Shown here piece by piece: positions 1 to 64,000 of a stretch of DNA of 64,000 nt (positions within the stretch are counted from its first letter, which is position 1; each line of letters starts with the position of its first letter). Under the pieces are notes generated by a model. That model saw nothing but the letters and a program-made list of their open reading frames with translations. It was not told the DNA's origin and did not search any database. Source of the DNA: Phaeosaccion multiseriatum (lineage: Eukaryota > Protista > Ochrophyta, other classes). The DNA is taken from assembly GCA_965112735.1 (NCBI GenBank), contig OZ218965.1, positions 620,001 through 684,000 on the forward strand. Direction: 5' to 3'. The position numbers were made by a program, and so were the translations under genes.

Positions 1-1655
1 GAGGCTGAAGGAGGAGGTGAGTCACAAGTGCCACGACACGACGGAGGGGAAGAGCCCACTGCCTGTCTGCCTTGCTATTTTTTATCTTGCGCTGACATTT
101 CCCCCATCTCCCCCTCCTCCTATACCGATGCTCCCTTGCTCCACTGTGGGTCTCTCTTGTCCTGCAGGGAGTTCCTGCACGTGTGACCGACAAGATTATG
201 GCCAAGGCATTGCTCACCTTGAATGTGGAGACCAGCTTCACGCAGTACCGCAATGGGGGTGGGGGGAACACCAGCCAACGTTCCAGATGTGCTCCAAGTG
301 CTTCCACGGCGACAGATTGCCGGCCTTGAGGAGGCGAAGCGATGGGGTGGTGGCAAGGGATGTGTCTACAACACCGACAGCAGGTCCAGCGGCCAGCAAA
401 AGTTCGGCGGCCACTACCACCACTCTCTCAATTTCAGCAGGCGTGTCGCTGCCCCCGTCTATACATGAGAAGGAAAGTTCACGCACGCTCTCTGTCTCCA
501 GCGGAGCAAACGACGCGAGAGCGGGAGCTGCGCATACTTCGTCAGGCGGCTTGAATCATGAGGCCATGATGCGTAACGCGGGTCACAGACAAGGGAAAGG
601 CCCAAGTTGGTGCTCTTCCTCTGTCAATCGCGTACGACAACATTGAGAGTCGGGGTGACAACACGTCCGGGTATGAGCCAGGTTTTAGCAGCTTCAGGGG
701 TGGAGGGGGGGGGCAGAGCAGCACGGCCACCCAGATCGTGCACCGATAGGGAGATCTGGTCTACATGAAGGCGGTGAATGGCTCGGGCAATGAGCTCTTC
801 TTTGTGGTCCAGCTAAGAGAAGACGTAAAGGAGGCGTACAAGAAGGTCCGCAGAGGAGCTGGAAAGACAGTGAAGATGGGAAAGATGGGAAAGAGACCTT
901 TTGCCGGGGCGTGCGACATTTTGTGAAGGGCAGCGCTGGTGGGGATCAAGCAAAGCGTGGCTCCGGTGATGTGGTATACAGCTACACCCATGATGCAAGC
1001 GTGAACGTGGAGGCGATGCACGGTGCGTTGACTTCGTTCGGTAACGCTGCCTACCTGCACGAAGGCTTCTCAGTTGGGACGAAGGGAAAGCAAGAAAAGA
1101 GGGGCAAGAAGAAGGGAGGGAAGGGCCCCAGCGCTTTGTCAGTCCCCGCTGATGTCGCCACCACCAGCCCGAGCATGCAGTCACTTTTGGCCAGGCGCTT
1201 GATGCGCCTCACCATCACGGAGGAGGAGCATGACAGCATCGTCGGTATTGTCAATGACTCAAGCAAAGAGAATGTCGACAGGCAAAATCGAGGCTAACGC
1301 CAACCAGATGATGAAGAGGTGGTCGCATCAGAAGGAGACGATGACAGTGAAGACGAAGGAGATGAAGAAAGCACGCCTCATCAGCGCAAGCTGGGAGTTA
1401 TGGTCAGCACGAGATCGTCCCGGGGCCGTTCGACAGGGGCGCCAGTGAGTTACAGAGATTTGCACATCGGCAAGAAGAGGAGGGGAGGGACAGTGTGTGT
1501 GGTGTGCAGGCAGGACGTCACAGAGGAGCGTCACACATGCTGCTATGTGATACTGACGCGTGTGGTGGAGAGTATCACCTCGGGTGTCTGACGCCTCCTC
1601 TCACTGAGGTACCTGAGGGGAGTGGTATTGTCCGGCGTGCCGCGAAAGGAAGTAG
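1..1655 (+). pseudogene. Degenerate gene (5' end outside window) ending in a PHD finger; upstream part possibly transposase-like
   Basis: The PHD motif CVVC...[35 protein letters not shown] (1495-1642) is recoverable only across two single-base frameshifts. An in-frame TAA at 1295-1297 lies between same-frame ORFs 911-1297 and 1319-1591. Intron 17-168 (gtgagt...ctgcag). Confidence 0.65.
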
Positions 1656-2345
1656 GCTAGTAGGTTGGCACTCGCGAAAGAACTCTGAACTCTCCATTAT
1701 AGAATGTACATGACGTACGCTATTTTGCGGTCCCAGCACACACGATGGGCACTCAGCAGGGCTGGGCATCAGCCCGTCACTCCCTCAGTCCCCCCTACTG
1801 TAGGTAGGTACAAACGGTCCGAAGAGCTGGGTCAGGTTCCAGGAGTTCCAGGTTCTGGGCTGGCCTGTCTCAGAACCGAGAAAGGGCTGAAGCAGATGGA
1901 GAGTGAGTGGTGTGAAGAAGCTGCTCAAGAGTTGCCTGTCTCCTTTGGAATCGACCGAGCGGCAGGGTGAGGCCCGCTCCAGTAAGAAAAGCTGAGGGCC
2001 TCGCCTCTTTGATCATGTATAGTATAGTGTATGTAATGATAAAAAAATGTCAGGGCTAGCATAAGTCTTCTTGGTCTTTGTTGGTGTGTGTGTGTGTGTG
2101 TGATGTGCGTGTGTTCATTGCCTCATATGTTGCTGCTGCTGGTGGTGGTGGTGGTGATGTTGCTTCTGCTACTGCTGCTAATGTATTTCTCCCTTCCTTC
2201 CCTGCTACTCCTCACTCTTACCGCCCTTCCTCTGCTCTTTTGCGTGACTGCAGCAGGGAGGGAGGGTGGGGGGAGGGGCGGGGCGGGAAACATTCCCCAA
2301 CAAATCTCTTCTCACCGTGCCTGCACTCTATTCTATGCTTGTGCC

Positions 2346-2828
2346 CTACTTGCCACCGCTCGGTCCCCTCTCTCCCTGCTGGTCCATCAAGCACTGCACC
2401 CGGTACTTCGCTTCCCCGCTCTTGAAAAAGAACATGGTGTCAATCTGCTGATAGTGCCTTTCCGTGAGACGGGCGAGGGGAAGGAGAAGATGGCTGCGAG
2501 GCAGGCTGAATTTGCGCCCATGCGTCTCACTGTGCACGAAGTAGAGCATACAGTCGCTCGTCTTGCTCCACCGTATATGCGTCACTACCCCTTTCCCCTG
2601 GATTCCATTGGCGCCCCGGCGATGCGGCCTCGGGACGCGGAACTCCACCTTCATCCCTATCTCCACGGGCCCACTTGTCTGCCTCTCCCGAGCTTGCCTG
2701 TGGAAGTCGGCAATAACGCGGGCAAGCGCTGCCTGTGTCGCTTGATTCAGACCCCCCCCCACACACTTTGAGCACCACTCCTCAGTCTTGCACTTGCAGC
2801 CAGCTTCGCCAGCCTGTGGGCGCGGCAT
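2346..2828 (-). CDS. Hypothetical protein with a possible SH3/Tudor/KOW-like beta-barrel
   Basis: 160-aa ORF with the protein-like segment VEIGMKVEFRVP...GKGVVTHIRW...LYFVHSETHGRKFSLPRSHL. No family recognised and boundaries uncertain. Confidence 0.3.
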   Translation of the reverse strand: MPRPQAGEAGCKCKTEEWCSKCVGGGLNQATQAALARVIADFHRQARERQTSGPVEIGMKVEFRVPRPHRRGANGIQGKGVVTHIRWSKTSDCMLYFVHSETHGRKFSLPRSHLLLPLARLTERHYQQIDTMFFFKSGEAKYRVQCLMDQQGERGPSGGK

Positions 2829-3149
2829 TTGCGAAGAAATCTAACCCGAAGAGCAGGAGTAAGTACAGCAAAGGGATAGGGTTAACACAGGGTATAAAGC
2901 TTCAATCAGATGTCTCTCCATCTCTCTCCCTCTGCCTGTCTCATCTTCCCCCCCCCCGCCCCCCCCCCGGCCCCCTCTTTCTCATTTGGAGCAAGTGAAA
3001 CTGAATCAGCAGGGCATGCAGAGCGTACCGAAGGGAGGGGAATAGCCATGAAGAAGACAGCATATCTGTGCCCTGGCCTATATCAGAGCGCAAACCCCCC
3101 CTCTCATTCCGACTTGTCTGAGGTCATTTCCCGCCAAAATGGCGTGACA

Positions 3150-3790
3150 TCTCACCTGCACACTTTCGCCCCGCAGATCCTATCACCACACTTTCAGCTA
3201 CCCAGCAACGCCTACGCTACTCAGATCGTCTGCTCCGCGAAGATTCTCACCTCCCACGCTCTAAATCGTGCACAGTTCCGTCTTCCCCCCCCCTCGTAAA
3301 CGGGTGAATGGGCCCTCACTTTTCACCTGCCCACTCCCCCCCAACAGCTCCTACAATCGCACTTTCAGCTACCCAACCTCACGTGACATATGTCCTCCGT
3401 AAGATCTCCGAAGCCCTTCACCTCTCGTGCTCTAAAGCCTGTACACTCCCCCCCCCCCCCGCTCGTCAATGGGCGGAAGGGCCTTCAAATTTCAGCTGCC
3501 CACTTTCTCCCCGCAGCTTCTTCAAGCGCACTTTGAGCTATCCAAACCCGATTGCACTGTGTATACCGCAGCTGTCCCAAAGATCTTCACCTTTAGTGCT
3601 CTGTATCGTTCACACCTTGTGTCCGTCGGTAGCGAGAAATGCCGTTTCGTGAGCGGCACCTTCCACCTGCTAAATTTGTCCCTGCAGGTCCTACAATCGC
3701 ACTTTCAGCTGCTCACCACGGAGACAACTATGAAGGCCGCAACTTTCCCGAAGATCTTCGCCTGCGGTGCCCTATAGCGCGCACAATACC
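3150..3790. repeat. Diverged tandem repeat, about 170-bp unit, about 4 copies
   Basis: Core CTTT(C/G)AGCT at 3191, 3362, 3531 and 3702 (spacing 171/169/171), each preceded by a similar CAC/GCTGC...CAG..CCTA..A.CGCA block. Confidence 0.7.
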
Positions 3791-3958
3791 TCTATTGCCA
3801 GCTCACTCACTAGATTTCAGGATTTCTACTGACATACGAGATCCATCCGACATCGATCCGCCCCGCCCCATCGGAGTTTTATTTCCTTCCATCCCTTCCA
3901 CGCAAGCTTCTTGTTTATACAAGGAGTGTGATTCAGGAGCGAGCCAGTGTGATTCAGA

Positions 3959-5328
3959 ATGGCAGAGGAGGAGGAGGAGGACAGAGGGGGGGCACCACCA
4001 CAGAGCCTTGCTGACAAGATGGAGATTCCCTTGCTCACCTTGAGGGAGTGCTTCTGCTACCGCATTCCGCCCTTGCACTCCGCTTCGGGACATCGCGCAG
4101 ACAGCTGGGGACTGGACAAGCCTCTGTTCACAGGTCAGTCTTATCTTGTGAGGGAGACACAGGTTGCATGAGAGGAAGGAAGTCAACACCTCCCCCCCCC
4201 ACCCACCAACTGCAGGGGAAATGAAGCTGGTTCAGCGGGGGGAAGCTTGCTGCGTTCGGCTCTTCTCCCCCCCGCCGGCCACCGCAGCTGACACCCCGAA
4301 TGGCGCGTTGAGCGGCCCACTGACGCTGTTCGCCGAGGCCACCATCCGCCTGGACAGCGGACGGAGCTTGAACCACTACGTAGAAGGAGTTATGGACAGC
4401 AGCCGGTGAGTGAGCTAGGTGTGTAAATAACGTGAGCCCCTCCTGCTGCTCCTGTGTGAAAGTCGAGCATCCCTCCTGCCGCTCCTCCTCCTCCTCCTCC
4501 TCCTCCTCCTCCTCCTCCTCCTCCTCCTCCTCCCCCTCTTCTCAGCTATTTCGTGCTAAGGTGCGAAGATGAGAAGACTAAGCGGCACGCCTATGTGGGC
4601 ATTGGTAAGTGAATACTCGAGAGAGGAGTGTTCAGGGGCTCCGCAGACGAGAGGTGAAGCACAACCATGTGCTGATGTTGCTTGTTTCACTAGCACAACC
4701 ATGTGCTCATGTTGCTTGTTTCACTAGCACAACCATGTGCTCATGTTGCTTGTTTCACTTAGCACAACCATGTGCTCATGTTGCTTGTTTCACTTACCAC
4801 AACCATGTACTCATGTTGCTTGTTTCACTTAGCACAACCATGTACTCATGTTGCTTGTTTCACTTGCCGTCGCCCCTCCGCAGGTTTTCGAGAGAGAAGC
4901 TCTGCGTTCGATATGAAGGTACGTGAAAGCACGAAGAGGAGGGCCAATGGACAACGTTGAATGCATGCATGTCCCATATTAACCCAATAACTTTAACCAT
5001 AACTCTCAAACAGGCCGTCCTGGATGATTTCGTCCGCTCGGTCCACCGCCAGCACAAGGCGGAGCAGCTCGTGGCTCAGCACGAAGAAAGCGGCACGGAA
5101 GGAGAGGGGGACGTGAAGCCGCTCAAGGACTTGTCCATAGGCAAGGGGAAGAAGATTCACCTTTCAGTGTGTAAAGGCGGGAGGGAGGTGCGGCGGCCAA
5201 GCAAGGGGGGGGGTGGGCTCAGTCCGCCGCCTCCTCCAGGACAAACGTTCAAGGCCTTTGAGCCGCCACCACAAGAGACCGGCAAGACAGAGGAAGACGA
5301 AGACTGGGGAGACTTCGCTTCAGCGTGA
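3959..5328 (+). CDS. NECAP: Adaptin ear-binding coat-associated protein (NECAP, PHear domain), 5 exons
   Basis: Spliced motifs CFCYRIPP..SASGHRADSW, VEGVMDSSR|YFVLR, HAYVGIG|FRERSSAFD and C-terminal acidic WGDF. Exons about 3959-4133, 4217-4405, 4546-4604, 4884-4918, 5014-5328. Confidence 0.93.
4657..4866 (+). repeat. Intronic minisatellite, 34-35 bp x 6
   Basis: Head-to-tail copies of GCACAACCATGT(G/A)CTCATGTTGCTTGTTTCACT(T)A with no spacers, inside NECAP intron 3. Confidence 0.95.
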
Positions 5329-5534
5329 TGGAGATGAGACAAGTCTGCCCGGCCTTGCTCACCTCACATCAAGTTTTGAGGTCTGCGGGCAGAGCCACAA
5401 TGTACAAAACAGCCCGAGTGTTATTATTGATTAGAAATTGAACGTGTTTTCGTGTGCGGCCGGCCACCTCTTTTCCCTTCCGTTCTGACGGCAGGCAGGC
5501 AGGCAGGCAGGCAGGCAGCTCTCCCTCCGTCAGC

Positions 5535-6606
5535 TCAGGACTCTCTGACGAGGAGGACGGGCCCCCGTGCTTCTAACTTGAGGATGTCCGCCTCCAGCGC
5601 CACCATCTCTCCCTCCAGCCGCTCTTTCCTGTTCGCAGATGGACAAGACATTCGAGAAACAGAGCAACAAACAAAGTTAGACGCTTGAAGTGATGAGCAG
5701 GGTACCACAGTCGGAGCATGGGCTGGGGCCCCTTCCTAACTGCGACTGACCTACGCTTCTTCCCGGACTGGAGGTCGACAATGTGCGCCAGGAGCTGGTA
5801 TGTCTTGTTGGTCTCGTCCCACTTCGCCTTGAGCGCGTCAAGGAGCTCGCTCCTCTCGCACTCCTCGAACTCCTCGTATTGGTTCTTGTCCTCCCCTGTG
5901 GACATGTCCAGTTGGTCCCTGACGTAGCTGTCAATCATATCATTCTCGCGCTCAATCTCGTCCTTGACTTGCGCGAGATAGGCAGGCACGCGGCCGTACT
6001 CCTCCTTGAGCAAGTAGTTTGGCTCGACCGGCTTCTTGCACGTGGGCACCGCAAGAATGGCCTCTACTGCATTGGCTGTGACAAAGTTTTTGTTGCTTCG
6101 AAGACCGATGACGGGCTTGTCGTTCCTTCGCGGCACAAGCTTGGCGCCAGCTTCGCTCCTGGCCATCCTCTCAGAGGCCTTGGCGGCTGACACCTCGGCT
6201 GTGGCCTCCATTTGGATTTGCTTCTGCATAAGGTCAGCCCGCACCGAAATGTACCCCTCACCCTTCTTTAGGTACGTTTCTGGGGACGGCTGGTAGTCCT
6301 CCGCCTTGCGACCAAAGGTGCCATGGGACTGCCGCTTCACTACCGCCGCACCTTTGGGTTGCGTTGTCCCCTGTGTGCCTAAGCAAAGGGGCAGGGAAGA
6401 ACGGGGGGGGTGGGCACACGGGAACAAGTCAGAAGCGGGTGCGCTACTCTCCTCCAGACAGTTCACCACGAATAAATCCACTACTTACCGAAAGTGGATC
6501 CCGCGAGGATGGAGTTTGGGCTGTGCCTTGACCTGTACATGGTCGGCTTTTCAATCACCCTGTGCTCCTCCGGCACCAGCCGATAGATGGTCTCCCCCAT
6601 GGCCAT
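5535..6606 (-). CDS. ENKUR: Enkurin (flagellar microtubule inner protein), 3 exons
   Basis: ETIYRLVP..KPTMYRS, KNFVTANAVEAI, YLLKEEYGRVPAYL, LLDALKAKWDETNKTYQ and KERLEGEM..LEADILKLE are characteristic enkurin blocks. Confidence 0.92.
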
Positions 6607-6802
6607 GCTTTTGTCGCAGAAAGCCTTGGCACTGACCCCACTCCTCCCACTGCTTTTGTTGTCTGCCTTCTTGTTTCTCCTTTTCTCTCTCCGTTGTGGG
6701 CGTGGACGACTGAAATGCCACAAGAAAATTTCTGTAACCCCTGGAGCACCAACGTCCTTGAGCTCACAGGGGCGCCCAGCGGGCTTGTTTCTTGTTCGCT
6801 GG

Positions 6803-8328
6803 ATGAGCTCCGCGAATAAGAGGCGGCGGGCCTTGGATTCTGATGGCACGGATGAGAGCATGTCTCCTGGACGAAGGGGGCGGCCGTGGAACGTTTCGTG
6901 CTGTTTCGACGAGGGGGCGATGAGCTGTACCCAACTTTTGTTTTCGGTTGTTTTTTCCGTCCTTCTCGCCTACCTTTGCGTTGATTTGCTGACGGCAAGG
7001 TACTCGGTGAAGGTTTTGGAGCTTCTACTCAACTGGATGGAAGGACTGCACGTCGTTCTTCTCACGATTTCAGTTACCCTGCTCATGGCCTTCTGGACAG
7101 TGCTGTTGCTGCCGATGACATTTGTTTGTGTGGCGGTGGGCTTTGTCTTCGACAACAAGTTCTCCAGCAGTAGCTTGGCGTTTTGCTTGGCGCTGGTGAC
7201 GTGTTTTGGGGGCTTCTGCCTCGGCGCCTCGCTGTGCTTTTACATGGGCCGAACGATTCTTCGGGGGTGGGCGAAGAAAATGATTTCACATTACAAGGTC
7301 TTGACCGCTTTGGATCATACCTTCCACGACCGTGGGAGGAAGGTAAGCTTTTAGAGAGAGAGAGACACACACAGAGAGAGAGAGAATGAGAGAGGGGGAA
7401 GAGATAGAGAGAGAGGGAAGAGAGAGACAGACAGAGACGGAGAGAGAGAGAGAAAGAGATAGAGACGGGGAAGGACAAGGTGCGCGTATCCCAACCCCCC
7501 CCCCCCCCCCTTACGACCGACCCACGCTCTCCTCTCCAGGTCAACCTCATCCTCCGTGTCAATCCGGTCATTCCCTACAACGTGATGAACTACGCCATGG
7601 GATTGTCCGAGTCAACCTATAAGGACTATTGCTGGGGCCTCCTGGGGGCGCTGCCGTACACAATCGTCTCAGTCTACGTTGGGCAGCTTGTAAGGTGAGT
7701 GAGTGGAGGGAGATGAGGAAGACGAGAGAGGCGAGTCAACGAGGACGGTACACGCCAGCAAGCGTCCAGGCCAAGGGGTGAGGAAGAGGCCTCCGCCTCG
7801 TCCTCCTCCTCCCCGCCCTCCTGCTGCTGTCGCTTCTGCACTCGCTCATACGTCGTGACCTCTTGCCTCTTACCGCACGTCCCCTCTCGGCCGCTTCAGC
7901 TCCATTTCGGACCTAGACGTGTACGGCCGTACTGGCCCCTGGTGGATCGCCTTATATGTTTTACTTTGTCTCTTCTTCGTGGCCTCCTCGTGGTACATGT
8001 ACACGTGAGTGGATGAGTGAGGGAGGGTGTTGTGGCGCGTGCTCTGTCTCTTATCTCCGGCGGTTCCTGTGTGGCACCTTTGCCCCCCACCTTCACTTGC
8101 TTCGGCCGTCCTTGCCCTCCCACCCCTTCTCTCCGTCCCCTTCCCTCCCTTGTGTTGACGCCGTCCAGATGGACGAAGCAAGAAATGGAGAGTGTGATTG
8201 CCAGCTCGGGCCACTTTCGAAGCGTCAGTTTCGCGGATACCATCGGCGGAAGCACTGCGTTCGGCACTTTCGGCGGCGATGAGCAAGGGCCACCTCCAGG
8301 AGCCTCGGCCTCTTCAGCGTTAATATGA
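6803..8328 (+). CDS. TVP38/TMEM64 family (SNARE-associated Golgi/VTT domain) membrane protein, about 4 exons
   Basis: Hydrophobic helices with LLLPMTFVCVAVGFVF, GASLCFYMGRT, LILRVNPVIPYNVMNYAMGL and GALPYTIVSVYVG. Start codon uncertain (6803 or 6860). Confidence 0.85.
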
Positions 8329-8501
8329 GAGCACTGAAGCGCTCTCTCTTGTAGATAAAAAAATGTATTTGCACAAAAAGCCTTCCTAAGACTCAGTTCA
8401 ATATCTTTCTTCTATCCCCAGCCTCGCAAGCCGAGGCGAACTCCACCGCTCTTCCCCCGTAGGCCCACCCCAGCCCAGCCCGGCCCGGCCCCTCGTCCTC
8501 C

Positions 8502-8636
8502 TCAGTCCTTGTATCTATAGAAGGTAAGGTATGCCATATGCCAGTCTCCTCCACCCTTCGAGACCGCAAGAGGTGCACGACAACAGAGAGACAAGATTTG
8601 GAGTGGTGAGTGGTAGGCCCAGACAGACAGGCTGGG

Positions 8637-8678
<42 letters not shown>

Positions 8679-11600
8679 ACAACGGACTACTCTCCTTTGC
8701 TCTGCTCTGCTCACCTTGAGCTCCATGATCGCCTCCGTGGTGGTCTCGGAAACCTCGTCGTCGTTGAACACAAGCCACTTGTCCCCCTCGTCCCGCACCC
8801 ACCCCATATAGTGCCCGCTGTCGGCGTCGCGCCCCTTGTGCGTCACTACGGCAAAGAGCTCGTAGTTCCTGCAGGCAACGAGAGAGAGAGAGAGAGAGGG
8901 AGTCAGTCACGCAGGGCTCTCTCTCCTCTTCTCTTGGTCTCGTCCTCTTACCCCTTGAAATCTGCAGGCAGCCCCACTCCCGCTGCGCCATCCTGGTTCA
9001 CCTCTTCCCCGTTGGACATGGCGATGGCCTGCGCGAGGGCTTCCGCGTCCTCATCTTCGACCTCCATAGCCGCCGCGCCTGCCTCTGGTTCCTCTTTCTT
9101 ACTGTTCACACACGTACGCACGAGAGAGGAGATGCATGTCAGAGCTTTTTGGCTCCGTATTTAAGCGATGAGTGAGACCCAAATCACGCCTTGCAGGGAC
9201 CCTGTTACCCTCCCTCCCCACCAACCCCCACAGCGCCGCTCACCTCTCCTCCGCCCCGTCTGCCTTCTCGCCGTCCTTGTCACCGCTCGCCGATGCTTTG
9301 GCGGCCATGTCCGCGTTGAGCTTGGCCGTGATGGCGAGCGCCGCCTTGTCGCGAGGCCGCTTGAGCACCTTCTGAAGGTCCTCGCTGCAAAAGTCGAACA
9401 CGTCCAGCGTCTGTGCGTGCAGCGGAGAAGGAGGAGAGGGAGGGGGTTGGGGTTGAGCGAACGTCTGTGCGAACCCTGCGCGTGCCCCGAGAGAGAGTCA
9501 TATGAGGGGGGAGGAGGTCCTCTCGAGCCATGGCCCAATTCCTGCAAGGGGGGGATAGAAGTTTCCGGCAGAGGGTATCATAGCATCATCATCGTACCTT
9601 TGGCACGCTCACAGGCTTGCGGATCTTGCACTTGACGCCTTCCGATGCCTTCCAGAAAAAGCGCATGTACTGAAGGCAGTGGGGGGGATCAAAAGGTGCG
9701 ACCACGTTGAGAACAAGACTAAAGGCGTGGGGCAGGCCTCGGCCTTCGTCTCTTCCTTACCTGCACGCAAATATACCTCGGCAGCCTCTTAATCCTCTGC
9801 TTCTTGGTCCACACCCCGTCTCTGCCCAATATCTCAGAGTGCTTCTCGACCTGTCGCGTGTTCGGGCCGACAGGGACGACGACGTGGAGAGGGAAGTCAC
9901 GCAAAGGAGCGGTTGGTGAGAAATAGCGCATCAGCAGCAGCCCACAGCCACAGCCTAGCCCAGAGAGCACTGCATGAGGCACCTGCTCTCCTTGCCTCTC
10001 CATAGAGAGAGGACTCGGCTATCTGAGGAACTCTCTCCACCCCCTATGTGCCGGCAGCCCACATACTCACACCCACCCACGCCTCCTCCACGCACCTTGC
10101 CGTTCATGCCGTGCAGCACCCCCTCCGACAGGTGGTTGATCTGCACCTCCTTCCCCGCGCCGCCTTCGATGTTGCACACAAGCTTTCGGGACACCTCCGA
10201 GGTGACCTTTCGAGTCAAGCCGAGCAGGCACAAAACGTAGGCACAAAACGCGGGCACAAAAGGCCGGCACTCTGGTCAGCGCGGGACATTGGAGGGCACA
10301 CATGGACATTTGTTTTCTGTAACGCACCTTCTTGGGCTCCTCCGCGCACTCGTCGCAGGTGAGCTCCTCCTCCATTTGCAGGCCAAATAAGGCATCAACG
10401 AGGTTGTTGGCTTGGCCCAGAGAAGGCAGGCCGTTCGCCTGTCGTGGGGAGTGGAAGAGGACTTGCTTGAGAAAGCCCATTCGAGGGAGGGAGCAGGGAC
10501 AGACTGACACATACAGAGGCTTCCCTTCCGGTCCCTTCCTTCCTTCCTTCTTCCCTCTCCTTCCTACCTTGGCGATGTGGTCCGCGTCCGTCTGACGCTC
10601 CTGGCCGCCCATGAGCCTTACCGTGTAGTAGGGCTTGGCGTCGTCGTAGTGGATACGAACCACCGTAGCCTTCTGCTGTACCTTGACGGCCTTGCTGGCC
10701 TTCTCTTCCCCTTCCGTCGCTGTCTTCGCCGCCGCCTCAACTGCCGCTAAAGAGCCCGCGGGTGGGGGAGGAGGAAAGCCGGTGTAAAAGACCTCTTCCC
10801 CCTCCTTTATCGAGGCAGAGAGGGGCTGCGAGTGGGGCAAGGCATACATACCAGCGGAGGAGGGGGCAGCGATCGTTCTGGTTCAGGACAGGAGCTCTGG
10901 CAGGCGTCGGGCGCTGAAAAAATCGACAAAAACACACCCCGGAGCCCTTTGCGAAGGCCTCCAAAGGTGCAACGCCTCTCACTCACATCCTTCAGGGCCC
11001 CTGTGAGAGACACCATGAGCGTGGAGTACAGCTCCTCCGCATCTTGCTGCATCAGGTGCTGATGGGCTCCGTGAGACCGCTGCATGTGCGTGCGTGTGTG
11101 CGTGCGTGTGTGCGTGCGAGCGTAAGGGAAAGGGGGGGCTCAGTCAGAGGTTTTTGTCAAAGTCACGCTCGGAGGGAGAGGGAGCCCAACAGGGAGAGGG
11201 GGCGGCGCACACGCGTACCTACCTGCGCGAACTGTGGGAAGTGCTGGTGCAGCGTGGACAAGAACATGACCGGAGGGATGGAATCTGGTGATCGGTCCAG
11301 GGTCTCGTAAGTGTCTCTGTGGGGAGAGGGGGGAGGGGAGAGGCGGTGCGGAGCGTAAGGGCCCAGTACATTCCTCTGCCGGGGTCGCTGGGACGCCGAG
11401 CGAGACCATGGCCCCAACACACTGACAACCGCTCACCTCAGGGCGGACGAGAGCTGCCCAGCCGAGTCGCCTGCGCCCCCGCGAGGCAGCGCCTTGAGGC
11501 CCTCCCGCAGCTCCGGCACATGCCGCAAGCACTAGGAGGACGAGTGATAAACACAGCCGCAAACAGGAGGGAGGGTATTAGCATAAAAGCAGCACAGCAG

Positions 11601-12372
11601 CTCGAGCGGCTTTGATTTTGGCTCTGATCCGCTCCTTGCCCTTACCTGCAGGGTGGAGTTCATGTAGCACGTGTTGCCGAGGTTGTTGAGGCCGGCGGGG
11701 ATGGGTGCGGCCTTGGCCAGATCCTCGTCCTTCAGGTCCTCCATGAACACCACCTGCGATGAGAGGGACAGATAGGTAAGACTAGTCTATCTTCCACTGG
11801 ATTAGACTGTCTTCAGCTGGACTGATCTTCAAGGGCAGAGCAGTGCCGCACGCTTGGCACACACTCTCAGCACCCAGCCTCACAAACTCACCTCTTGCTG
11901 AGGCTTCTCCACGACATCCGCCGAGCCCATGAGCATGATCTGCATGCCGTCCTTGAACTTACAGCTGGACATGTCCATATCGTCCTTCAATACGCCCTAA
12001 AGAAGGGACGGGCGCGCGCGTAAACAGGCTTTAGAGGTCGGAAGCAAGCCCCCTCCCACTTTTTTGAAGAAGAGAGAGCACTTCCCCACTAATCCACACT
12101 CCCGTGCCCTCAAATGAGTCAAATGAGACCGTGAAAGAGAAATCCACAATTGTCATCTCCGCTGCTGCCTTCCCGCATGCCTCTTTTGGCGGTCTGCTGA
12201 GCAGCGCCGAGCTCACCTTCCACGCCTTGCACATCAGCTTCTGCCTGTCCACGGGCACGTTCGTCAGCGTGCTGATCTGCGCCTTGAACACTTCTGCACT
12301 GTCATTAGTGTCGACCTTCACGTCCTCGAAGACCTGCTTATTCCACTTAACCTTCACCGTAAAAGCCGCCAT
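8502..12372 (-). CDS. USP14: Proteasome-associated deubiquitinase USP14/UBP6 (Ubl + USP domain), multi-exon
   Basis: N-terminal Ubl (VKVKWNK..FKAQ..LTNVPVDRQKLM), Cys box GLNNLGNTCYMNSTLQ, QQDAEE, His box HKGRDADSGHYMGW and terminal GGGDWHMAY. Confidence 0.95.
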
Positions 12373-12470
12373 TTTCTCTGTTTGTGATGTTCTCTCGACG
12401 CCCCCCGCTCAAAACCGCCAAACTGAAACTCTGCAAACCGTCGGCGCGAAAAAGGAAAAAGGGAAAAGGG

Positions 12471-12650
12471 TCGACCCCTGACGCTATCCCGGCGCCAGCC
12501 GGCGCGCTATCCGCTATCGCCGGCGCCAGCCGGCTGTGGGGCGTGCTATCCGCTGTCGCCGGCGCCAGCCGATCCGCTATCCGCTATCGGGGGCGGGGGG
12601 GGGCGATAGCGCGATATCGCGAATGTGGGCGATAGCGCGTCAGGGGTCGA
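12471..12650. mobile_element. Putative non-autonomous TIR element (MITE), 180 bp, 6-bp target-site duplication
   Basis: Perfect 14-bp inverted termini TCGACCCCTGACGC / GCGTCAGGGGTCGA, flanked on both sides by AAAGGG. Internal repeats GCTATCCGCTATCG and GGCGCCAGCCG. Confidence 0.75.
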
Positions 12651-13114
12651 AAAGGGAGCGGGGCGTCGATCGAAGTGGAGTGGTATTAAGCGAGGTCGAA
12701 ACTGAGACTGAAACTGGTTTAAGCGAGGGGGCGTAGCTCCTGCAGACGCAGCAGTAGCAGGAGTCGGAGCTAGAGGAGTGCCCCCGAGGGCCGGACCGGA
12801 GTAGAGGGCGGGGGAGGGTTGCAGCTCCTTACCCATCCAGCCCCCGCCCCCAGTCCCCCAGCGATTAGCAGGCCATTGATTGCCAGCGATTGGCAGGCCA
12901 TTGATTGCCATGCAGATCGCTCCGTTTACAGAGAAGGTCGAGCGCCTCTCAGCCTTCTGGGGTGGTCTCGCATCACCAGTGAAGCCGAGGGCGGGAGGGT
13001 GGGGCGACTACCGGCAGCGCTCGACGAGTGTTCTGTTCTATAGAGTGCGCGCACTTTGGGACGCCTTTCGGCCAAAGCCTTAAAGCCCCCCCCCCAGTAT
13101 CGAGAGTCAGTTGC

Positions 13115-13250
13115 TCACTCCTCCAGCCGCCTGGGGCCCAAGTCCTCGCCTTCGCTCTCCGACTCGCTCAAGAGGCTGTACTGGCTCCAGAGAGCCGCAG
13201 ATGTGACTATAGCGGCGCCTGAGGTGAAGCGCGCACGCGGTCGGCCTTAG

Positions 13251-13286
<36 letters not shown>

Positions 13287-14786
13287 CAAGAAGAACAAGG
13301 CCCACTCACTCACCGAGCAGCCCTTGTGGCCCGAGTCTCTCGTCAAGCACTACTCTAGCGAAAATGGCTGCATACACCGGGTCGAGACAGTAGATCACAG
13401 CCGCCTGCTCAGCCGGCACGGCCTTCTGGCCAATGGCCTGCAGCCAGTTGGTGAGTGCGGTGGTGACGAAGGCGAGGTAGGCCAGGAGAGGGGCTCCGGC
13501 CTGCAGCGCGCGGATGGTGTCCGCCGCGGTGTGTGGATCATCCTTCGACAAAGAAAGGAAACATTATGCCATCAGGATGGTCCTCGTGATAAACATAACA
13601 CTCCCTTTAATAAACACATCTCACCCATGGTTGGGTGCCCGCACACCACAGCCCGCACAGCCCCGCTGTGATCCACAAGTTGGCGCTGTTGAGGGCAAGA
13701 GCGTTGTCGATGCTCTTGGCGTACGTCTCGAGGCGAATGATGAACATTGCGCTACTTGCAGCCGCTAGCATGCTCAAGACGTCGCCCACATTGGGGGGAG
13801 AGCCGTCGTAAGACAGCAGCACCTACCGCAGAAGAAAGAAACGAGGCGCCGCTCTTGAGAAGGGAGAACAGAGAGCAAGGGCTTGCTTCAAGGGGGGGCG
13901 ACTCACCGTCCCGACAAAAGCTGCGAGGCAGCTGAGCCACGTGTTGAGGCTGATTGTCTTGCCAAAGATGGCAAAGGCGAAGAAGGGGACGAGCTTAACG
14001 TTGAGGTAGAGCAAGAAGGCGCTCCGACTGGCCGTGGTGTACTCCAAGCCAATGGTCTGAAACATAAAGCCCGCAAACATCCAGCACCCCAGCTCCGCCC
14101 CTGCTCGCCACACATCAGCAGGAGCAGCAGCAGCGCTCACTTCTCCGCCCCTCTGCGAAGAGTCAGGGTCCGTACAAAGGTGGAGAAGTCAGAAACCGCC
14201 GGGACACTGCGTACCAAGCCCGAAGACGGACCACACTTACCGGCGCCTTGCCGCTAATATCTCCCGCAAAGGGGAGTGTCGGGGGAGACTCAAGCAGACC
14301 AGGCGTCCACGGAGAAAAGAGCAAAGCCGCCAGTAAGAAGCGGGCAAAATTGGCTGCCCCTGGCGCCAGCGAATCGTCAGAGATCAAGAGTTTGATGACG
14401 CTGTGTTGCGTTCCCCACAGTACCGTCACCACATTGAGAAGCACCAGGGGAACGAGCGGGAAACCCTGTCCTCCCTCTGCTGCTGCTGCTGCTGCTGCTG
14501 CTTCTCCTGCTTGGAAGTCAGCCGACTCTGCTTCGCCCAAAGAGTCTTCCTGTGCACCTACGCTGCGGCTACTACTGTGTAAGGGCGAGAATGGCACCGC
14601 ACGTGCCCTCTTCCGGCCAGATAACAGTCCCCCTGAAGCTGCATGTCTCACGAGATAGGCACCGCCACTCCGTACGTTCTGCGTCAACGGCCGAGTGGGA
14701 GCGCAAAAGCCATGCACACAGCTTTGGTTTGCGAACAAGAGAAGAAGGCCTGGTGTAGCCAGTCGCCGCCTCCTCCAATTCTTCAT
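13115..14786 (-). CDS. EamA/DMT superfamily transporter, probably plastid-targeted, 5 exons
   Basis: LWGTQHSVIK, NFARFLLAA, FQTIGLEYTTASRSAFLLYLNVKLVP, QAIGQKAVPAEQAAVIYCLDPVYAAIFA. N-terminal hydrophobic stretch ending VHG|F. Confidence 0.9.
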
Positions 14787-14944
14787 GTGCCCCCCTTTAC
14801 TTTCACTGGGGCTAGGGAGAGGGGCTATTCCCATAAGGACTGGCCTTTGTCTAAAAGTAAAGGGCACTTCCTTGGTGGCTGCATTGTTCATCCGGGGGGG
14901 GGGAATCACAGAGCCGTGGCCCTTTTTGGAAAAAAAAAGTAAAT

Positions 14945-15949
14945 ATGGAAGGGGGCGACCTAGGGGATGAACTCCTCTATGAAGCTTGTCACGAGACCTT
15001 GGCAAAGCCCGAGCTCTTCCGTGTTATCTTGGGGTGCTTGGGGAGCGGGCACTTCTGCTTCGTGGCGGGTGTGTGCGAGGAGTGGAAGAACCGCTACACC
15101 GACAGATATCCAGCAGCGAAGACGAACTTCTCGACTGTGGTCAGCTCCGTGGAGTGTCTAAACTGGGCGACCAGTAGGCAGGGCCTTGAATTAAGTGATG
15201 AGCTCTTCAACGCTGCTGTGGGGGATGGAAATGTAGAGGTATGCGTGGCACTCCATGACAAGGGCTGTGCATTTATGGACTATGGAACGTACACTGAAGC
15301 CACGTTCAACAAAGAGCATGGTCTGGCTGTGCTCCAGTGGCTGCGCTCGGAGGACCTCCCTGGCAAGGAAGAGTGCCCGTGGGACGAGAGCATCTCTTCC
15401 ATATGTCAAGACGCCGCAGCGGTGGGGAACTTGGAGATACTCAAGTGGCTGATGTCGGACGAGGTCGGTGCAGAAATGGATTCCGACTCGTGGACCTCCG
15501 CCTGTATGGGTGGGGGCACCCCAGTCCTGGAATGGTTGCTCGAGCATCCTTCCACGAGAGCCTTGCTGGAAGAGAATGAAGACGGCCAATGGCGCAAGGG
15601 TATCCTTAAAGTAGCTGGGAGTGGCGATCTGGACGCACTGCAGCTCCTCTACGCGAAAGCTCGGGACCTCTTTGATTGGGGCGCTGATGTCTGCTTCATC
15701 GCAGTTATGAAAGGAGCGGTCCTTGCAGCCATTAAGGGAGACAGCCTCGCCATGCTGAAATGGCTCCGATCAGAGGAAGTGCAGTGCGACTGGGACGAAA
15801 GGTCTTGCCCACAAGTCATCAGAGACAGAGGTTTATATCCAGAGTGGGAATGGGATGAAACCGCGGTATGGGATATCGAGGCCGAGACCTTTGAGGAGGT
15901 GAAGCAATGGGTGCACTCGAACGGCCACCCCTGCGACTGCCAGGACTGA
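14945..15949 (+). CDS. Intronless ankyrin-repeat-like protein (CPWDE-type repeats, F-box-like N-terminus)
   Basis: 334-aa single ORF with ILGCLGSGHFCFVAGVCEEW and repeated AA..G.LE.LKWL...C.WDE units. Confidence 0.8.
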   Translation: MEGGDLGDELLYEACHETLAKPELFRVILGCLGSGHFCFVAGVCEEWKNRYTDRYPAAKTNFSTVVSSVECLNWATSRQGLELSDELFNAAVGDGNVEVCVALHDKGCAFMDYGTYTEATFNKEHGLAVLQWLRSEDLPGKEECPWDESISSICQDAAAVGNLEILKWLMSDEVGAEMDSDSWTSACMGGGTPVLEWLLEHPSTRALLEENEDGQWRKGILKVAGSGDLDALQLLYAKARDLFDWGADVCFIAVMKGAVLAAIKGDSLAMLKWLRSEEVQCDWDERSCPQVIRDRGLYPEWEWDETAVWDIEAETFEEVKQWVHSNGHPCDCQD

Positions 15950-16209
15950 GGATGAGGTGCTGGCGCGGAGAGAGATACGGGACAAGAATAGCACGAAGCT
16001 GTATTTAGTGGGGCAGACAGAAGGCGCTGAGACATGTGCTTGGTTCTCTGCGAGGGGCGGCTGTCTTGGACTCTGGGGCAGAAGAATATCGGCTTCCTGG
16101 CTTCCCGCCGCCCTCTGGCAGAAGGACTGTGAAGCACTACTAACGTAACACATGAGTAGGGAACAAGGAGTACAAGGAGTCAAGTCATAATTATACTTGA
16201 CTCTTCTAT

Positions 16210-19200
16210 CTATGCCTTGCCGCTTGGGTACGTCGCCTCGGAGAAAACCTGTGGGAGGGGGGCCAGGCGGGAGGGGGGGAAGCAGCACGTGTCAACAAGT
16301 GCTCTCTCGATGCGGGCTCAATCCCCCACGCACTAACGCACGCACCACGCACCCGTTTGTCGTGATCCGGACACAATATGGTGAGCTTATTGCACGCTAC
16401 GATGAGGTCGGGGAGAGACTTGTACTGGCGGGGCCCGTCGTTGAGCGTCAGGTACAGAAGCTCGTTCTCCAGCTTCACCTGGGGGGCAACCAGCAGCAGC
16501 AGCAGCACAGCACAACACGAGTGCCATCAGACTACTGTGGCGGGCGGGCGAGGTGACACGATGGTCTTGAACGGACCCTCACCACCGGCGCCTGTCTCTT
16601 AGCAATAACTAACCCCTTTCCTTGGTGCTGTGCCCATTGCCAACCCTCTTGACTTCCGTGCCTCTTGCTGCTGGAGCACTGACCGCCCACTGACTGACCA
16701 CTCACCACCACGTGCGTGACGAGCCTCCGAGTGATGCCCGGCTGCCCGTTTCGGACGCTTTCGTTGTACGAAATGACCAGGCTGCCTGGCTCGCTCTCTG
16801 AGAAGCGCAGAAGGAATGCTCCCATCGGCTTGCCCAGCAGCTGTGCGGTATGGTGACACACGAGACGGCGACTTGACCTTAGAAAACTTGGAACAGAGCT
16901 CATCTTCCCGTATGCATCAACAAATCATGCCGGACGTACCAGTTCCTCAGCTCTGGTCCTGCCCATGAAGCCGTGTATTAGTACGAGGGTGAAGTTCCAC
17001 TCGGCTTCGAGGAAGCGCAGCAGCTTCAATGTGGGCCCCCACCACCTGACGGAGAGAGAGGCGCAGAGCGGGGGGGGGGGCGAAGGTTGCAAAGGTTCAT
17101 CTCACCTCTCGCCCAATGGACCAACCACACACACATACACACACTCTCTCTCTCTCTCTCTCTCTCACCGTCCAAAGAGCACAAAGACATCGCGCGAGAT
17201 CTCCTCGGCGTCCACTGGCGGCCCGACGGCTTGCTTCCCTGCCAGTACCCACAGTCTGCGCCAAAGGTACGCACTGTCCTCCGGGTACAGGCCTCGGGGT
17301 GTGTGCTCCGAGAAGGGGGAGTACAGTTCATCCACCCCCGACCCGTCTCCTTTACACGTGCATATTTGGCTCTCGAGTGCCCTCTTCAGGGACTCCCACG
17401 TGACTGCATCCGTCCGGACCCCTCCTGTCGCTCGAGCCCAAGCCTGTTTAGAAAGCTCATTTGGCAACCCTGCTAGATGGGCTTCACTCCCAGTCTCATC
17501 TTGAGGCCCCTCGCTCCCTGCAGCCGAACTGCGGCTGCTAGTGCTGGAGTCCAAATCGCAAGGCAGGTAGCTCGCTCGTATTGCCTTGGCCTTGCTCACC
17601 ATTGCCTGAGAGTGCAGCGTGTGCGCCGCGAGAGCGTGCACCAGCTGGAGGAGTGTGCCGGGATGTCCCTCGCACACCTGAATAGCAGGCAGCTGCCCCA
17701 TCGGTACGAAGCACTGCTCCATCGTCTGCACACTCTCGTCGTTCTCGCTCACAGCAAGCTCCTCCTTGGACAGCCCCCTCGGCCTATGTAAGTATAGCAG
17801 CTGCGCGCACTCGGTGTCCGTGAGCCTCCGAGTGCTTAGCACCTTCTCCTTAAAGTTAATGAAGTGCTGCAGTGCGTTGGGAACTTGAGTCAAGCGCTCC
17901 TGACAAGTGCTCAGCACCACGAGGTTGTTGTTGAGAGTGAGCATTTCGTTGAGCGTGTTCACCACGGCCCCCATCATCTCCTTCTTGTGGGCTGCCTTGA
18001 CTCCTTCCGTGAGCGTGTCTACTCCGTCCAGCACGAGCAGCACCTTCCCCTCCACAGTGTCTCCCACCCTGTCGCTCACTCGCTCCAGAAAAAGGTACTC
18101 CAGCAGCTCCCTTGCTGCCCAGCGCTCGGAATTGTCAGCGCCCTCCTCAGCCACCAAGCTACCGCCGCTTTTGTTCAGAGCGGTCTTGAGCAGAGAAAAC
18201 AAGTTCTTGTCGCGCAGAATGTCGTCCTTGATGAGACTGGTGCAGTGAGCGGCCACGTCTACGAAGAAAATGTTTTCGAACTGCCTCCGCATGAGGACGT
18301 AAGAGCACGCCATGATGGCCTGCAGCGTCTTGCCCGACGCTCTGCCGCCCGTGATGGTCACACAGCTAGACGAGCAAATCCCCTCCACCACGCGCTGAAT
18401 GTCGAGTGCCGCCGTATCTCCGACCACTTCTCGACTCACAGGGAGGTTATACTTGTAAGGCAAAGGCTTGGTTTGGTCGTTGAAGGCCCCATCACGCAAG
18501 CCGCCGTGAGGAAACACTACGACGTTGTGGTCCACCCAGTCCTGAGGAGCGGAAAGGGCGAGTTGGAATCTGAAGGCTGCAGGTGTACAGCCCCCCAGCC
18601 TGCCTTCTCCCTCCCATGACTCTCTCCATATCTCTCCTCTGTGCCTCTCCCCTCCCATGAATCGCACCGGCTCCTCCTATCCCTCCTCTCACTCTCTCCC
18701 TCTCTCACCGGCATTAGGAGGAATTTATTCCCCTCCACGTCTGGGCGGGTCTTTTTGTCACACATTAGGCAAGAGATGGCGGCCTCGAAAGACCCTGTAA
18801 CTGTGAGGCCCTCCAAGAGGGCTGTGCACGAGAGGAGAGGAAAGGGAAACTCAAATCAGCCGCTCAGACACAGAGGAGAGGAAGGAGGATACACCGTGCA
18901 GTCTTACCCGAGTAGAAGCTGCTTGCGAAGGCCGTCGCGGCCATGTCTGTCACCGCGTCTTTGGTCTTGACAGCGACCACGTGCTTGACGCCCGCGGCGA
19001 CGAACCTCTCCCCTGCTGCTTGCGAATGGCAAGCGCTTACAAACACAACAGAGGTCACCACCCCTCCCGCCCGGAAAAGGCGGCCGAGGTCATCGGCGTT
19101 CATCTCCAGCAGCATCCCGCACTTGTCCTTCTCCCCGTCGCCCTGTTCGAAGGCCAGCATGTTTGTCTCGGGGAAGCCGTGCCCACTGTAGTGAAGCATT

Positions 19201-19969
19201 GTGCAGCCTTTGTTCAGCAGTCTTCTGAACCTCTCCGGGGTGGCAATCTCCGCCTGAAAAGTCACCTTCTTCCCTGTTTCTTTGATGGCAGAGCGGATAG
19301 CCTTGAGCTCCCCTTCAATGGCCAGGGTGGGGAGCGCCTCTCTTTTCCGCGCACCGGGAGGAACCCAGGCCAAAGGGGAGGCCGAGATGTAGCCCAGCCG
19401 GACCTGAACAAAGACGGGCAAGCAGCGGGCATGAGGAGAGAGAAGCCAGCAAGCCTTGCTGAGATGTGTACTTGAGCCTATGGGCTCGGTATTCGGGCGC
19501 TTGACATGAGTGCGAAGTGGGGGGATGTGTATATGGTGAAAGGCGTTTTAGAGTCGGGGGGCGTAGTGAAGAAAGCTCAGGAAGAAAGCTCTGGAAGAAA
19601 GCTCTAAAGCGGGACGTGGATGGAAGGTTGGGTGGGATGGTGGAGAGGGCAAATTAAGAGGAGGGAGGACGTGATTGGAGGGTAGGAGGTGAGTGGAACA
19701 TGGGAGGTAAGAGGCATTGGCGAAGAGTAGGTTTGGAGGGAGGAGTGGAGCAATTAGAGGGTGGCTGGTGGGGGAGGGGGAGGTGGGCGTGGCTTGGTGA
19801 AGGTGAGCGTGGTAGCCTGAGGAAGGTGGTGGAGACGGGAGGGTGGGGTGGGGCAGGACGATCGGAAGGGGCGGCCGTAGCGAGACAAGACACTCACCAC
19901 AGGGTCATGTTGGGACAGTGCCTCCCTGGAAGGCGGGCGCGGCAGCGTCGAGTCGTCTCTCGTCGTCAT
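16210..19969 (-). CDS. CHAT (caspase-like) protease - STAND P-loop NTPase - STAT-type linker-SH2 fusion protein, about 8 exons
   Basis: LHYSGHG and VFVSACHS (CHAT dyad); Walker A GGRASGKT, Walker B VLLVLDGVD and GHP motif; RGLYPEDSAYL..WW..EW..IHGFMGR..LLGKPMGAFLLRFSESEPGSLVISY. Exons join in frame through GT-AG introns. First exon is less certain. Confidence 0.85.
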
Positions 19970-20220
19970 GGCAGGAGGCAGCCCCCCCTCCCCGTTCCGT
20001 CTTCTCCTTCTCAAAGAGGAACGCCTCCTCTAACAGGGAGGGAAAGGGGCCTCGTCCTTCTCTTCAACCTATCATGAGCAGCCAGAGTCTTCTGAGATAG
20101 GCTTTGTCACACAGGGGGATATCGCATGGGGAATGATATAGAAGGGAGAGGGAGGGGCGAATATGTGGAACTTCAAATTGACTCTCTCTCTCCCTCTCTC
20201 TCTTATAAATTTCCTTGTGA

Positions 20221-20900
20221 ATGACTATGAGAAACCCTGTGCTCGTCTTCCTCTTGCTGGTGTTGTTGCAAGTCTTGGTCGCCGACGGCTTCTTCCTTAG
20301 CCTAGGAATGAGTGCAAAAGCCAGCAGTGGCGGCAGCGGGTGGGGCAATGCAAATTGGAACTGGGGCTCTCCAGTTGGAGAGGCCCACAACGTGGCGGGA
20401 AAGACAAGGGCGAAGCTTAGGAGTAATTCCCAAAGGACAGAGTGGTTACTGCAGACTCTGGCAGATCCAGGTACGTACGGAGAGGATCAGTCAACTCGCT
20501 CACCGCCATGCACACACCTACACCTGCCAGACACCTCACTCTTCCGAACCTACCCATGCATGCCCCACCAGAGGCAATTCCTTTCGAAGAGGTGAAAATG
20601 GTACTTGCTCTACGATGGCAAATGGCCGCGAGAGAGGGAATTGATGGAGGCGCATCCGGCTATGCCGAGGTACTGGAAAACATGAGGCAGTGTAAGTACG
20701 AAGTGAAGGGGGGGGAAGAGGCTTTGGCCAAAGATATGGACGAAAGGATCCCCCTCGTGCCCTTCGTCGATGTGGAGAGGCTCGAGGCGTTTGTGTATGA
20801 GACTGTCACAGACTGTTGTAAAGACTCTTTGCCGGAGCCGGCCCGTGTCGCAGCAGTAAAGGTGCTCGTCGCTCTTGAGTTCCTGGAGAGAGGCTGCTGA
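20221..20900 (+). CDS. Uncharacterised protein, probably plastid-targeted, 2 exons
   Basis: Signal peptide ...LLQVLVADG|FF, then WNWGSPVGEAH, intron about 20471-20571, then FEEVKMVLALRWQ...VLVALEFLERGC*. Confidence 0.7.
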
Positions 20901-21556
20901 GGAGCGCCAGCTTGGACTCGTGCAAAGGAAGCATGAGCTTCGCGGGCTCCCTCGTAGACAAGCCCTTCCACAGAGCTGGAGATGCCTAAAGTCGCCTTTC
21001 CAATGGGAAGCTCCTCTTTCTCCTTCTGGCGGTGGCATGTGAGAGGCAGCACTGCGTATTGGCCGACCGCAGAGTAGAGGTGTGCCCCAAGCAAGGGGTC
21101 CAAGGGGGCCGAAGAGAGAGAAGACAACGCCCAAGAAGCACCCCCTCGCCATGGTCTCGAGGAGGAGGAGGCTTCCACGGAAGGGAAGCACAAGAAGGGA
21201 GGAATGGAGAAGCCGCGCAACACCTCCCGCCCTGCCACCGCTGCTCGTGGACAGAGAGGGCAAGGGGGGGGAGCAGCCCAGCCGCCCTTGTGCAGCGAAG
21301 AGGAAGGCCCTCCGGGTGGGAGATGGAGGTCCAGCTACCCGAGAGATCCCGCAGATATCATTGAGTGCATCGTGGTGCGCTGCCGGGCACAGAGAGGCTG
21401 GATCCTACGGGCGAATCTAATGACCAATGGATGAAGTAGAATAGATATATGCCAGTTGTGATCTCTCCGTAAGCCAACGAATCTTAGATACCCCGGCCAA
21501 GGAGCCGTTCGTCTCTCTTCTCTCTTCATCAATCATCTGTCTTCCCTCTCTCCTCC

Positions 21557-24069
21557 ATGATTCGACTTCTAGAACACCTTTGCGGCCTACCCGCTGAACT
21601 GTCTGCGGCACGCACTACTTCTGTCGGGATCCTCGCGGCCGCTGTGCTGGCCTCGTGGTTGGCAGAAGCAGTAGCAGCGGACACAGAAGCAGACAACGCA
21701 GCTTACAGGAGGGCTCAGGAGGCCTTTGTGTCTGATTTGACGGGGACGAGTATGAGAGAGATTGTCCTCGTGTCCCTTCCCGTACCCCTGGGGCTGTGGG
21801 TCCTGGGAGAGCTCACAGCGGCCTTGCAGCTCTTGCTGGGGCGCAGGGAGACCACCACCACCACTGAGAGGGGACGGAGGAGGAGCGACAGCGAAGGCGA
21901 TGGCGCATCAGGGACTGCGAGTGAGGAGACTTGTGAACTGCCTCTGCCTGAGGTGGCAAGCTTTTTGTTGGAGTTTACAGTTACGGTGTTGCCGTCCGTT
22001 CTCACCCTAGCGTGTGGGGACCAGGATGGCGGGAGGTGGAGGCGGGTGTTCTTGCTGTTTCTGCCCATGTTTCTGCTGGGTGGAGCATGCTCCGTATTTG
22101 TGCGCACCTATCGGCCCAGCCAGTCCCTCTCAGTGTCTGCACCCCCCCCTCCCGTGGAAACGCTGGCCATCCCCTGTCGGGGGGGGGGAACGACGATATT
22201 GTCCAATGAAGGCAATGGTACGAGCGGCAGTAGGGCAAGTAGCAGCAGGCCCGCGGTCGTCTCCAAGCAGGTGCTCATCGCAACGTGGAAGCGAGGCACC
22301 GCAGACTCTTTCTCCGGCCCTCGACCTGCTTTCGTCACCAATTTCCGTGCGGGGTTGATGGTGCTGACCTGTATCGCCATTTTGGCCGTCGACTTTCCAG
22401 CCTTTCCCCGACGTTTTGCAAAGGTGAATGAAAGGGAAGACCTTTGTCATGCTGGTACTGGTTCATACATTCCTTATTTATTGCCTACCCGGGTGTGGAT
22501 ACGTCCATAGCAGCTCGTCCTCCCTCTGCTGCTCCAGCTGCCAACCGCTCTCACGATCCCAATCAATGATGCCGTTCGCCTCTCTCAGACGGAGACCTTC
22601 GGCAGCGGCTTGATGGACCTTGGTACGGGAAGCATCGTTTTTGCGAGCGGGTTGGTGGCGAGCAAGGCAGAGGGAGAGAGGAGGGCCTCGAGCCGGAGTG
22701 CAGACACATCTCGTTCACCGCCCTCGGGCCCCGGCTTGGTGGCAGTGCTCCAGACCTGGCCGCTGCTCGTGCTCGGCTTCAGCCGCTTGGCAATGGTCAA
22801 GGTGCTGGGCTATCAGGAGCATGTGTCGGAGTACGGCGTGCATTGGAACTTCTTCTTAACCTTCTTGTGCGTCCGTGTGGTGACAAGCTGTGTGCTCAAG
22901 GCCACAGCATCGACCCCTGGGCTGCGAGCTCCTCTGGCGCTGGCAGCACTCACTGCCCACCAATTTGCGCTTTCGGTGCTCGGCATGACGGAGTACGTGC
23001 TGCACGCAGGTGCGGGAGGGAAGCGGAAGGAGTGTAGTGTTGGCAAGCCTTGCTCCATATAACCCAACGATGCCCTCTCTCTCTCTCTCTGCTCTCCCTC
23101 TCTCTCTCTCTCTCTCTCACCTCGCGTTGGCCAGACCGCGTGTCGCTGCTGTCCAAGAACAGAGAGGGTGTACTGGGCCTCACGGGCTACTGTGCCATCT
23201 TCTTCATCGCGGAGGACATAGGTACGTACGGCATGGGAGTCAAAGGAGTGGCGCTATGGCGCGGAGACAGCGTGCGCCTGTTCATCACATGACATCCGCT
23301 TATGTGATATCCACCATCACCTGTGTCTGCGTGTGCGCATCACCACCATCACCAAACATCATCCTTCTCCCGCTCCCGCCGCCCCTCCTCCACCCCTCCC
23401 CCACCCAGGCCGCCGCTTCCTGTGGCAGCGGCCGATCCACAAGAGCTCCAGCGTCCTCCTGTCATGGCGCCTGCGCTTGCTCCAGCTGCTGGGCGTGGAT
23501 GTGATGCTATGGCTCCTTGTGATGGTGTGTCGGACCTTCGTGCAGCCCCCCTCTCGGCGCCTCATGAACCTCTGCTACGTGCTGTGGTGCTGTGCGCACT
23601 GCGTGCTCTTGGTGCTGCTGCTGGGCGGCGCGGCGCTGTGCAGCTCTGCTCCAGCGGCCGGTAGGCTGTACAAGTCCATCAGCGATAACCAGGTAGGCGT
23701 GGTGCGTGGGTGTGGTGGGTGTGGTGGGTGGGTGAGTGGGAGGGCGGGGGGTGTCGGGGGCCGAGGAAAGGTACAAACCTCTTGACTCCGCTCTTGTCTC
23801 GATACGACTCTCTCACCCTACTGTTGTTGTTGTTGCTGCTCGCCCTTTGCTCGTGTGTGGGGCGTGGAGTGCAGTTTACCGTATTCCTGCTCTCCAACGT
23901 GGCCACGGGGGCGGTGAATCTCAGCACACGCACCCTGGAGCACTCGGACTCGGCGGCGAGGGGCGTGCTGCTGCTGTACATGTTGGCCGTGTGTTCGGCA
24001 AGCTGGGCCCTGCAGGCCAAAGGAGGCAAGCTCAAAGACAGCTGGACTCGCGCTAAGGGGGTTGACTAG
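21557..24069 (+). CDS. PIGW: GPI inositol acyltransferase PIG-W/GWT1, multi-exon
   Basis: EAFVSDLTGTS, LTCIAILAVDFPAFPRRFAK|TETFGSGLMDLGTG, YQEHVSEYGVHWNFFLT, NREG, PSRRLMNLCYVLW, FLLSNVATGAVNL. Confidence 0.95.
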
Positions 24070-24373
24070 GGCGACTAATCAATCAATCGTAATTGCCGAG
24101 AAAAGTTAAAATAGTCTCCCCCACAACAAAGAGTATGCGTTCCCTCTGCTGCCCTCTTGCCTCCCAAGTCTATTTCCCTCTCTCTCTGCCTCTCTTCTTT
24201 CTCCACCCCTCTCCTCTTCCCCTCTTCCGTCTCCTCTTGATCTTGAGGGAAGCATTTTCATCAGGGAGGAGCATGAAGCACAAAGATGGGGGCCCTACCT
24301 CTATGTTCTGTTTGTAGTCTAAAGATTGCTTTGTTTGTAAAGGGTAAGGATGGGGGGGGGGGCAAGGGTCGTC

Positions 24374-26048
24374 TCATTTCTTGAACAAGACGGCCGCCGC
24401 GAGGTGAAGAAAGGCCATGATCATGCGGGCAAGAAGCAGCACGGCCTCTGCGACGCACAGCACCAGAGCCTTGGCCCGCCGTGAAGGGCCTCGTGACTCT
24501 ACAAGGCGTCTCTGAGCCTTGCGGAATCGGTCAACCCTTTTGCTGCCAGCATCGCTGGACGCCTCCACCTCTTCGTCCTTCGCTGCCGCCCGGCTCTGGC
24601 GCTTTCTGCTACTGCTGCTGCCTGTGCCTCGCTCTTTTCGGCGTCTATGGTGGCCCTCTGATCTCTTCTTCTTCCTCTTCTTCTTTTTCTTCTTCGACGG
24701 CTCTCCTATGGCAATCGGCCCCTCTTCTTCCGCCTCCTCCTCGGCACCGCGAGAGGCAGTAGCAGCCGCAGCAGCGGGGGTGCCCATCATTGATAATGCA
24801 TCCTCCGGAGTCAGAAGCTCAGGGAGGGGCGGGGGCTCCGAAGCGTCTGAGGCCGACTGCGCAGAGAGAGCAAGGCGCTTCTTGGCCAATCGCTCCTTCT
24901 CCTCGGCCGTTGGCGAAAAGGGGCACTCGCCTGGCACGGGAGGATAAAAGGCAAGGAGAAGGAAGATGAGGGGTTTTTGATGGGCACGTGGCAGTGCGGC
25001 CCCACCTTTCGCATTTTTGGGGGTTTCGTCTTCGTTACAAAGCGTACGCGTACCTTTCCCCAGGCGTTCCATAGCGGAGTCGATTTCCTTCCACGTGACG
25101 GCAGCGTTGGCTCCAAACTCCTCGGGCCCTCCCATGAAGGACGGAATGTGGTCGTGTTCCACAGTCTCCTCCAGCTTCTTCAGCCCCTTCTCTCCAGATC
25201 CCTGTGTGCGCGTGCGTGCGTGCGTGGTTAGTGTTGGCGTGTTGGAAGATGTTGAGTTTTTGTGGCCTTTGTCTTGTCCCAAGTCCCCACACTCAGGAAG
25301 GCAAGTAAGTCACTCAGTCCCTCACTCACCGCTCAATCACTCCCTCCCTCCCTCCCTCACTCACTCACCAGCACGCTGATCTTGGCGAGAGTCTCCTCTC
25401 CCAATATAGGCTCCACCATCCCCCAGGCCTTGGAGAAGATCCATGGCGCATTGACGATCTTCAGCCCCTTGACCATATCGGCGTAGTTGTCCTTGAAGAT
25501 CTCATTGATGGCCCTTTACAGGAGCAGCAATCGGCCGGGATGGATGGAGAGGAAGGAGGGGAATGATGCAGTCAGCGAGCGAGGCGGGCAAGAGACCCCC
25601 CCGTCCCTCCCCCCTGGCGAGCAAGACATCCCCTCCTCCCCCCCCACGCCCTGCCTGCCTGCCTGGCCAGAGGCCCTTCACCCCCTCACCCCCTCACCTG
25701 GTGTACGTGATTGAGTCCTTCGCCAGGTGCCTCATCCCCAGACCCGTGAGGTCCAGCACGCTCACCATCTGCGTGACTGGGCGGCCCTGCTCCCTGCTCA
25801 TCTTACTCAGCACAAACCTGCGACGGATCTTTTCACCACAAAGCACGGAGCATTGGCATGTACGCACACATACATATGCAACGCCTTGACATTGCTTGCC
25901 ATCGATGGACGGGTTGGGCCAGCAGTAGTCATTGCCGTTTACTTACGCCCTACGTACCTCCATGTTTTGGCAGTAGAGCCGCACGATATCCTCCATCTCC
26001 AAAGCGTTGGGCTCCTTCCGCATCTCTCCAATGTTCTAAGGGAAAGTG

Positions 26049-26098
<50 letters not shown>

Positions 26099-27886
26099 GC
26101 ACACACACACACACGCATCGATGGAAAAGGAATACACGTCAAGCGGTCACACACACACCCGCGCATGAAACGAAAGGATCCAATACGAGCTTTGCTGATA
26201 CCCACCGCCCACTCACCGCGAGGCCCAGCCTGTCGAAGAAGAGCGGGTTGTCCTTCTTGTCTCTGCCGTGGAAGCCCGTGGGCCACAGTTCTCTGTGCTT
26301 GAGCATCTTAGCCTTGGATACTCTGTGACTGAACATGTCATTGGCACCATAGCTCACGCGCCAAGCCGCTGCCCGACGCATCGCGTCCCTCGCCTGTCCG
26401 TCCGAGGGTGGGTATGTGAGTATGGAGCAGTGCACGGGCATACGGGTCAGGTCGTTCGTTCTCCATCTTGCCTCGTCTCTGGACTCTATAACATCTGCAT
26501 AGCAGGCGCCTTCGCTGCTTTTCTCCGCGTGTCCCCCGTCTGCTCCCAGCCAACCAACCCTCGCTTCTCGTCCCGTCCCGTCCCCTCCCCTCCCCATGTT
26601 AACCCACTTTCTGGAGGTTGAACTTGACCGGTCGAGCGAAGGAGAGAATCAGGAGATTCACATCACCTGCCCAGTCAGTCACAGCAGCAGCAGAGGCGAG
26701 AGAGCGCCAAAAGAGTCAACGCGACGACGGGCGAACGAAGACAACATCTTCTCCATCCATCCCAACATCCTCTTTGTAATACAAGGCCGATAATACAGCA
26801 CTCACCACAGATGGCGCTGGGTATAAGAGCCTCGCTTTCTTCTCTCGACAGCCCCTCCCCACCCTCCTCCCCTTCCCTGCCCTCGAAGAAAGCTTTGAGG
26901 CTGTCAAAGGCCTCCCTGTCCTCTTCTGACAAGGCGTCGATGTCCTCCACCACCGCTTCCTTCACCCTGCCAGCAGCCAGCCAAGGAGATAAGAAACAAC
27001 CGCAAAAATGATATCAGATGTCGGGCAGACAAATTCAAGACTGAAGAGCGTGGCTGGACTGATTGCTGCGCCTGCTATCGTCGTGCTCAAAACGAGGATA
27101 ACGAAGGACGTCCCAACTCTAGTCTCTCTCTCCTTACCTGTCCACCTGCTCTTCTAGTCTGCCCAGCAGAATCTCTTCGGCCTCAGGGAGGAAGGATTGC
27201 CAGTCTCGACCTTGGCGATCCGTCCGTATTTGCTGCTCCTGCTCCTGCTCCTCCTCCTCCTCCTGCTCCTGTTGCTGCTCCTCTCCAGTCAGTCCGGCCA
27301 AGAGCGTCGCCTCACTTGCTTGCTGTGCTTCCTCATCCTCCCCGCCCTCCTCCCCATCAATCACCTGCAGCCCCCCACTCTCTGTCGCTGCTTCGGCCTG
27401 CGGCACTGATGTGACTGCGGCTCCAACCACCGCTCCTCCTTCCCCCTTTCCATCTTGTGTCTTGCGAGCAAGCACCGCTTCTGTCTCTCGCATCAGCGCC
27501 TCCATCCTCACCAGGCATTGCTTCATCCGCACCACATCACTAATGCTACTACTATCGCCCCTCTCGTCGGCGGCATCGACGTCTCTACTTATACTGACAT
27601 TTCTGCCCCCCCCCCAACTGCTGCTATCCGTGACATTGGAAGGCTTGAGCAAGTCCTCCACTTCCTTTAAGCGCCCCTCCAACCGCTGCACGTCCTGAAG
27701 TAGCCCTTCCTGCGTCTTGATCTTGGCGTACGCCATACCAGCGTTTGCCCCGACGAAGCCACACGCACATCGCGGCGAGCCGAGCACAATAAAGGCTTGG
27801 AGCAAGCGCAGCAGCTTCCTGCCCCTACATTGCTGCCGTTTGCCGCCGCCTCTCCTACTGCGGCTAGTTCGACTCACTCCGTCCAT
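24374..27886 (-). CDS. CRAL-TRIO/Sec14 lipid-binding protein with acidic N-terminal extension and basic/hydrophobic tail
   Basis: AAWR..., WPTGFHGRDKKDNPLFFDRLG, VLDLTGLG, DNYADMVKGLKIVNAPWIFSKAWGMVEPIL..TLAKISV, IPSFMGG. Confidence 0.88.
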
Positions 27887-28085
27887 CGTTGGCACCCGCT
27901 CTCGCCGCTGGAGTAGCAGCGTCTGCTGGGTACCCACTTTGGATCCACTTTAAACGAGAGAGCGAAGGTCACGAGTGTAGTCGCCACCTGTGATTCCCGA
28001 AGCACCAAGAAGGAAAGAAAACTCCGCAGCCCCTTGCGACCCAACTTTTCTTTCTATTCCTCTTATTTACATCACAAGCCCCTCT

Positions 28086-31000
28086 TCATGTACGTCCGTT
28101 TCTCACTAGGGCCTCTTGTCTTCTCCGCGCAATTTCCCCCATGGGCACCGGCGGCTGCTTCTGCCTCTCCCTCAGCGCGGCCCCCCACCTCCTTGTGGCA
28201 TGCAGCCGGGTTCCCCTCTTGGTACGGCGGAAGTCGCCCCCGTCTTGACTCCCATCGGCGCTGCTCTTGATCAGGTAGCCCAGGAAGGCGGTCTCCAAGT
28301 CGGCTCGCTCGATGAGGCGGTCGGTATCGACATCTGGGGCCCTACTCTCGAGCGTCTGCATCATGGCGAGAGGCGTGTTGTGTCCCGCCTGCATGTAGGC
28401 AAGGGCCTCCTTCTCCACTAGCATATCCCTCTTGCGCTGGCGCAGCTTGCTCTTAATGGCCCTGCTCTCCTTCACCCTACGCTTGCGCTTCCGCTCCGCT
28501 GCTTCCTGCTGGAGCCTGCGCACCCTTGCGACCCTCTGCTGCACGGTCATACCCCTCCCGTCCACCTCTCCCAGCTCCTCGCCCGTCTCCCCCTTCATCA
28601 CCACCACTTCCGCGGCGAGGGACACTCGATCGTTGAGCTGGGCGGTCAGGTGCGGCTGCTGGACGTGCCGAGAGCTGTGGCGAGGAGCGAGATGCCCGCT
28701 GCCTGCCACTCTGCTTCCCCTGCTTCTGCCTCCATACCCTGCTTCCAGCAGTGTGCTCCCCACCCCTCCGTCCTCCCCCCCCCCGAGGCCAGCCCCCCAC
28801 CCTAGAGCCCTAAGCGCCTCCTCCTTGGCTTGAGCCTCCACGGCGTGTGCTGCCTCGTCTCTCCGCCGTCGGAGCGCCTGCACGCACGCACGCACGCACA
28901 TCGCAAGCAAGACAGCAGGTCGTTTCATGCACCGCCATCATCGTCGGGGAAAGAGTAGAGTATTTGGGAAGGAAAGGAAGACCCATTCTAACGGCTAGGG
29001 GCGAGAGGAAAGGAGGAGAGGAGCGAGATGGATGTAGACTGTCACGAGGAGGGTGGCTAGAACCAGTCCGTTAGCGTGTGACTCACGCCAAAACCGTTCG
29101 CTCCCCACTCACTCACTCACTCACTCACTCACTCACTCACTCACTCACTCACTCACTCACTCACTCACTCACTCACTCACTCACTCACTCACTCACTCAC
29201 TCACTCACTCACTCACTCACTCACTCACTCACTCACTCACTCACTCACTCACTCACTCACTCACTCACTCGCCCACTCACCTTGAGTATGACGTCATAGT
29301 CCTCGAGGAAGCCTGCAGCCCTGCGCTGCTCGGGTCGAACCCTTCTCTCCTCCTCCAGGGCCTCCACCTCCTGGCAAGCGTCTCGGAAGGCGTCAGCGAG
29401 GCGTACGAGCTCTACCCCCGCCGCCGCCAGTTCGTGATTCACCGCCTCCAGAGCTGCTTCGGTGGGCGCCATGGTGTCCAGAGCTGCTGTCGTGGAGCCG
29501 AAAATGGACTCCTCCGAAAGCGCATCACATCCCCAATCGAGACCGTCAAAGGAACCAAAGGCAGCAGAGGAACCAGAGACACCTTCACTATCACTATCAC
29601 CATCATCGTCATCATCAGCAGCGGCAGTAGGAGAACCAGGAGTAGCAGGAGCAGCAGCAGGAGAACCAGGAGCAGCAGCGGCAGCAGCAGGAGAACCAGG
29701 AGGAGAAGGAGCCGCAGCAGGAGCAGAAGGAGCAGCAGCAGTTGGTGATACAGCAGCAGGAGTAGAGGGGGAGGGGGCAGCCACGACAAAGAACTGCCCC
29801 CCCATGGCCTGACTCACGCCCGTCACGCCCTCGGGCCCTTGGGTGGGCAGACTCTTCTGCAGCTGCTCCGTGGCTCGCCGCTGCCGCTTCTTGGCCACCT
29901 CAACCTTGGCTCGCATAACCTCGGCCCTTCGCCGCTGTTCCGCTGTACCGCCTCGGGTCAGCGCTAGTGCTCCTCCCTGTGACATGGGTCTCCCCTGCTG
30001 CCCTTGCTGCCCCCCTGGGGACTCTGTAGTGGTGGCCGCGGCTGAGCCTTCCTCTGCGAGTAGAGCTTCTTGCACGTCGGTCACACTCCTCCTGACGCTG
30101 ACGAGAGCGCGCGCGAGCAGAAAGGCCTCCGTTTCCAGCACTACTTTGGGCTCACTGCCGCCGCCCCTCGCGCTACCGCTCCTGCTACTATCTACCACAC
30201 TACTGCTGCTGTTGCCACCGCTGCTGCTTCTGATACTGCTGCTACCACTCGTTCTACTACTACTGCCACTCCTGCTCTTATTGCCACCAGCACTGGCACT
30301 CCTACTACTATCCGAGGCACCGGGTAGAGCGTGCCTGGTGAGGGTAGGGCCGCTGCTGCTACTGCTACTGCTACTGCTACTGCTACTACTACTGCTACTA
30401 CTTCTACTTCTACTACTTTCAGCACCGCCACTCCTCCTGCTCTTGCTCTCTGTGCTGCTCTGGGCGCTACTGCTCATTCTCGACCGCTGACCTGGACTGT
30501 TCCTACCATCACTCGCACGGCTGCTTCCAGCGCTTACGCTCCGACCTCCACTGCTCCTCCTACTCCTACTACTCCTACTACTCCTACTACTACTACTACT
30601 CCCACTGCTACTGCCAATACTACTACCGTTGCTCCTACTGCTAGTACTGCTGCGAGATGTTTGACTACCGCTGGCACCTGACTCGTCCCTGCCCTCACCA
30701 TCCGCCCCTCTCCCAGGAAGGGAGACTTGCAGCGTCTCCTTCCAAGTCTCTGCCCAATCCTCTGAGAACACCTCCGTGCTGCGCCTCCTCCCGCCGTCCA
30801 CAACTCCTCGGAGGTCAACCCCCCCTCCCCCTCCCCCCTCCCCCGTACCTCCCCCAGCCTCCCCGTCCCGCTGGGTGCGCGTCCGGACTCGCTCCCTCAC
30901 CCGCTTCGTGGACTCCTTATCCCTCTGCTCCTGTTGCTGCCCATGCCGGATCAGAGTCCTCTGCATGTCCGCCCTCAGCGTCTGCTTGGCCTGCAAGTCT

Positions 31001-33706
31001 AGTCTCGTCATCTCCATCCTATCCTGCGTTGCCTCAGCTTTCCTCCTTGACATATCAAGCCGTTTCTCCAACCCCTGTACCGCCTCCGCCGCTCCCTTCA
31101 CCTCTCTATCGAGCCTTAGGCTGCCTGTACTCTGCGGTACCACCTGCCGAAGGGCTGCCATCTCATCCGCGTGGTCGAGCAGTGCCAGACACTCCTCCGA
31201 GCGCTTTTGAACAAGTCCCTCCAGCACTGCCAGTCGCTGGGCCCGCGCCCCCGCTCCGTCAAAGTCTCGTTGGTCTTCCTCCTCTTCCTGCGCCCGCCTC
31301 ACTTCTGCATCCTGCCGCTCCCTCTCTAGGCCGCGGGAGGCCTGTTGGGCAGCAGTCAAGGCCTCTGCCCTCCCCTCGAGCCGCTTGTTCGCACCGGCAA
31401 GCGCATCCTGCAAGCGACTGAGCTTCGCGCGCTGCTGAATGCACGCTTCGCACTGCAAGTCGTACCAGTGAGTCATAAAACCACCATCCTCAGCTGTATC
31501 AGTCGTATCACCACCTTCCTCAGTTGCTCCTGGTGCGCCCGCGCCTTTGTCACTATTACTGCTTCTGCTGCTCTCCGCTTCCAGCTCCTCTTTCATCTCT
31601 TCTCGCTCTCTCTCGAGCATACGCACATTCCTTCCTAGGGCCTCTACTTGGGTAGCGAGGGCTCGTACGTCCTCACGAGCGGCTGCGTGCTCGGGGATGG
31701 CGACGGTTCGAGTGCGGAGCCGCTGTGTCTCCAACGCCTCCTGTCGCTGCACCATCTCCTGCGTGGCATAGGCCCTTCTCCTCGTCTCTCGCCTCTCCCC
31801 CGCCTCCCTCCTCGCCTCCTCCGCCCCTTCCCTCCCCCCCTTGAGCTGCTCCAATGCCTCTCTACAGGCCTGTACCATGTCTGCTACTTTGTCTCTGTGC
31901 ATATCGCTGTCCACCCTCCTGCCCAGCAGCTCCGTCGTCCGCTCCACCACCGCTCTCAGCTCCACCGAGTCGCCATCCACTGCCATCTCATCCACTGCCA
32001 TCGCGCTTACCCCCTCGCCTGCTCCGAGTGGGGCTGTGAGGGGCTTTGGATTAGGCTTCTTCCTTTTGAGAAAGGGTTCGGCCCTGCGTGGGAACGCAAA
32101 GCCCTCGTGGCCTGCAGCATCGAGCATCCACTCCACCATGGTATGTGCCTCCCTGCCCACGCTTTTTTGCCCATGCCAATCGAGCGCCTGAAACGGCAGA
32201 GCCAAAGACCACAGGGGGGGAGGGGGGGGGGGAGCAGCGGTGGAGAATGACATGCACGTATGAGCAAGTCTAGCTCAAGGAAAAACAAGCTAATAAGGAA
32301 GATATACTTTCTTAGCGCACACAAAATCCATCCTCCCTCCCTCCCTCCCTCACCTTCTCCGGCACCTTGTCCTCATCCCCCAGCAGCCCCTCGAGGCGGT
32401 CGATGGCCTCCCTCGCAAGGCACGTGCTCCTCAGCAGCACGGCCCGCATGCTCGTGTTGACTGTCAGCCCCACTGTAAGCGCCGCCTCCACCCCGTGCTC
32501 CGAGAGCTTGTTGCCGGACAGGTTTAGGAACTTTAGCGTAGAGTTGCAGCACAAGGCAGCCGACAAGGCCTGTGCATGCGTGTGTGTGTGTGTGTATGTG
32601 TGCGTGTGTGTGTGTGTGGGCATGTAGGGAGAGAGGAGTGAGAAGACTCAGAAGACTGTATTTATCCACCCATCCATCCATCCATCCATCCATCCATCCA
32701 TCCATCCATCCATCTATCCATCCATCCATCTATCCATCCATCTATCCATCCGTCCATCCACCCATCCCCTCGTTCATCCCAAGCCCCAAGCCAAGTCGTC
32801 TCTAGCCTCTGCTTCGTCTGACCTTGACGCCGAGCAGCCCGACGCCGGCGTTGAGCAGCCACAGCGACTCGAGCTTGCAGCCGTGGGGGTTGGCCAGGGC
32901 CGCAGCGAGGCAGATGGCACCTCGGTCTCCGAAACGCCGCAAGTGGAGAGTCTCGGCGACTTTGGTGGGGATGGTCCTCCAGCCTGAAGGCATACAGAGA
33001 AACGGATATACAGACATACAGGCATATGGGCAGGGGGTAAGGAGGCGAGAGATTGCATTACATTACACATGAGGGAAGATACTCGCATCTGTATGAGGCA
33101 GAGCGCGCTCAAGCGAAAGGCATCAAAGAACCCGCTTCAACTTCAACTTCAACTTCAGCTTCAGCCTCAGCTTCAGCTTTGTCGAAGTCAAGCACTGCAA
33201 ACATGCCATTGAGCTGCACGTGGGGTAGGCTTGATGGGAGGAGCCTCACATGAGCAAAAGAGCTCTGGCCAATGTACGGTTACGTGGCTTAGGGGAAAGC
33301 CCCCAGGGATGAAGGAATGAGTCAGTGTAGTAGCAGGAAGACATGGCACAGTCAGTGACAGGCGTCTTTCCCCAACAAACCCTAGGCTGACTGACCTGAG
33401 TGGCTATTGTGTAGACAGCCCCCGAGCGCGAGCATCTTGAGCCGGCAGGTGGACTGCGAGAGGAGGTTAGCGATGCTCTTGCAGCCCACGAATCCGAAGG
33501 GGTTGTGGCTCATATTGAGCGTGTGGAGCACGGGCAGAGACTCCAGAGCCACGGCCACCTACAAGGACAAGGGGTGGAGGGGAGAGAGGAGACGCACTTG
33601 TTGTGTTAGGTTGAAGGCGAGTAGCAGGATGCGCCGAAAGAAGGGGTTGTACGCACACATACTCATATATACATACTCACACATACATGCACACGTACAT
33701 ACCCAA

Positions 33707-33740
<34 letters not shown>

Positions 33741-33771
33741 ACCCACCCACACACCCACCCACCCACCCACC

Positions 33772-33845
<74 letters not shown>

Positions 33846-35709
33846 ATCCTTGTCGACTTCGGTTCGATGCTGCCGTGCACCCTCCTTCTCCCTGACCTTG
33901 TGCGCCCCCTCGTCGAGTATCTCATTGTTGTTGATGTACAGCTCCTGCAGGTTGCGAGTCCCTCTCAGTCCTTCCGCTAAGGCCTTGGCCCCGTCGTCGC
34001 CGATGGCGTTGTCTACAAGGTACAGGCGAGTCAACACACTCACCTGCACATGAGTGGGAGTCATATGCAGCAGAAGGAGGAGGAGGAGAAGGACGAGGAG
34101 GTCAGTGGTGAATGGTTGAGACGCTGCAGGGAGGAAGGACCCTAGTGATGCGGACTAACGTACACCCCCCCCCCCCCCACCCCACCCCAAACACACACAC
34201 ACATCAGCAGCTCAACCGACCTACCCCACCCCCCTCTACCCACCTTGAGGGCCGGCCCCAGGGCTCTCGCTCCGTCGTCGCCGATCAGCTCACACGATAG
34301 GTCCACCGTCCGCATGCTGAGACGCACCTCCTCCCTAGAGCCGTGCAGGAGCACGCGCAGTACCTCTGCGAGCTTATCCATACCGGCAAGGCCCCACTTG
34401 CCGCCGTATCTCCCCTCCGCCTCAGAGCTCTCCGCCATAGAGCCCTCGCTCCTCTCGTCGTCGCCCTCCTGTCGAGGTTTGGAGGAAAGCTGGAGCATCT
34501 CCTCCTCCACTCCCTTCTGCAGGCTGTCCCTCTCCCCGGCCAGGTCGACGGATGTGTCATCCCATTTCGTCACTCGGAAGTCCGCCTTGATGTTCATCAG
34601 CCGCTGCCGCTCCTCCTCCGCCCTACGCACCATACGCCTCAGATGGTGCTGTGTGGCTGCCTCCACTGCCTGTGCCATGACGGTGCGCAGGAGGCGGTTG
34701 GCCACGAGCATGCTCAACACGGCGCTGTCCTGCGCGGCCTTGGCCTTGGGGTCCAGAGGCGGGGCTTCCTCCTCTTCTTCTTCGCCGCCTTCTTCGCGCG
34801 GATCCCTGTTCTTCCTTCCCTTCCCTCTTCTATGCGAAGCATCATCATCATCATCGTCGCTGTCGCTGTCTGTGTCGCTATCACCACCGTCCCTCTTCTG
34901 GGCTTTAGCTTCGGCGGCCTGCCTCTCTTCCTTTGCCTTCCCGTCCTCCTCCGGTTCAGCGGTCGAGTCATCGTCGGTAGGATGCGCTTGGCCTTGCAGA
35001 AGGATCATCACTCGGGAGCTGTTCTTCTTCATAGAGCCTCCGCCATCCTCCCCTTTCTCTGTTTCCGCCTGCATGAATGACTTGCCCGAGGTCGACTCTC
35101 TCGACCCCTTGAGGGCGCTGCGCAGAGGCTTAGCCTCCATGGAGCCCGGTCTGTGCAGAACCACACCCTCCTCGTCACCCGCAGGAGGGGGATCAGCATC
35201 ACTTGGCAGCTTCTCCTTCTCCTCCTCTTGCTGCTGCTGCTGCACGGCAGGCTCTGCCGCTGCGTTGGCCTCTGAAGCACTGGGGAGTACCCACGACGAA
35301 TCCTGGGTGCTGAGGTTGTAGTAGTAAGCGTTTCCCTCCTCATCCTCCAGCTCCTCCCAGTAGTCGAACTCATCGGCTTCTGTACCCTCGCCGCCGAGAG
35401 CAAGGGCCGTGGAATCGTACCCATAGCCCGATCCCCCCCAGGACGTAGCGTCGTAGCTGTAGCCTTCCCACTCTGCTTGGTACGGCTCCGTCTCAACGAC
35501 CTCTACATGCTGCCAATCCTCCTCACTGGACGCGCAGGAAAGGAGCGAGCAAAGGAGGGAACAGGTCAAGGTAAGGGAGTCCACACAGAGGAGTAGGAGG
35601 TGGTGACTCATCACCCAAAAAGTAGAGAGATTTTCACTTACCCTTCGTCGTCGTACGCCTTGTACGGCGTGATGAGGGCAAGGGATCCTACCCCCTCATC
35701 TTCATTCAT
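28086..35709 (-). CDS. Large WW-domain + RNI-like LRR + coiled-coil/Ser-rich protein, multi-exon
   Basis: WW motif [27 protein letters not shown]; LRR units [44 protein letters not shown]. The last LRR exon splices in frame (EK|gt...ag|ALDWHG) into the 29257-32253 ORF and then into the final exon ending at 28086. Confidence 0.7.
29106..29280. repeat. (CACT)n microsatellite, reading (GTGA)n on the coding strand next to a splice donor
   Basis: About 40 tetramer units seen directly. Confidence 0.95.
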
Positions 35710-36186
35710 CTCGTCTCCGAAATGGAGCTGCCCCCCGCTCACATGGCAGCTATTTTGGCGAGGAGGGGAAAAAGTGTAGAGCTGAAAATATGTCAATTAA
35801 GCGTTTCAGAATTTGAGTTTCGTTTTCAGTGAAGTAACTGAGCCTTGATATCGACTTTTCTCCCTTTTTTCTTCTTCTTCTCTCTTCTTGGGCTGTAAAC
35901 CAGCGTCCCTCTTTCGTTTGTGCTAGGTATGAGAGCAGTGACCTGACTTTCCAAGTGTGAACTCGTTTGACGAGGAGGACGAAAGAGACGAGTGCCTTTC
36001 GTGGGGCGTTTTGTGGAGGTCTCGTGAGGACGGAGGACAGAGCAGAATCACACAGTGGAGGGCAAGCGACGAATTTGGAACTCCCAGCAGTAGACAAAGA
36101 AGAAGCAGTAACAGTAGCCGCAGGAGGAGGAGGAGAGAAAGGAGGGGGAGCAGAGAGGAGGAGGAGGAGGAGGAGGAAGAGGAGCC

Positions 36187-39100
36187 ATGTCCTTGTCAGT
36201 GGAAGACGATGTGGACGGAGACGACGCCTTCGCAGATTTGGCTGCACAGGAGTCCACGCTGAAAGAGCATGCTGCAGTGACGAGCGAGGAAAGCGTGGAC
36301 TTCTCCATCGCATACAGTTGTCTGAAGGAGCTGGAGAACGCGAAGACGCTCGACCTTGCTGTCAGCGAGAACTTCCGGAAAAGGTGGGTGTGGCCTTCCT
36401 TCCCCTTCTTCAGCAGAGATATGGCCTTGTGCCTCCTTAAGTGCGGGATTTCTGGAGTATCTCAACGTGACTTGAGCTCGTCACAGCCTTCTTGGGGCCC
36501 TCCTCACCGTTTGCTTGCCTGTCATCCTCCGCCACCCCCCCTCCCTCCCTTTAGCTATCGTCAAATGCACGACACTGTCAGCGAGGCCCACAGAGGAGAA
36601 CGAAATATCCTGAAGAAGGCTCGCGCGTTGAGGAATGAGGCTCTGGGAGAGGCCATCCGATTGCAGAAGAGCGAGCTTGCGCACGAGGAGGTGCTGCAGG
36701 ATGTGGAAAGACTGGAACAGGAGAAGGACACACTCAGCACGCAGTTGGTGGATTTGGAGCAGCAGGATACCATGCTGCGATACGAGGTGCGCGAAGGATT
36801 TTTAGAGAAGAGAAGAGGGGAGTGGAGAGGAGTGGAGAGGAGTGGAGAGGAGTGGAGAGGAGAGGAGAGTAGGGGAGATGAGATGAGGGGAGGGAGGCGA
36901 GGAGAGGCGAGGGTAGGAGAGAAGAGAATATGCCAGAAGAGAAGAGAAGAGTGTAGAGGAGAGGAAAGGAGAGGAGGGAAGGGAGGAGAGGAGAGGGTAG
37001 GAGTAGAGTGGAGAAGAGAAGAGGTACAGTAGGTGGTGGGGCTGCCATTCATGGCTTGCATGCCATATTATAGGCAGGTGAAAAGTGCGAGAGAAGTGTG
37101 ATATCTTCACCGGAATGAGGCTCGAAGGGGCGCTATGAATCGTGGGAATTCCCTCTCTATGATTCCACGCACCCAACACTGGTCGCCTACTCTGCCTGAC
37201 CCTGAAATGACTCATGAACTTACTCAGGTCGGGGAGCTACATAACACCAAGACAGACTTCATGGACCAATTAGAGGACATCAAGCACGAGAACGAGAAGC
37301 TCGTCGGCCCGGAGCTGGAACGACTCCGGCAAACTCTAGGTAAGTAAATGGGTATACCAGAGAGATGTACTAGTCAATTGTGAAAACCCCCTCCTCCAAT
37401 CCTTCTTCCCTCTCCTAGACCTGAGCGCTCTTAACCATTTCCATCGAATTCTGCCACCCATCGCTCCGCAGGCAATCTGAAGGACGAGCACATGAAGCTT
37501 GGCGAGGAGTGCAGCAAGAACGCCGAGAGGCAGGAGCAGCTCCTCAAGAGGCACCAAGACCTAAAGAGGTGAGTGAGAGGAGGCCCTCATTGACAGTCAT
37601 GAGCGAGCACTTGAGTCATTAGGAGGATGGAGAGAGCATCAAGTCGGACCTCGAAGGATGCTTACTTGTCGACTCGGTGACCCAAAGCGCACACCCCACT
37701 CACTGACACCCAAACTGATACATGACACCTCTCTTCGTCTCTGCAGGGAGCGGGCGGAGCTCGAGTCTGTGATTCACCACAACGAAGTCAACCTGCACAA
37801 GGTCAAGCAAGAGCCCGAGCGGATCAACAAGCAGGCAGACTCGGTCGCCAAAGCCACAGAGACCATCAGGAGGAAGTGCAAAAGGTGAGTGAGTTGTGCA
37901 CATTCATGGCATTGGGCGGCCCTCCTGTACCCTCGGTGCCTTATTTCTCCACCCCCCCTCGCCTCGGCAAGTACCCCCGTCTCACTTCTTCCCCCGGCGG
38001 CATCTTTTTTCGTTCGCCATACAGATGCGAGCAACAGACACGCAGACAAAGAGAGAGAGGGGGCTGAGAAGAAGAAACTAACCGCCAAACAACCAACCTA
38101 ACACTCTGTCCATGTGTGACCTTTCCCCCCACTCCCCTCCCCCCCCCTTCCCCCCTCCGCTTTGTACTGTCCTTTGCTCTGTCCTTTCCACCGTCTGCTT
38201 TACCCGTCTGCTTTACCCGTCTGCTTTACCCTTTGCTCTACACACGGCAGGTACCAGAGCAAGATCACAGAGCTCGACGACGAGATTGCACGCATGGAGG
38301 ACAAGCGAGTGGAGGCGGAGGGGCTCAAGGTAGAGCTGGACCAGAAACTCAAACTACACAGAGAGACCATCGACCACCGGCAGAAGGACGTGGAGGCCGT
38401 TACCAAGAATCTGGTACGTCCTGTGCCCTATGGAGGCATATGGAGGCATATGGAGGCATATGGAGGCATCGAAAGGCCTACGGGGATTTGAGTCGGGCTC
38501 GAGTGTCCTGCGGGGGGGGGGGCAGGGGAAGTGGGAGGAGGGCATTCTTGTGGACGGCGTGGCTAGGGCGTGGTTGAGACACAGTGCGGCGAGACAAGGT
38601 GGTGAAGCACCCCCTCCTGACCTTCGCCCCCCCCTCCTCCTCTCCACCCCCCCAGGACCTGGAGCGTGCTCGGCACCACCACCTCATGACGGAGAAGATG
38701 GAGAAGGACTTGTGCAGGAGGGACGTGGACGAGGCGCTTAGGAGGGAGAAGGACGGCCTCGCCTTGGCCAGGAAGGACTACGAGGTGTGTGCGTGTGTGC
38801 GTGTGTGCGTGTGTACGTGTGTGCGTGTGTGCGTGTGTACGTGTGTGCGTGTGTGCGTGTGTACGTGTGTGAGTATGTGCGTGGGTGCATCACCCCGCGC
38901 CCCTCTTGCCTATCTCATCTCTCCCTCTCTCTCTCTCGCTTACCTCTCATCTCTCTCTCCCCCTCCCTCCCTCCCTCCCTCCCTCCCTCCCTCCCTCCCT
39001 CCCTCCCTCCCTCCCTCCCTCCCTCCCTCCCTCCCTCCCTCCCTCCCTTTCTCTCTCTCCGTCAGGTACTGAAGCGCAAGTTGCGCAACAAACACCTCAT

Positions 39101-39363
39101 CACCAACGCCGCAGCCGAAGTCATCCCCGCCCTCGAGGCTCAGCTCAGAGACAAACAAGCCGATCTCACCACCATGAAGAGCAAGAACAAGGAGCTCGAG
39201 GCGGCAGTCGCCATCCGTAAGGAAGATGTAGACATCGCCATTGCGCGCTTCCTCAAGAAGGAGGGCGTGGAGAACGAGCAGAGAGTGTTCCTGGGTGGGC
39301 TGGTGGAGAGTGTGGAAGGGCTGGAGGCGGAGGTCCATCAGTGGCTGGCAGAGGAGCGGAAAC

Positions 39364-39405
<42 letters not shown>

Positions 39406-42400
39406 GTGTGTGTGCGTGCCCGTGTGCGTATATGTGTGTGCGCGTGCGTGTGTGTCTCTCTCTGTGTGTGGGGAGAAACGCCATCGATGCACTTTCCCAT
39501 ACCCTCATTCGCACCGCCCCCCCCCCCCCCCCAAACAGGAGAAACTCATGAACCTTCTTTCAGCGCAGCGAGAGATCAAGGCCAACGAATCCATGCGAGC
39601 GGAGCAAACGGAGAAGGAAACACGAGAGCAGGTACCCTCCCTCGGTCTGCTGTGCACCTCCTCTCCATCTGCTGGAGCCCTTCTCGATCTCCTGCTGTCC
39701 TTTCGAAACTCACTGCATCATGCGCCATCCTTTACCATCCCCTCCCCCCCCTCCTCTTCTCAACGCTCTACAGGTTAAGATCAAGCAGCTCGTGATTGTG
39801 GACCTCATGAAGCGATACAATGACGTCACCAATCGCCTCAAGGAGTTCTCAGCGCTCTACGACGTCGTCAAGAACGAGAGGTGAGAGAGAAGGAGAGGGA
39901 GGGAGAAGAGGGAGAAGAGGGAGAAGAGGGAGAAGAGGGAGAGAAGGAGGGAGAAGAGGGAGAGAGGGAGAGAGGGAGAGCGGGAGAGAGGGAGGGAGAA
40001 GAGGGAGAAGAGGGAGAGAAGGAGAGAGGGAGAGCGGGAGAGAGAGAGGGAGAAGAGGGAGAGAAGGAGAGAAGGAGAAGACAGAGAGGGAAAGACAGCG
40101 AGACAGGAGGAGACAAATACAGAGCGAGACCCTCCTCCGCCCCCCACCCCCCCTTCCCCTCGCCTCTCCATGCCGATCCCAACACTCGCTCTCGCTGCCC
40201 TGTTCTTTTCTACTCTGTTCTCCTCTTCTCCTCTTCTCCTGCTCTCCTCTATTCTACTCTGTTCTCCTGCTCTCTTGCTCTCCTCTTTTCTACTCTGTGC
40301 TGCTCTCCTCTGCTTGGTCAGGAATAAGTACGTGAATTTGATCCAGGCGAGCAACCAGGCCCTCGCCGAGATGAAGGAGAAGATCAAGATTCTGCACAAT
40401 GAGGTAGACATTCTCAGGAACGAGGTAAGAGAAAAAGCTCTGCAGGCATCTCGACTCGAACGCTCTCTCTCTCTCTCTCTTACCTATCTGTATATATGTT
40501 CGCACCTACCTCTACTTCTCTATATACCTCTCTTTTCTCCCCCGTCCGACAACTTCGTACACCTTCGATGCCGGGGTGTGTCTCGCCCTTGCTGCTCGAC
40601 TGACTCTCCTCTTCTGCTCACCACCACCCTCCTCAGAGTGCCGCGAAAGACAAGGCTCTTCAAAAGGAGAAGGCCGCCCACACCACGAGCCAGCAGCAGA
40701 GGGACGCCCTCCGCCTGGACACCAACAAGGCCATGGCGCAGTACAGGGAGCGGCAGAGCGTGGTGGAGCAGCAGATCATGGACATTCAGAAGCTCAACAG
40801 CGCCATCAACGGCCTCGAGAGAGACATGCTCGCCCTCAAGGCCAAGTGAGTGAATAGTGCCATGGGGTGCCATCTGTCTGCTATGTGTCATGGATTGCCA
40901 TATGCCATTTGCCTCGGTTGTAGCCGACAGAGAAGCTCGCGAAGGAACCGCCCAAGGGCAAGCAGAGACCGATGATGACATGGGGCTCTCCTCGTGCTTA
41001 CTTGTCCCCCACTCCTGGATGGATGGATGGATGGATCCGATGGGATGGATGCATCCACCGGTAGAGAGAGAGAGGCTCCCCACCCCACTCCTCCAGCGTT
41101 GGCACTGACAAGCGCTAACAAACGCCTCCTCCCCCGCTCTCCTCCCTCCCTCCCTCCCTCCCTCCCTCCCCCGCTCTCCTCCCTCCCTCCCTCCCTCCCT
41201 CCCTCCCTCCCTCCCTCCCTCCCCCGCTCCCTCCCTCCCTCCCTCCCTCCCTCCCTCCCTCCCTCCCTCCCTCCCTCCCTCCCTCCCTCCCTCCCTCCCT
41301 CCCTCCCTCCCTCCCTCCCTCCCTCCCCTCCCTCCCTCCCCCCTCCCTCCCTCCCTCCCTCCCTCCCTCCCTCCCTCCCCTCCCTCCCTCCCTCCCTCCC
41401 TCCCTCCCTCCCTCCCTCCCTCCCTCCCTCCCTCCCTCCCTCCCTCCCTCCCTCCCTCCCTCCCTCCCTCCCTCCCTCCCTCCCTCCCTCCCTCCCTCCC
41501 TCCCTCCCTCCCTCCCTCCCTCCCTCCCTCCCTCCCTCCCTCCCTCCCTCCCTCCCTCCCTCCCTCCCTCCCTCCCTCCCTCCCTCCGTCCGTCCCCCCT
41601 CTTGCCAGGTACGAGGGCGCAGTAGAGAGCCGCAACTTCATGGGTGTGCAGCTCATCGATCGCAACGACGAGCTGTGCATCTTGTACGAGAAGGCCAATC
41701 TGCAGGAGGCAACGCTCACGGAGGGCGCCATGGCCATTCACAGGAAGGGAGAGGACCTTCGCATGCTCCGGATACAGGTGCGTGCGTGCGTGTGTGCGTG
41801 TGTGTGTGCGAGTGCGTGTGTGCGTGTGCGTACGTGTGTGTGCGTGTAGAGAAGAGTAGTGCGGAGCAGCTCGGTGCTCGTCGATGTCATTTCGCGCATC
41901 ATAACGCGCTATGGCTCGGTCTCTGCCCGACCGAAGGTGGAGGGGTGGAGGGGTGGAAGGATAGGATAGAGGGGTGGAGGGGTGGAAGGATAGGATAGAG
42001 GGGTGGAGGGATGGAAGGATAGGATAGAGGGGTGGAGGGGTGGAAGGATAGGATAGAGGGGTGGAGGGATGGAAGGATAGGATAGAGGGTGGAGGGGTGG
42101 AAGGATAGGATAGAGGGGTGGAGGGATGGAAGGATAGGATAGAGGGGTGGAGGGGTGGAAGGATAGGATAGAGGGGTGGAGGGGTGGAAGGATAGGATAG
42201 AGGGGTGGAGGGGTGGAAGGATAGGATAGAGGGGTGGAGGGGTGGAAGGATAGGATAGAGGGGTGGAGGGGTGGAAGGATAGGATAGAGGGGTGGAGGGG
42301 TGGAAGGATAGGATAGAGGGGTGGAGGGGTGGAAGGATAGGATAGAGGGGTGGAGGGGTGGAAGGATAGGATAGAGGGGTGGAGGGGTGGAAGGATAGGA

Positions 42401-45400
42401 TAGAGGGGTGGAGGGGTGGAAGGATAGGATAGAGGGGTGGAGGGGTGGAAGGATAGGATAGAGGGGTGGAGGGGTGGAAGGATAGGATAGAGGGGTGGAG
42501 GGGTGGAAGGATAGGATAGAGGGGTGGAGGGATGGAAGGATAGGATAGAGGGGTGGAGGGATGGAAGGATAGGATAGAGGGGTGGAGGGGTGGAAGGATA
42601 GGATAGAGGGGTGGAGGGGTGGAAGGATAGGATAGAGGGGTGGAGGGGTGGAAGGATAGGATAGAGGGGTGGAGGGATGGAGGGGTGGAGAGGTGACCCC
42701 AGTGACGTGAGAGGACCGAGCGAGTCATGTAACGCTCCTCTTGCCTGACTTCTCGACTGCCCAAGTCCTTGAAGGGAGGCTTGACCTCAACCTCCCCCCC
42801 CATCTGAGCTCCCACCCACCCCTCCCTGACCCCTCCCCTCCCCTCTGAACTGCCCCTCCCCCCCCTCAGGTGAAGGAGCTGGGGCGGCGCCTCGAGGTGA
42901 CGCATAAGAAGATGCCCGGCGTGCCCGAGACGGTGGAGAGCATCCTCACCATGCAGCAGGAGCTCGCGGAGGAGAGAGCCAAGGTGGACCAGTACAGGTG
43001 GGTAGTACGTCAATGGGTGGGTGGCTGGGAGGGTGGGTGGGTAGTACGTCAATGGTTGGGTGAGTAGGTGGCCGTGCATGTATGTGTGTGGGCGGGCTGG
43101 GTAGGTGGGCACCCCCGCAACAGCGCACTCACTCCTATCTTGTCTTCTCCTTCTCCCTCCCTCCTCCCCCTCCTCCCCCTTCTCCTCCGCCTCCTCCCTC
43201 CCTTAGCGCCGAGCTGGAGGACCCTGCCAACGGCTCGCGGTGGAGGGCCTTGGAGGGGGAGGATCCCGAGCCAGAGCAACTCAAGGCCAAGATACGGGTG
43301 AGGAAGGTTGGGACACTTGTTGGGGGGGAGGAAAGGGTTGGGCGAGGAGAAGAAGAAGAAGGAGGAGGAGGAGGAGTCTGTCGAAGTCACTGCTCCCATC
43401 AATCGGAAGGGGGACGGGGAGCAGAGCAGAAGCAGCAGGACAGCGGTTCGAGTTTCAGCCTCATTGAGATGGTCCTCTTATCCCTTCTCATGCCCTCCCC
43501 CCCCTACCTAAGGTGCTGGAGGAGAGACTGAGTGAGAAGAAGGAGCAGCTGCTGGAGAAGGAGCTTGTCCTGGAGGAGGTAGGTCAGGCAATGAGCGTGA
43601 ATGAGGCCGAGCAGCAAGCAGCCTGGAGCCTCTGCTCTCAACTCCTGCCACTTTCCTGTGGGGCCGATGCTACCGCGATGTCCTGCATCGTTGGCAGCAG
43701 TCTGTGCGTGCCTGTCTCTGTGTCTATGTGTGTGTCTGTTTGTGTGTGCTGCGCTGGTATGTGTGTATCCGTGAGTCTGTACGTACTGCGTGTGTGTGCG
43801 TCTGTGTGTGTGTGTCACCCACTCCCAACACCCCCCCGTAACCGCCCTGCTGCATAGGTGACGACGCTGACGGAGAAGCTGCGAAACGAGGCCAACATGG
43901 GGCGAGAGACGACGCTCGAACTCGCCAAGAAAGTCAACGAGTTTCAGGGAAAGATCAGGGACACCACGCGCAGAATGGTAAGAGATAGGAGAGAGGAGAG
44001 AAGAGAGAGGGGGGAGGGGAGGGGAGGGGAGGGGAGGGGAGGCATGGACTCGGAGAATGGCAGGATAGAGGAGAGAGGAGGAGGGGGGAGGGGAGGGGAG
44101 GGGAGGGGAGGGGAGGGGAGGCATGGACTCGGAGAATGGCAGGAGAGAGGAGAGAGGAGAGGGGGGAGGGGAGGGGAGGGGAGGGGAGGGGAGACATGGA
44201 CTCGGAGAATGGCAGGAGAGAGGAGAGAGGAGAGGAGAGAGGAGAGAGGGGAGGGGAGGGGAGGGGAGGCATGGACTCGGAGAATGGCAGGAGAGAGGAG
44301 AGAGGAGAGGGGGGAGGGGAGGGGAGGGGAGGGGAGGGGAGGGGAGGCATGGACTCGGAGAATGGCAGGAGAGAGGAGAGAGGAGAGGGGGGAGGGGAGG
44401 GGAGGGGAGGGGAGACATGGACTCGGAGAATGGCAGGAGAGAGGAGAGAGGAGAGGGGGGAGGGGAGGGGAGGGGAGGGGAGGGGAGGGGAGGCATGGAC
44501 TCGGAGAATGGCAGGAGAGAGGAGAGAGGAGAGGGGGGAGGGGAGGGGAGGGGAGGGGAGGGGAGACATGGACTCGGAGAATGGCAGGAGAGAGGAGAGA
44601 GGAGAGGGGGGAGGGGAGGGGAGGGGAGGGGAGGGGAGGCATGGACTCGGAGAATGGCAGGAGAGAGGAGAGAGAAGAGGGGGGAGGGGAGGGGAGGGGA
44701 GGGGAGGGGAGGGGAGGCATGGACTCGGAGAATGGCAGGAGAGAGGAGAGAGGAGGAGGGGGGAGGGGAGGGGGCGTTGACTCGCAGACTTGTAGGAGAA
44801 GAGAGGGGAGGACAGGCATTCATTGCTGGGATATGGTGATGTCCATCCATTCAACTGAAGATGGGACAAGCAAGGGGTGTCGAAAAGAGGGAGGGATCTG
44901 ATCCGTTTGTCTCATGTGTGCGATGTCGCTCTCTTGAAACCCCGTACCTATCTATCCACAGATGGCGACTGTGAGTGAGCTGTCCATGCACCAGGCAACC
45001 GCCATGAAGCTCCAGCAAGAGAAGATCTCCAGGGAGAAGGAGGTCGAGGAGGCCACTTGGAGGCTCCAAAATGATCAGGTGCGTGGTGTTGATTGATCAT
45101 GTGACGTTGGTTCTTCACGTTGTCGTCGTTGTTGTTGTTTCTGTCGGTTCCTGCTGTCTTGGTCGTTGTTGTTGGAAGTTGTTGTCCGTCGTCTTGTCTG
45201 TCCCTGCGCAGGGTGGAGGGGGAGAAGCCCCCACCCCGATCAGATTGCGCGCTTCGCTACATGCAAGGGCATGACACCGCACCACTCTCCTCTCTCCACA
45301 CCAGCGAGCTTTACTGATGCCTCCCCCCTGCCCTGTGCACACACCAACACCACGAAACACACACCACTCACGCACCACCGAACCACACCACACCACACAT

Positions 45401-45820
45401 CTCACCCCACTACACCGTACCCACACACACCACACCCCATCCACTGCCATCCCACACAATCCCATCCCAACCGCTGCCATCCACTGCCATCCCACACAAC
45501 CCCACCCCATCCACTGCCATCCCACACCCCTTTAGGTTCCCTCGGAGGACGCCGAGCGTGAGTGGGTTCGCATCCTCCGAGACCAAGCCAACGCCGACGC
45601 CGCGAGGTGGGAGACAGGCGAGAGCCCCGCGGGGAGTGGCTCCGCGTGGAAGCCCCCCAGTCTGGTGCGCACGACGGCCGAGCCCCGTCCGAACGCGTAC
45701 ATTCCCGACGAATTGGGCATCCCCAAGCCCTACGGGGCCCTCGCGCCGTTCAAGCCCACGGAGGCGGGCAGCACCATGCGGTTCATGCGACCACCCAACC
45801 CGCAGGAGATCGAAATCTAG
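36187..45820 (+). CDS. CCDC146: Coiled-coil axonemal protein CCDC146/MBO2, many exons
   Basis: VKNERNKYVNLIQASNQALAEMKEKIKIL, GVQLIDRNDELCILYEKAN, LEDP..RWRALEGEDP and C-terminal RTTAEPRPNAYIP..IPKPYGALAPFKP..IEI*. Confidence 0.92.
41140..41586 (+). repeat. (CCCT)n microsatellite in a CCDC146 intron (similar tracts at 38960-39047 and 51981-52263)
   Basis: Seen directly; this tract lies just upstream of an AG acceptor. Confidence 0.95.
41937..42690 (+). repeat. G-rich 29-bp intronic minisatellite, about 25 copies
   Basis: Unit GGGGTGGAGGGGTGGAAGGATAGGATAGA in tandem. Confidence 0.95.
43990..44775 (+). repeat. About 70-80-bp purine-rich intronic minisatellite, about 10 copies
   Basis: Core CATGGACTCGGAGAATGGCAGGA followed by variable (GGAGA)/(GGGGA) runs. 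Confidence 0.93.
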
Positions 45821-46281
45821 TAGTTGGAGGCGGCGGGGGTGTTGTCGTTGTAGCGGGAGGAATGAAGGGAGGGAGGAACATACATGTAGGGGGGGAGATC
45901 GGCTTTGTATTCCCGACACCAACAATCAAACTCTCGCTCACACCACACAAGCAGGGTCTATTCTCTCTCCTCTTGATTCTCGTCTCTTTCTTTTCTTCCT
46001 GCGGGAGAGATCGTACTTACGGCCTATGGTTTGCCTAAGGAGAAGGCAACGCTGCAGAAAAGGGCAGCGCTGGAAAAGGAAAGATTACAGCAGGCTAAGA
46101 GAGTTCACTCACCTCCAAGACACCACCGTTTTAGAGACACCCAAACGCCCCCTCCCCCCCCCCCTTCCACCCCAAACTACTGTCTTAGCGAGTTTGAACA
46201 TGCGCATCGTGTTGCCCTCGTCGAAACAAGGCGAATGCCGGCATCGCTGCCTCCTGCAACCTCTATCAAGTTCAGTTCTAT

Positions 46282-46406
46282 TCGACCCCTGACGTGATTC
46301 TGAGGGAGGGCGCCGAGAAGAACGAATCACGCCTGTAGCGGTGCACAGAATCACGAATCACAGAATGACGACTCACGCCTCCCTCAGAATCACGTCAAGG
46401 GGGTTA
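46282..46406. mobile_element. Putative degenerate MITE/foldback with termini related to the element at 12471
   Basis: Left TCGACCCCTGACGTGATTCTGAGGGAGG pairs with right CCTCCCTCAGAATCACGTCAAGGGGG. Internal GAATCAC repeats; no clear TSD. Confidence 0.55.
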
Positions 46407-46927
46407 GAGCGTGTAGAGGCCTAACAAACTGAAACTCCTGTTCCTTACGTAAGGGCCATGCGGGTCTTACATAAGGGTGTCTTGCAGCCCAGAGGGCCCT
46501 CCCTCCCCCCCCCTTAAGTGCCTCTATCCCCGAGTTGAGCAGTTCTGGTTACGCGTCCCAGGTAGGGGTGGGTAAGGGGATTGCAACAAGGCCCTCAGCA
46601 TCTTTGGTAACATTCGTGGCTAGGTGTTTTGAGTGAGCTCTCTTAACAAAAAAAAGGAACTCCTCCTTTTTCCGTTAAAATAATAAAAGAAGAAATGAGG
46701 AAGAAAGAGGGAAAAAAAAGAAGAACGTACTAAAAGTAATTATCATTAACTCCGCCCCAACTCCTCCATCATTGTTGTCCCAACTTCTCCCTTCCCTACG
46801 TGCTTTGGCACAACGTGTCATTTGCGTCCAACGGTGTGCGCGGCATGGTCAGGCTACGCACGCTCTTATTGCTTTGTTTATCATACGTGGCGGGCTGGTG
46901 CCTTTTAAAAGCGAACAATAAGTGAGG

Positions 46928-49900
46928 ATGGATGGTGAAGGAGGGGACCACGATGCCCTGGGAGAAGTGACGCCCGGGGAGACAGCAGCAGCGGCGGCAG
47001 CCGCCGCAGCAGTAGGCAAAGGGGATGACCGGAAGACAAAGCCTCTCCTCCCCGGCCACGCCAAGAACGGAAAAGGCAGTCGTGGAGGTCCAATTGGGGT
47101 GACACAACTCTTGTGGGGGCGAGACTCTTCAGCAGCAGACGATGAACAGGAGAAAGAAGCCGTGACGTCTCCGGGCAGACAACAACGAGGCGGAATCGGC
47201 GCAGGAGTCGCGGCCTCTTCTTCTCTCGCTCCTCTGTTGGGAAGGGCTCAAGAGGTTGTTGCTGAGCTCGGCGACAAGCCCTTTGCCTTTTGGTACGATG
47301 GCAAGGGCAAAGAGGCGGAGAGGTACAGCTTCAGACGTATGTGGGATGAGGTAAGAGGGGCCGCAAGACTTGAAAAAACCCTTCAAATGCCTACTTGTAG
47401 ATATCCATCTATCCTGGCTGCTCTGTCTGCAAGTCCCAGCCTGCTACTTCTCGTCTTGCACCCTCAGCCATCCCCCTATCCTCCTGGCCTGGCTCGGCTT
47501 TGCTGTGTTTCTGCCGTATCTTTTGGGGTGCTAACTGAGTCACTGTGTTTTCTTTCTCCCCTTCGTCTCCCCCAGGCGGGCAACATTGCCTACATGCTGC
47601 GCGAGGAGTGGGGCGTGCCCAAGGGGGCCATGGTGGTGCTGTGCTACGGGCCGGGCCTGCACTTCTTCGCCGCCTTCCTGGGCTGCCTGAGAGCGGGCGT
47701 GGTGGCGGTGATGGTTTACCCGCCCGCTCCTCCGCTGGCTACGTCCCTCCCCAAGATGAGCAAGATCGTGGCGGACTGTCAGCCCCTGCTGTGCCTCACC
47801 GACTCCATCATCGCAGCTCTGCGCAGAGTGGACAGGGCCAATCCACTCTCTGACTCGCGCAAGCTGTGGCCTGCGGACCTCGACTTTAAGGCTACAGATG
47901 GGGGGCTGCTCCGGAGCTTCTTCTCCTCCTCGTCCTCAGCGAGGAGCTTTGACGAGCCGAGCATGACCGAAGAGGACCTGGCCTTCCTGCAGTACACCAG
48001 TGGCTCCACCGGCAACCCCAAGGGCGTCATGGTGACCTTTCGTGCACTCATGGCCAACGTGTACCTCATGGCGGGCCACATTGAGCAAGTCGTGCGGAGA
48101 AAGGGGGCTCGGACAAGGAAGGAGGAGGAGACGAAGGATTCGACCGCACCTGTTGGTTCACAAGAGAAGCAGCAGAACCTCAGGGGGCTGTGTCTGCAGA
48201 CGGCAGCAAGAAGGGAGGGTCTTCAGGTTTGCACCCTGCCGGCGCGAGGCCTCTCTTGGTTGCCGCAATACCATGTGAGTGAGTGAGTGAGTGAGTGAGT
48301 GAGTGAGTGAGTGCGTGAGTGAGTGAGTGAGTGAGTGAGTGAGTGAGTGAGTGCATGAGGGAGGGAACTATATCCCTTGAATGAGGGAGGGAACTGCATC
48401 CCTCTTGTTGAGAGAAAGTGGCAGATCTGGTAGACGATGCTTCTTATGGCAAGCGAGAGAAGGATCAATACACGATTGTTTGTAGCTGTATGTTGGGGGC
48501 GAAAGAGGAAGGAGGATAAGGACGCGCTCCATGCATGATATCGAGTCACAGCACAGACGTTACACCTCTCCTGTACGCCTCTTCCCCTCGTTGCTGTCCC
48601 ACCCCCCCCATCACAGGATATGGGTCTTGTGGTTGGCCTTATGGGCCCCTTCCTGACTGGCCAGTGTATGCACTACATGTCCCCCGTGAGCTTCATCAAG
48701 CGCCCCTTGCTCTGGCTGGAGCTCATCTCTCGGCACCGCGTGGAGTGGTCCGTCGCACCCGACTTCGCCTACGCCCTCTGTGCCCGCAATATGGCCAAGG
48801 TGCGCGGCACTCGCAAGGAGCCCGCTCTGGACTTGTCCAGCGTGGTGTCACTCATCAACTCAGCAGAGCCGATTCGGAGAGAGACCATTGAGAGGTTCGA
48901 AGAAGCCTTCCGCCCCCACGGCCTCTCAGACAGGTATGACGGGCGGCAGCGAAGAGCCCCCCGCTGCTCATTTGCCTTCTCCCCCCCTCTGCTTGCACCC
49001 TTTCGCTTGAGAGGGGGAAGTATTGCTCGGCCTCTCCGTCTTGTGCGCCAGACTAATACCCTCGCCTGACGTTGTCGCCTCCTTTGCTCAGGTGGTTCTC
49101 GTCGGCCTACGGCTTGGCTGAGCATGTGGCATCAGGTACGTGTCGCTCTTGTGGTGCTTGCTTACTCAATGATTGCTGCATTGTTTTGTTCTTTGTTTTT
49201 GCTGACTCTTCCACCCCTACCTTCTCTGTACTCTGTGTGTGCTCATTTGGCTCTTGTCTTCGACGGGACCAGCCTGCTCGATCGACTCTCTGTACCGCTC
49301 CTCCTCGCGGCCGGAGCTCACCAGCGTCGGCTCCCCGAGCGAGAGAGCCGACTTTGTGGACTTTCGAGTAGTTGACCCCGATAGCATGGTCGAGGTCAAT
49401 GAAGCGGGCGCGGTGGGAGAGCTGTGGATTTCCTCTCCCTCTGTCGCCGCCGGATACTGGGGCAAGCCCGAGCTTTCGAAGGAGGTGTTCCAGGGGGAGC
49501 TCTCTCTTCACGATGGGGCCGGGGGCAGTGACAGCTTGCCTCCTCGCCAGTACCTGCGGACAGGTGACTTGGGTTTTGTGGAAGAGGGGCTGCTGTATAT
49601 CTGCGGCCGCATCAAGGACCTCATCATCTTCAACGGGGTTAACCACTACCCGCAGGACGTCGAGTTCGCTGTGCAAGAGGCGTCTGACGCTGTTCGGCAG
49701 GGCTGCATTGCGGCCTTCTCCTCCGACGAGACGGGAGGGGACGGCGTGCTGGAGGTGGTGTTTGAGATCCGGCAGGAGCGAGAGAGCGAGGCCCAGGCAG
49801 TGGTGGAGGCTGCTCAAGCCGCCTTGTCGTCCTCCTTGGGTCTCAGAGCGGCGAAGGTGGTGGCCATCAAGCAGAAGACCATCCCCAAGACCACGAGCGG

Positions 49901-52900
49901 CAAGATCCGACGTCGGGCGACGAGGCAGGCGCTTCACGCCGGCGAGCTGCACATGGTGCACGAGCTCACCGAGGACCGCACTGCGATGTCACAGGTGCGA
50001 GCGAGCGGGAGTGGAGACCTCTTGCCCACCTCTTCCTTCCTTTGGCCTCTTTTCTATGTTTCTTTGGTACTTGCCTTCGCAGCCCTTTTCATCCGTGCCA
50101 TTCATTGTGCGGGGGAATCGTCTGCTGACACAGGGTTCTGCATCGAGCCTCACCCCACATGTCGTGTCCATTTCTCCCCCAACCCACACCGACAGGACCC
50201 TCCTCCTGTGAACCTTGCCAATGTGCGCTCAGCTTTCGAGGAAAGGGCTTGCTTCGTCGAAGGCGATGCCCCGGAGGGGAGAGGAGGAGGAGAAGGAGGT
50301 CTGGTCATGCGTGCTATGGAGAGCCTCGGTAGGGAGGCAAGGGTGGCCATCATCTTGGAGAAGCTCCTGGAGTTTGCCGTAGAGGTGACGCACAACGGAG
50401 ATTTGACCGCCGACGACCGCTTCATGGAGGCGGGCATGACCTCGGTGATGATGGCCGAGCTGGCGGTGATGCTCGAGGACTTTCTGGGCAGCGACAAGAC
50501 CGAAGACGGGAGCGACAAGGATTTTGAGGTTGGGGCCGACTCCTTCTTTGACTATCCGACACCCGCTCTACTCGCAGCTCACCTGGAGACGGTCCTGTTT
50601 GGAGAAGAAGAGGAGGACGACGCTTCCGTTGACGAACTGCCTCGCTCCATTCCTGGGGTGCCTTTTTCTGACGGTAGCAGCGGCGATATTGCAGTCATTG
50701 GGATGGCCTGTCGGTTCCCCGGCGGTTGCAATAGCCCGGAAGAATTCTGGGCGAAGCTGTGCAATGAAGAGGACTGCGTCACCGATGCACCCCTTGAGCG
50801 AGGCTTGGGAAAAGGAGTGAGAGGTGCGTTTCTAGCCTGTCTCCACGAGGCTTGCAAATGTTTGTCTTAAAGGGCATGTACAGCTCTTGCTGGGCGCTTC
50901 TTTCCTTGCATCTGAGTCCTACTCACCCTGTTTTGGACGTTTCTCCTCTCCCCGTGATGAGATCAGGTGGCTTCATCGACGGTGTCGAAGCGTTCGACAA
51001 CGCATTCTTCGGCATGTCCATCGCCGAGGCGGAGGCCCAAGACCCCAACCAGCGCATTATGCTCGAAGTGGCGTATGAGGCTCTGCACAGAGCCGGCTAC
51101 GAGGGCCGACGCAGGCTTGAAGGTCACCGAGTCGGCGTGTTTGTGGGCGCTGCAGGGAGTGACTGGCCCGCTCTGCTGCGTGAGAGCGCGGATGGCGGCG
51201 TTTCCCCCAGTGCCTACACGTTGGCAGGGGTAAGCAGAGCATGTTTCGCTGGCCGCATTTCGCACACACTCGGCCTTGAAGGTCCATGCGAAAGCGTAGA
51301 TGCAGCATGTTCGTCGGCCCTGGTGGCCCTGAGCAACGCGTGCAATAGTCTGAAACTGAGGAAGTGCAGCTCTGCCGTCGTTGGCGGGGTCAACCTGCTG
51401 CTCCACGACCAAGGCTTTGGTGGCCTAGCCAGTGCGGGACTTCTGTCGAAGGAAGGGTGAGTGTGCTCTTGCAGCTCTTGTGGGTTCTACAGTCTTTCTT
51501 CCAAAGCGCCTTTTCTATTCCTTCTCGTCCCTTGCTTGGACACTGATCCACCCCCCACTCCGCTTCCTGTGTCCCGTCTCCTGCTGCAGGTACTGCAAAT
51601 CTTTTGACGCGGCCGGGGACGGCTACGTGCGCAGTGAGGGCAGCGGGGCCGTCGTGCTGAAGTGCCTGCCGGACGCCATCAAGGACGGGGACAACATCCT
51701 CTCCGTCATCAAGGTAGCGGCTGTCAGCCACAACGGCGTCAGCACTTCTCTGTCTGCCCCCAAGGGAGCCGCTCAAGAGAGCTTGGCGAGGAGCGCCCTG
51801 CGGCAGGCAGGGTGCGAGGGGAGAGAAGTGGGCTACGTCGAGGCCCACGCCACGGGAACGGTCATGGGCGATGCCATCGAAATGGGTACGTTGAAGGAGG
51901 CAAAAGGGGGTTAAAGTAGGGGCAGTGTTGTTGGACCATCATTGTGAAGCTCTCTGATATATACAAAATCTGACCCCTCTTCCCTCCCTCCCTCCCTCCC
52001 TCCCTCCCTCCCTCCCTCCCTCCCTCCCTCCCTCCCTCCCTCCCTCCCTCCCTCCCTCCCTCCCTCCCTCCCTCCCTCCCTCCCTCCCTCCCTCCCGCCC
52101 TCCCTCCCTCCCTCCCTCCCTCCCTCCCTCCCTCCCTCCCTCCCTCCCTCCCTCCCTCCCTCCCTCCCTCCCTCCCTCCCTCCCTTCCTCCCTCCCTCCC
52201 TCCCTCCCTCCCTCCCTCCCTCCCTCCCTCCCTCCCTCCCTCCCTCCCTCCCTCCCTCCCTCCTTCACGCACTCACGCACGCACTACGTCGCGTGATACT
52301 CCTTAGGCGCACTCAAGGCAGCGTTCACCCGCAACAGGCCTGATGCCTCCCCCCTTGTAGTGGGCACTGTCAAGACTACTCTAGGCCACATGGAAGGGGC
52401 GTCAGGGATGGCTCAGCTCATCAAGGCCATCTTGGTAGTACAACACCGAGAGGCTCCTGCCAACCTACACCTGAAGGAGGTCAACCCTAAGCTGAAGCTG
52501 GAGGGCGTGCCCGTCACGCTGCCCACCCGAAGAACGCCCCTCTCTTCCTCCTGCTCCGACGGCTCGACGCTGCTCGCAGGGGTGAATTCCTACGGTGTTG
52601 GCGGTTTCAACGCCCACATCGTCTTGGGCAGCTATGGCGGCATGAGGCCCGAAGGCGCAGCAGAGAGAGTGGGCACCCCTTGGCAGGGGTTCCCCTCGTC
52701 GCGAGAGTTTCCCCTCCCGAAGAGTGCAACACCAGCAGCACACGATTGCGAGGGTCCTGTATCTGCTCCTCCCCCAGCTGGAGACGCCCTCTCACAGCTG
52801 CGCGAGACTCTCTCTGCTCTCTCCCCAGAGGATCGACGCGTTGCTCTCCTGGAAGCGCTCAAGGCGACTGTGCTGAAGTGTGTTGATGCAGACATGCCCC

Positions 52901-55900
52901 CGCTGGACGACAATGTGCCCTTGATGGAGGCAGGCCTGGATTCGATAGCACTCGTGGAGGTGCGGAATCGCCTTCAAACTGATTTGGGGGTGACAGCCAC
53001 CGCCGATGTGCTGTTTGAGTATCCCAGCGTGGCGGAGCTTGTGGGCTGGCTTGATGGCGAGGTAATGGGGAGGGCTGCCACAGACCCAATGCGAGGTTTG
53101 CGCCCCACCTCGGCTTCGCCTCAAGGCATGCGAGCTCCGCTGGCGGTGGTGGGCATGGCGTGCCGCTTTCCAGGAGGAGTGACTTCGCCCCAAGGTTTCT
53201 GGAGCATGCTTAGCACGGGATCGGACTGCATCTCTACAGTTCCAGCAGACAGGTGGGGAGGCGGCTCGAAGGAGTGGCGAGGAGGCTTCATAGAGGGCGT
53301 CCACCTCTTCGACAACAAATTCTTTGGTATTTCGTCAGCGGAAGCGGAAAGCATGGACCCCAACCAGCGCGTGCTGCTGGAGGTGGCCTTCGAGGCGCTG
53401 CACAGTGCCGGCTATGAGAAGAACAGTCTTCACAAGAGCGAGACAGGGGTTTTTGTCGGCTGCGCTGGAAGCGATTGGCTGCAGGCCAAAGCAAGCTCAG
53501 GAGCTGGTGAGGCGAGCGAGGGCGTGTACGCGGCGTCAGGAGCCTCCATGTCGAATTTGGCCAACCGAGTTTCCTACGCACTGGGGTTGAAGGGGCCCAG
53601 CTCAACTGTAGACACGGCGTGCTCCTCTTCCTTGGTCGCCCTGGACAACGCCTGCAGCAGCCTGCGATTGGGCAAGTGTGACGCAGCTGTCGTCGGAGGA
53701 GTGAACCTGCTTCTCAGCGAGGCGCCCTTCAAGCTCCTTTCCTCAGGAGGGTTTCTCTCGCCAAACGGGTGAGTGCGTGAGTGTGCGTGAGGGAGGAGGA
53801 GAAAGAGGGGGCGAGTAGGGAGGAAGAAAGGAGGAGAGAAAGGGAGGGACGGGGTGAGGGAGGGAGGGAGGGAGGGAGGAGAGGGAGGGAGCGGAGGGAG
53901 AAAGTTCACGAGTATGATGCCTCTGCAGGTGAAATCCAGTACTGAAGTCGGTAGACACCTGGTCACGCACCACCGTTCGCTCAGGACGGCAGAGTGAGAG
54001 CCTTCATTCTTCTTCCGTTTTCTTAGCTAAATCTCCCTTGTTTCCCCCTTCCGTCCTTCCTCTCAAGGCAATGCAAAACATTTGACAAGTCAGCCAACGG
54101 CTATGTCAGAGGCGAGGGGTGTGGAGCAATCGTGCTGAAGCGCCTAGACCACGCCCTTGCCGACAACGATGAGGTGCTGGCTGTCCTGCGAGGCTCGGCT
54201 GTGAACCATAATGGGCCCACCGCGCGGATGACGGCTCCAAACCCTGGTGCTCAAAAGGAGCTCATCACAGACGCCTTGATCGACGCCGGGCTATCTCCGA
54301 ACGACGTCAGTTTCGTGGAGGCGCACGGCACGGGCACGTCTCTCGGCGACCCCATCGAGATGAGCGCTCTCCGAGGAGTGTTTGCCCATGACCGCGATGA
54401 AGCGAAGCCTTTGATTGTAGGGGCGCTCAAGACAAATATTGGGCACTTGGAGGGTGCAGCAGGGATTGCCGGACTCATCAAAGCCGTGCTGATGGCGCAG
54501 CACAAGACCGCTCCACCAAATTTGCACCTCACGGAGCAGAATCCCGAGCTTGACACCGAGGGGTTTGCAGTCGTACTCCCATCCTCCTTGACCCCCTTAC
54601 CGACCAACTCCGACGGCTCCGTGGTGGTCGGGGTCAGTTCTTTCGGATTCGGAGGTACCAATGCACACGCAGTGCTCAGCAGCTACGAACCAACGGAGGG
54701 TGAGGACGGCGGAGAGACCTTGTTGCAGCAGCGTGAGCACCAAAGCCACAAAATCGCTCCAGTGGCATTCTTGTTCACCGGACAGGGCTCGCAGTACGTG
54801 GGTATGGGCAGGGAGCTGTACGAGAAGGAGGGCGTGTTCCGCGAGTGCGTGCAGCGGTGCAGTAGGCTGCTCATGGAGCGGGCCTGGCTGGACAAGTCTG
54901 TGGTGGAGCTCATGTACCCTGCCGCCGCTGAGGACGGGGGGGAGGAGGAGACTGCACAAGCGCTGCTGAAGGAGACACGCTACTGCCAGCCGTGCCTGTT
55001 TGTGCTGGAGTACGCCCTGTGTGAGCTGTGGAAGTCGGAGGGCGTGGAGCCGTCCATGGTGATGGGCCACAGCCTGGGCGAGGTGGTGGCGGCGTGCGTG
55101 GCTGGCGTCATGTCGCTGGAGGACGGGCTGATGCTGTCCACCAAGAGAGGAGCCGCCATGCAGGCCTGCCCCGAGGGCAAGGGAGTGATGTTCGCAGTGA
55201 CAGCGGGCCGCGGGGCTACCTTGGCGGGCATCGCTGCTGCGAGGCTGGCAGGCGAAGTGGTGCTGGCGTCGTCGAATGGACCGAGCGCGAGCGTGATCTC
55301 TGGAGCTCGCAGCGCTGTGGACAAGGTCGTGGAGAAGCTCACGGCAGATGGGGTGGGCTGCAAGGCCCTGGAGGTGTCGCACGCCTTTCACTCTCCTCTG
55401 ATGGAGCCCGCTGTACGTGCGCTGGAGGAGGTTCTGAGGCAGGTGTCATTCAGCGCCCCACGCATTCCCCTGGTGTCCAACGTGTCGGGTGAGGTGGTCA
55501 AGGCGGAGGAGGTGACGCAGGCGACGTATTGGGTGCGACACATGCTGTCGCCAGTGCTGTTCGCAGAAGGCATCCACACGCTGGTGGAGCACTGGATGGG
55601 AGACGGGAGAGGGGCTGACCTGAGCATCGTTGAGGTGGGCCCCAACCCTATGCTGAGCAGTATGGGAGCCAAGTGCGAGCGTCGCGAGGGGCTGGCTTGG
55701 ATCTCTTCACTCGCGCGCGGGAAGAGCTCCGAGGATTCGTTTGGAGCGGCTCTGGGTAGAGTAACGGGGCCGGAGCATCTTGAGCTTTATCCGACTCGCC
55801 GATCATTTCCTTGGTACAAGCCTCCGCTGGCGTTTATGCCAAGTGGTGAGATGGTCCAGGAGGGAGACGGAATGCGGCTCATCAGCCCATTCTCGCCTCA

Positions 55901-58900
55901 CCTCAAGGACCTTCTCAAGGACCATGCCGTCAACAATGTGGTGATCATTCCGGGGGTGACGTACATTGAAGTGGGCGTCGTGGCTGCTCTAGGAGGAAGA
56001 CAGCTCGGGGTGGAGGAGCAGGTGGTCCTGCAAGAAGCCAGCTTTGTGGTGCCACTGGAGATTGAGGGCTTTCAACACACCGGCACGGACCAATCGCAAA
56101 GTCGCAACACTATTATCTGTGACGGCCTGAGTGCGCTGCACGGGAAAGATGGAGACATGGAATTCTCCGGCGATGCTGACGGTGACCGTGGCACCACCGC
56201 GAGGATGGCCCACGTGTCTGTCACTGAGCGAACCGAGCCGCGTGAAACGCTCGATGTGGAGGGTATCAAAGGGAGAGTAGGGGAGGACATGTCCAGTGAC
56301 GTGTACGTGGTAATGGCCAACGCCAACTTCTGCTTCGGCCCTCGATTCAAGCGAAACACGCGTATGTACGAAAAGAGCGGAGAGGTACTTGCGGTCGTGC
56401 GCGCCTTAGACTCGGAGCTTTGCGAGCCGTGGGAGGAAACGAGTTTTGTTCTACACCCTGCGGTCCTCGACAGTGCAACGCACTCCATTTTCCGCGCAAT
56501 CCCAAGTCAGCTCTTTAACTCGAGTGGTGGAGCTCCGTTCTTGCCCGTTGGCTTCGACGAGGTGGTAGTCTCTGCTCCGATTACGGAAGAGAGAGTATGG
56601 GTGCACACAAGGCTCACTAAAGTGGAGAAAGGGGGCAACATCATCAAGTTTGACATCCGCATTGCCCACTACGAGAGCAAGCTGGTGCTTGTCGAGATGC
56701 GAGGATTCCGCGTGCAGAGGGCGAGAGGCTTTGCGCCTGTCAATCCTCTTCGTCGCGCAATCTACACGCTGGAATGGCAGGAGGAGATCCCTGATACTCA
56801 CACTACTGAGCAGGCGGCTCGACAGAAATGGCTGGTCCTCGCTGCGCAGGAGGAGAGAGACGGCGAGACTTCAATGACTGCGGCAGTGCGGCGCTCTGTT
56901 CCGGAGGGCGTGGATGTTCACACTCGGCATGGAGGGATGAGCGGCTCATGGAAGGATGATGCTCTTCTCCTTGGAGAGGAGGACTGGACTCGAGTCTTGT
57001 ACATGCTGATCCCCGGAGATGGCGACGAAGACGCAAAAGAGGGCCTGCAAGCTCGAGCGGCCTACGCCCTGATGACTCTACTCAGGAGCCTGTCCACTGC
57101 GTCGAGTGCGCCGCTGACGGTTTTGACAAGAGGCGTCCAAAGCGGCGAGGACTGGCGTGACAGCTGGGTGATAGGTTTGGTGCGGACTGCGAGGATGGAG
57201 CACCCTTCCATGCAGATTGGTGTGGTGGACCTGAGCGACAGGGAGGCCCAAGACAGCGAGCTTGCCTTGGGCCTGGCCTTCCCCGCTACCACAGATGATG
57301 TGTGGGTACGCGATGGGCAGTGCTTGACGCCTCAGCTTTCACACCAGGCCCTGCAGCTTCCCTTCTCACTTGACTTGAAGGCAAGAGGCAGCATTGTCAA
57401 CGCTTTCGCCCTTGCTGACGATGTGAATGTGGGCAAGCATGAGCCCCTCGACCCGACCGGTAGCTATGTGGAGGTGGCAGTGAGAGCTGTTGGGCTGAAC
57501 TTCCGGGACGTGCTGAATGTGCTGGACACGTACCCTGGCGATCCTGGAGATCCTTGCTCCGAGTTTGCCGGGGAGGTGACCAGTGTGAGAGAAGGCTCAC
57601 GTTTCAGCGTCGGCGACGCTGTGTTTGGCTTTGCGGATACGGGATGTTTGCGCAGTCATGTGGCGACGAGTGACGCGTGCCTGGCCGTGATGCCATCCGT
57701 ATTGAGCTTCGAGCAGGCAGCAGCACTTCCTATGGTGTGCTTGACGGTACAGAAGGCCTTCCATGACCTTAAGGCGGGTGAGAAAGTGTTGATCCATGCT
57801 GCAGTTGGTGGTGTGGGCATTGCTGCCATTCAGTACGCTCAGCGTGTGGGCGCCGAGGTGTACGCGACTACCGGTGCTGCTGTGAACCACAACTTCCTCC
57901 GGAGCTTGGGGGTGGAGCACATTGCGTCATCAAGAGACACAGAGGCGTTCAAGCAGTCCATGGGTGAGGTGAAGGTGGATGTGGTGCTCAACTCTCTCAG
58001 TGAGGATTTCATTTCCTTCTCACTGGACATGCTGACAGAGGGAGGCAGATTCATCGAGATTGGCAAGCGAGGCGTGTGGAGTCATGAGCAGATGCACACC
58101 ACCCGGCCCGACGTGACGTACGAGCTGCTGGCTCTGGACACCGTGATCGAGGCTGACTTCTCGGCGGGGGAGCCTGGCTGGATTGGCGACGAGCTGCAGC
58201 ATCTTGCTGACGAGTGCATGTCTGGGGCTACGCAGCCATTGCCCGTGACGCCCTTCGACATGCGAGGCGAGACGCCCAAGGCCATGGTGTTTATGATGGA
58301 AGCGCAGCACATCGGCAAAGTGGTGATGACCAACCCCTCATATGGTGTGCCAGTCGTGTCGGATGGCACGTACGTCATCAGCGGCGGTTTGGGGGCTCTC
58401 GGCCTCGTGACGGCTCAGCACCTTGCGTCAAGGGGTGCTCGTCACCTGGTGCTGCTGTCCAGGAGTGGGAAGGTCGCCGAGAGTATGACCGAGCAGTGGC
58501 AGCAGCTTCAGAAGACATCCCATTTGACCATCCATACTAGGACCTGTGATGTCGGTGACGCCGAGGCCCTTCGGACATGCTTGGGGACCATGCTTCCTCT
58601 GCTTCCCCCTGTGCGCGGTGTGGTGCATGCTGCGGGGGTGCTGGATGATAAGCTACTGGGAGAGCAAACGGTGGAGAGCGTGACGAACGTGTTCCGACCC
58701 AAGGTGCAGGGGGCGGTGAACTTGCACGAGCTTTCTTTGGCTTGGTTGAAGGAGGAGGAGCGCGCTGCCGGCCTTGACTTCTTCGTGTGCTTCACATCAA
58801 TGGCCGGAGTACTGGGCAACGCTGGACAGGCCAACTACGCTGCGGCAAATGCCGCTGTGGACGGGCTGATGCGGCACAGGCGACGCCTCGGGCTGGCAGG

Positions 58901-61900
58901 GACGTCATTGCAGTGGGGGCCGTGGGCTGATGTGGGTATGGCCGCTGAGCTCGATATCGTTCAAAAGCAGTTGGAGCTTGCGGGTGTGGGCACGGTGTCA
59001 GCTGAGCTGGGCATGGCTGCCTTAGATGCCGCTGCGATGCCGTCAGCGTCTTTGGGTGATGTGACTGTCCTGCCTGGCATGGACTGGGCCAAGTTTGCAG
59101 ACAGTGTGGGGGCGTCCCACAGTCAGCCTCTACTGTCAAGGCTAGTCTCAAGGGCCGGAGCAGGAGCAGGGGGGGTGAGAAACACCGTGCTCAACGAACA
59201 AGTGCACCAGGAGCTGTTGGAGCTGTCCCCTGGAGACAGAAAACACGTGGTGAGCCTTGCGGTGATGGACATCGCAAAGGACCTGATTGGGGAGGGTGTC
59301 GAAGAGCTGGACGCCTCCACTTCGCTCATGGAGGCCGGTCTTGACTCGTTATCGACGGTAGATATGCGCACCCGACTGCAGGCTCGCTTTGGAGTGAATG
59401 TGACCAGCGACGTGCTCTTCTCGTATCCTACGGTAGCGGCATTAGCGACGTGGGTCGAAGAGGCAGTGTTGGGAGAGGAAACAGACGCTGCCAGAGGTCG
59501 CTCAGCTGGCGGTGCGACATCTAACCTGGATCAAGTGGACTCAGCAGTCCCCTTGGCCGTTGTGGGTATGGCCTGCCGCTTCCCTGGCGGCGCAAGCAGC
59601 CCCGAGGCCTTCTGGTCCATGCTCTCTGCGGGTACAGACTGTATTCGAGAGGCCCCTGTCAACCGCTGGGCAGACGATGGGAATCAGAAGCAGTGGCACG
59701 GGAGCTTCATTGACGGAGTGGAGATGTTCGACAATGCCTTCTTCGGCATCTCTGCGGCCGAGGCGGGTGCCATGGACCCTCATCAGCGCGTCATGCTGGA
59801 GGTGGGGTACGAGGCTCTGCACAGGGCGGGATACCGCAAGGATACACTACACGGCAGCAACACCGGTGTGTTCGTGGGTGTGTCCGGCAGCGAGTGGGGC
59901 TCAGTGGGTGCAGATGAGGAGCGAAGCGCATACTCCGTCATGGCCACGTCAAACGCAAGTCCTGCCAACCGGCTGTCTTACGTGCTGGGGCTGAGGGGCG
60001 CTAGCTTCAGTGTAGACACTGCCTGCTCGTCATCATTGGTGGCACTGGACGCTGCATGCAACAGCTTGAGGCTGGGTAAGAGTAACCTCGCCGTGGTGGG
60101 CGGCGTAAACTTGCTTCTAGGCACCGCAGGCTTCGAAGGTCTCGCAGCTGGGGGATTTCTTTCACCTGACTGGTAAGTGTGCGTCGTGCCTTGATGAGAG
60201 ACTCATGTATCCACACGATGACGGCGCCCAAGTTGTAGTTTTTGTATCTTCCTGGGAGCAAACTACATCACCCTCATAGCCCCCGCGGCCCACAAACGGA
60301 ATGTCTTGTTTTCATTTGCTTGTACCCTGCTGTAATCAAGGCGCTGCAAAACCTTCGATGTATCGGCCAACGGTTACGTTCGGGGCGAGGGCTGCGGCGC
60401 TGTGGTGCTGAAGCGACTGGATGATGCAGAGGCCGATGGCGACGTCATTCTCGCACTTGTGAATGGATCCTCCGCGAACCACAACGGAAAGGGCGTGCGA
60501 TACACCGCCCCGAGCCCGTTGGCCCAGCAGGAGGTGATGAATGAGGCTCTTGCGGAGGCCGCCTTTGACGGCTTAGACATGCACTACGTTGAGGTGCACG
60601 GCACAGGCACCTCTCTCGGTGACCCAATCGAAATGAGCGCTTTGAGGGCCGTGTACGGCAAGGGTCGGGAGGAAGCGAGGCCTCTGGTGGTCGGAGCGGT
60701 GAAGACCAATATCGGGCACCTAGAGGGGGCTTCCGGAATAGCTGGCGTCATCAAGGCTGTGTTGGTGCTTCAGCATGGAGCTGCCCCTCCGAATCTCAAC
60801 ATGAGCAAGCTCAATCCGGAGCTGCCACTGGAAGGCTTTCCAGTGACTCTACCTTCCGCCATGGTCTCCCTGAGTTACGAGAGCGGGGAGCGACGTATCG
60901 CTGCAGTCAGTTCCTTCGGTGCTGGTGGTGCCAATGCGCACGCAGTGCTCAGCAGCTTCGGACCACCGGTGGTTGAGAGGGGCGAGGCTTTACTGCAGCT
61001 GGATGGGCAGCAAAGCAAGAAGCGTTCACCGGTGGTGTTCTTGTTCACTGGTCAGGGATCGCAGTACGTGGGCATGGGCAGGGAGCTGTACGAGAAGGAG
61101 GGCGTGTTCCGCGAGTGCGTGCAGCGGTGCAGTAGGCTGCTCATGGAGCGGGCCTGGCTGGACAAGTCTGTGGTGGAGCTCATGTACCCTGCCGCCGCTG
61201 AGGACAGGGGGGAGGAGGAGACTGCACAAGCGCTGCTGAAGGAGACACGCTACTGCCAGCCGTGCCTGTTTGTGCTGGAGTACGCCCTGTGTGAGCTGTG
61301 GAAGTCGGAGGGCGTGGAGCCGTCCATGGTGATGGGCCACAGCCTGGGCGAGGTGGTGGCGGCGTGCGTGGCTGGTGTCATGTCGCTGGAGGACGGGCTG
61401 ATGCTGTCCGCCGAGAGAGGAGCCGCCATGCAGGCCTGCCCCGAGAGCAAGGGAGTGATGTTCGCAGTGAGGGCAGGCAAGGAGGCGACTTTGGCAAGCA
61501 TCGACGCTGCGGGCGGGGCAGGTGAGGTGGTGCTGGCGTCGTCGAATGGACCGAGGGCGAGCGTCATCTCTGGAGCTCGCAGCGCCGTGGACAAGGTGGT
61601 GGAGAAGCTCACGGCAGATGGGGTGGGCTGCAAGGCCCTGGAGGTGTCGCACGCCTTCCACTCTCCTCTCATGGAGCCCGCTGTACGTGCGCTGGAGGAG
61701 GTTCTGAGGCAGGTGTCATTCAGCGCCCCACGCTTTCCCCTGGTTTCCAACGTGTCGGGTGAGGTGGTCAAGGCGGAGGAGGTGACGCAGGCGACGTACT
61801 GGGTGCAACACATGCTGTCGCCAGTGCTGTTCGCAGAAGGCATCCACACGCTGGTGGAGCACTGGATGGGAGACGGGAGAGGCGCTGACCTGAGCATCGT

Positions 61901-64000
61901 TGAGGTGGGCCCCAACCCTGTGCTGAGCAGTATGGGAGCCAAGTGCGAGCGTCGCGAGGGGCTGGCTTGGATCTCTTCCCTCACGCGCGGGAAGAGCTCG
62001 GTGGATTCGTTTGGAGCAGCACTGGGCAGTGTAACGGGGCCGGAGCATCTTGAGCTTTATCCGACTCGCCGATCATTTCCTTGGTACAAGCCTCCGCTGG
62101 CGTTTATGCCCAGTGGTGAGATGGTCCGGGAGGGAGACGGAATGCGGCTCATCAGCCCCTTCTCGCCTCACCTCAAGGACCTTCTCAAGGACCATGCCAT
62201 CAACAATGTGGTGATCATTCCGGGGGTGACGTACATTGAAGTGGGCGTCGTGGCTGCTCTAGGAGGAAGACAGCTCGGGGTGGAGGAGCAGGTGGTCCTG
62301 CAAGAAGCCAGCTTTGTGGTTCCACTGGAGATTGAGGGTTTCCAACAGGCCGGCACGGACCAGGCGCAAAGCCGCCATACAGTGATGTGTGCCGGGATGA
62401 GTGCCCTCCACGCGGCAGATGGAAGCATGCAGTTCTTTGGAGGTGCCACGGGCGACAAGGGCACCACGGCAAGAATGAAGCACGTGTCTGTCTTGGAGCG
62501 AAGTACGGCGCGTGCTTCGCTGCACGTGGAATCCATTCGAGCTAGAGTTGGCGAGCAGGACGTATCGAGTGAGGTCTACAAGACTTTCGCTTACGCCGGC
62601 TTCCAGTGCGGCCCCCGCTTTCAGCGGACCCGCCACATGTACAGAGGGGACGGAGAGGTTCTGTCAGTCGTATGTGCCATGGACGAGGAGCTGTGCGAGC
62701 CGTGGGAGATGAGGGGTTTTGCTCTGCACCCCGCGGTGCTGGACAATGCTACCCATGCCATCCTGCAAGCGCTGCCAAAGAAGCTGCTCAAGGAGGGGGG
62801 GAGCTCTCCATTCCTACCCGCTGGCTTTGACGAGGTGATCGTTTCCGCCTCCATGACGGGAAAGAATGTGTGGGTGCACACGAAGCTGCGTGAGGTCCAG
62901 TCAGTGGCGGACAGCGCAAAGTTCAACGTGGTGATTGCAGACTTCGACAGCAAGGAGGTGCTCGTGGAGATGCGGGGCTTCCGCGTGCAGCGGGCGAGGG
63001 TCTTTGTGCGCGTCAGCCCCGTTCGTCGTGCAATGTACGCATTGGAGTGGCAGGCTGCTGAACCTTCTACACAGGAGGAGGCCCCTGGTAGTGATACTGA
63101 CCCTGCTGAGGCGGCGGCGCCACAGAAGTGGCTGGTGGTTATTCCACAGGACGAGAGGGAGGGAGAGACTGCAATCATTGCTGCAGTGCAGCGCTGTGTT
63201 CGGGAGAACGTGCAGGTACACACTCGATATGGGGGGGTGGACGCCTCTTGGGATGATAGTGCTCTTCTTCTTGGAGAGGACGAGTGGGCTCGAGTCTTGT
63301 ATGTGCTGATACCCGGAGCTGGCGAGGAAGAAGCAGAAGGGTTCCAGCAAGCACGAGCGGCCTACGCTCTGTTATCGCTACTCAGGAACCTGTCCACTGC
63401 GTCGAGTGTCCCGCTGACAGTCTTGACGAGAGGCGTCCAAAGCGGCGAGGACTGGCGTGACAGTTGGGTGACTGGGCTGGTGCGGACTGCGAGGATGGAG
63501 TGCCCTTCCATGCAGATTGGTGTGCTGGACCTGAGTGACAAGGAGCCCCTAGACAGCGAGCTTGCCTTAGGCTTGGCCTTCCCTGCCACTGCAGAAGATG
63601 TGTGGGTACGCGATGGGCAGTGCTGGACGCCTCAGCTTGCGCACCCAGCTTTGGCTCTGCCGTTTTCCCTGGAGCTTAAGGCAAGAGGTAGTATAGCCAA
63701 TGCCTTTCTCCTTCGCGATGATGTTGATGTTGGCAAACATCGTCCTCTCGACCCGACCGGTAGCTATGTGGAGGTGGCGGTGAGGGCTGTTGGGCTGAAC
63801 TTCCGGGACGTGCTGAATGTGGTGAACATGTATCCTGGCGACCCTGGCGATCCCTGCACCGAGTTTGCCGGCGAAGTGGTCGGTGCGGAAGGAAAGTCTT
63901 GCTTCAGTGTCGGGGACGCAGTGTTTGGCTTTGCGGACGGAGGATGTTTGCGCAGTCATGTGACGACGAGTGATGTGTGTCTGGCCGTGATGCCGGCCGT
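46928..64000 (+). CDS. Multimodular type I polyketide synthase, 3'-truncated by the window: FAAL-like - ACP - KS - ACP - KS-AT-DH-ER-KR-ACP - KS-AT-DH-ER...
   Basis: Adenylation motifs FLQYTSGSTGNPKGV, SWLPQYH|DMGL, YGLAE, YLRTGDLG, GRIKDLII, PKTTSGKIRR. ACPs GMTS, GLDSI, GLDSL. Three KS (DAACSS/DTACSS, EAHATGT/EAHGTGT/EVHGTGT, GHMEG/GHLEG). AT GHSLGE and HAFH; DH HAVNNVVIIP; ER IHAAVGGVG; KR GGLGALG, AGVLDD, YAAAN. The frame resumes at 60341 and appears open to the window end. Confidence 0.96.

What the first reader, a model, noticed from the sequence alone, without database searches (positions are those of the whole stretch)
16210..19969. CHAT protease + STAND NTPase + STAT linker-SH2 in one protein: candidate phosphotyrosine-sensing apoptosome/NLR-like switch in an alga
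Seen: the spliced protein has a CHAT domain with both catalytic residues (HYSGHG about 19176-19193; SACHS about 19023-19037). A P-loop NTPase follows, with Walker A GGRASGKT (18326-18349), Walker B VLLVLD and the GxP motif (CEGHP, about 17660) typical of STAND helical domain 1. The C-terminus resembles the STAT linker plus SH2 (W..L..L..Q, RGL..D..L, W..L.L..W, IHGF, G.FLLRFSES), keeping the pTyr-binding Arg. Established: effector-STAND-sensor is the Apaf-1/NLR layout; CHAT is a caspase-clan protease; STAT SH2 domains bind pTyr. Inference: SH2 replaces the usual LRR/TPR/WD40 sensor, so a pTyr ligand could drive oligomerisation and proteolysis, possibly in immunity or cell death. I know of no characterised protein with this layout, though uncharacterised stramenopile homologues may exist.
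Basis: partly seen in the sequence, partly recalled or inferred. Interest (0 to 1): 0.9.

Follow-up and report, generated by a model that had tools for sequence, protein, structure and literature searches.

The report
CHAT protease–STAND NTPase–STAT-type SH2 fusion
This algal gene really does encode one protein that joins a caspase-like protease, an NLR/Apaf-1-type ATPase switch and the phosphotyrosine-reading linker-SH2 module of STAT proteins; the combination is conserved in several stramenopile algae and has no description in the papers I could search.

Summary
An 8-exon minus-strand gene (19969-16210, all introns GT..AG) encodes 819 aa. Residues 25-227 are a CHAT domain with its His/Cys dyad. 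Residues about 255-545 are a P-loop STAND-type NTPase (NBD and HD1). After a disordered spacer comes a complete STAT linker plus SH2 (596-812).

The fusion does not depend on my splicing. The protein is colinear with full-length relatives. Two of these are uninterrupted ORFs on metagenome contigs, and one is a complete Paraphysomonas transcript. Ectocarpus and Nannochloropsis also have members.

Fold searches support both modules. The middle region matches CED-4, NRC and Apaf-1 (Z about 15). The C-terminal module of a relative matches STAT1/3/5/6 and Dictyostelium STATa over linker and SH2 (Z 14-18).

The CHAT-NTPase core is closest to prokaryotic CHAT-STAND-TPR proteins, so SH2 occupies the sensor position.

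Caveats:
- No RNA evidence exists for this gene.
- No canonical winged-helix domain is seen.
- The catalytic dyad is lost in Nannochloropsis and partly in Ectocarpus.
- No conserved STAT-like tail tyrosine is present.
- The function is wholly inferred.

I found no paper describing this layout. The scan also noted a similar gene elsewhere in this genome (s1-352599, unchecked). Verdict: a new variant of a known kind.

The parts
19898..19969 (-). Exon 1 (aa 1-24): start codon ATG at 19969 and a short N-terminal leader. This is the least certain part of the gene model.
   Evidence: ATG followed by a GTGAGT donor, in phase with exon 2. Relatives have 10-25 residues before the first CHAT strand. No RNA evidence.
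18908..19403 (-). Exon 2 (aa 25-189): CHAT caspase-like protease domain. Catalytic His99 lies in HYSGHG (19193-19176) and Cys149 in SACHS (19037-19023).
   Evidence: Pfam PF12770, E 1.7e-10, above cut-off. The family CHAT profile hits SAVED-CHAT 8tl0 at 3.8e-14. Dyad alignment.
18709..18821 (-). Exon 3 (aa 190-227): C-terminal helices of the CHAT domain, ending in the conserved KFLLxP motif.
   Evidence: Gap-free alignment with intronless relatives across both junctions.
17169..18541 (-). Exon 4 (aa 228-684). It holds the STAND-type NTPase NBD with Walker A GGRASGKT (18349-18326, Lys298) and Walker B VLLVLDGVD (18043-18017, Asp399). It holds HD1 with the GxP motif CEGHP (17674-17660). A low-complexity spacer follows (about aa 555-576, taken from the low-confidence stretch of the model), then most of the STAT linker domain (from about aa 596).
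   Evidence: Family profile against PDB: Apaf-1 2.1e-6, AfsR, NLRP1. AF2 model, pLDDT 76. VIA-align: CED-4 Z 15.2, also NRC3, NRC4, ZAR1 and Apaf-1. Motif conservation.
16940..17045 (-). Exon 5 (aa 685-720): last linker helix (WWGPTLKLLRFLEAEW) and the start of SH2, with IHGF at 16978-16967 and the alphaA Arg714.
   Evidence: Alignment with relatives. Family C-terminal profile, E 1.1e-36.
16706..16840 (-). Exon 6 (aa 721-765): SH2 core. FLLRFSES lies at 16816-16793 and holds the pTyr-binding betaB5 Arg732. The betaD His763 is also here.
   Evidence: Pfam PF00017, E 1.3e-5, above cut-off. phmmer against PDB hits SHP2 and STAT6 SH2 domains. Arg and His are invariant in the family.
16353..16478 (-). 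Exon 7 (aa 766-807): C-terminal half of the STAT-type SH2. It corresponds to the relatives' LYPxIPKEEAF end, which here reads LCPDHDKR.
   Evidence: Alignment. The STAT6 alignment covers this motif in the family profile.
16210..16248 (-). Exon 8 (aa 808-819): short tail VFSEATYPSGKA, with the TAG stop at 16212-16210.
   Evidence: The tail Tyr814 is not conserved in relatives.

Best explanation
What is shown (about 0.9). The locus is one intact gene for an 819-aa cytosolic protein. It belongs to a conserved ochrophyte family with a fixed layout. An N-terminal CHAT caspase-like protease comes first. A STAND-type P-loop NTPase follows (NBD plus HD1, NACHT-like Walker B). A variable disordered spacer comes next, and then a complete STAT-type linker plus SH2 module. 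The CHAT-NTPase core is most similar to prokaryotic CHAT-STAND-TPR proteins. The linker-SH2 cassette sits where those proteins carry their repeat sensor.

What is inferred (about 0.35-0.4).
- The SH2 pocket binds a phosphotyrosine mark on a partner protein. Its alphaA Arg714, betaB5 Arg732 and betaD His763 are intact.
- The mark would be made by a TKL or dual-specificity kinase, or by a rare tyrosine kinase.
- Binding releases or concentrates the protein. The NTPase then multimerises in a nucleotide-dependent way.
- The N-terminal CHAT domains are activated by proximity and cleave substrates. The output would be stress, immune or cell-death signalling.

In short, this would be an Apaf-1/NLR-style switch gated by phosphorylation rather than by a repeat-domain ligand.
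For: Gene model and fusion:
- The model is in frame with canonical splice sites.
- It is colinear over all three regions with full-length relatives: P0003 at E 8e-82 and Ectocarpus sp. 4 P0017 at 3e-81.
- P0003 and P0009 are single uninterrupted ORFs. P0027 is a complete MMETSP transcript of Paraphysomonas.
- Pfam finds CHAT, NACHT and SH2 in relatives at or above cut-off.

Domain identities:
- CHAT, with the dyad present in this protein. The closest solved CHAT is SAVED-CHAT 8tl0.
- NTPase: Walker A, Walker B and GxP are conserved. The profile hits Apaf-1, AfsR and NLRP1. The fold matches CED-4, NRC, ZAR1 and Apaf-1 at Z 14-15.
- Linker-SH2: the profile hits Dictyostelium STATa at 4e-17 and STAT6/5/2/3/1, reaching into the linker.
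- A model of the relative's module (pLDDT 87.5) aligns end to end with STAT linker plus SH2 at Z 14-17.8. Plain SH2 domains reach at most Z 12.9 and cover only the SH2 part.
- The window protein matches that profile at 1.1e-36. The pTyr-pocket Arg and His are invariant.

Sensor position:
- On a quick tree the SH2-bearing proteins cluster apart from the TPR and LRR forms.
- The TPR forms P0033 and P0035 lie among UvrB, UvrC, HicB and MtrH genes, so they are prokaryotic.
Against: - There is no transcript evidence for this gene; the runs were DNA-like.
- Pfam NACHT and nSTAND hits on this protein alone are below cut-off.
- No winged-helix domain is seen between HD1 and the linker. That stretch is a variable low-complexity spacer in all members. 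The usual ADP-locked closed state of STAND proteins may therefore not apply.
- Both catalytic residues are lost in Nannochloropsis, and His is lost in Ectocarpus sp. 4. Proteolysis cannot be the family's universal output.
- No pTyr ligand, kinase or substrate is known.
- The window protein sits on a long branch (1.41 changes per site).
- PADLOC and NCBIfam give no functional link.
Confidence: 0.5

Rival explanations
1. The SH2 is a recruitment module, not a sensor. The linker-SH2 only docks the protein onto pTyr-marked complexes, for example phosphorylated receptor-like kinases. This would resemble the way STATs and SHP2 are brought to receptors. The NTPase switch would respond to some other cue, and pTyr binding would not itself trigger assembly.
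For: The spacer between HD1 and the linker is long, variable and disordered (10 to about 200 aa). That suits a tethered docking module better than a tightly packed autoinhibitory sensor. No WHD is present to couple a sensor to the nucleotide pocket. The pTyr pocket is conserved.
Against: In the nearest relatives the same position holds TPR or LRR repeats, the usual STAND sensors. No other candidate sensor domain exists in the 819 aa.
Confidence: 0.25
2. The protein is a non-proteolytic scaffold or regulator. The family would signal through NTPase- and SH2-driven assembly. The CHAT domain would serve as an interaction surface or decoy, as pseudo-caspases do. Protease activity would be dispensable, or vestigial even in this copy.
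For: Nannochloropsis members read HYTGIG and SARHS, so both His and Cys are lost. Ectocarpus sp. 4 reads HFAGQG, so His is lost. The rest of the CHAT fold stays conserved.
Against: The window protein and most members keep both catalytic residues in well-conserved motifs. That pattern argues for selection on catalysis in those lineages.
Confidence: 0.12
3. The protein self-associates as STATs do. A tyrosine in its own C-terminal tail (Tyr814 in ATYPSG) is phosphorylated and bound by the SH2 of a second copy. This would give reciprocal dimers or chains that bring the CHAT domains together.
For: The SH2 is of the STAT type. This protein has a Tyr five residues from its C-terminus. An unchecked scan note reports a STAT-like tyrosine tail in another SH2 gene of this genome.
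Against: The tail Tyr is not conserved. Most relatives end shortly after the ...KEDAF motif with no Tyr at the aligned position.
Confidence: 0.07
4. The fusion is a gene-model artefact. The CHAT, NTPase and SH2 parts would belong to two or more neighbouring genes, or the locus would be a decaying pseudogene.
For: There is no RNA evidence. Exon 1 is weakly supported. In some metagenome contigs the CHAT part and the NTPase-SH2 part are called as separate proteins (P0045 with P0049, and P0050 with P0052; each pair shares a longest-contig length).
Against: All junctions are in frame with canonical sites and align without gaps to intronless full-length relatives. The exons contain no stop codons. 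The split calls are what a prokaryotic gene caller would produce at an intron.
Confidence: 0.03

Closest known systems
Prokaryotic CHAT-STAND(NACHT/NB-ARC)-TPR proteins (e.g. P0033, P0035, Chloroflexi P0048)
   Same: They share the N-terminal CHAT with its dyad and the adjoining P-loop NBD and HD1. The order is the same: effector, NTPase, C-terminal module. They give the strongest outside matches to the family profile (E 1e-134 to 1e-98). The ESM Atlas neighbours are also bacterial CHAT-AAA_16/NB-ARC clusters.
   Different: Their C-terminal module is a TPR array, not STAT linker-SH2. They are prokaryotic and form a separate clade on the quick tree. They are themselves uncharacterised.
Apaf-1 / CED-4 apoptosomes and NLR inflammasomes and resistosomes
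   Same: They share the logic of a STAND NTPase that couples a sensor to a caspase-clan protease or another death effector. The NBD-HD1 fold matches CED-4, NRC3/4, ZAR1 and Apaf-1 at Z 14-15. The sequence profile hits Apaf-1 and NLRP1.
   Different: Here the protease is fused in cis as CHAT, rather than recruited through CARD. The sensor position holds an SH2 instead of WD40 or LRR. No recognisable WHD or HD2 is present. Assembly is not demonstrated.
STAT transcription factors (metazoan STAT1-6, Dictyostelium STATa)
   Same: The complete linker plus SH2 structural unit is shared. Matches reach Z 14-17.8, and STAT1 aligns over residues 465-683. The sequence profile hits 1uur at 4e-17. Shared motifs include GxFLLRFSES and the LYPxIPKEEAF-like end.
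   Different: There is no STAT N-domain, coiled coil or DNA-binding domain. There is no conserved tail tyrosine. The module is attached to a protease-NTPase, so the protein is not a STAT.
SAVED-CHAT of type III CRISPR systems (PDB 8tl0)
   Same: It is the closest solved CHAT domain by sequence (3.8e-14). [quoted passage not shown] From my own knowledge, its CHAT protease is switched on by that ligand-driven stacking.
   Different: The sensor is a SAVED domain that binds cyclic oligoadenylate. It has no NTPase and is bacterial.

Membership tests
CHAT domain (Pfam PF12770, caspase-like clan CD) | Profile match above the curated cut-off | tested here: met
   41.2 bits against a cut-off of 24, E 1.7e-10. 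The family profile hits the CHAT of 8tl0 at 3.8e-14.
CHAT domain (Pfam PF12770, caspase-like clan CD) | Catalytic His and Cys in the GHG and AC(H)S motifs | tested here: met
   His99 (HYSGHG) and Cys149 (SACHS) are present. Both are lost in the Nannochloropsis relatives, and His is lost in Ectocarpus sp. 4.
CHAT domain (Pfam PF12770, caspase-like clan CD) | Proteolytic activity | not testable with these tools
   This needs an enzyme assay.
STAND NTPases (NACHT / NB-ARC class) | Walker A GxxxxGK[ST], and a Walker B hhhhD followed by a further acidic residue | tested here: met
   GGRASGKT and VLLVLDGVD are present and conserved across the family.
STAND NTPases (NACHT / NB-ARC class) | Helical domain 1 with the GxP motif | tested here: met
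   CEGHPGTLL aligns with a G[HN]P that is nearly invariant in the family. It aligns to the GSP of Apaf-1 in the profile match.
STAND NTPases (NACHT / NB-ARC class) | Curated profile match (Pfam NACHT, NB-ARC or nSTAND) | tested here: inconclusive
   The window protein is below cut-off: nSTAND3 20.6 against 27.2, and NACHT 13.2 against 26.7. Relatives pass NACHT: P0009 48.1 bits, P0003 36.2, P0014 35.7.
STAND NTPases (NACHT / NB-ARC class) | NBD-HD1 fold like that of solved STAND proteins | tested here: met
   CED-4 Z 15.2, NRC3 15.2, Apaf-1 14.6, ZAR1 14.2. The ORC/Cdc6 and other AAA+ folds score nearly as high, so fold alone does not separate STAND from its sister clades.
STAND NTPases (NACHT / NB-ARC class) | Winged-helix domain after HD1 | tested here: inconclusive
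   HD1 is followed by a variable low-complexity spacer and then the STAT linker in every member. Some structural alignments to CED-4 and NRC run on into the linker helices, but that region aligns end to end with the STAT linker.
STAND NTPases (NACHT / NB-ARC class) | Nucleotide-dependent oligomerisation | not testable with these tools
   This needs biochemistry or cryo-EM.
SH2 domain (Pfam PF00017) | Profile match above cut-off, and the betaB5 Arg of the pTyr pocket | tested here: met
   25.6 bits against a cut-off of 21. Arg732 in FLLRFSES is invariant in the family, as are the alphaA Arg/Lys and the betaD His.
SH2 domain (Pfam PF00017) | Phosphotyrosine binding | not testable with these tools
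   This needs a peptide-binding assay.
STAT transcription factors | Linker domain packed on a STAT-type SH2 | tested here: met
   Family profile against 1uur, 4e-17. The model of P0003:714-944 aligns with STAT linker plus SH2 at Z 14-17.8. The window protein matches the same profile at 1.1e-36. The fold was modelled on a relative, not on the window protein itself.
STAT transcription factors | N-terminal domain, coiled coil and Ig-like DNA-binding domain | tested here: not met
   Residues 1-590 are CHAT, NTPase and spacer. No STAT_alpha, STAT_bind or STAT_int hits appear on any family member.
STAT transcription factors | Conserved tail tyrosine for reciprocal SH2 binding | tested here: not met
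   Tyr814 of the window protein has no conserved counterpart.
NLR (NACHT-LRR) / Apaf-1-type tripartite receptors | C-terminal repeat sensor (LRR, WD40 or TPR) | tested here: not met
   The C-terminus is STAT linker-SH2. No repeat hits were found.

The most novel reading that the evidence does not exclude
Ochrophyte algae have a phosphotyrosine-gated, apoptosome-like protease switch. It would have been built by fusing a prokaryote-derived CHAT-STAND module to the eukaryotic STAT linker-SH2 cassette. If so, pTyr signalling feeds directly into a caspase-clan death or immune protease outside animals and amoebozoans. It would also mean that the STAT linker-SH2 unit circulated as an independent mobile module rather than as a part peculiar to STAT transcription factors.
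Probability: 0.3. Interest if true: 0.85.

Novelty: new variant of a known kind. Interest (0 to 1): 0.7.

Why it matters
- STAND and NLR switches are known with LRR, WD40, TPR and a few other sensors. I found no description of a phosphotyrosine reader in that position.
- If the mechanism holds, a kinase signal is wired directly to a caspase-like protease in a lineage far from animals. That lineage is thought to have little dedicated tyrosine-kinase machinery.
- A complete STAT linker-SH2 unit occurs in stramenopiles, detached from any DNA-binding domain. This bears on the origin of STATs and of SH2 signalling.
- The gene is a clear example of a prokaryote-type conflict module joined to a eukaryotic reader domain.
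- From my own knowledge, Nannochloropsis and Ectocarpus have genetic tools, so the question can be tested.
- These are ecologically important algae whose immunity and cell-death pathways are poorly known.

Tried and rejected
- **RNA support.** The only runs found hold 99% of the genomic words. Their contigs are colinear with the genome and show no splice joints.
- **Direct modelling of the window's own SH2.** This was not possible. The SH2 is split over exons 5-7 and has no single reference. I modelled exon 4 of the window and the linker-SH2 of relative P0003 instead.
- **STAT-like tail-tyrosine dimerisation.** Rejected as a family feature, because the Tyr is not conserved.
- **A second copy in the window.** tblastn with the spliced protein finds only the gene itself.
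- **PADLOC and NCBIfam.** No informative hits.
- **ESM Atlas.** No cluster of 50 or more members has this architecture.
- **Literature.** Eight searches on combinations of CHAT, NACHT, STAND, SH2, STAT and stramenopile or algal terms found no description.
- **Papers read.** The brown-algal genome paper and the eLife STAND survey do not mention the layout.
- **Paper not held.** Liu et al. 2011 (PMC4255630), a survey of SH2 proteins in 21 species, is not held. A listing there cannot be excluded.
- **Winged-helix domain.** I looked for one between HD1 and the linker and found none by sequence.
Full report
**1. What is in the sequence**

On the minus strand between 19969 and 16210 there are eight open stretches. 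They join in frame through seven GT..AG introns of 86-494 nt and give an 819-aa product.

| Exon | Coordinates |
|---|---|
| 1 | 19969-19898 |
| 2 | 19403-18908 |
| 3 | 18821-18709 |
| 4 | 18541-17169 |
| 5 | 17045-16940 |
| 6 | 16840-16706 |
| 7 | 16478-16353 |
| 8 | 16248-16210 |

- HYSGHG 19193-19176
- SACHS 19037-19023
- GGRASGKT 18349-18326
- VLLVLDGVD 18043-18017
- CEGHP 17674-17660
- IHGF 16978-16967
- FLLRFSES 16816-16793

Pfam on the separate reading frames gives CHAT (E 1.7e-10) and SH2 (E 1.3e-5), both above the curated cut-offs. For the 500-aa middle exon it gives only sub-threshold P-loop STAND hits: nSTAND3 3.8e-4, AAA_16 and NACHT.

**2. Is it one gene?**

I could get no RNA evidence. 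The four public runs that hold the locus carry 99% of the genomic words. Their contigs are colinear with the genome, introns included, and show no splice joints.

The case for one gene therefore rests on relatives.
- A HMMER scan of 1.84 billion representatives with exon 4 found only 16 proteins. The best is 29% identical, so this is a small and fast-evolving family.
- Pfam shows that the full-length hits have the same three parts. P0003, P0005, P0009, P0012 and the Ectocarpus sp. 4 protein P0017 all carry CHAT, then NACHT or AAA_16, then SH2.
- The spliced window protein is colinear with them over all three regions (P0003 E 8e-82; P0017 3e-81).
- P0003 and P0009 are single uninterrupted ORFs on metagenome contigs, so the fusion needs no splicing assumption.
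- P0027 is a complete MMETSP transcript from the chrysophyte Paraphysomonas. This is transcript-level evidence in a relative.
- All junctions from exon 2/3 to exon 7/8 lie in gap-free aligned columns.
- Exon 1 is supported only by its ATG, its donor site and a fitting length.

**3. The family**

A profile search of 5.8 billion proteins found further CHAT+NACHT+SH2 members. One is a Nannochloropsis oceanica protein that one record names "sh2 domain containing protein".

The search also found relatives of the CHAT-NTPase core with other C-termini:
- TPR arrays, for example P0033-40 and a Chloroflexi MAG protein.
- LRRs (P0059, P0062).
- Oomycete proteins with no recognised C-terminal domain (Pythium, Achlya).

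The TPR forms P0033 and P0035 lie among UvrB, UvrC, HicB and MtrH genes, so they are prokaryotic.

On a quick maximum-likelihood tree of the CHAT-NBD-HD1 core, the window protein is sister to the Ectocarpus sp. 4 protein (SH-aLRT 98). The SH2-bearing proteins cluster, needing 5 label changes against 14.7 for shuffled labels. The TPR and LRR forms fall in another clade. This tree used the quick method, is unrooted, and has several long branches, the window protein's among them (1.41).

Two proteins labelled "other" inside the SH2 clade have a cryptic or truncated linker-SH2: P0028 and P0044.

The ESM Atlas has no large cluster with this layout. Its nearest clusters are bacterial CHAT-AAA_16/NB-ARC proteins.

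**4. The three modules**

*CHAT.*
- His99 and Cys149 are present here and in most members.
- The Nannochloropsis proteins read HYTGIG and SARHS, so both are lost. Ectocarpus sp. 4 reads HFAGQG, so His is lost.
- The closest solved CHAT is 8tl0 at 3.8e-14. [quoted passage not shown]

*NTPase.*
- Walker A, Walker B (hhhhD-G/N-x-D, which from my own knowledge is the NACHT-like form) and the GxP motif of helical domain 1 are conserved.
- A profile of the middle region hits Apaf-1 (2.1e-6), AfsR and NLRP1 first among PDB sequences.
- An AlphaFold model of the window's own exon 4 has pLDDT 76 and pTM 0.63.
- It matches CED-4 (Z 15.2), NRC3, NRC4, ZAR1 and Apaf-1. ORC/Cdc6-type AAA+ proteins score close behind.
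- In every member a variable low-complexity spacer of 10 to about 200 residues separates HD1 from the next module. I see no canonical winged-helix domain, which makes this an atypical, short STAND module.

*Linker-SH2.*
- A profile of the relatives' C-termini hits Dictyostelium STATa (4e-17) and STAT6, 5, 2, 3 and 1. The alignments start well before the SH2.
- An AlphaFold model of P0003:714-944 has pLDDT 87.5 and pTM 0.83.
- It aligns from its first to its last ordered residue with the STAT linker plus SH2, for example STAT1 465-683, at Z 14-17.8. All 30 top entries are STATs. Ordinary SH2 domains reach only Z 12.9 and cover only the SH2 part.
- The window protein was not used to build the profile, yet it matches at E 1.1e-36 over residues 596-812.
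- The pTyr-pocket residues are kept: alphaA Arg714, betaB5 Arg732 and betaD His763. The Arg and His are invariant in the family.
- Most relatives even keep the STAT-like LYPxIPKEEAF end.
- Nothing resembling the STAT N-domain, coiled coil or DNA-binding domain is present. The tail tyrosine of the window protein (Tyr814) is not conserved.

**5. How it most likely works**

*Shown.* There is one polypeptide. It has an intact caspase-clan dyad, an intact P-loop and an intact pTyr pocket. Its order is effector, NTPase, C-terminal reader. The nearest relatives place repeat sensors in that last position.

*Inferred.*
- The SH2 reads a phosphotyrosine mark on a partner.
- This releases or concentrates the protein, and the NTPase multimerises.
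- The CHAT domains are activated by proximity.

The parallels are Apaf-1/CED-4 and NLRs (established knowledge) and ligand-stacked SAVED-CHAT.

I put about 0.9 on the architecture and about 0.35-0.4 on this mechanism.

The main rival is that the tethered SH2 only docks the protein onto pTyr-marked complexes (0.25). The long disordered spacer and the missing WHD favour that view. A non-proteolytic scaffold role is real for the dyad-less orthologues, but less likely for this copy (0.12). STAT-like reciprocal tail binding (0.07) and a gene-model artefact (0.03) are unlikely.

Tyrosine phosphorylation in stramenopiles is plausible. A kinome study of Phytophthora reports two putative tyrosine kinases, many TKLs and four SH2 proteins (PMC3019232). 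No kinase or ligand is known for this family.

**6. Comparison and novelty**

The protein works like an Apaf-1/NLR-type tripartite switch. It is not an NLR, because it has no repeat sensor. It is not a STAT, because it has no DNA-binding half and no conserved tail Tyr.

It is best described as a member of an uncharacterised ochrophyte family that joins a prokaryote-type CHAT-STAND core to a STAT linker-SH2 cassette.

The family's proteins already sit in public databases as hypothetical proteins, so the sequences are not new. Eight full-text searches and two targeted readings found no description of the layout. One relevant survey (Liu et al. 2011) was not available.

The scan's notes mention a similar CHAT-STAND-SH2 gene and other STAT-type SH2 genes elsewhere in this genome. 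I could not check these.

I rate it a new variant of a known kind, with interest 0.7.

Noticed in passing
window 14945-15949 (+): A single-exon 334-aa ORF with ankyrin repeats (Pfam Ank_4, 3.1e-7). It converges on the 3' end of the CHAT-STAND-SH2 gene. No evident functional link.
   Followed up: partly
window 19404-19897 (intron 1): The coding strand is strongly C-rich here (GC skew +0.50 on the plus strand for 19500-19999). This gives long proline-rich pseudo-ORFs on both strands. I read it as intron and 5' region, not coding sequence.
   Followed up: partly
window 17046-17168 (intron 4): This stretch has (GA)n and (GT)n microsatellites and a C homopolymer run. The public contigs break here (17118-17175, flagged as repeat), and loose ends at 17028 run into poly-G. 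This is a weak spot for assemblies but lies outside the exons.
   Followed up: no
window 15920-15950: A motif of about 30 nt is covered by many short, high-depth contigs, up to about 2.5 times the local depth. Two runs show a 'joint' from 15950 to 18686 with only 21 nt on one side. This is probably a short dispersed repeat, not a real deletion.
   Followed up: no
P0029-P0031, P0140 (Nannochloropsis) and P0017 (Ectocarpus sp. 4): These orthologues have lost CHAT catalytic residues. Nannochloropsis has His to Ile and Cys to Arg, and Ectocarpus sp. 4 has His to Gln. They keep the NTPase motifs and the SH2 pocket, so they are natural pseudo-protease versions of the family.
   Followed up: partly
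P0045 with P0049, and P0050 with P0052: In some relatives the CHAT part (about 290 aa) and the NTPase-SH2 part (about 640-690 aa) are called as two proteins, and each pair shares a longest-contig length in the search table. This probably reflects an intron at the position of the window's intron 3, split by a prokaryotic gene caller.
   Followed up: no

Follow-up and report, generated by a model that had tools for sequence, protein, structure and literature searches.

Among the closest described systems are CpFAS1 and CpPKS1 of Cryptosporidium parvum, protist megasynthases that load through an N-terminal acyl ligase-ACP unit and in which non-iterative KS-AT-DH-ER-KR-ACP modules elongate a preformed long-chain fatty acid; their genes are intronless, every module carries an AT, and a C-terminal reductase releases the chain (PMC2995488, PMC6568194). 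The multimodular type I PKSs of algae reach MDa size, some of them with an N-terminal ligase, and evolve through module duplication and loss of the integrated AT; the multimodular forms surveyed were almost all fully trans-AT, and very few PKSs were found in heterokonts (Shelest et al. 2015, PMC4661987). In the ochrophyte Nannochloropsis, PKS-Clade II contains AMP-ligase, ACP, KS, AT and KR domains together with transmembrane helices; it is single-module, needs separate elongases, and has a function that is proposed only, namely the incomplete extension of C14-18 fatty acids giving rise to mid-chain oxygen (Balzano et al. 2019, PMC6872974). Finally, the Pls/PosA polylysine-type synthetases of bacteria make homopoly(amino acids) and carry, after an A-T unit, a tail in which three pairs of transmembrane (TM) helices, six in all, separate three soluble repeats; in the characterised cases this tail polymerises carrier-bound monomers (TIGR02353, PMC10522769).

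The locus considered here was found in Phaeosaccion multiseriatum, in a stretch of 64,000 nucleotides (hereafter, the window; positions 620,001 to 684,000 of contig OZ218965.1). Gene prediction from DNA confirmed that window positions 46928-64000 (forward strand) are the 5' half of one gene, which spans contig positions 666928-700283, ending 16.3 kb beyond the window. Its full domain order (Pfam, NCBIfam) is FAAL-type ligase-ACP; KS-ACP; KS-AT-DH-ER-KR-ACP twice; KS-AT-KR-ACP; KS-DH-ER-KR-ACP; KS-ACP; membrane tail. We consider it to be a single nuclear megasynthase gene with a predicted product of ~10,240 residues (~1.1 MDa), which would act as a hybrid cis-AT/AT-less modular type I polyketide (fatty-acid-elongating) synthase releasing its chain at the membrane; to this explanation as a whole we assign a probability of about 0.7. 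It is a known protist enzyme type in a new form, with mixed cis-AT/AT-less modules and a Pls-like end.

Three AT-less modules, uneven reduction and the Pls-like membrane end distinguish the predicted protein from CpFAS1 and CpPKS1, with which it shares the loading unit; no NAD-binding or reductase match follows the last ACP, where the Pls-like tail is situated instead. Unlike the algal PKSs of the above survey (PMC4661987), it has a mixed cis-AT/AT-less form, and its genome, which is of heterokont type, yields at least 121 KS matches. The host is an ochrophyte-type alga, in agreement with the sequence-only reading. The similarity to Nannochloropsis PKS-Clade II is drawn by description. The best overall module matches (33-40% identity) are to bacterial FAAL-primed cis-AT PKSs from cyanobacterial, myxobacterial and mycobacterial lipid lines; these share the KS-AT-DH-ER-KR-ACP order and the logic of FAAL fatty-acid loading but differ in being intronless, in having an AT in every module and in releasing the chain through a TE, a reductase or a sulfotransferase-type domain. 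Among eukaryotes, the only named relative found was P0041, a partial PKS of Chrysoparadoxa australica (40% identity), where a ligase, an ACP, an AT-less KS module and a KS-AT-DH module follow in the same order. The KS of P0041 group with those of the present genome, apart from bacterial KS; P0041 itself is a partial, unnamed gene model.

Gene model and loading unit

In the gene model, 14 exons separated by 13 GT-AG introns give a coding length of 30,726 bases (10,241 codons, no stops), with splice sites and start codon being predictions from DNA (Table 1). The initial model with 12 introns had 30,951 bases (a multiple of three), and the removal of an in-frame 225-base intron gave the present length. 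A further in-frame intron, within exon 2 (48050-48272), was considered and rejected, having no convincing donor, and is retained as a charged insertion. ATG 46928, with an in-frame stop at 46919-46921 just before it, is a reasonable, if unproven, start codon.

The frame is preserved through all 13 introns of the predicted splice model, and every large exon begins midway through one KS and ends midway through the next, meaning that the modules cannot be separate genes. This bears out the sequence-only reading, in which one spliced gene continues past the window with three KS and three ACP domains inside it: Pfam places every domain listed in that reading where it had been put, on the forward strand, and no stop or frameshift interrupts the downstream part. 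Exon 10 itself extends to contig position 686457. The genome had been described as intron-rich; this gene, with 13 introns across 30.7 kb of coding DNA, is poor in introns for its size. The conserved KS intron falls at the codon preceding a (C/T)(K/A)xF(D/A) motif. Introns recur at this position at 53769-54067 and 60173-60340, both inside the window, and farther along the gene in KS4, KS5 and KS6, and most KS matches genome-wide likewise stop at Pfam position ~222.

As for the surroundings, ~6 kb of satellite repeats form the 5' flank, where housekeeping genes had been supposed. The absence of a visible cluster was correctly noted for the 5' side and holds for both sides: no biosynthetic Pfam match occurs among the ORFs of either flank, the only match of any kind being a WW domain at 34142-35611.

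Table 1. Features of the predicted gene within the window (window positions)
Feature	Position	Strand	Content and basis
Exon 1	46928..47350	+	Putative ATG, low-complexity N-terminus, start of acyl-AMP ligase domain; in-frame stop just upstream; donor gag/GTAAGA at 47351
AMP-binding loader		+	Pfam E 3.8e-28 plus further pieces
Exon 2	47576..48274	+	N-terminal part of acyl-AMP ligase (FAAL-type); adenylation motif TSGSTGNPKG; Pfam AMP-binding (E 3.8e-28) begins exactly at this exon
Exon 3	48617..48933	+	Middle part of ligase; Pfam; best NCBIfam matches are FAAL families; splice sites guided by P0041
Exon 4	49092..49135	+	44-base mini-exon encoding WFSSAYGLAEHVAS, part of ligase; matches conserved YGLAE motif of P0041; flanks CAG/ and /GTACGT
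Exon 5	49273..50823	+	Ligase C-terminal subdomain (to ~49956), loading ACP, KS1 start; Pfam AMP-dom_DIP2-like, PP-binding, ketoacyl-synt; NCBIfam fatty acyl-AMP ligase, 154.7 bits
Loading ACP	~50364-50586	+	Pfam PP-binding; GMTS replaces usual GxDS
Exon 6	50967..51456	+	KS1 core with active-site Cys (DAACSS); Pfam ketoacyl-synt E 5.8e-45
KS intron	51457..51589	+	Phase 2; all KS of the gene share its position
Exon 7	51590..51885	+	KS1 continued, first catalytic His (EAHATGT)
Exon 8	52307..53768	+	KS1 end; second His, in GH of KTTLGHMEG
Exon 8, continued		+	AT-less linker, ACP1 (52864-53053), KS2 N-half from 53137; Pfam
Exon 9	54068..60172	+	Single 6.1-kb exon: KS2 C-half, AT2 (GHSLG, HAFH), DH2, ER2, KR2 (LDD), ACP2, KS3 N-half; Pfam, 15 families
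Exon 10, in-window 3.66 kb	60341..64000	+	KS3 C-half, AT3, DH3, ER3 start; Pfam
Module 1	KS1 50685-52474; ACP1 52864-53053	+	Pfam; no AT
Module 2	KS2 53137-54531; AT2 54768-55590; DH2 55863-56724; ER2 57468-58326; KR2 58365-58932; ACP2 59262-59457	+	Pfam
Module 3	KS3 59550-60804; AT3 61035-61932; DH3 62133-62997	+	Pfam
ER3	from 63768, running off the window	+	Pfam

All domain scans were performed exon by exon, so family scores are split and lie under full-length cut-offs, as is the case for the ligase families. On the largest ligase exon, NCBIfam FAAL models reached 154.7 bits and the top CoA-ligase model 112.8 bits, and the best PDB relatives of the ligase include FadD23, FadD32, FadD28 and a chain named Fatty Acyl-Adenylate Ligase. 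Thus, the nearest relatives are FAALs and not acyl-CoA ligases or amino-acid A domains. The carrier partner of a FAAL is provided by the architecture, with an ACP fused immediately behind the ligase and encoded by the same exon (Pfam), and the FAAL-type loader with an ACP that the sequence-only reading had described is upheld. Most likely, the ligase would activate a free fatty acid as an acyl-adenylate and hand the acyl group to this first ACP.

Module composition and predicted chain chemistry

Domain E-values as low as 1e-60 to 1e-65 (Pfam) exclude chance matches. As expected of a modular type I PKS, the predicted polypeptide carries several modules, and all six KS have the Cys-His-His triad in (T/A)ACSS, E(A/V)H(G/A)TGT and GH(L/M)EG. 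A carrier follows the loader and every module: seven PP-binding matches were found, six with G(L/M)DS and one, the loading ACP, with GMTS. The NADPH motif of ER, the catalytic motif of KR and the serines of the ACPs are likewise present; the LDD motif of KR2 (within HAAGVLDDK) is missing from KR4.

Integrated ATs, each with GHSLG and HAFH, occur in modules 2, 3 and 4 only, and compared with modules 2 and 3, module 5 looks like a clean AT deletion. The gene is thus neither a cis-AT PKS, in which every extending module would have its own AT, nor a trans-AT PKS, in which none would. The expectation of fully reducing modules 2 and 3 with malonyl-type ATs proved right (HAFH in AT2 and AT3, LDD in KR2), and the cis-AT label suits modules 2 to 4 but not the AT-less modules 1, 5 and 6. 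Module 1 (KS-ACP) lay inside the range that had been read, and its lack of an AT went unmentioned there.

The six KS modules would add one malonyl-derived C2 unit apiece, with modules 2 to 4 using their own malonyl-type ATs and modules 1, 5 and 6, being AT-less, presumably served by a neighbouring or free-standing AT. A simple maker of saturated chains is at odds with the reducing domains, which are reduced to a KR in module 4 and missing from modules 1 and 6. Module 1 is predicted to leave an unreduced keto group, modules 2, 3 and 5 to reduce fully, module 4 to leave a hydroxyl and module 6 a 3-keto group. With every module acting a single time, the starter would be extended by 12 carbons, and oxygen would sit at C3, C7 and C13.

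It is also conceivable, though in our opinion unlikely, that the gene encodes a modular elongase whose AT-less KS-ACP modules (1, 6 and perhaps 5) pass the chain on without condensing, yielding fewer added carbons and keto groups, e.g., a very-long-chain fatty acyl chain carrying a hydroxyl. Bacterial trans-AT PKSs offer well-known examples of KS that do not elongate. Besides the three modules without AT, such a possibility agrees with KS1 and KS6 forming a lineage of their own, separate from KS2 to KS5, and with a conserved variant in KS6 (RTASFA in place of the usual RCKTFD). However, KS1 and KS6 retain the Cys and both His, which are usually lost in non-elongating KS0, and a KS that never condenses would have no purpose in the compact FAAL-ACP-KS-ACP-tail paralogues that exist in the genome.

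The C-terminal membrane domain

Annotation of the downstream part, which the sequence-only reading had called for, revealed six modules in all and an unforeseen end: Pfam and NCBIfam detected no TE, reductase, sulfotransferase or NRPS release domain after the last ACP but a Pls/PosA-like membrane domain. TIGR02353 matched two tail exons, scanned separately, with E 1.8e-17 and 1.8e-5 (62.9 and 23.3 bits), far under its curated cut-off of 423 bits, and sub-threshold matches also occurred in 13 of 14 control bacteria. The best outside relatives of the tail are A-T-Pls proteins, which themselves score 583-734 bits on this model, and the tail aligns to Pls family members with E 1.9e-39. With P0001, a full member of the family, it shares 27% identity across 350 residues (BLASTP, E 2e-19), and the alignment covers the TM-proximal KWLVxGxY and LLGA motifs, so the similarity extends beyond hexapeptide repeats. 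By these comparisons, the tail is homologous to the polymerising end of the bacterial Pls/PosA polylysine-type synthetases. Its predicted topology is also that described for Pls/PosA: the hydropathy scan gave six helices, one pair ahead of each of three hexapeptide-like regions, for which left-handed beta-helix repeats are predicted. Unlike in Pls/PosA, the preceding domains are not amino-acid A and T domains but a KS-ACP PKS module, and the donor would be a long acyl chain rather than a diamino acid.

The structure model of the tail is moderately confident (pLDDT 62.6). A Foldseek search of PDB with a partial model gave no significant match (E 0.011 or worse), the weak ones being hexapeptide acyltransferases and gamma-carbonic anhydrases, and the sequence search found no solved structure of a Pls tail. 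To our knowledge, no catalytic residues have been defined for Pls-type domains, so the activity of the tail cannot be read from its sequence. Our literature search found no published PKS-Pls fusion; a single preprint notes, in a dinoflagellate, an NRPS_term_dom gene with no function assigned.

Fused to the last ACP, the tail most likely acts in release, moving the chain from that ACP onto a nucleophile at a membrane. The product would most likely be a very-long-chain acyl chain with oxygen substituents, delivered to an acceptor there; the long-chain lipid of the sequence-only reading likewise stays an inference. A more remote scenario makes the tail a true polymerase, with the hydroxylated acyl chain as both donor and acceptor and an oligo- or polyester extruded through the membrane as a cell-wall or surface lipid polymer. 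The polymerising activity of characterised Pls/PosA tails (PMC10522769), the free hydroxyl that module 4 would leave as a possible nucleophile and the predicted integral membrane nature of the tail speak for it. We nevertheless regard it as improbable: the tail has diverged far from the polymerases (20-27% identity), no member of its eukaryotic branch has been studied, and handing the chain once to a separate acceptor requires fewer assumptions.

Going beyond our preferred reading of a membrane-releasing synthase, one might speculate, with low odds, that the product is a mid-chain-oxygenated very-long-chain lipid monomer of ~C26-C30, which the tail couples or polymerises across the membrane, and that the paralogues form a combinatorial toolkit. 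Under such a proposal, oxygen would lie 13 carbons from the carboxyl end (compare the long-chain hydroxy acids and diols of some ochrophytes), coupled monomers would build a surface or cell-wall lipid polymer, and the toolkit would consist of roughly 20 paralogues.

Paralogues, selection and implications

The genome contains ~20 similar first modules, as well as dozens of Pls-type tail matches in roughly 20-25 places, and the tail and C-terminus are 70-82% conserved across three paralogues. Relative to its closest paralogue, the gene is under purifying selection (dN/dS 0.27, dS 0.22, 1,326 codons). Recent module duplication within the gene was rejected, with each KS being nearer to a KS of another gene than to its neighbours. 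Distinct module types recur in paralogous genes at 94-98% identity, which suggests evolution by whole-module exchange.

That the locus is non-functional as a single gene (a decaying family copy, unexpressed, or several shorter transcription units) is very improbable: the family is huge and recently duplicated, and one paralogous tail has an in-frame stop, but here the entire reading frame is free of stops, all introns are GT-AG and frame-keeping, catalytic motifs are intact, dN/dS is low, and introns within KS would make adjacent exons useless unless spliced together.

We know of almost no ligase-primed modular synthase from protists whose product is known and of no studied PKS that uses a Pls-type (polylysine-synthetase-derived) release domain. 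Heterokont algae have been thought poor in such synthases, and the present genome holds a very large family of them. The gene described here is an intermediate between cis-AT and AT-less design, in line with the way in which algal PKSs have been proposed to lose their ATs. If its tail does transfer or polymerise lipid chains at the membrane, it would represent a new route of polyketide-lipid release and export, with a possible bearing on the resistant surface lipids of algae.

Domain order and gene model of the PKS gene

On the plus strand of the window, stop-to-stop open stretches from 46922 to the end carry PKS domains in Pfam searches, with E-values reaching 1e-60 to 1e-65. An AMP-binding ligase in three pieces and an ACP come first, followed by module 1, which consists only of KS1 and a second ACP with no AT between them, then by module 2 (KS2-AT-DH-ER-KR-ACP) and, at the end of the window, by the beginning of module 3 (KS3-AT-DH and the first ER residues). 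Both GHSLG and HAFH were found in AT2 and AT3, and KR2 contains HAAGVLDDK with the LDD motif within it. The domains and motifs that a sequence-only reading had named for 46928-64000 were therefore borne out by Pfam and by motif inspection of AT2, AT3 and KR2; the KS-ACP-only build of module 1 was all that this reading had left out.

To the window (C16:620001-684000, in an assembly of 67.1 Mb and 22 contigs), 40 kb of downstream sequence was added, and profile scans were run exon by exon. Here, module 3 is completed by ER-KR-ACP; module 4 (KS-AT-KR-ACP) is without DH and ER, and its KR4 is without the LDD motif; module 5 (KS-DH-ER-KR-ACP) is without AT; and module 6 is KS-ACP. When the four large exons were aligned, AT proved to be cleanly deleted from module 5, as compared with modules 2 and 3. 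The previous cis-AT designation thus holds for modules 2-4 but not for modules 1, 5 and 6, which are devoid of AT. Domain scans found no PKS release domain in the approximately 800 residues after module 6; this tail matches NCBIfam TIGR02353. The gene that had been seen to run out of the window in its third module hence comes to six KS modules, with a Pls-like tail instead of a PKS release domain.

A splice model was built from GT-AG rules and frame continuity, with a partial PKS protein from Chrysoparadoxa australica guiding the ligase region. It predicts 14 exons with 30,726 coding bases (10,241 codons) and continues past the window with 0 remaining stops, which answers the concern that a stop or frameshift might interrupt the gene downstream. 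The start codon, the splice junctions and expression are predictions. A phase-2 intron interrupts all six KS at the identical codon, so that the large exons run from the C-terminal half of one KS to the N-terminal half of the next. Since every large exon bridges two successive KS, a string of small separate genes is excluded, and the single spliced gene proposed earlier stands. Exon 14 and the C-terminus show 70-82% identity in three paralogues, supporting the acceptor site and the stop. The introns also hold microsatellites, listed in the table.

Features of the PKS gene and its 5' flank (window numbering, continued beyond 64000 for the exons)
Feature	Position	Strand	Remark
WW-domain ORF, 489 residues	34142-35611	-	nearest Pfam-recognisable coding sequence 5' of the PKS gene
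(CCTC)118	41128-41601		satellite, 5' flank
29-base unit x25.6	41940-42681		satellite, 5' flank
73-base unit x10	43995-44773		satellite, 5' flank
Exon 1	46928-47350	+	predicted start
Exon 2	47576-48274	+	predicted
(GTGA)20	48275-48353		intronic, directly at donor site
Exon 3	48617-48933	+	predicted
Exon 4	49092-49135	+	predicted 44-base mini-exon; encodes conserved YGLAE motif
Exon 5	49273-50823	+	predicted
Exon 6	50967-51456	+	predicted
Exon 7	51590-51885	+	predicted
(TCCC)71	51981-52263		occupies most of a 421-base intron in KS1
Exon 8	52307-53768	+	predicted
(AGGG)14	53841-53900		inside KS2 intron
Exon 9	54068-60172	+	predicted
Exon 10	60341-66457	+	predicted
Exon 11	66589-70878	+	predicted
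Exon 12	71033-76258	+	predicted
Exon 13	76377-79006	+	predicted
Exon 14	79208-80280	+	predicted; stop codon 80281-80283

Cys and the two His are kept in each of the six KS, the sequence around GHSLG and HAFH is near-identical in the three ATs, and the DH domains have their catalytic His as well as the DxxxH motif. The NADPH motif is found in the ER domains, the catalytic Ser/Tyr/Asn in the KR domains and the serine in all ACPs. The closest paralogue, C2:1355588-1359595, shares 91% DNA identity; comparison over 1,326 codons, stop-free in both copies, gave dS 0.22, dN 0.058 and dN/dS 0.27. The PKS gene is under purifying selection. Overall, we conclude that it is real and intact, and very probably functional.

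Loader and membrane tail

FAAL models were the best or near-best NCBIfam matches for all three ligase pieces, and in the largest ligase exon PRK12476 reached 154.7 bits, against 112.8 bits for the top-scoring CoA-ligase model. Among the nearest solved structures are the FAALs FadD23, FadD32 and FadD28, as well as a chain named Fatty Acyl-Adenylate Ligase. Such matches, together with the ACP fused behind the ligase, lead us to read the N-terminus as a FAAL-type loader, so that the FAAL-type loading domain suggested previously appears well supported.

The tail matches TIGR02353 (Pls/PosA terminal domain) with E-values of 1.8e-17 and 1.8e-5, at scores far under the 423-bit cut-off, and 13 of 14 control bacteria give weak TIGR02353 matches too. 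According to a hydropathy scan, a helix pair precedes each of its three hexapeptide-like regions. This layout is the topology given for Pls and PosA: their six helices form three pairs, C1-C3 lie in between, and the published model has three left-handed beta-helices packed together (PMC10522769). The sole matches of a word search with the tail were A-T-hexapeptide proteins of 1,311-1,480 residues (best E-value 1.9e-39); three of these reach 583-734 bits on TIGR02353 and are, therefore, true family members. In BLASTP, the tail aligned to the best of them with 27% identity over 350 residues, taking in helix-proximal motifs besides the hexapeptide turns. A predicted structure of the tail, covering its first two-thirds, had a pLDDT of 62.6, and this partial model gave only weak PDB matches, to hexapeptide acyltransferases; a sequence search found no solved structure of a Pls-type tail. 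Given the scores below cut-off, the control matches and the weak model, we class the tail as a divergent homologue, outside the curated TIGR02353 family, that would work like a Pls end.

In a paralogous giant PKS (C1:2427000-2433300, minus strand), one in-frame stop interrupts the fifth transmembrane region of a Pls-like tail that is otherwise well conserved. The copy could be a pseudogene, or the stop could reflect an intron that was missed or an error in the assembly.

PKS family, host and surroundings

With an E-value threshold of 1e-20, at least 121 KS matches were counted in the genome; about 20 of them are KS1-type first modules with an extra intron at Pfam position ~59. Dozens of Pls-type tail matches lie at some 20-25 genomic places, and 1 kb of module 3 has about 40 genomic copies of 69-91% DNA identity, mostly 78-91%. 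In a tree of 58 KS N-terminal exons, the 46 sequences from this genome and two from Chrysoparadoxa separated from the sampled bacterial cis-AT KS. KS1-KS6 belong to six different KS types, KS1 and KS6 grouping with the first KS of compact FAAL-ACP-KS-ACP-tail genes. KS6 (exon 13, from 76377 onward) has RTASFA versus RCKTFD in other KS, a conserved variant common to the last KS of three paralogues. The nearest relatives of KS1-KS4 are 94-98% identical and sited in other genes, not next door, which speaks against recent duplication within the PKS gene. From these types and relatives, the gene resembles a compact ligase-KS-ACP...KS-ACP-tail frame whose two ends enclose a reducing-module cassette. 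The family seems to grow by duplication and exchange of whole modules, a pattern that agrees with and extends the algal PKS model of module duplication and AT displacement (PMC4661987).

In three KS matches (Pfam positions 2-252), at C1:2406174-2406965, C3:381710-382501 and C8:1933227-1934018, the intron present in almost every other KS of the family is missing. One of them was placed in the tree and forms a long branch, so these three may represent a different KS type.

An intronless plastid-type dnaK was found with equal scores on two small contigs, at C18:92678-94450 and C21:26761-28533; the assembly may contain two copies of the plastid genome. The best named relatives of this dnaK are Vaucheria, Chrysoparadoxa and Gonyostomum (66-68% identity), and Chrysoparadoxa is also the only named eukaryotic match of the PKS module. 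Both results support the ochrophyte-like host assumed before; the database searched with dnaK and the PKS module held no close sequenced relative. As for the 5' surroundings, the sequence-only reading was correct in that no cluster is visible, but its housekeeping genes gave way, at 40000-46000, to satellite DNA with a strong G skew, which extends over about 6 kb immediately 5' of the PKS gene and holds many spurious long ORFs. No biosynthetic domains were found in the long ORFs on both flanks.

Proposed working and known systems

Domain logic suggests that the ligase loads a fatty acid on the PKS and that, read colinearly, six condensations would add 12 carbons. Oxygen would stay at three positions of an otherwise saturated chain: as keto groups at C13, owing to the missing KR of module 1, and at C3, from module 6, and as a hydroxyl at C7, from module 4. 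A C16 starter would thus give a C28 chain. From ACP6, the chain would then be transferred by the tail to a nucleophile located at a membrane. In the simplest reading, this is a single transfer to a separate acceptor; polymerisation by the tail via the C7 hydroxyl that module 4 would provide seems less likely.

In logic, the nearest studied systems are CpFAS1 and CpPKS1 of Cryptosporidium, in which a ligase-ACP unit serves as loader, reducing modules act non-iteratively and a reductase releases the product (PMC2995488, PMC6568194), whereas the present gene has a Pls-like tail in place of the reductase. By lineage, the closest relatives noted are the "PKS-Clade II" enzymes of Nannochloropsis, likened here by drawn architecture: AMP-ligase, ACP, KS, AT and KR together with transmembrane helices. 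For these enzymes, a role was proposed in setting the oxygen in the middle of the chain of long-chain hydroxy acids and diols (PMC6872974). Our literature search found no paper on a PKS ending in a Pls-type domain; a preprint reports a dinoflagellate NRPS_term_dom gene, leaving its function unassigned.

By its predicted domains, the PKS gene encodes a modular PKS of the ligase-primed protist kind, in which cis-AT and AT-less modules are mixed and a putative Pls-like membrane release domain stands at the end. Ligase-primed modular PKSs are already known from protists, and the mixed AT state and Pls-like release would make this gene a variant of them, with an architecture that is unusual and testable.
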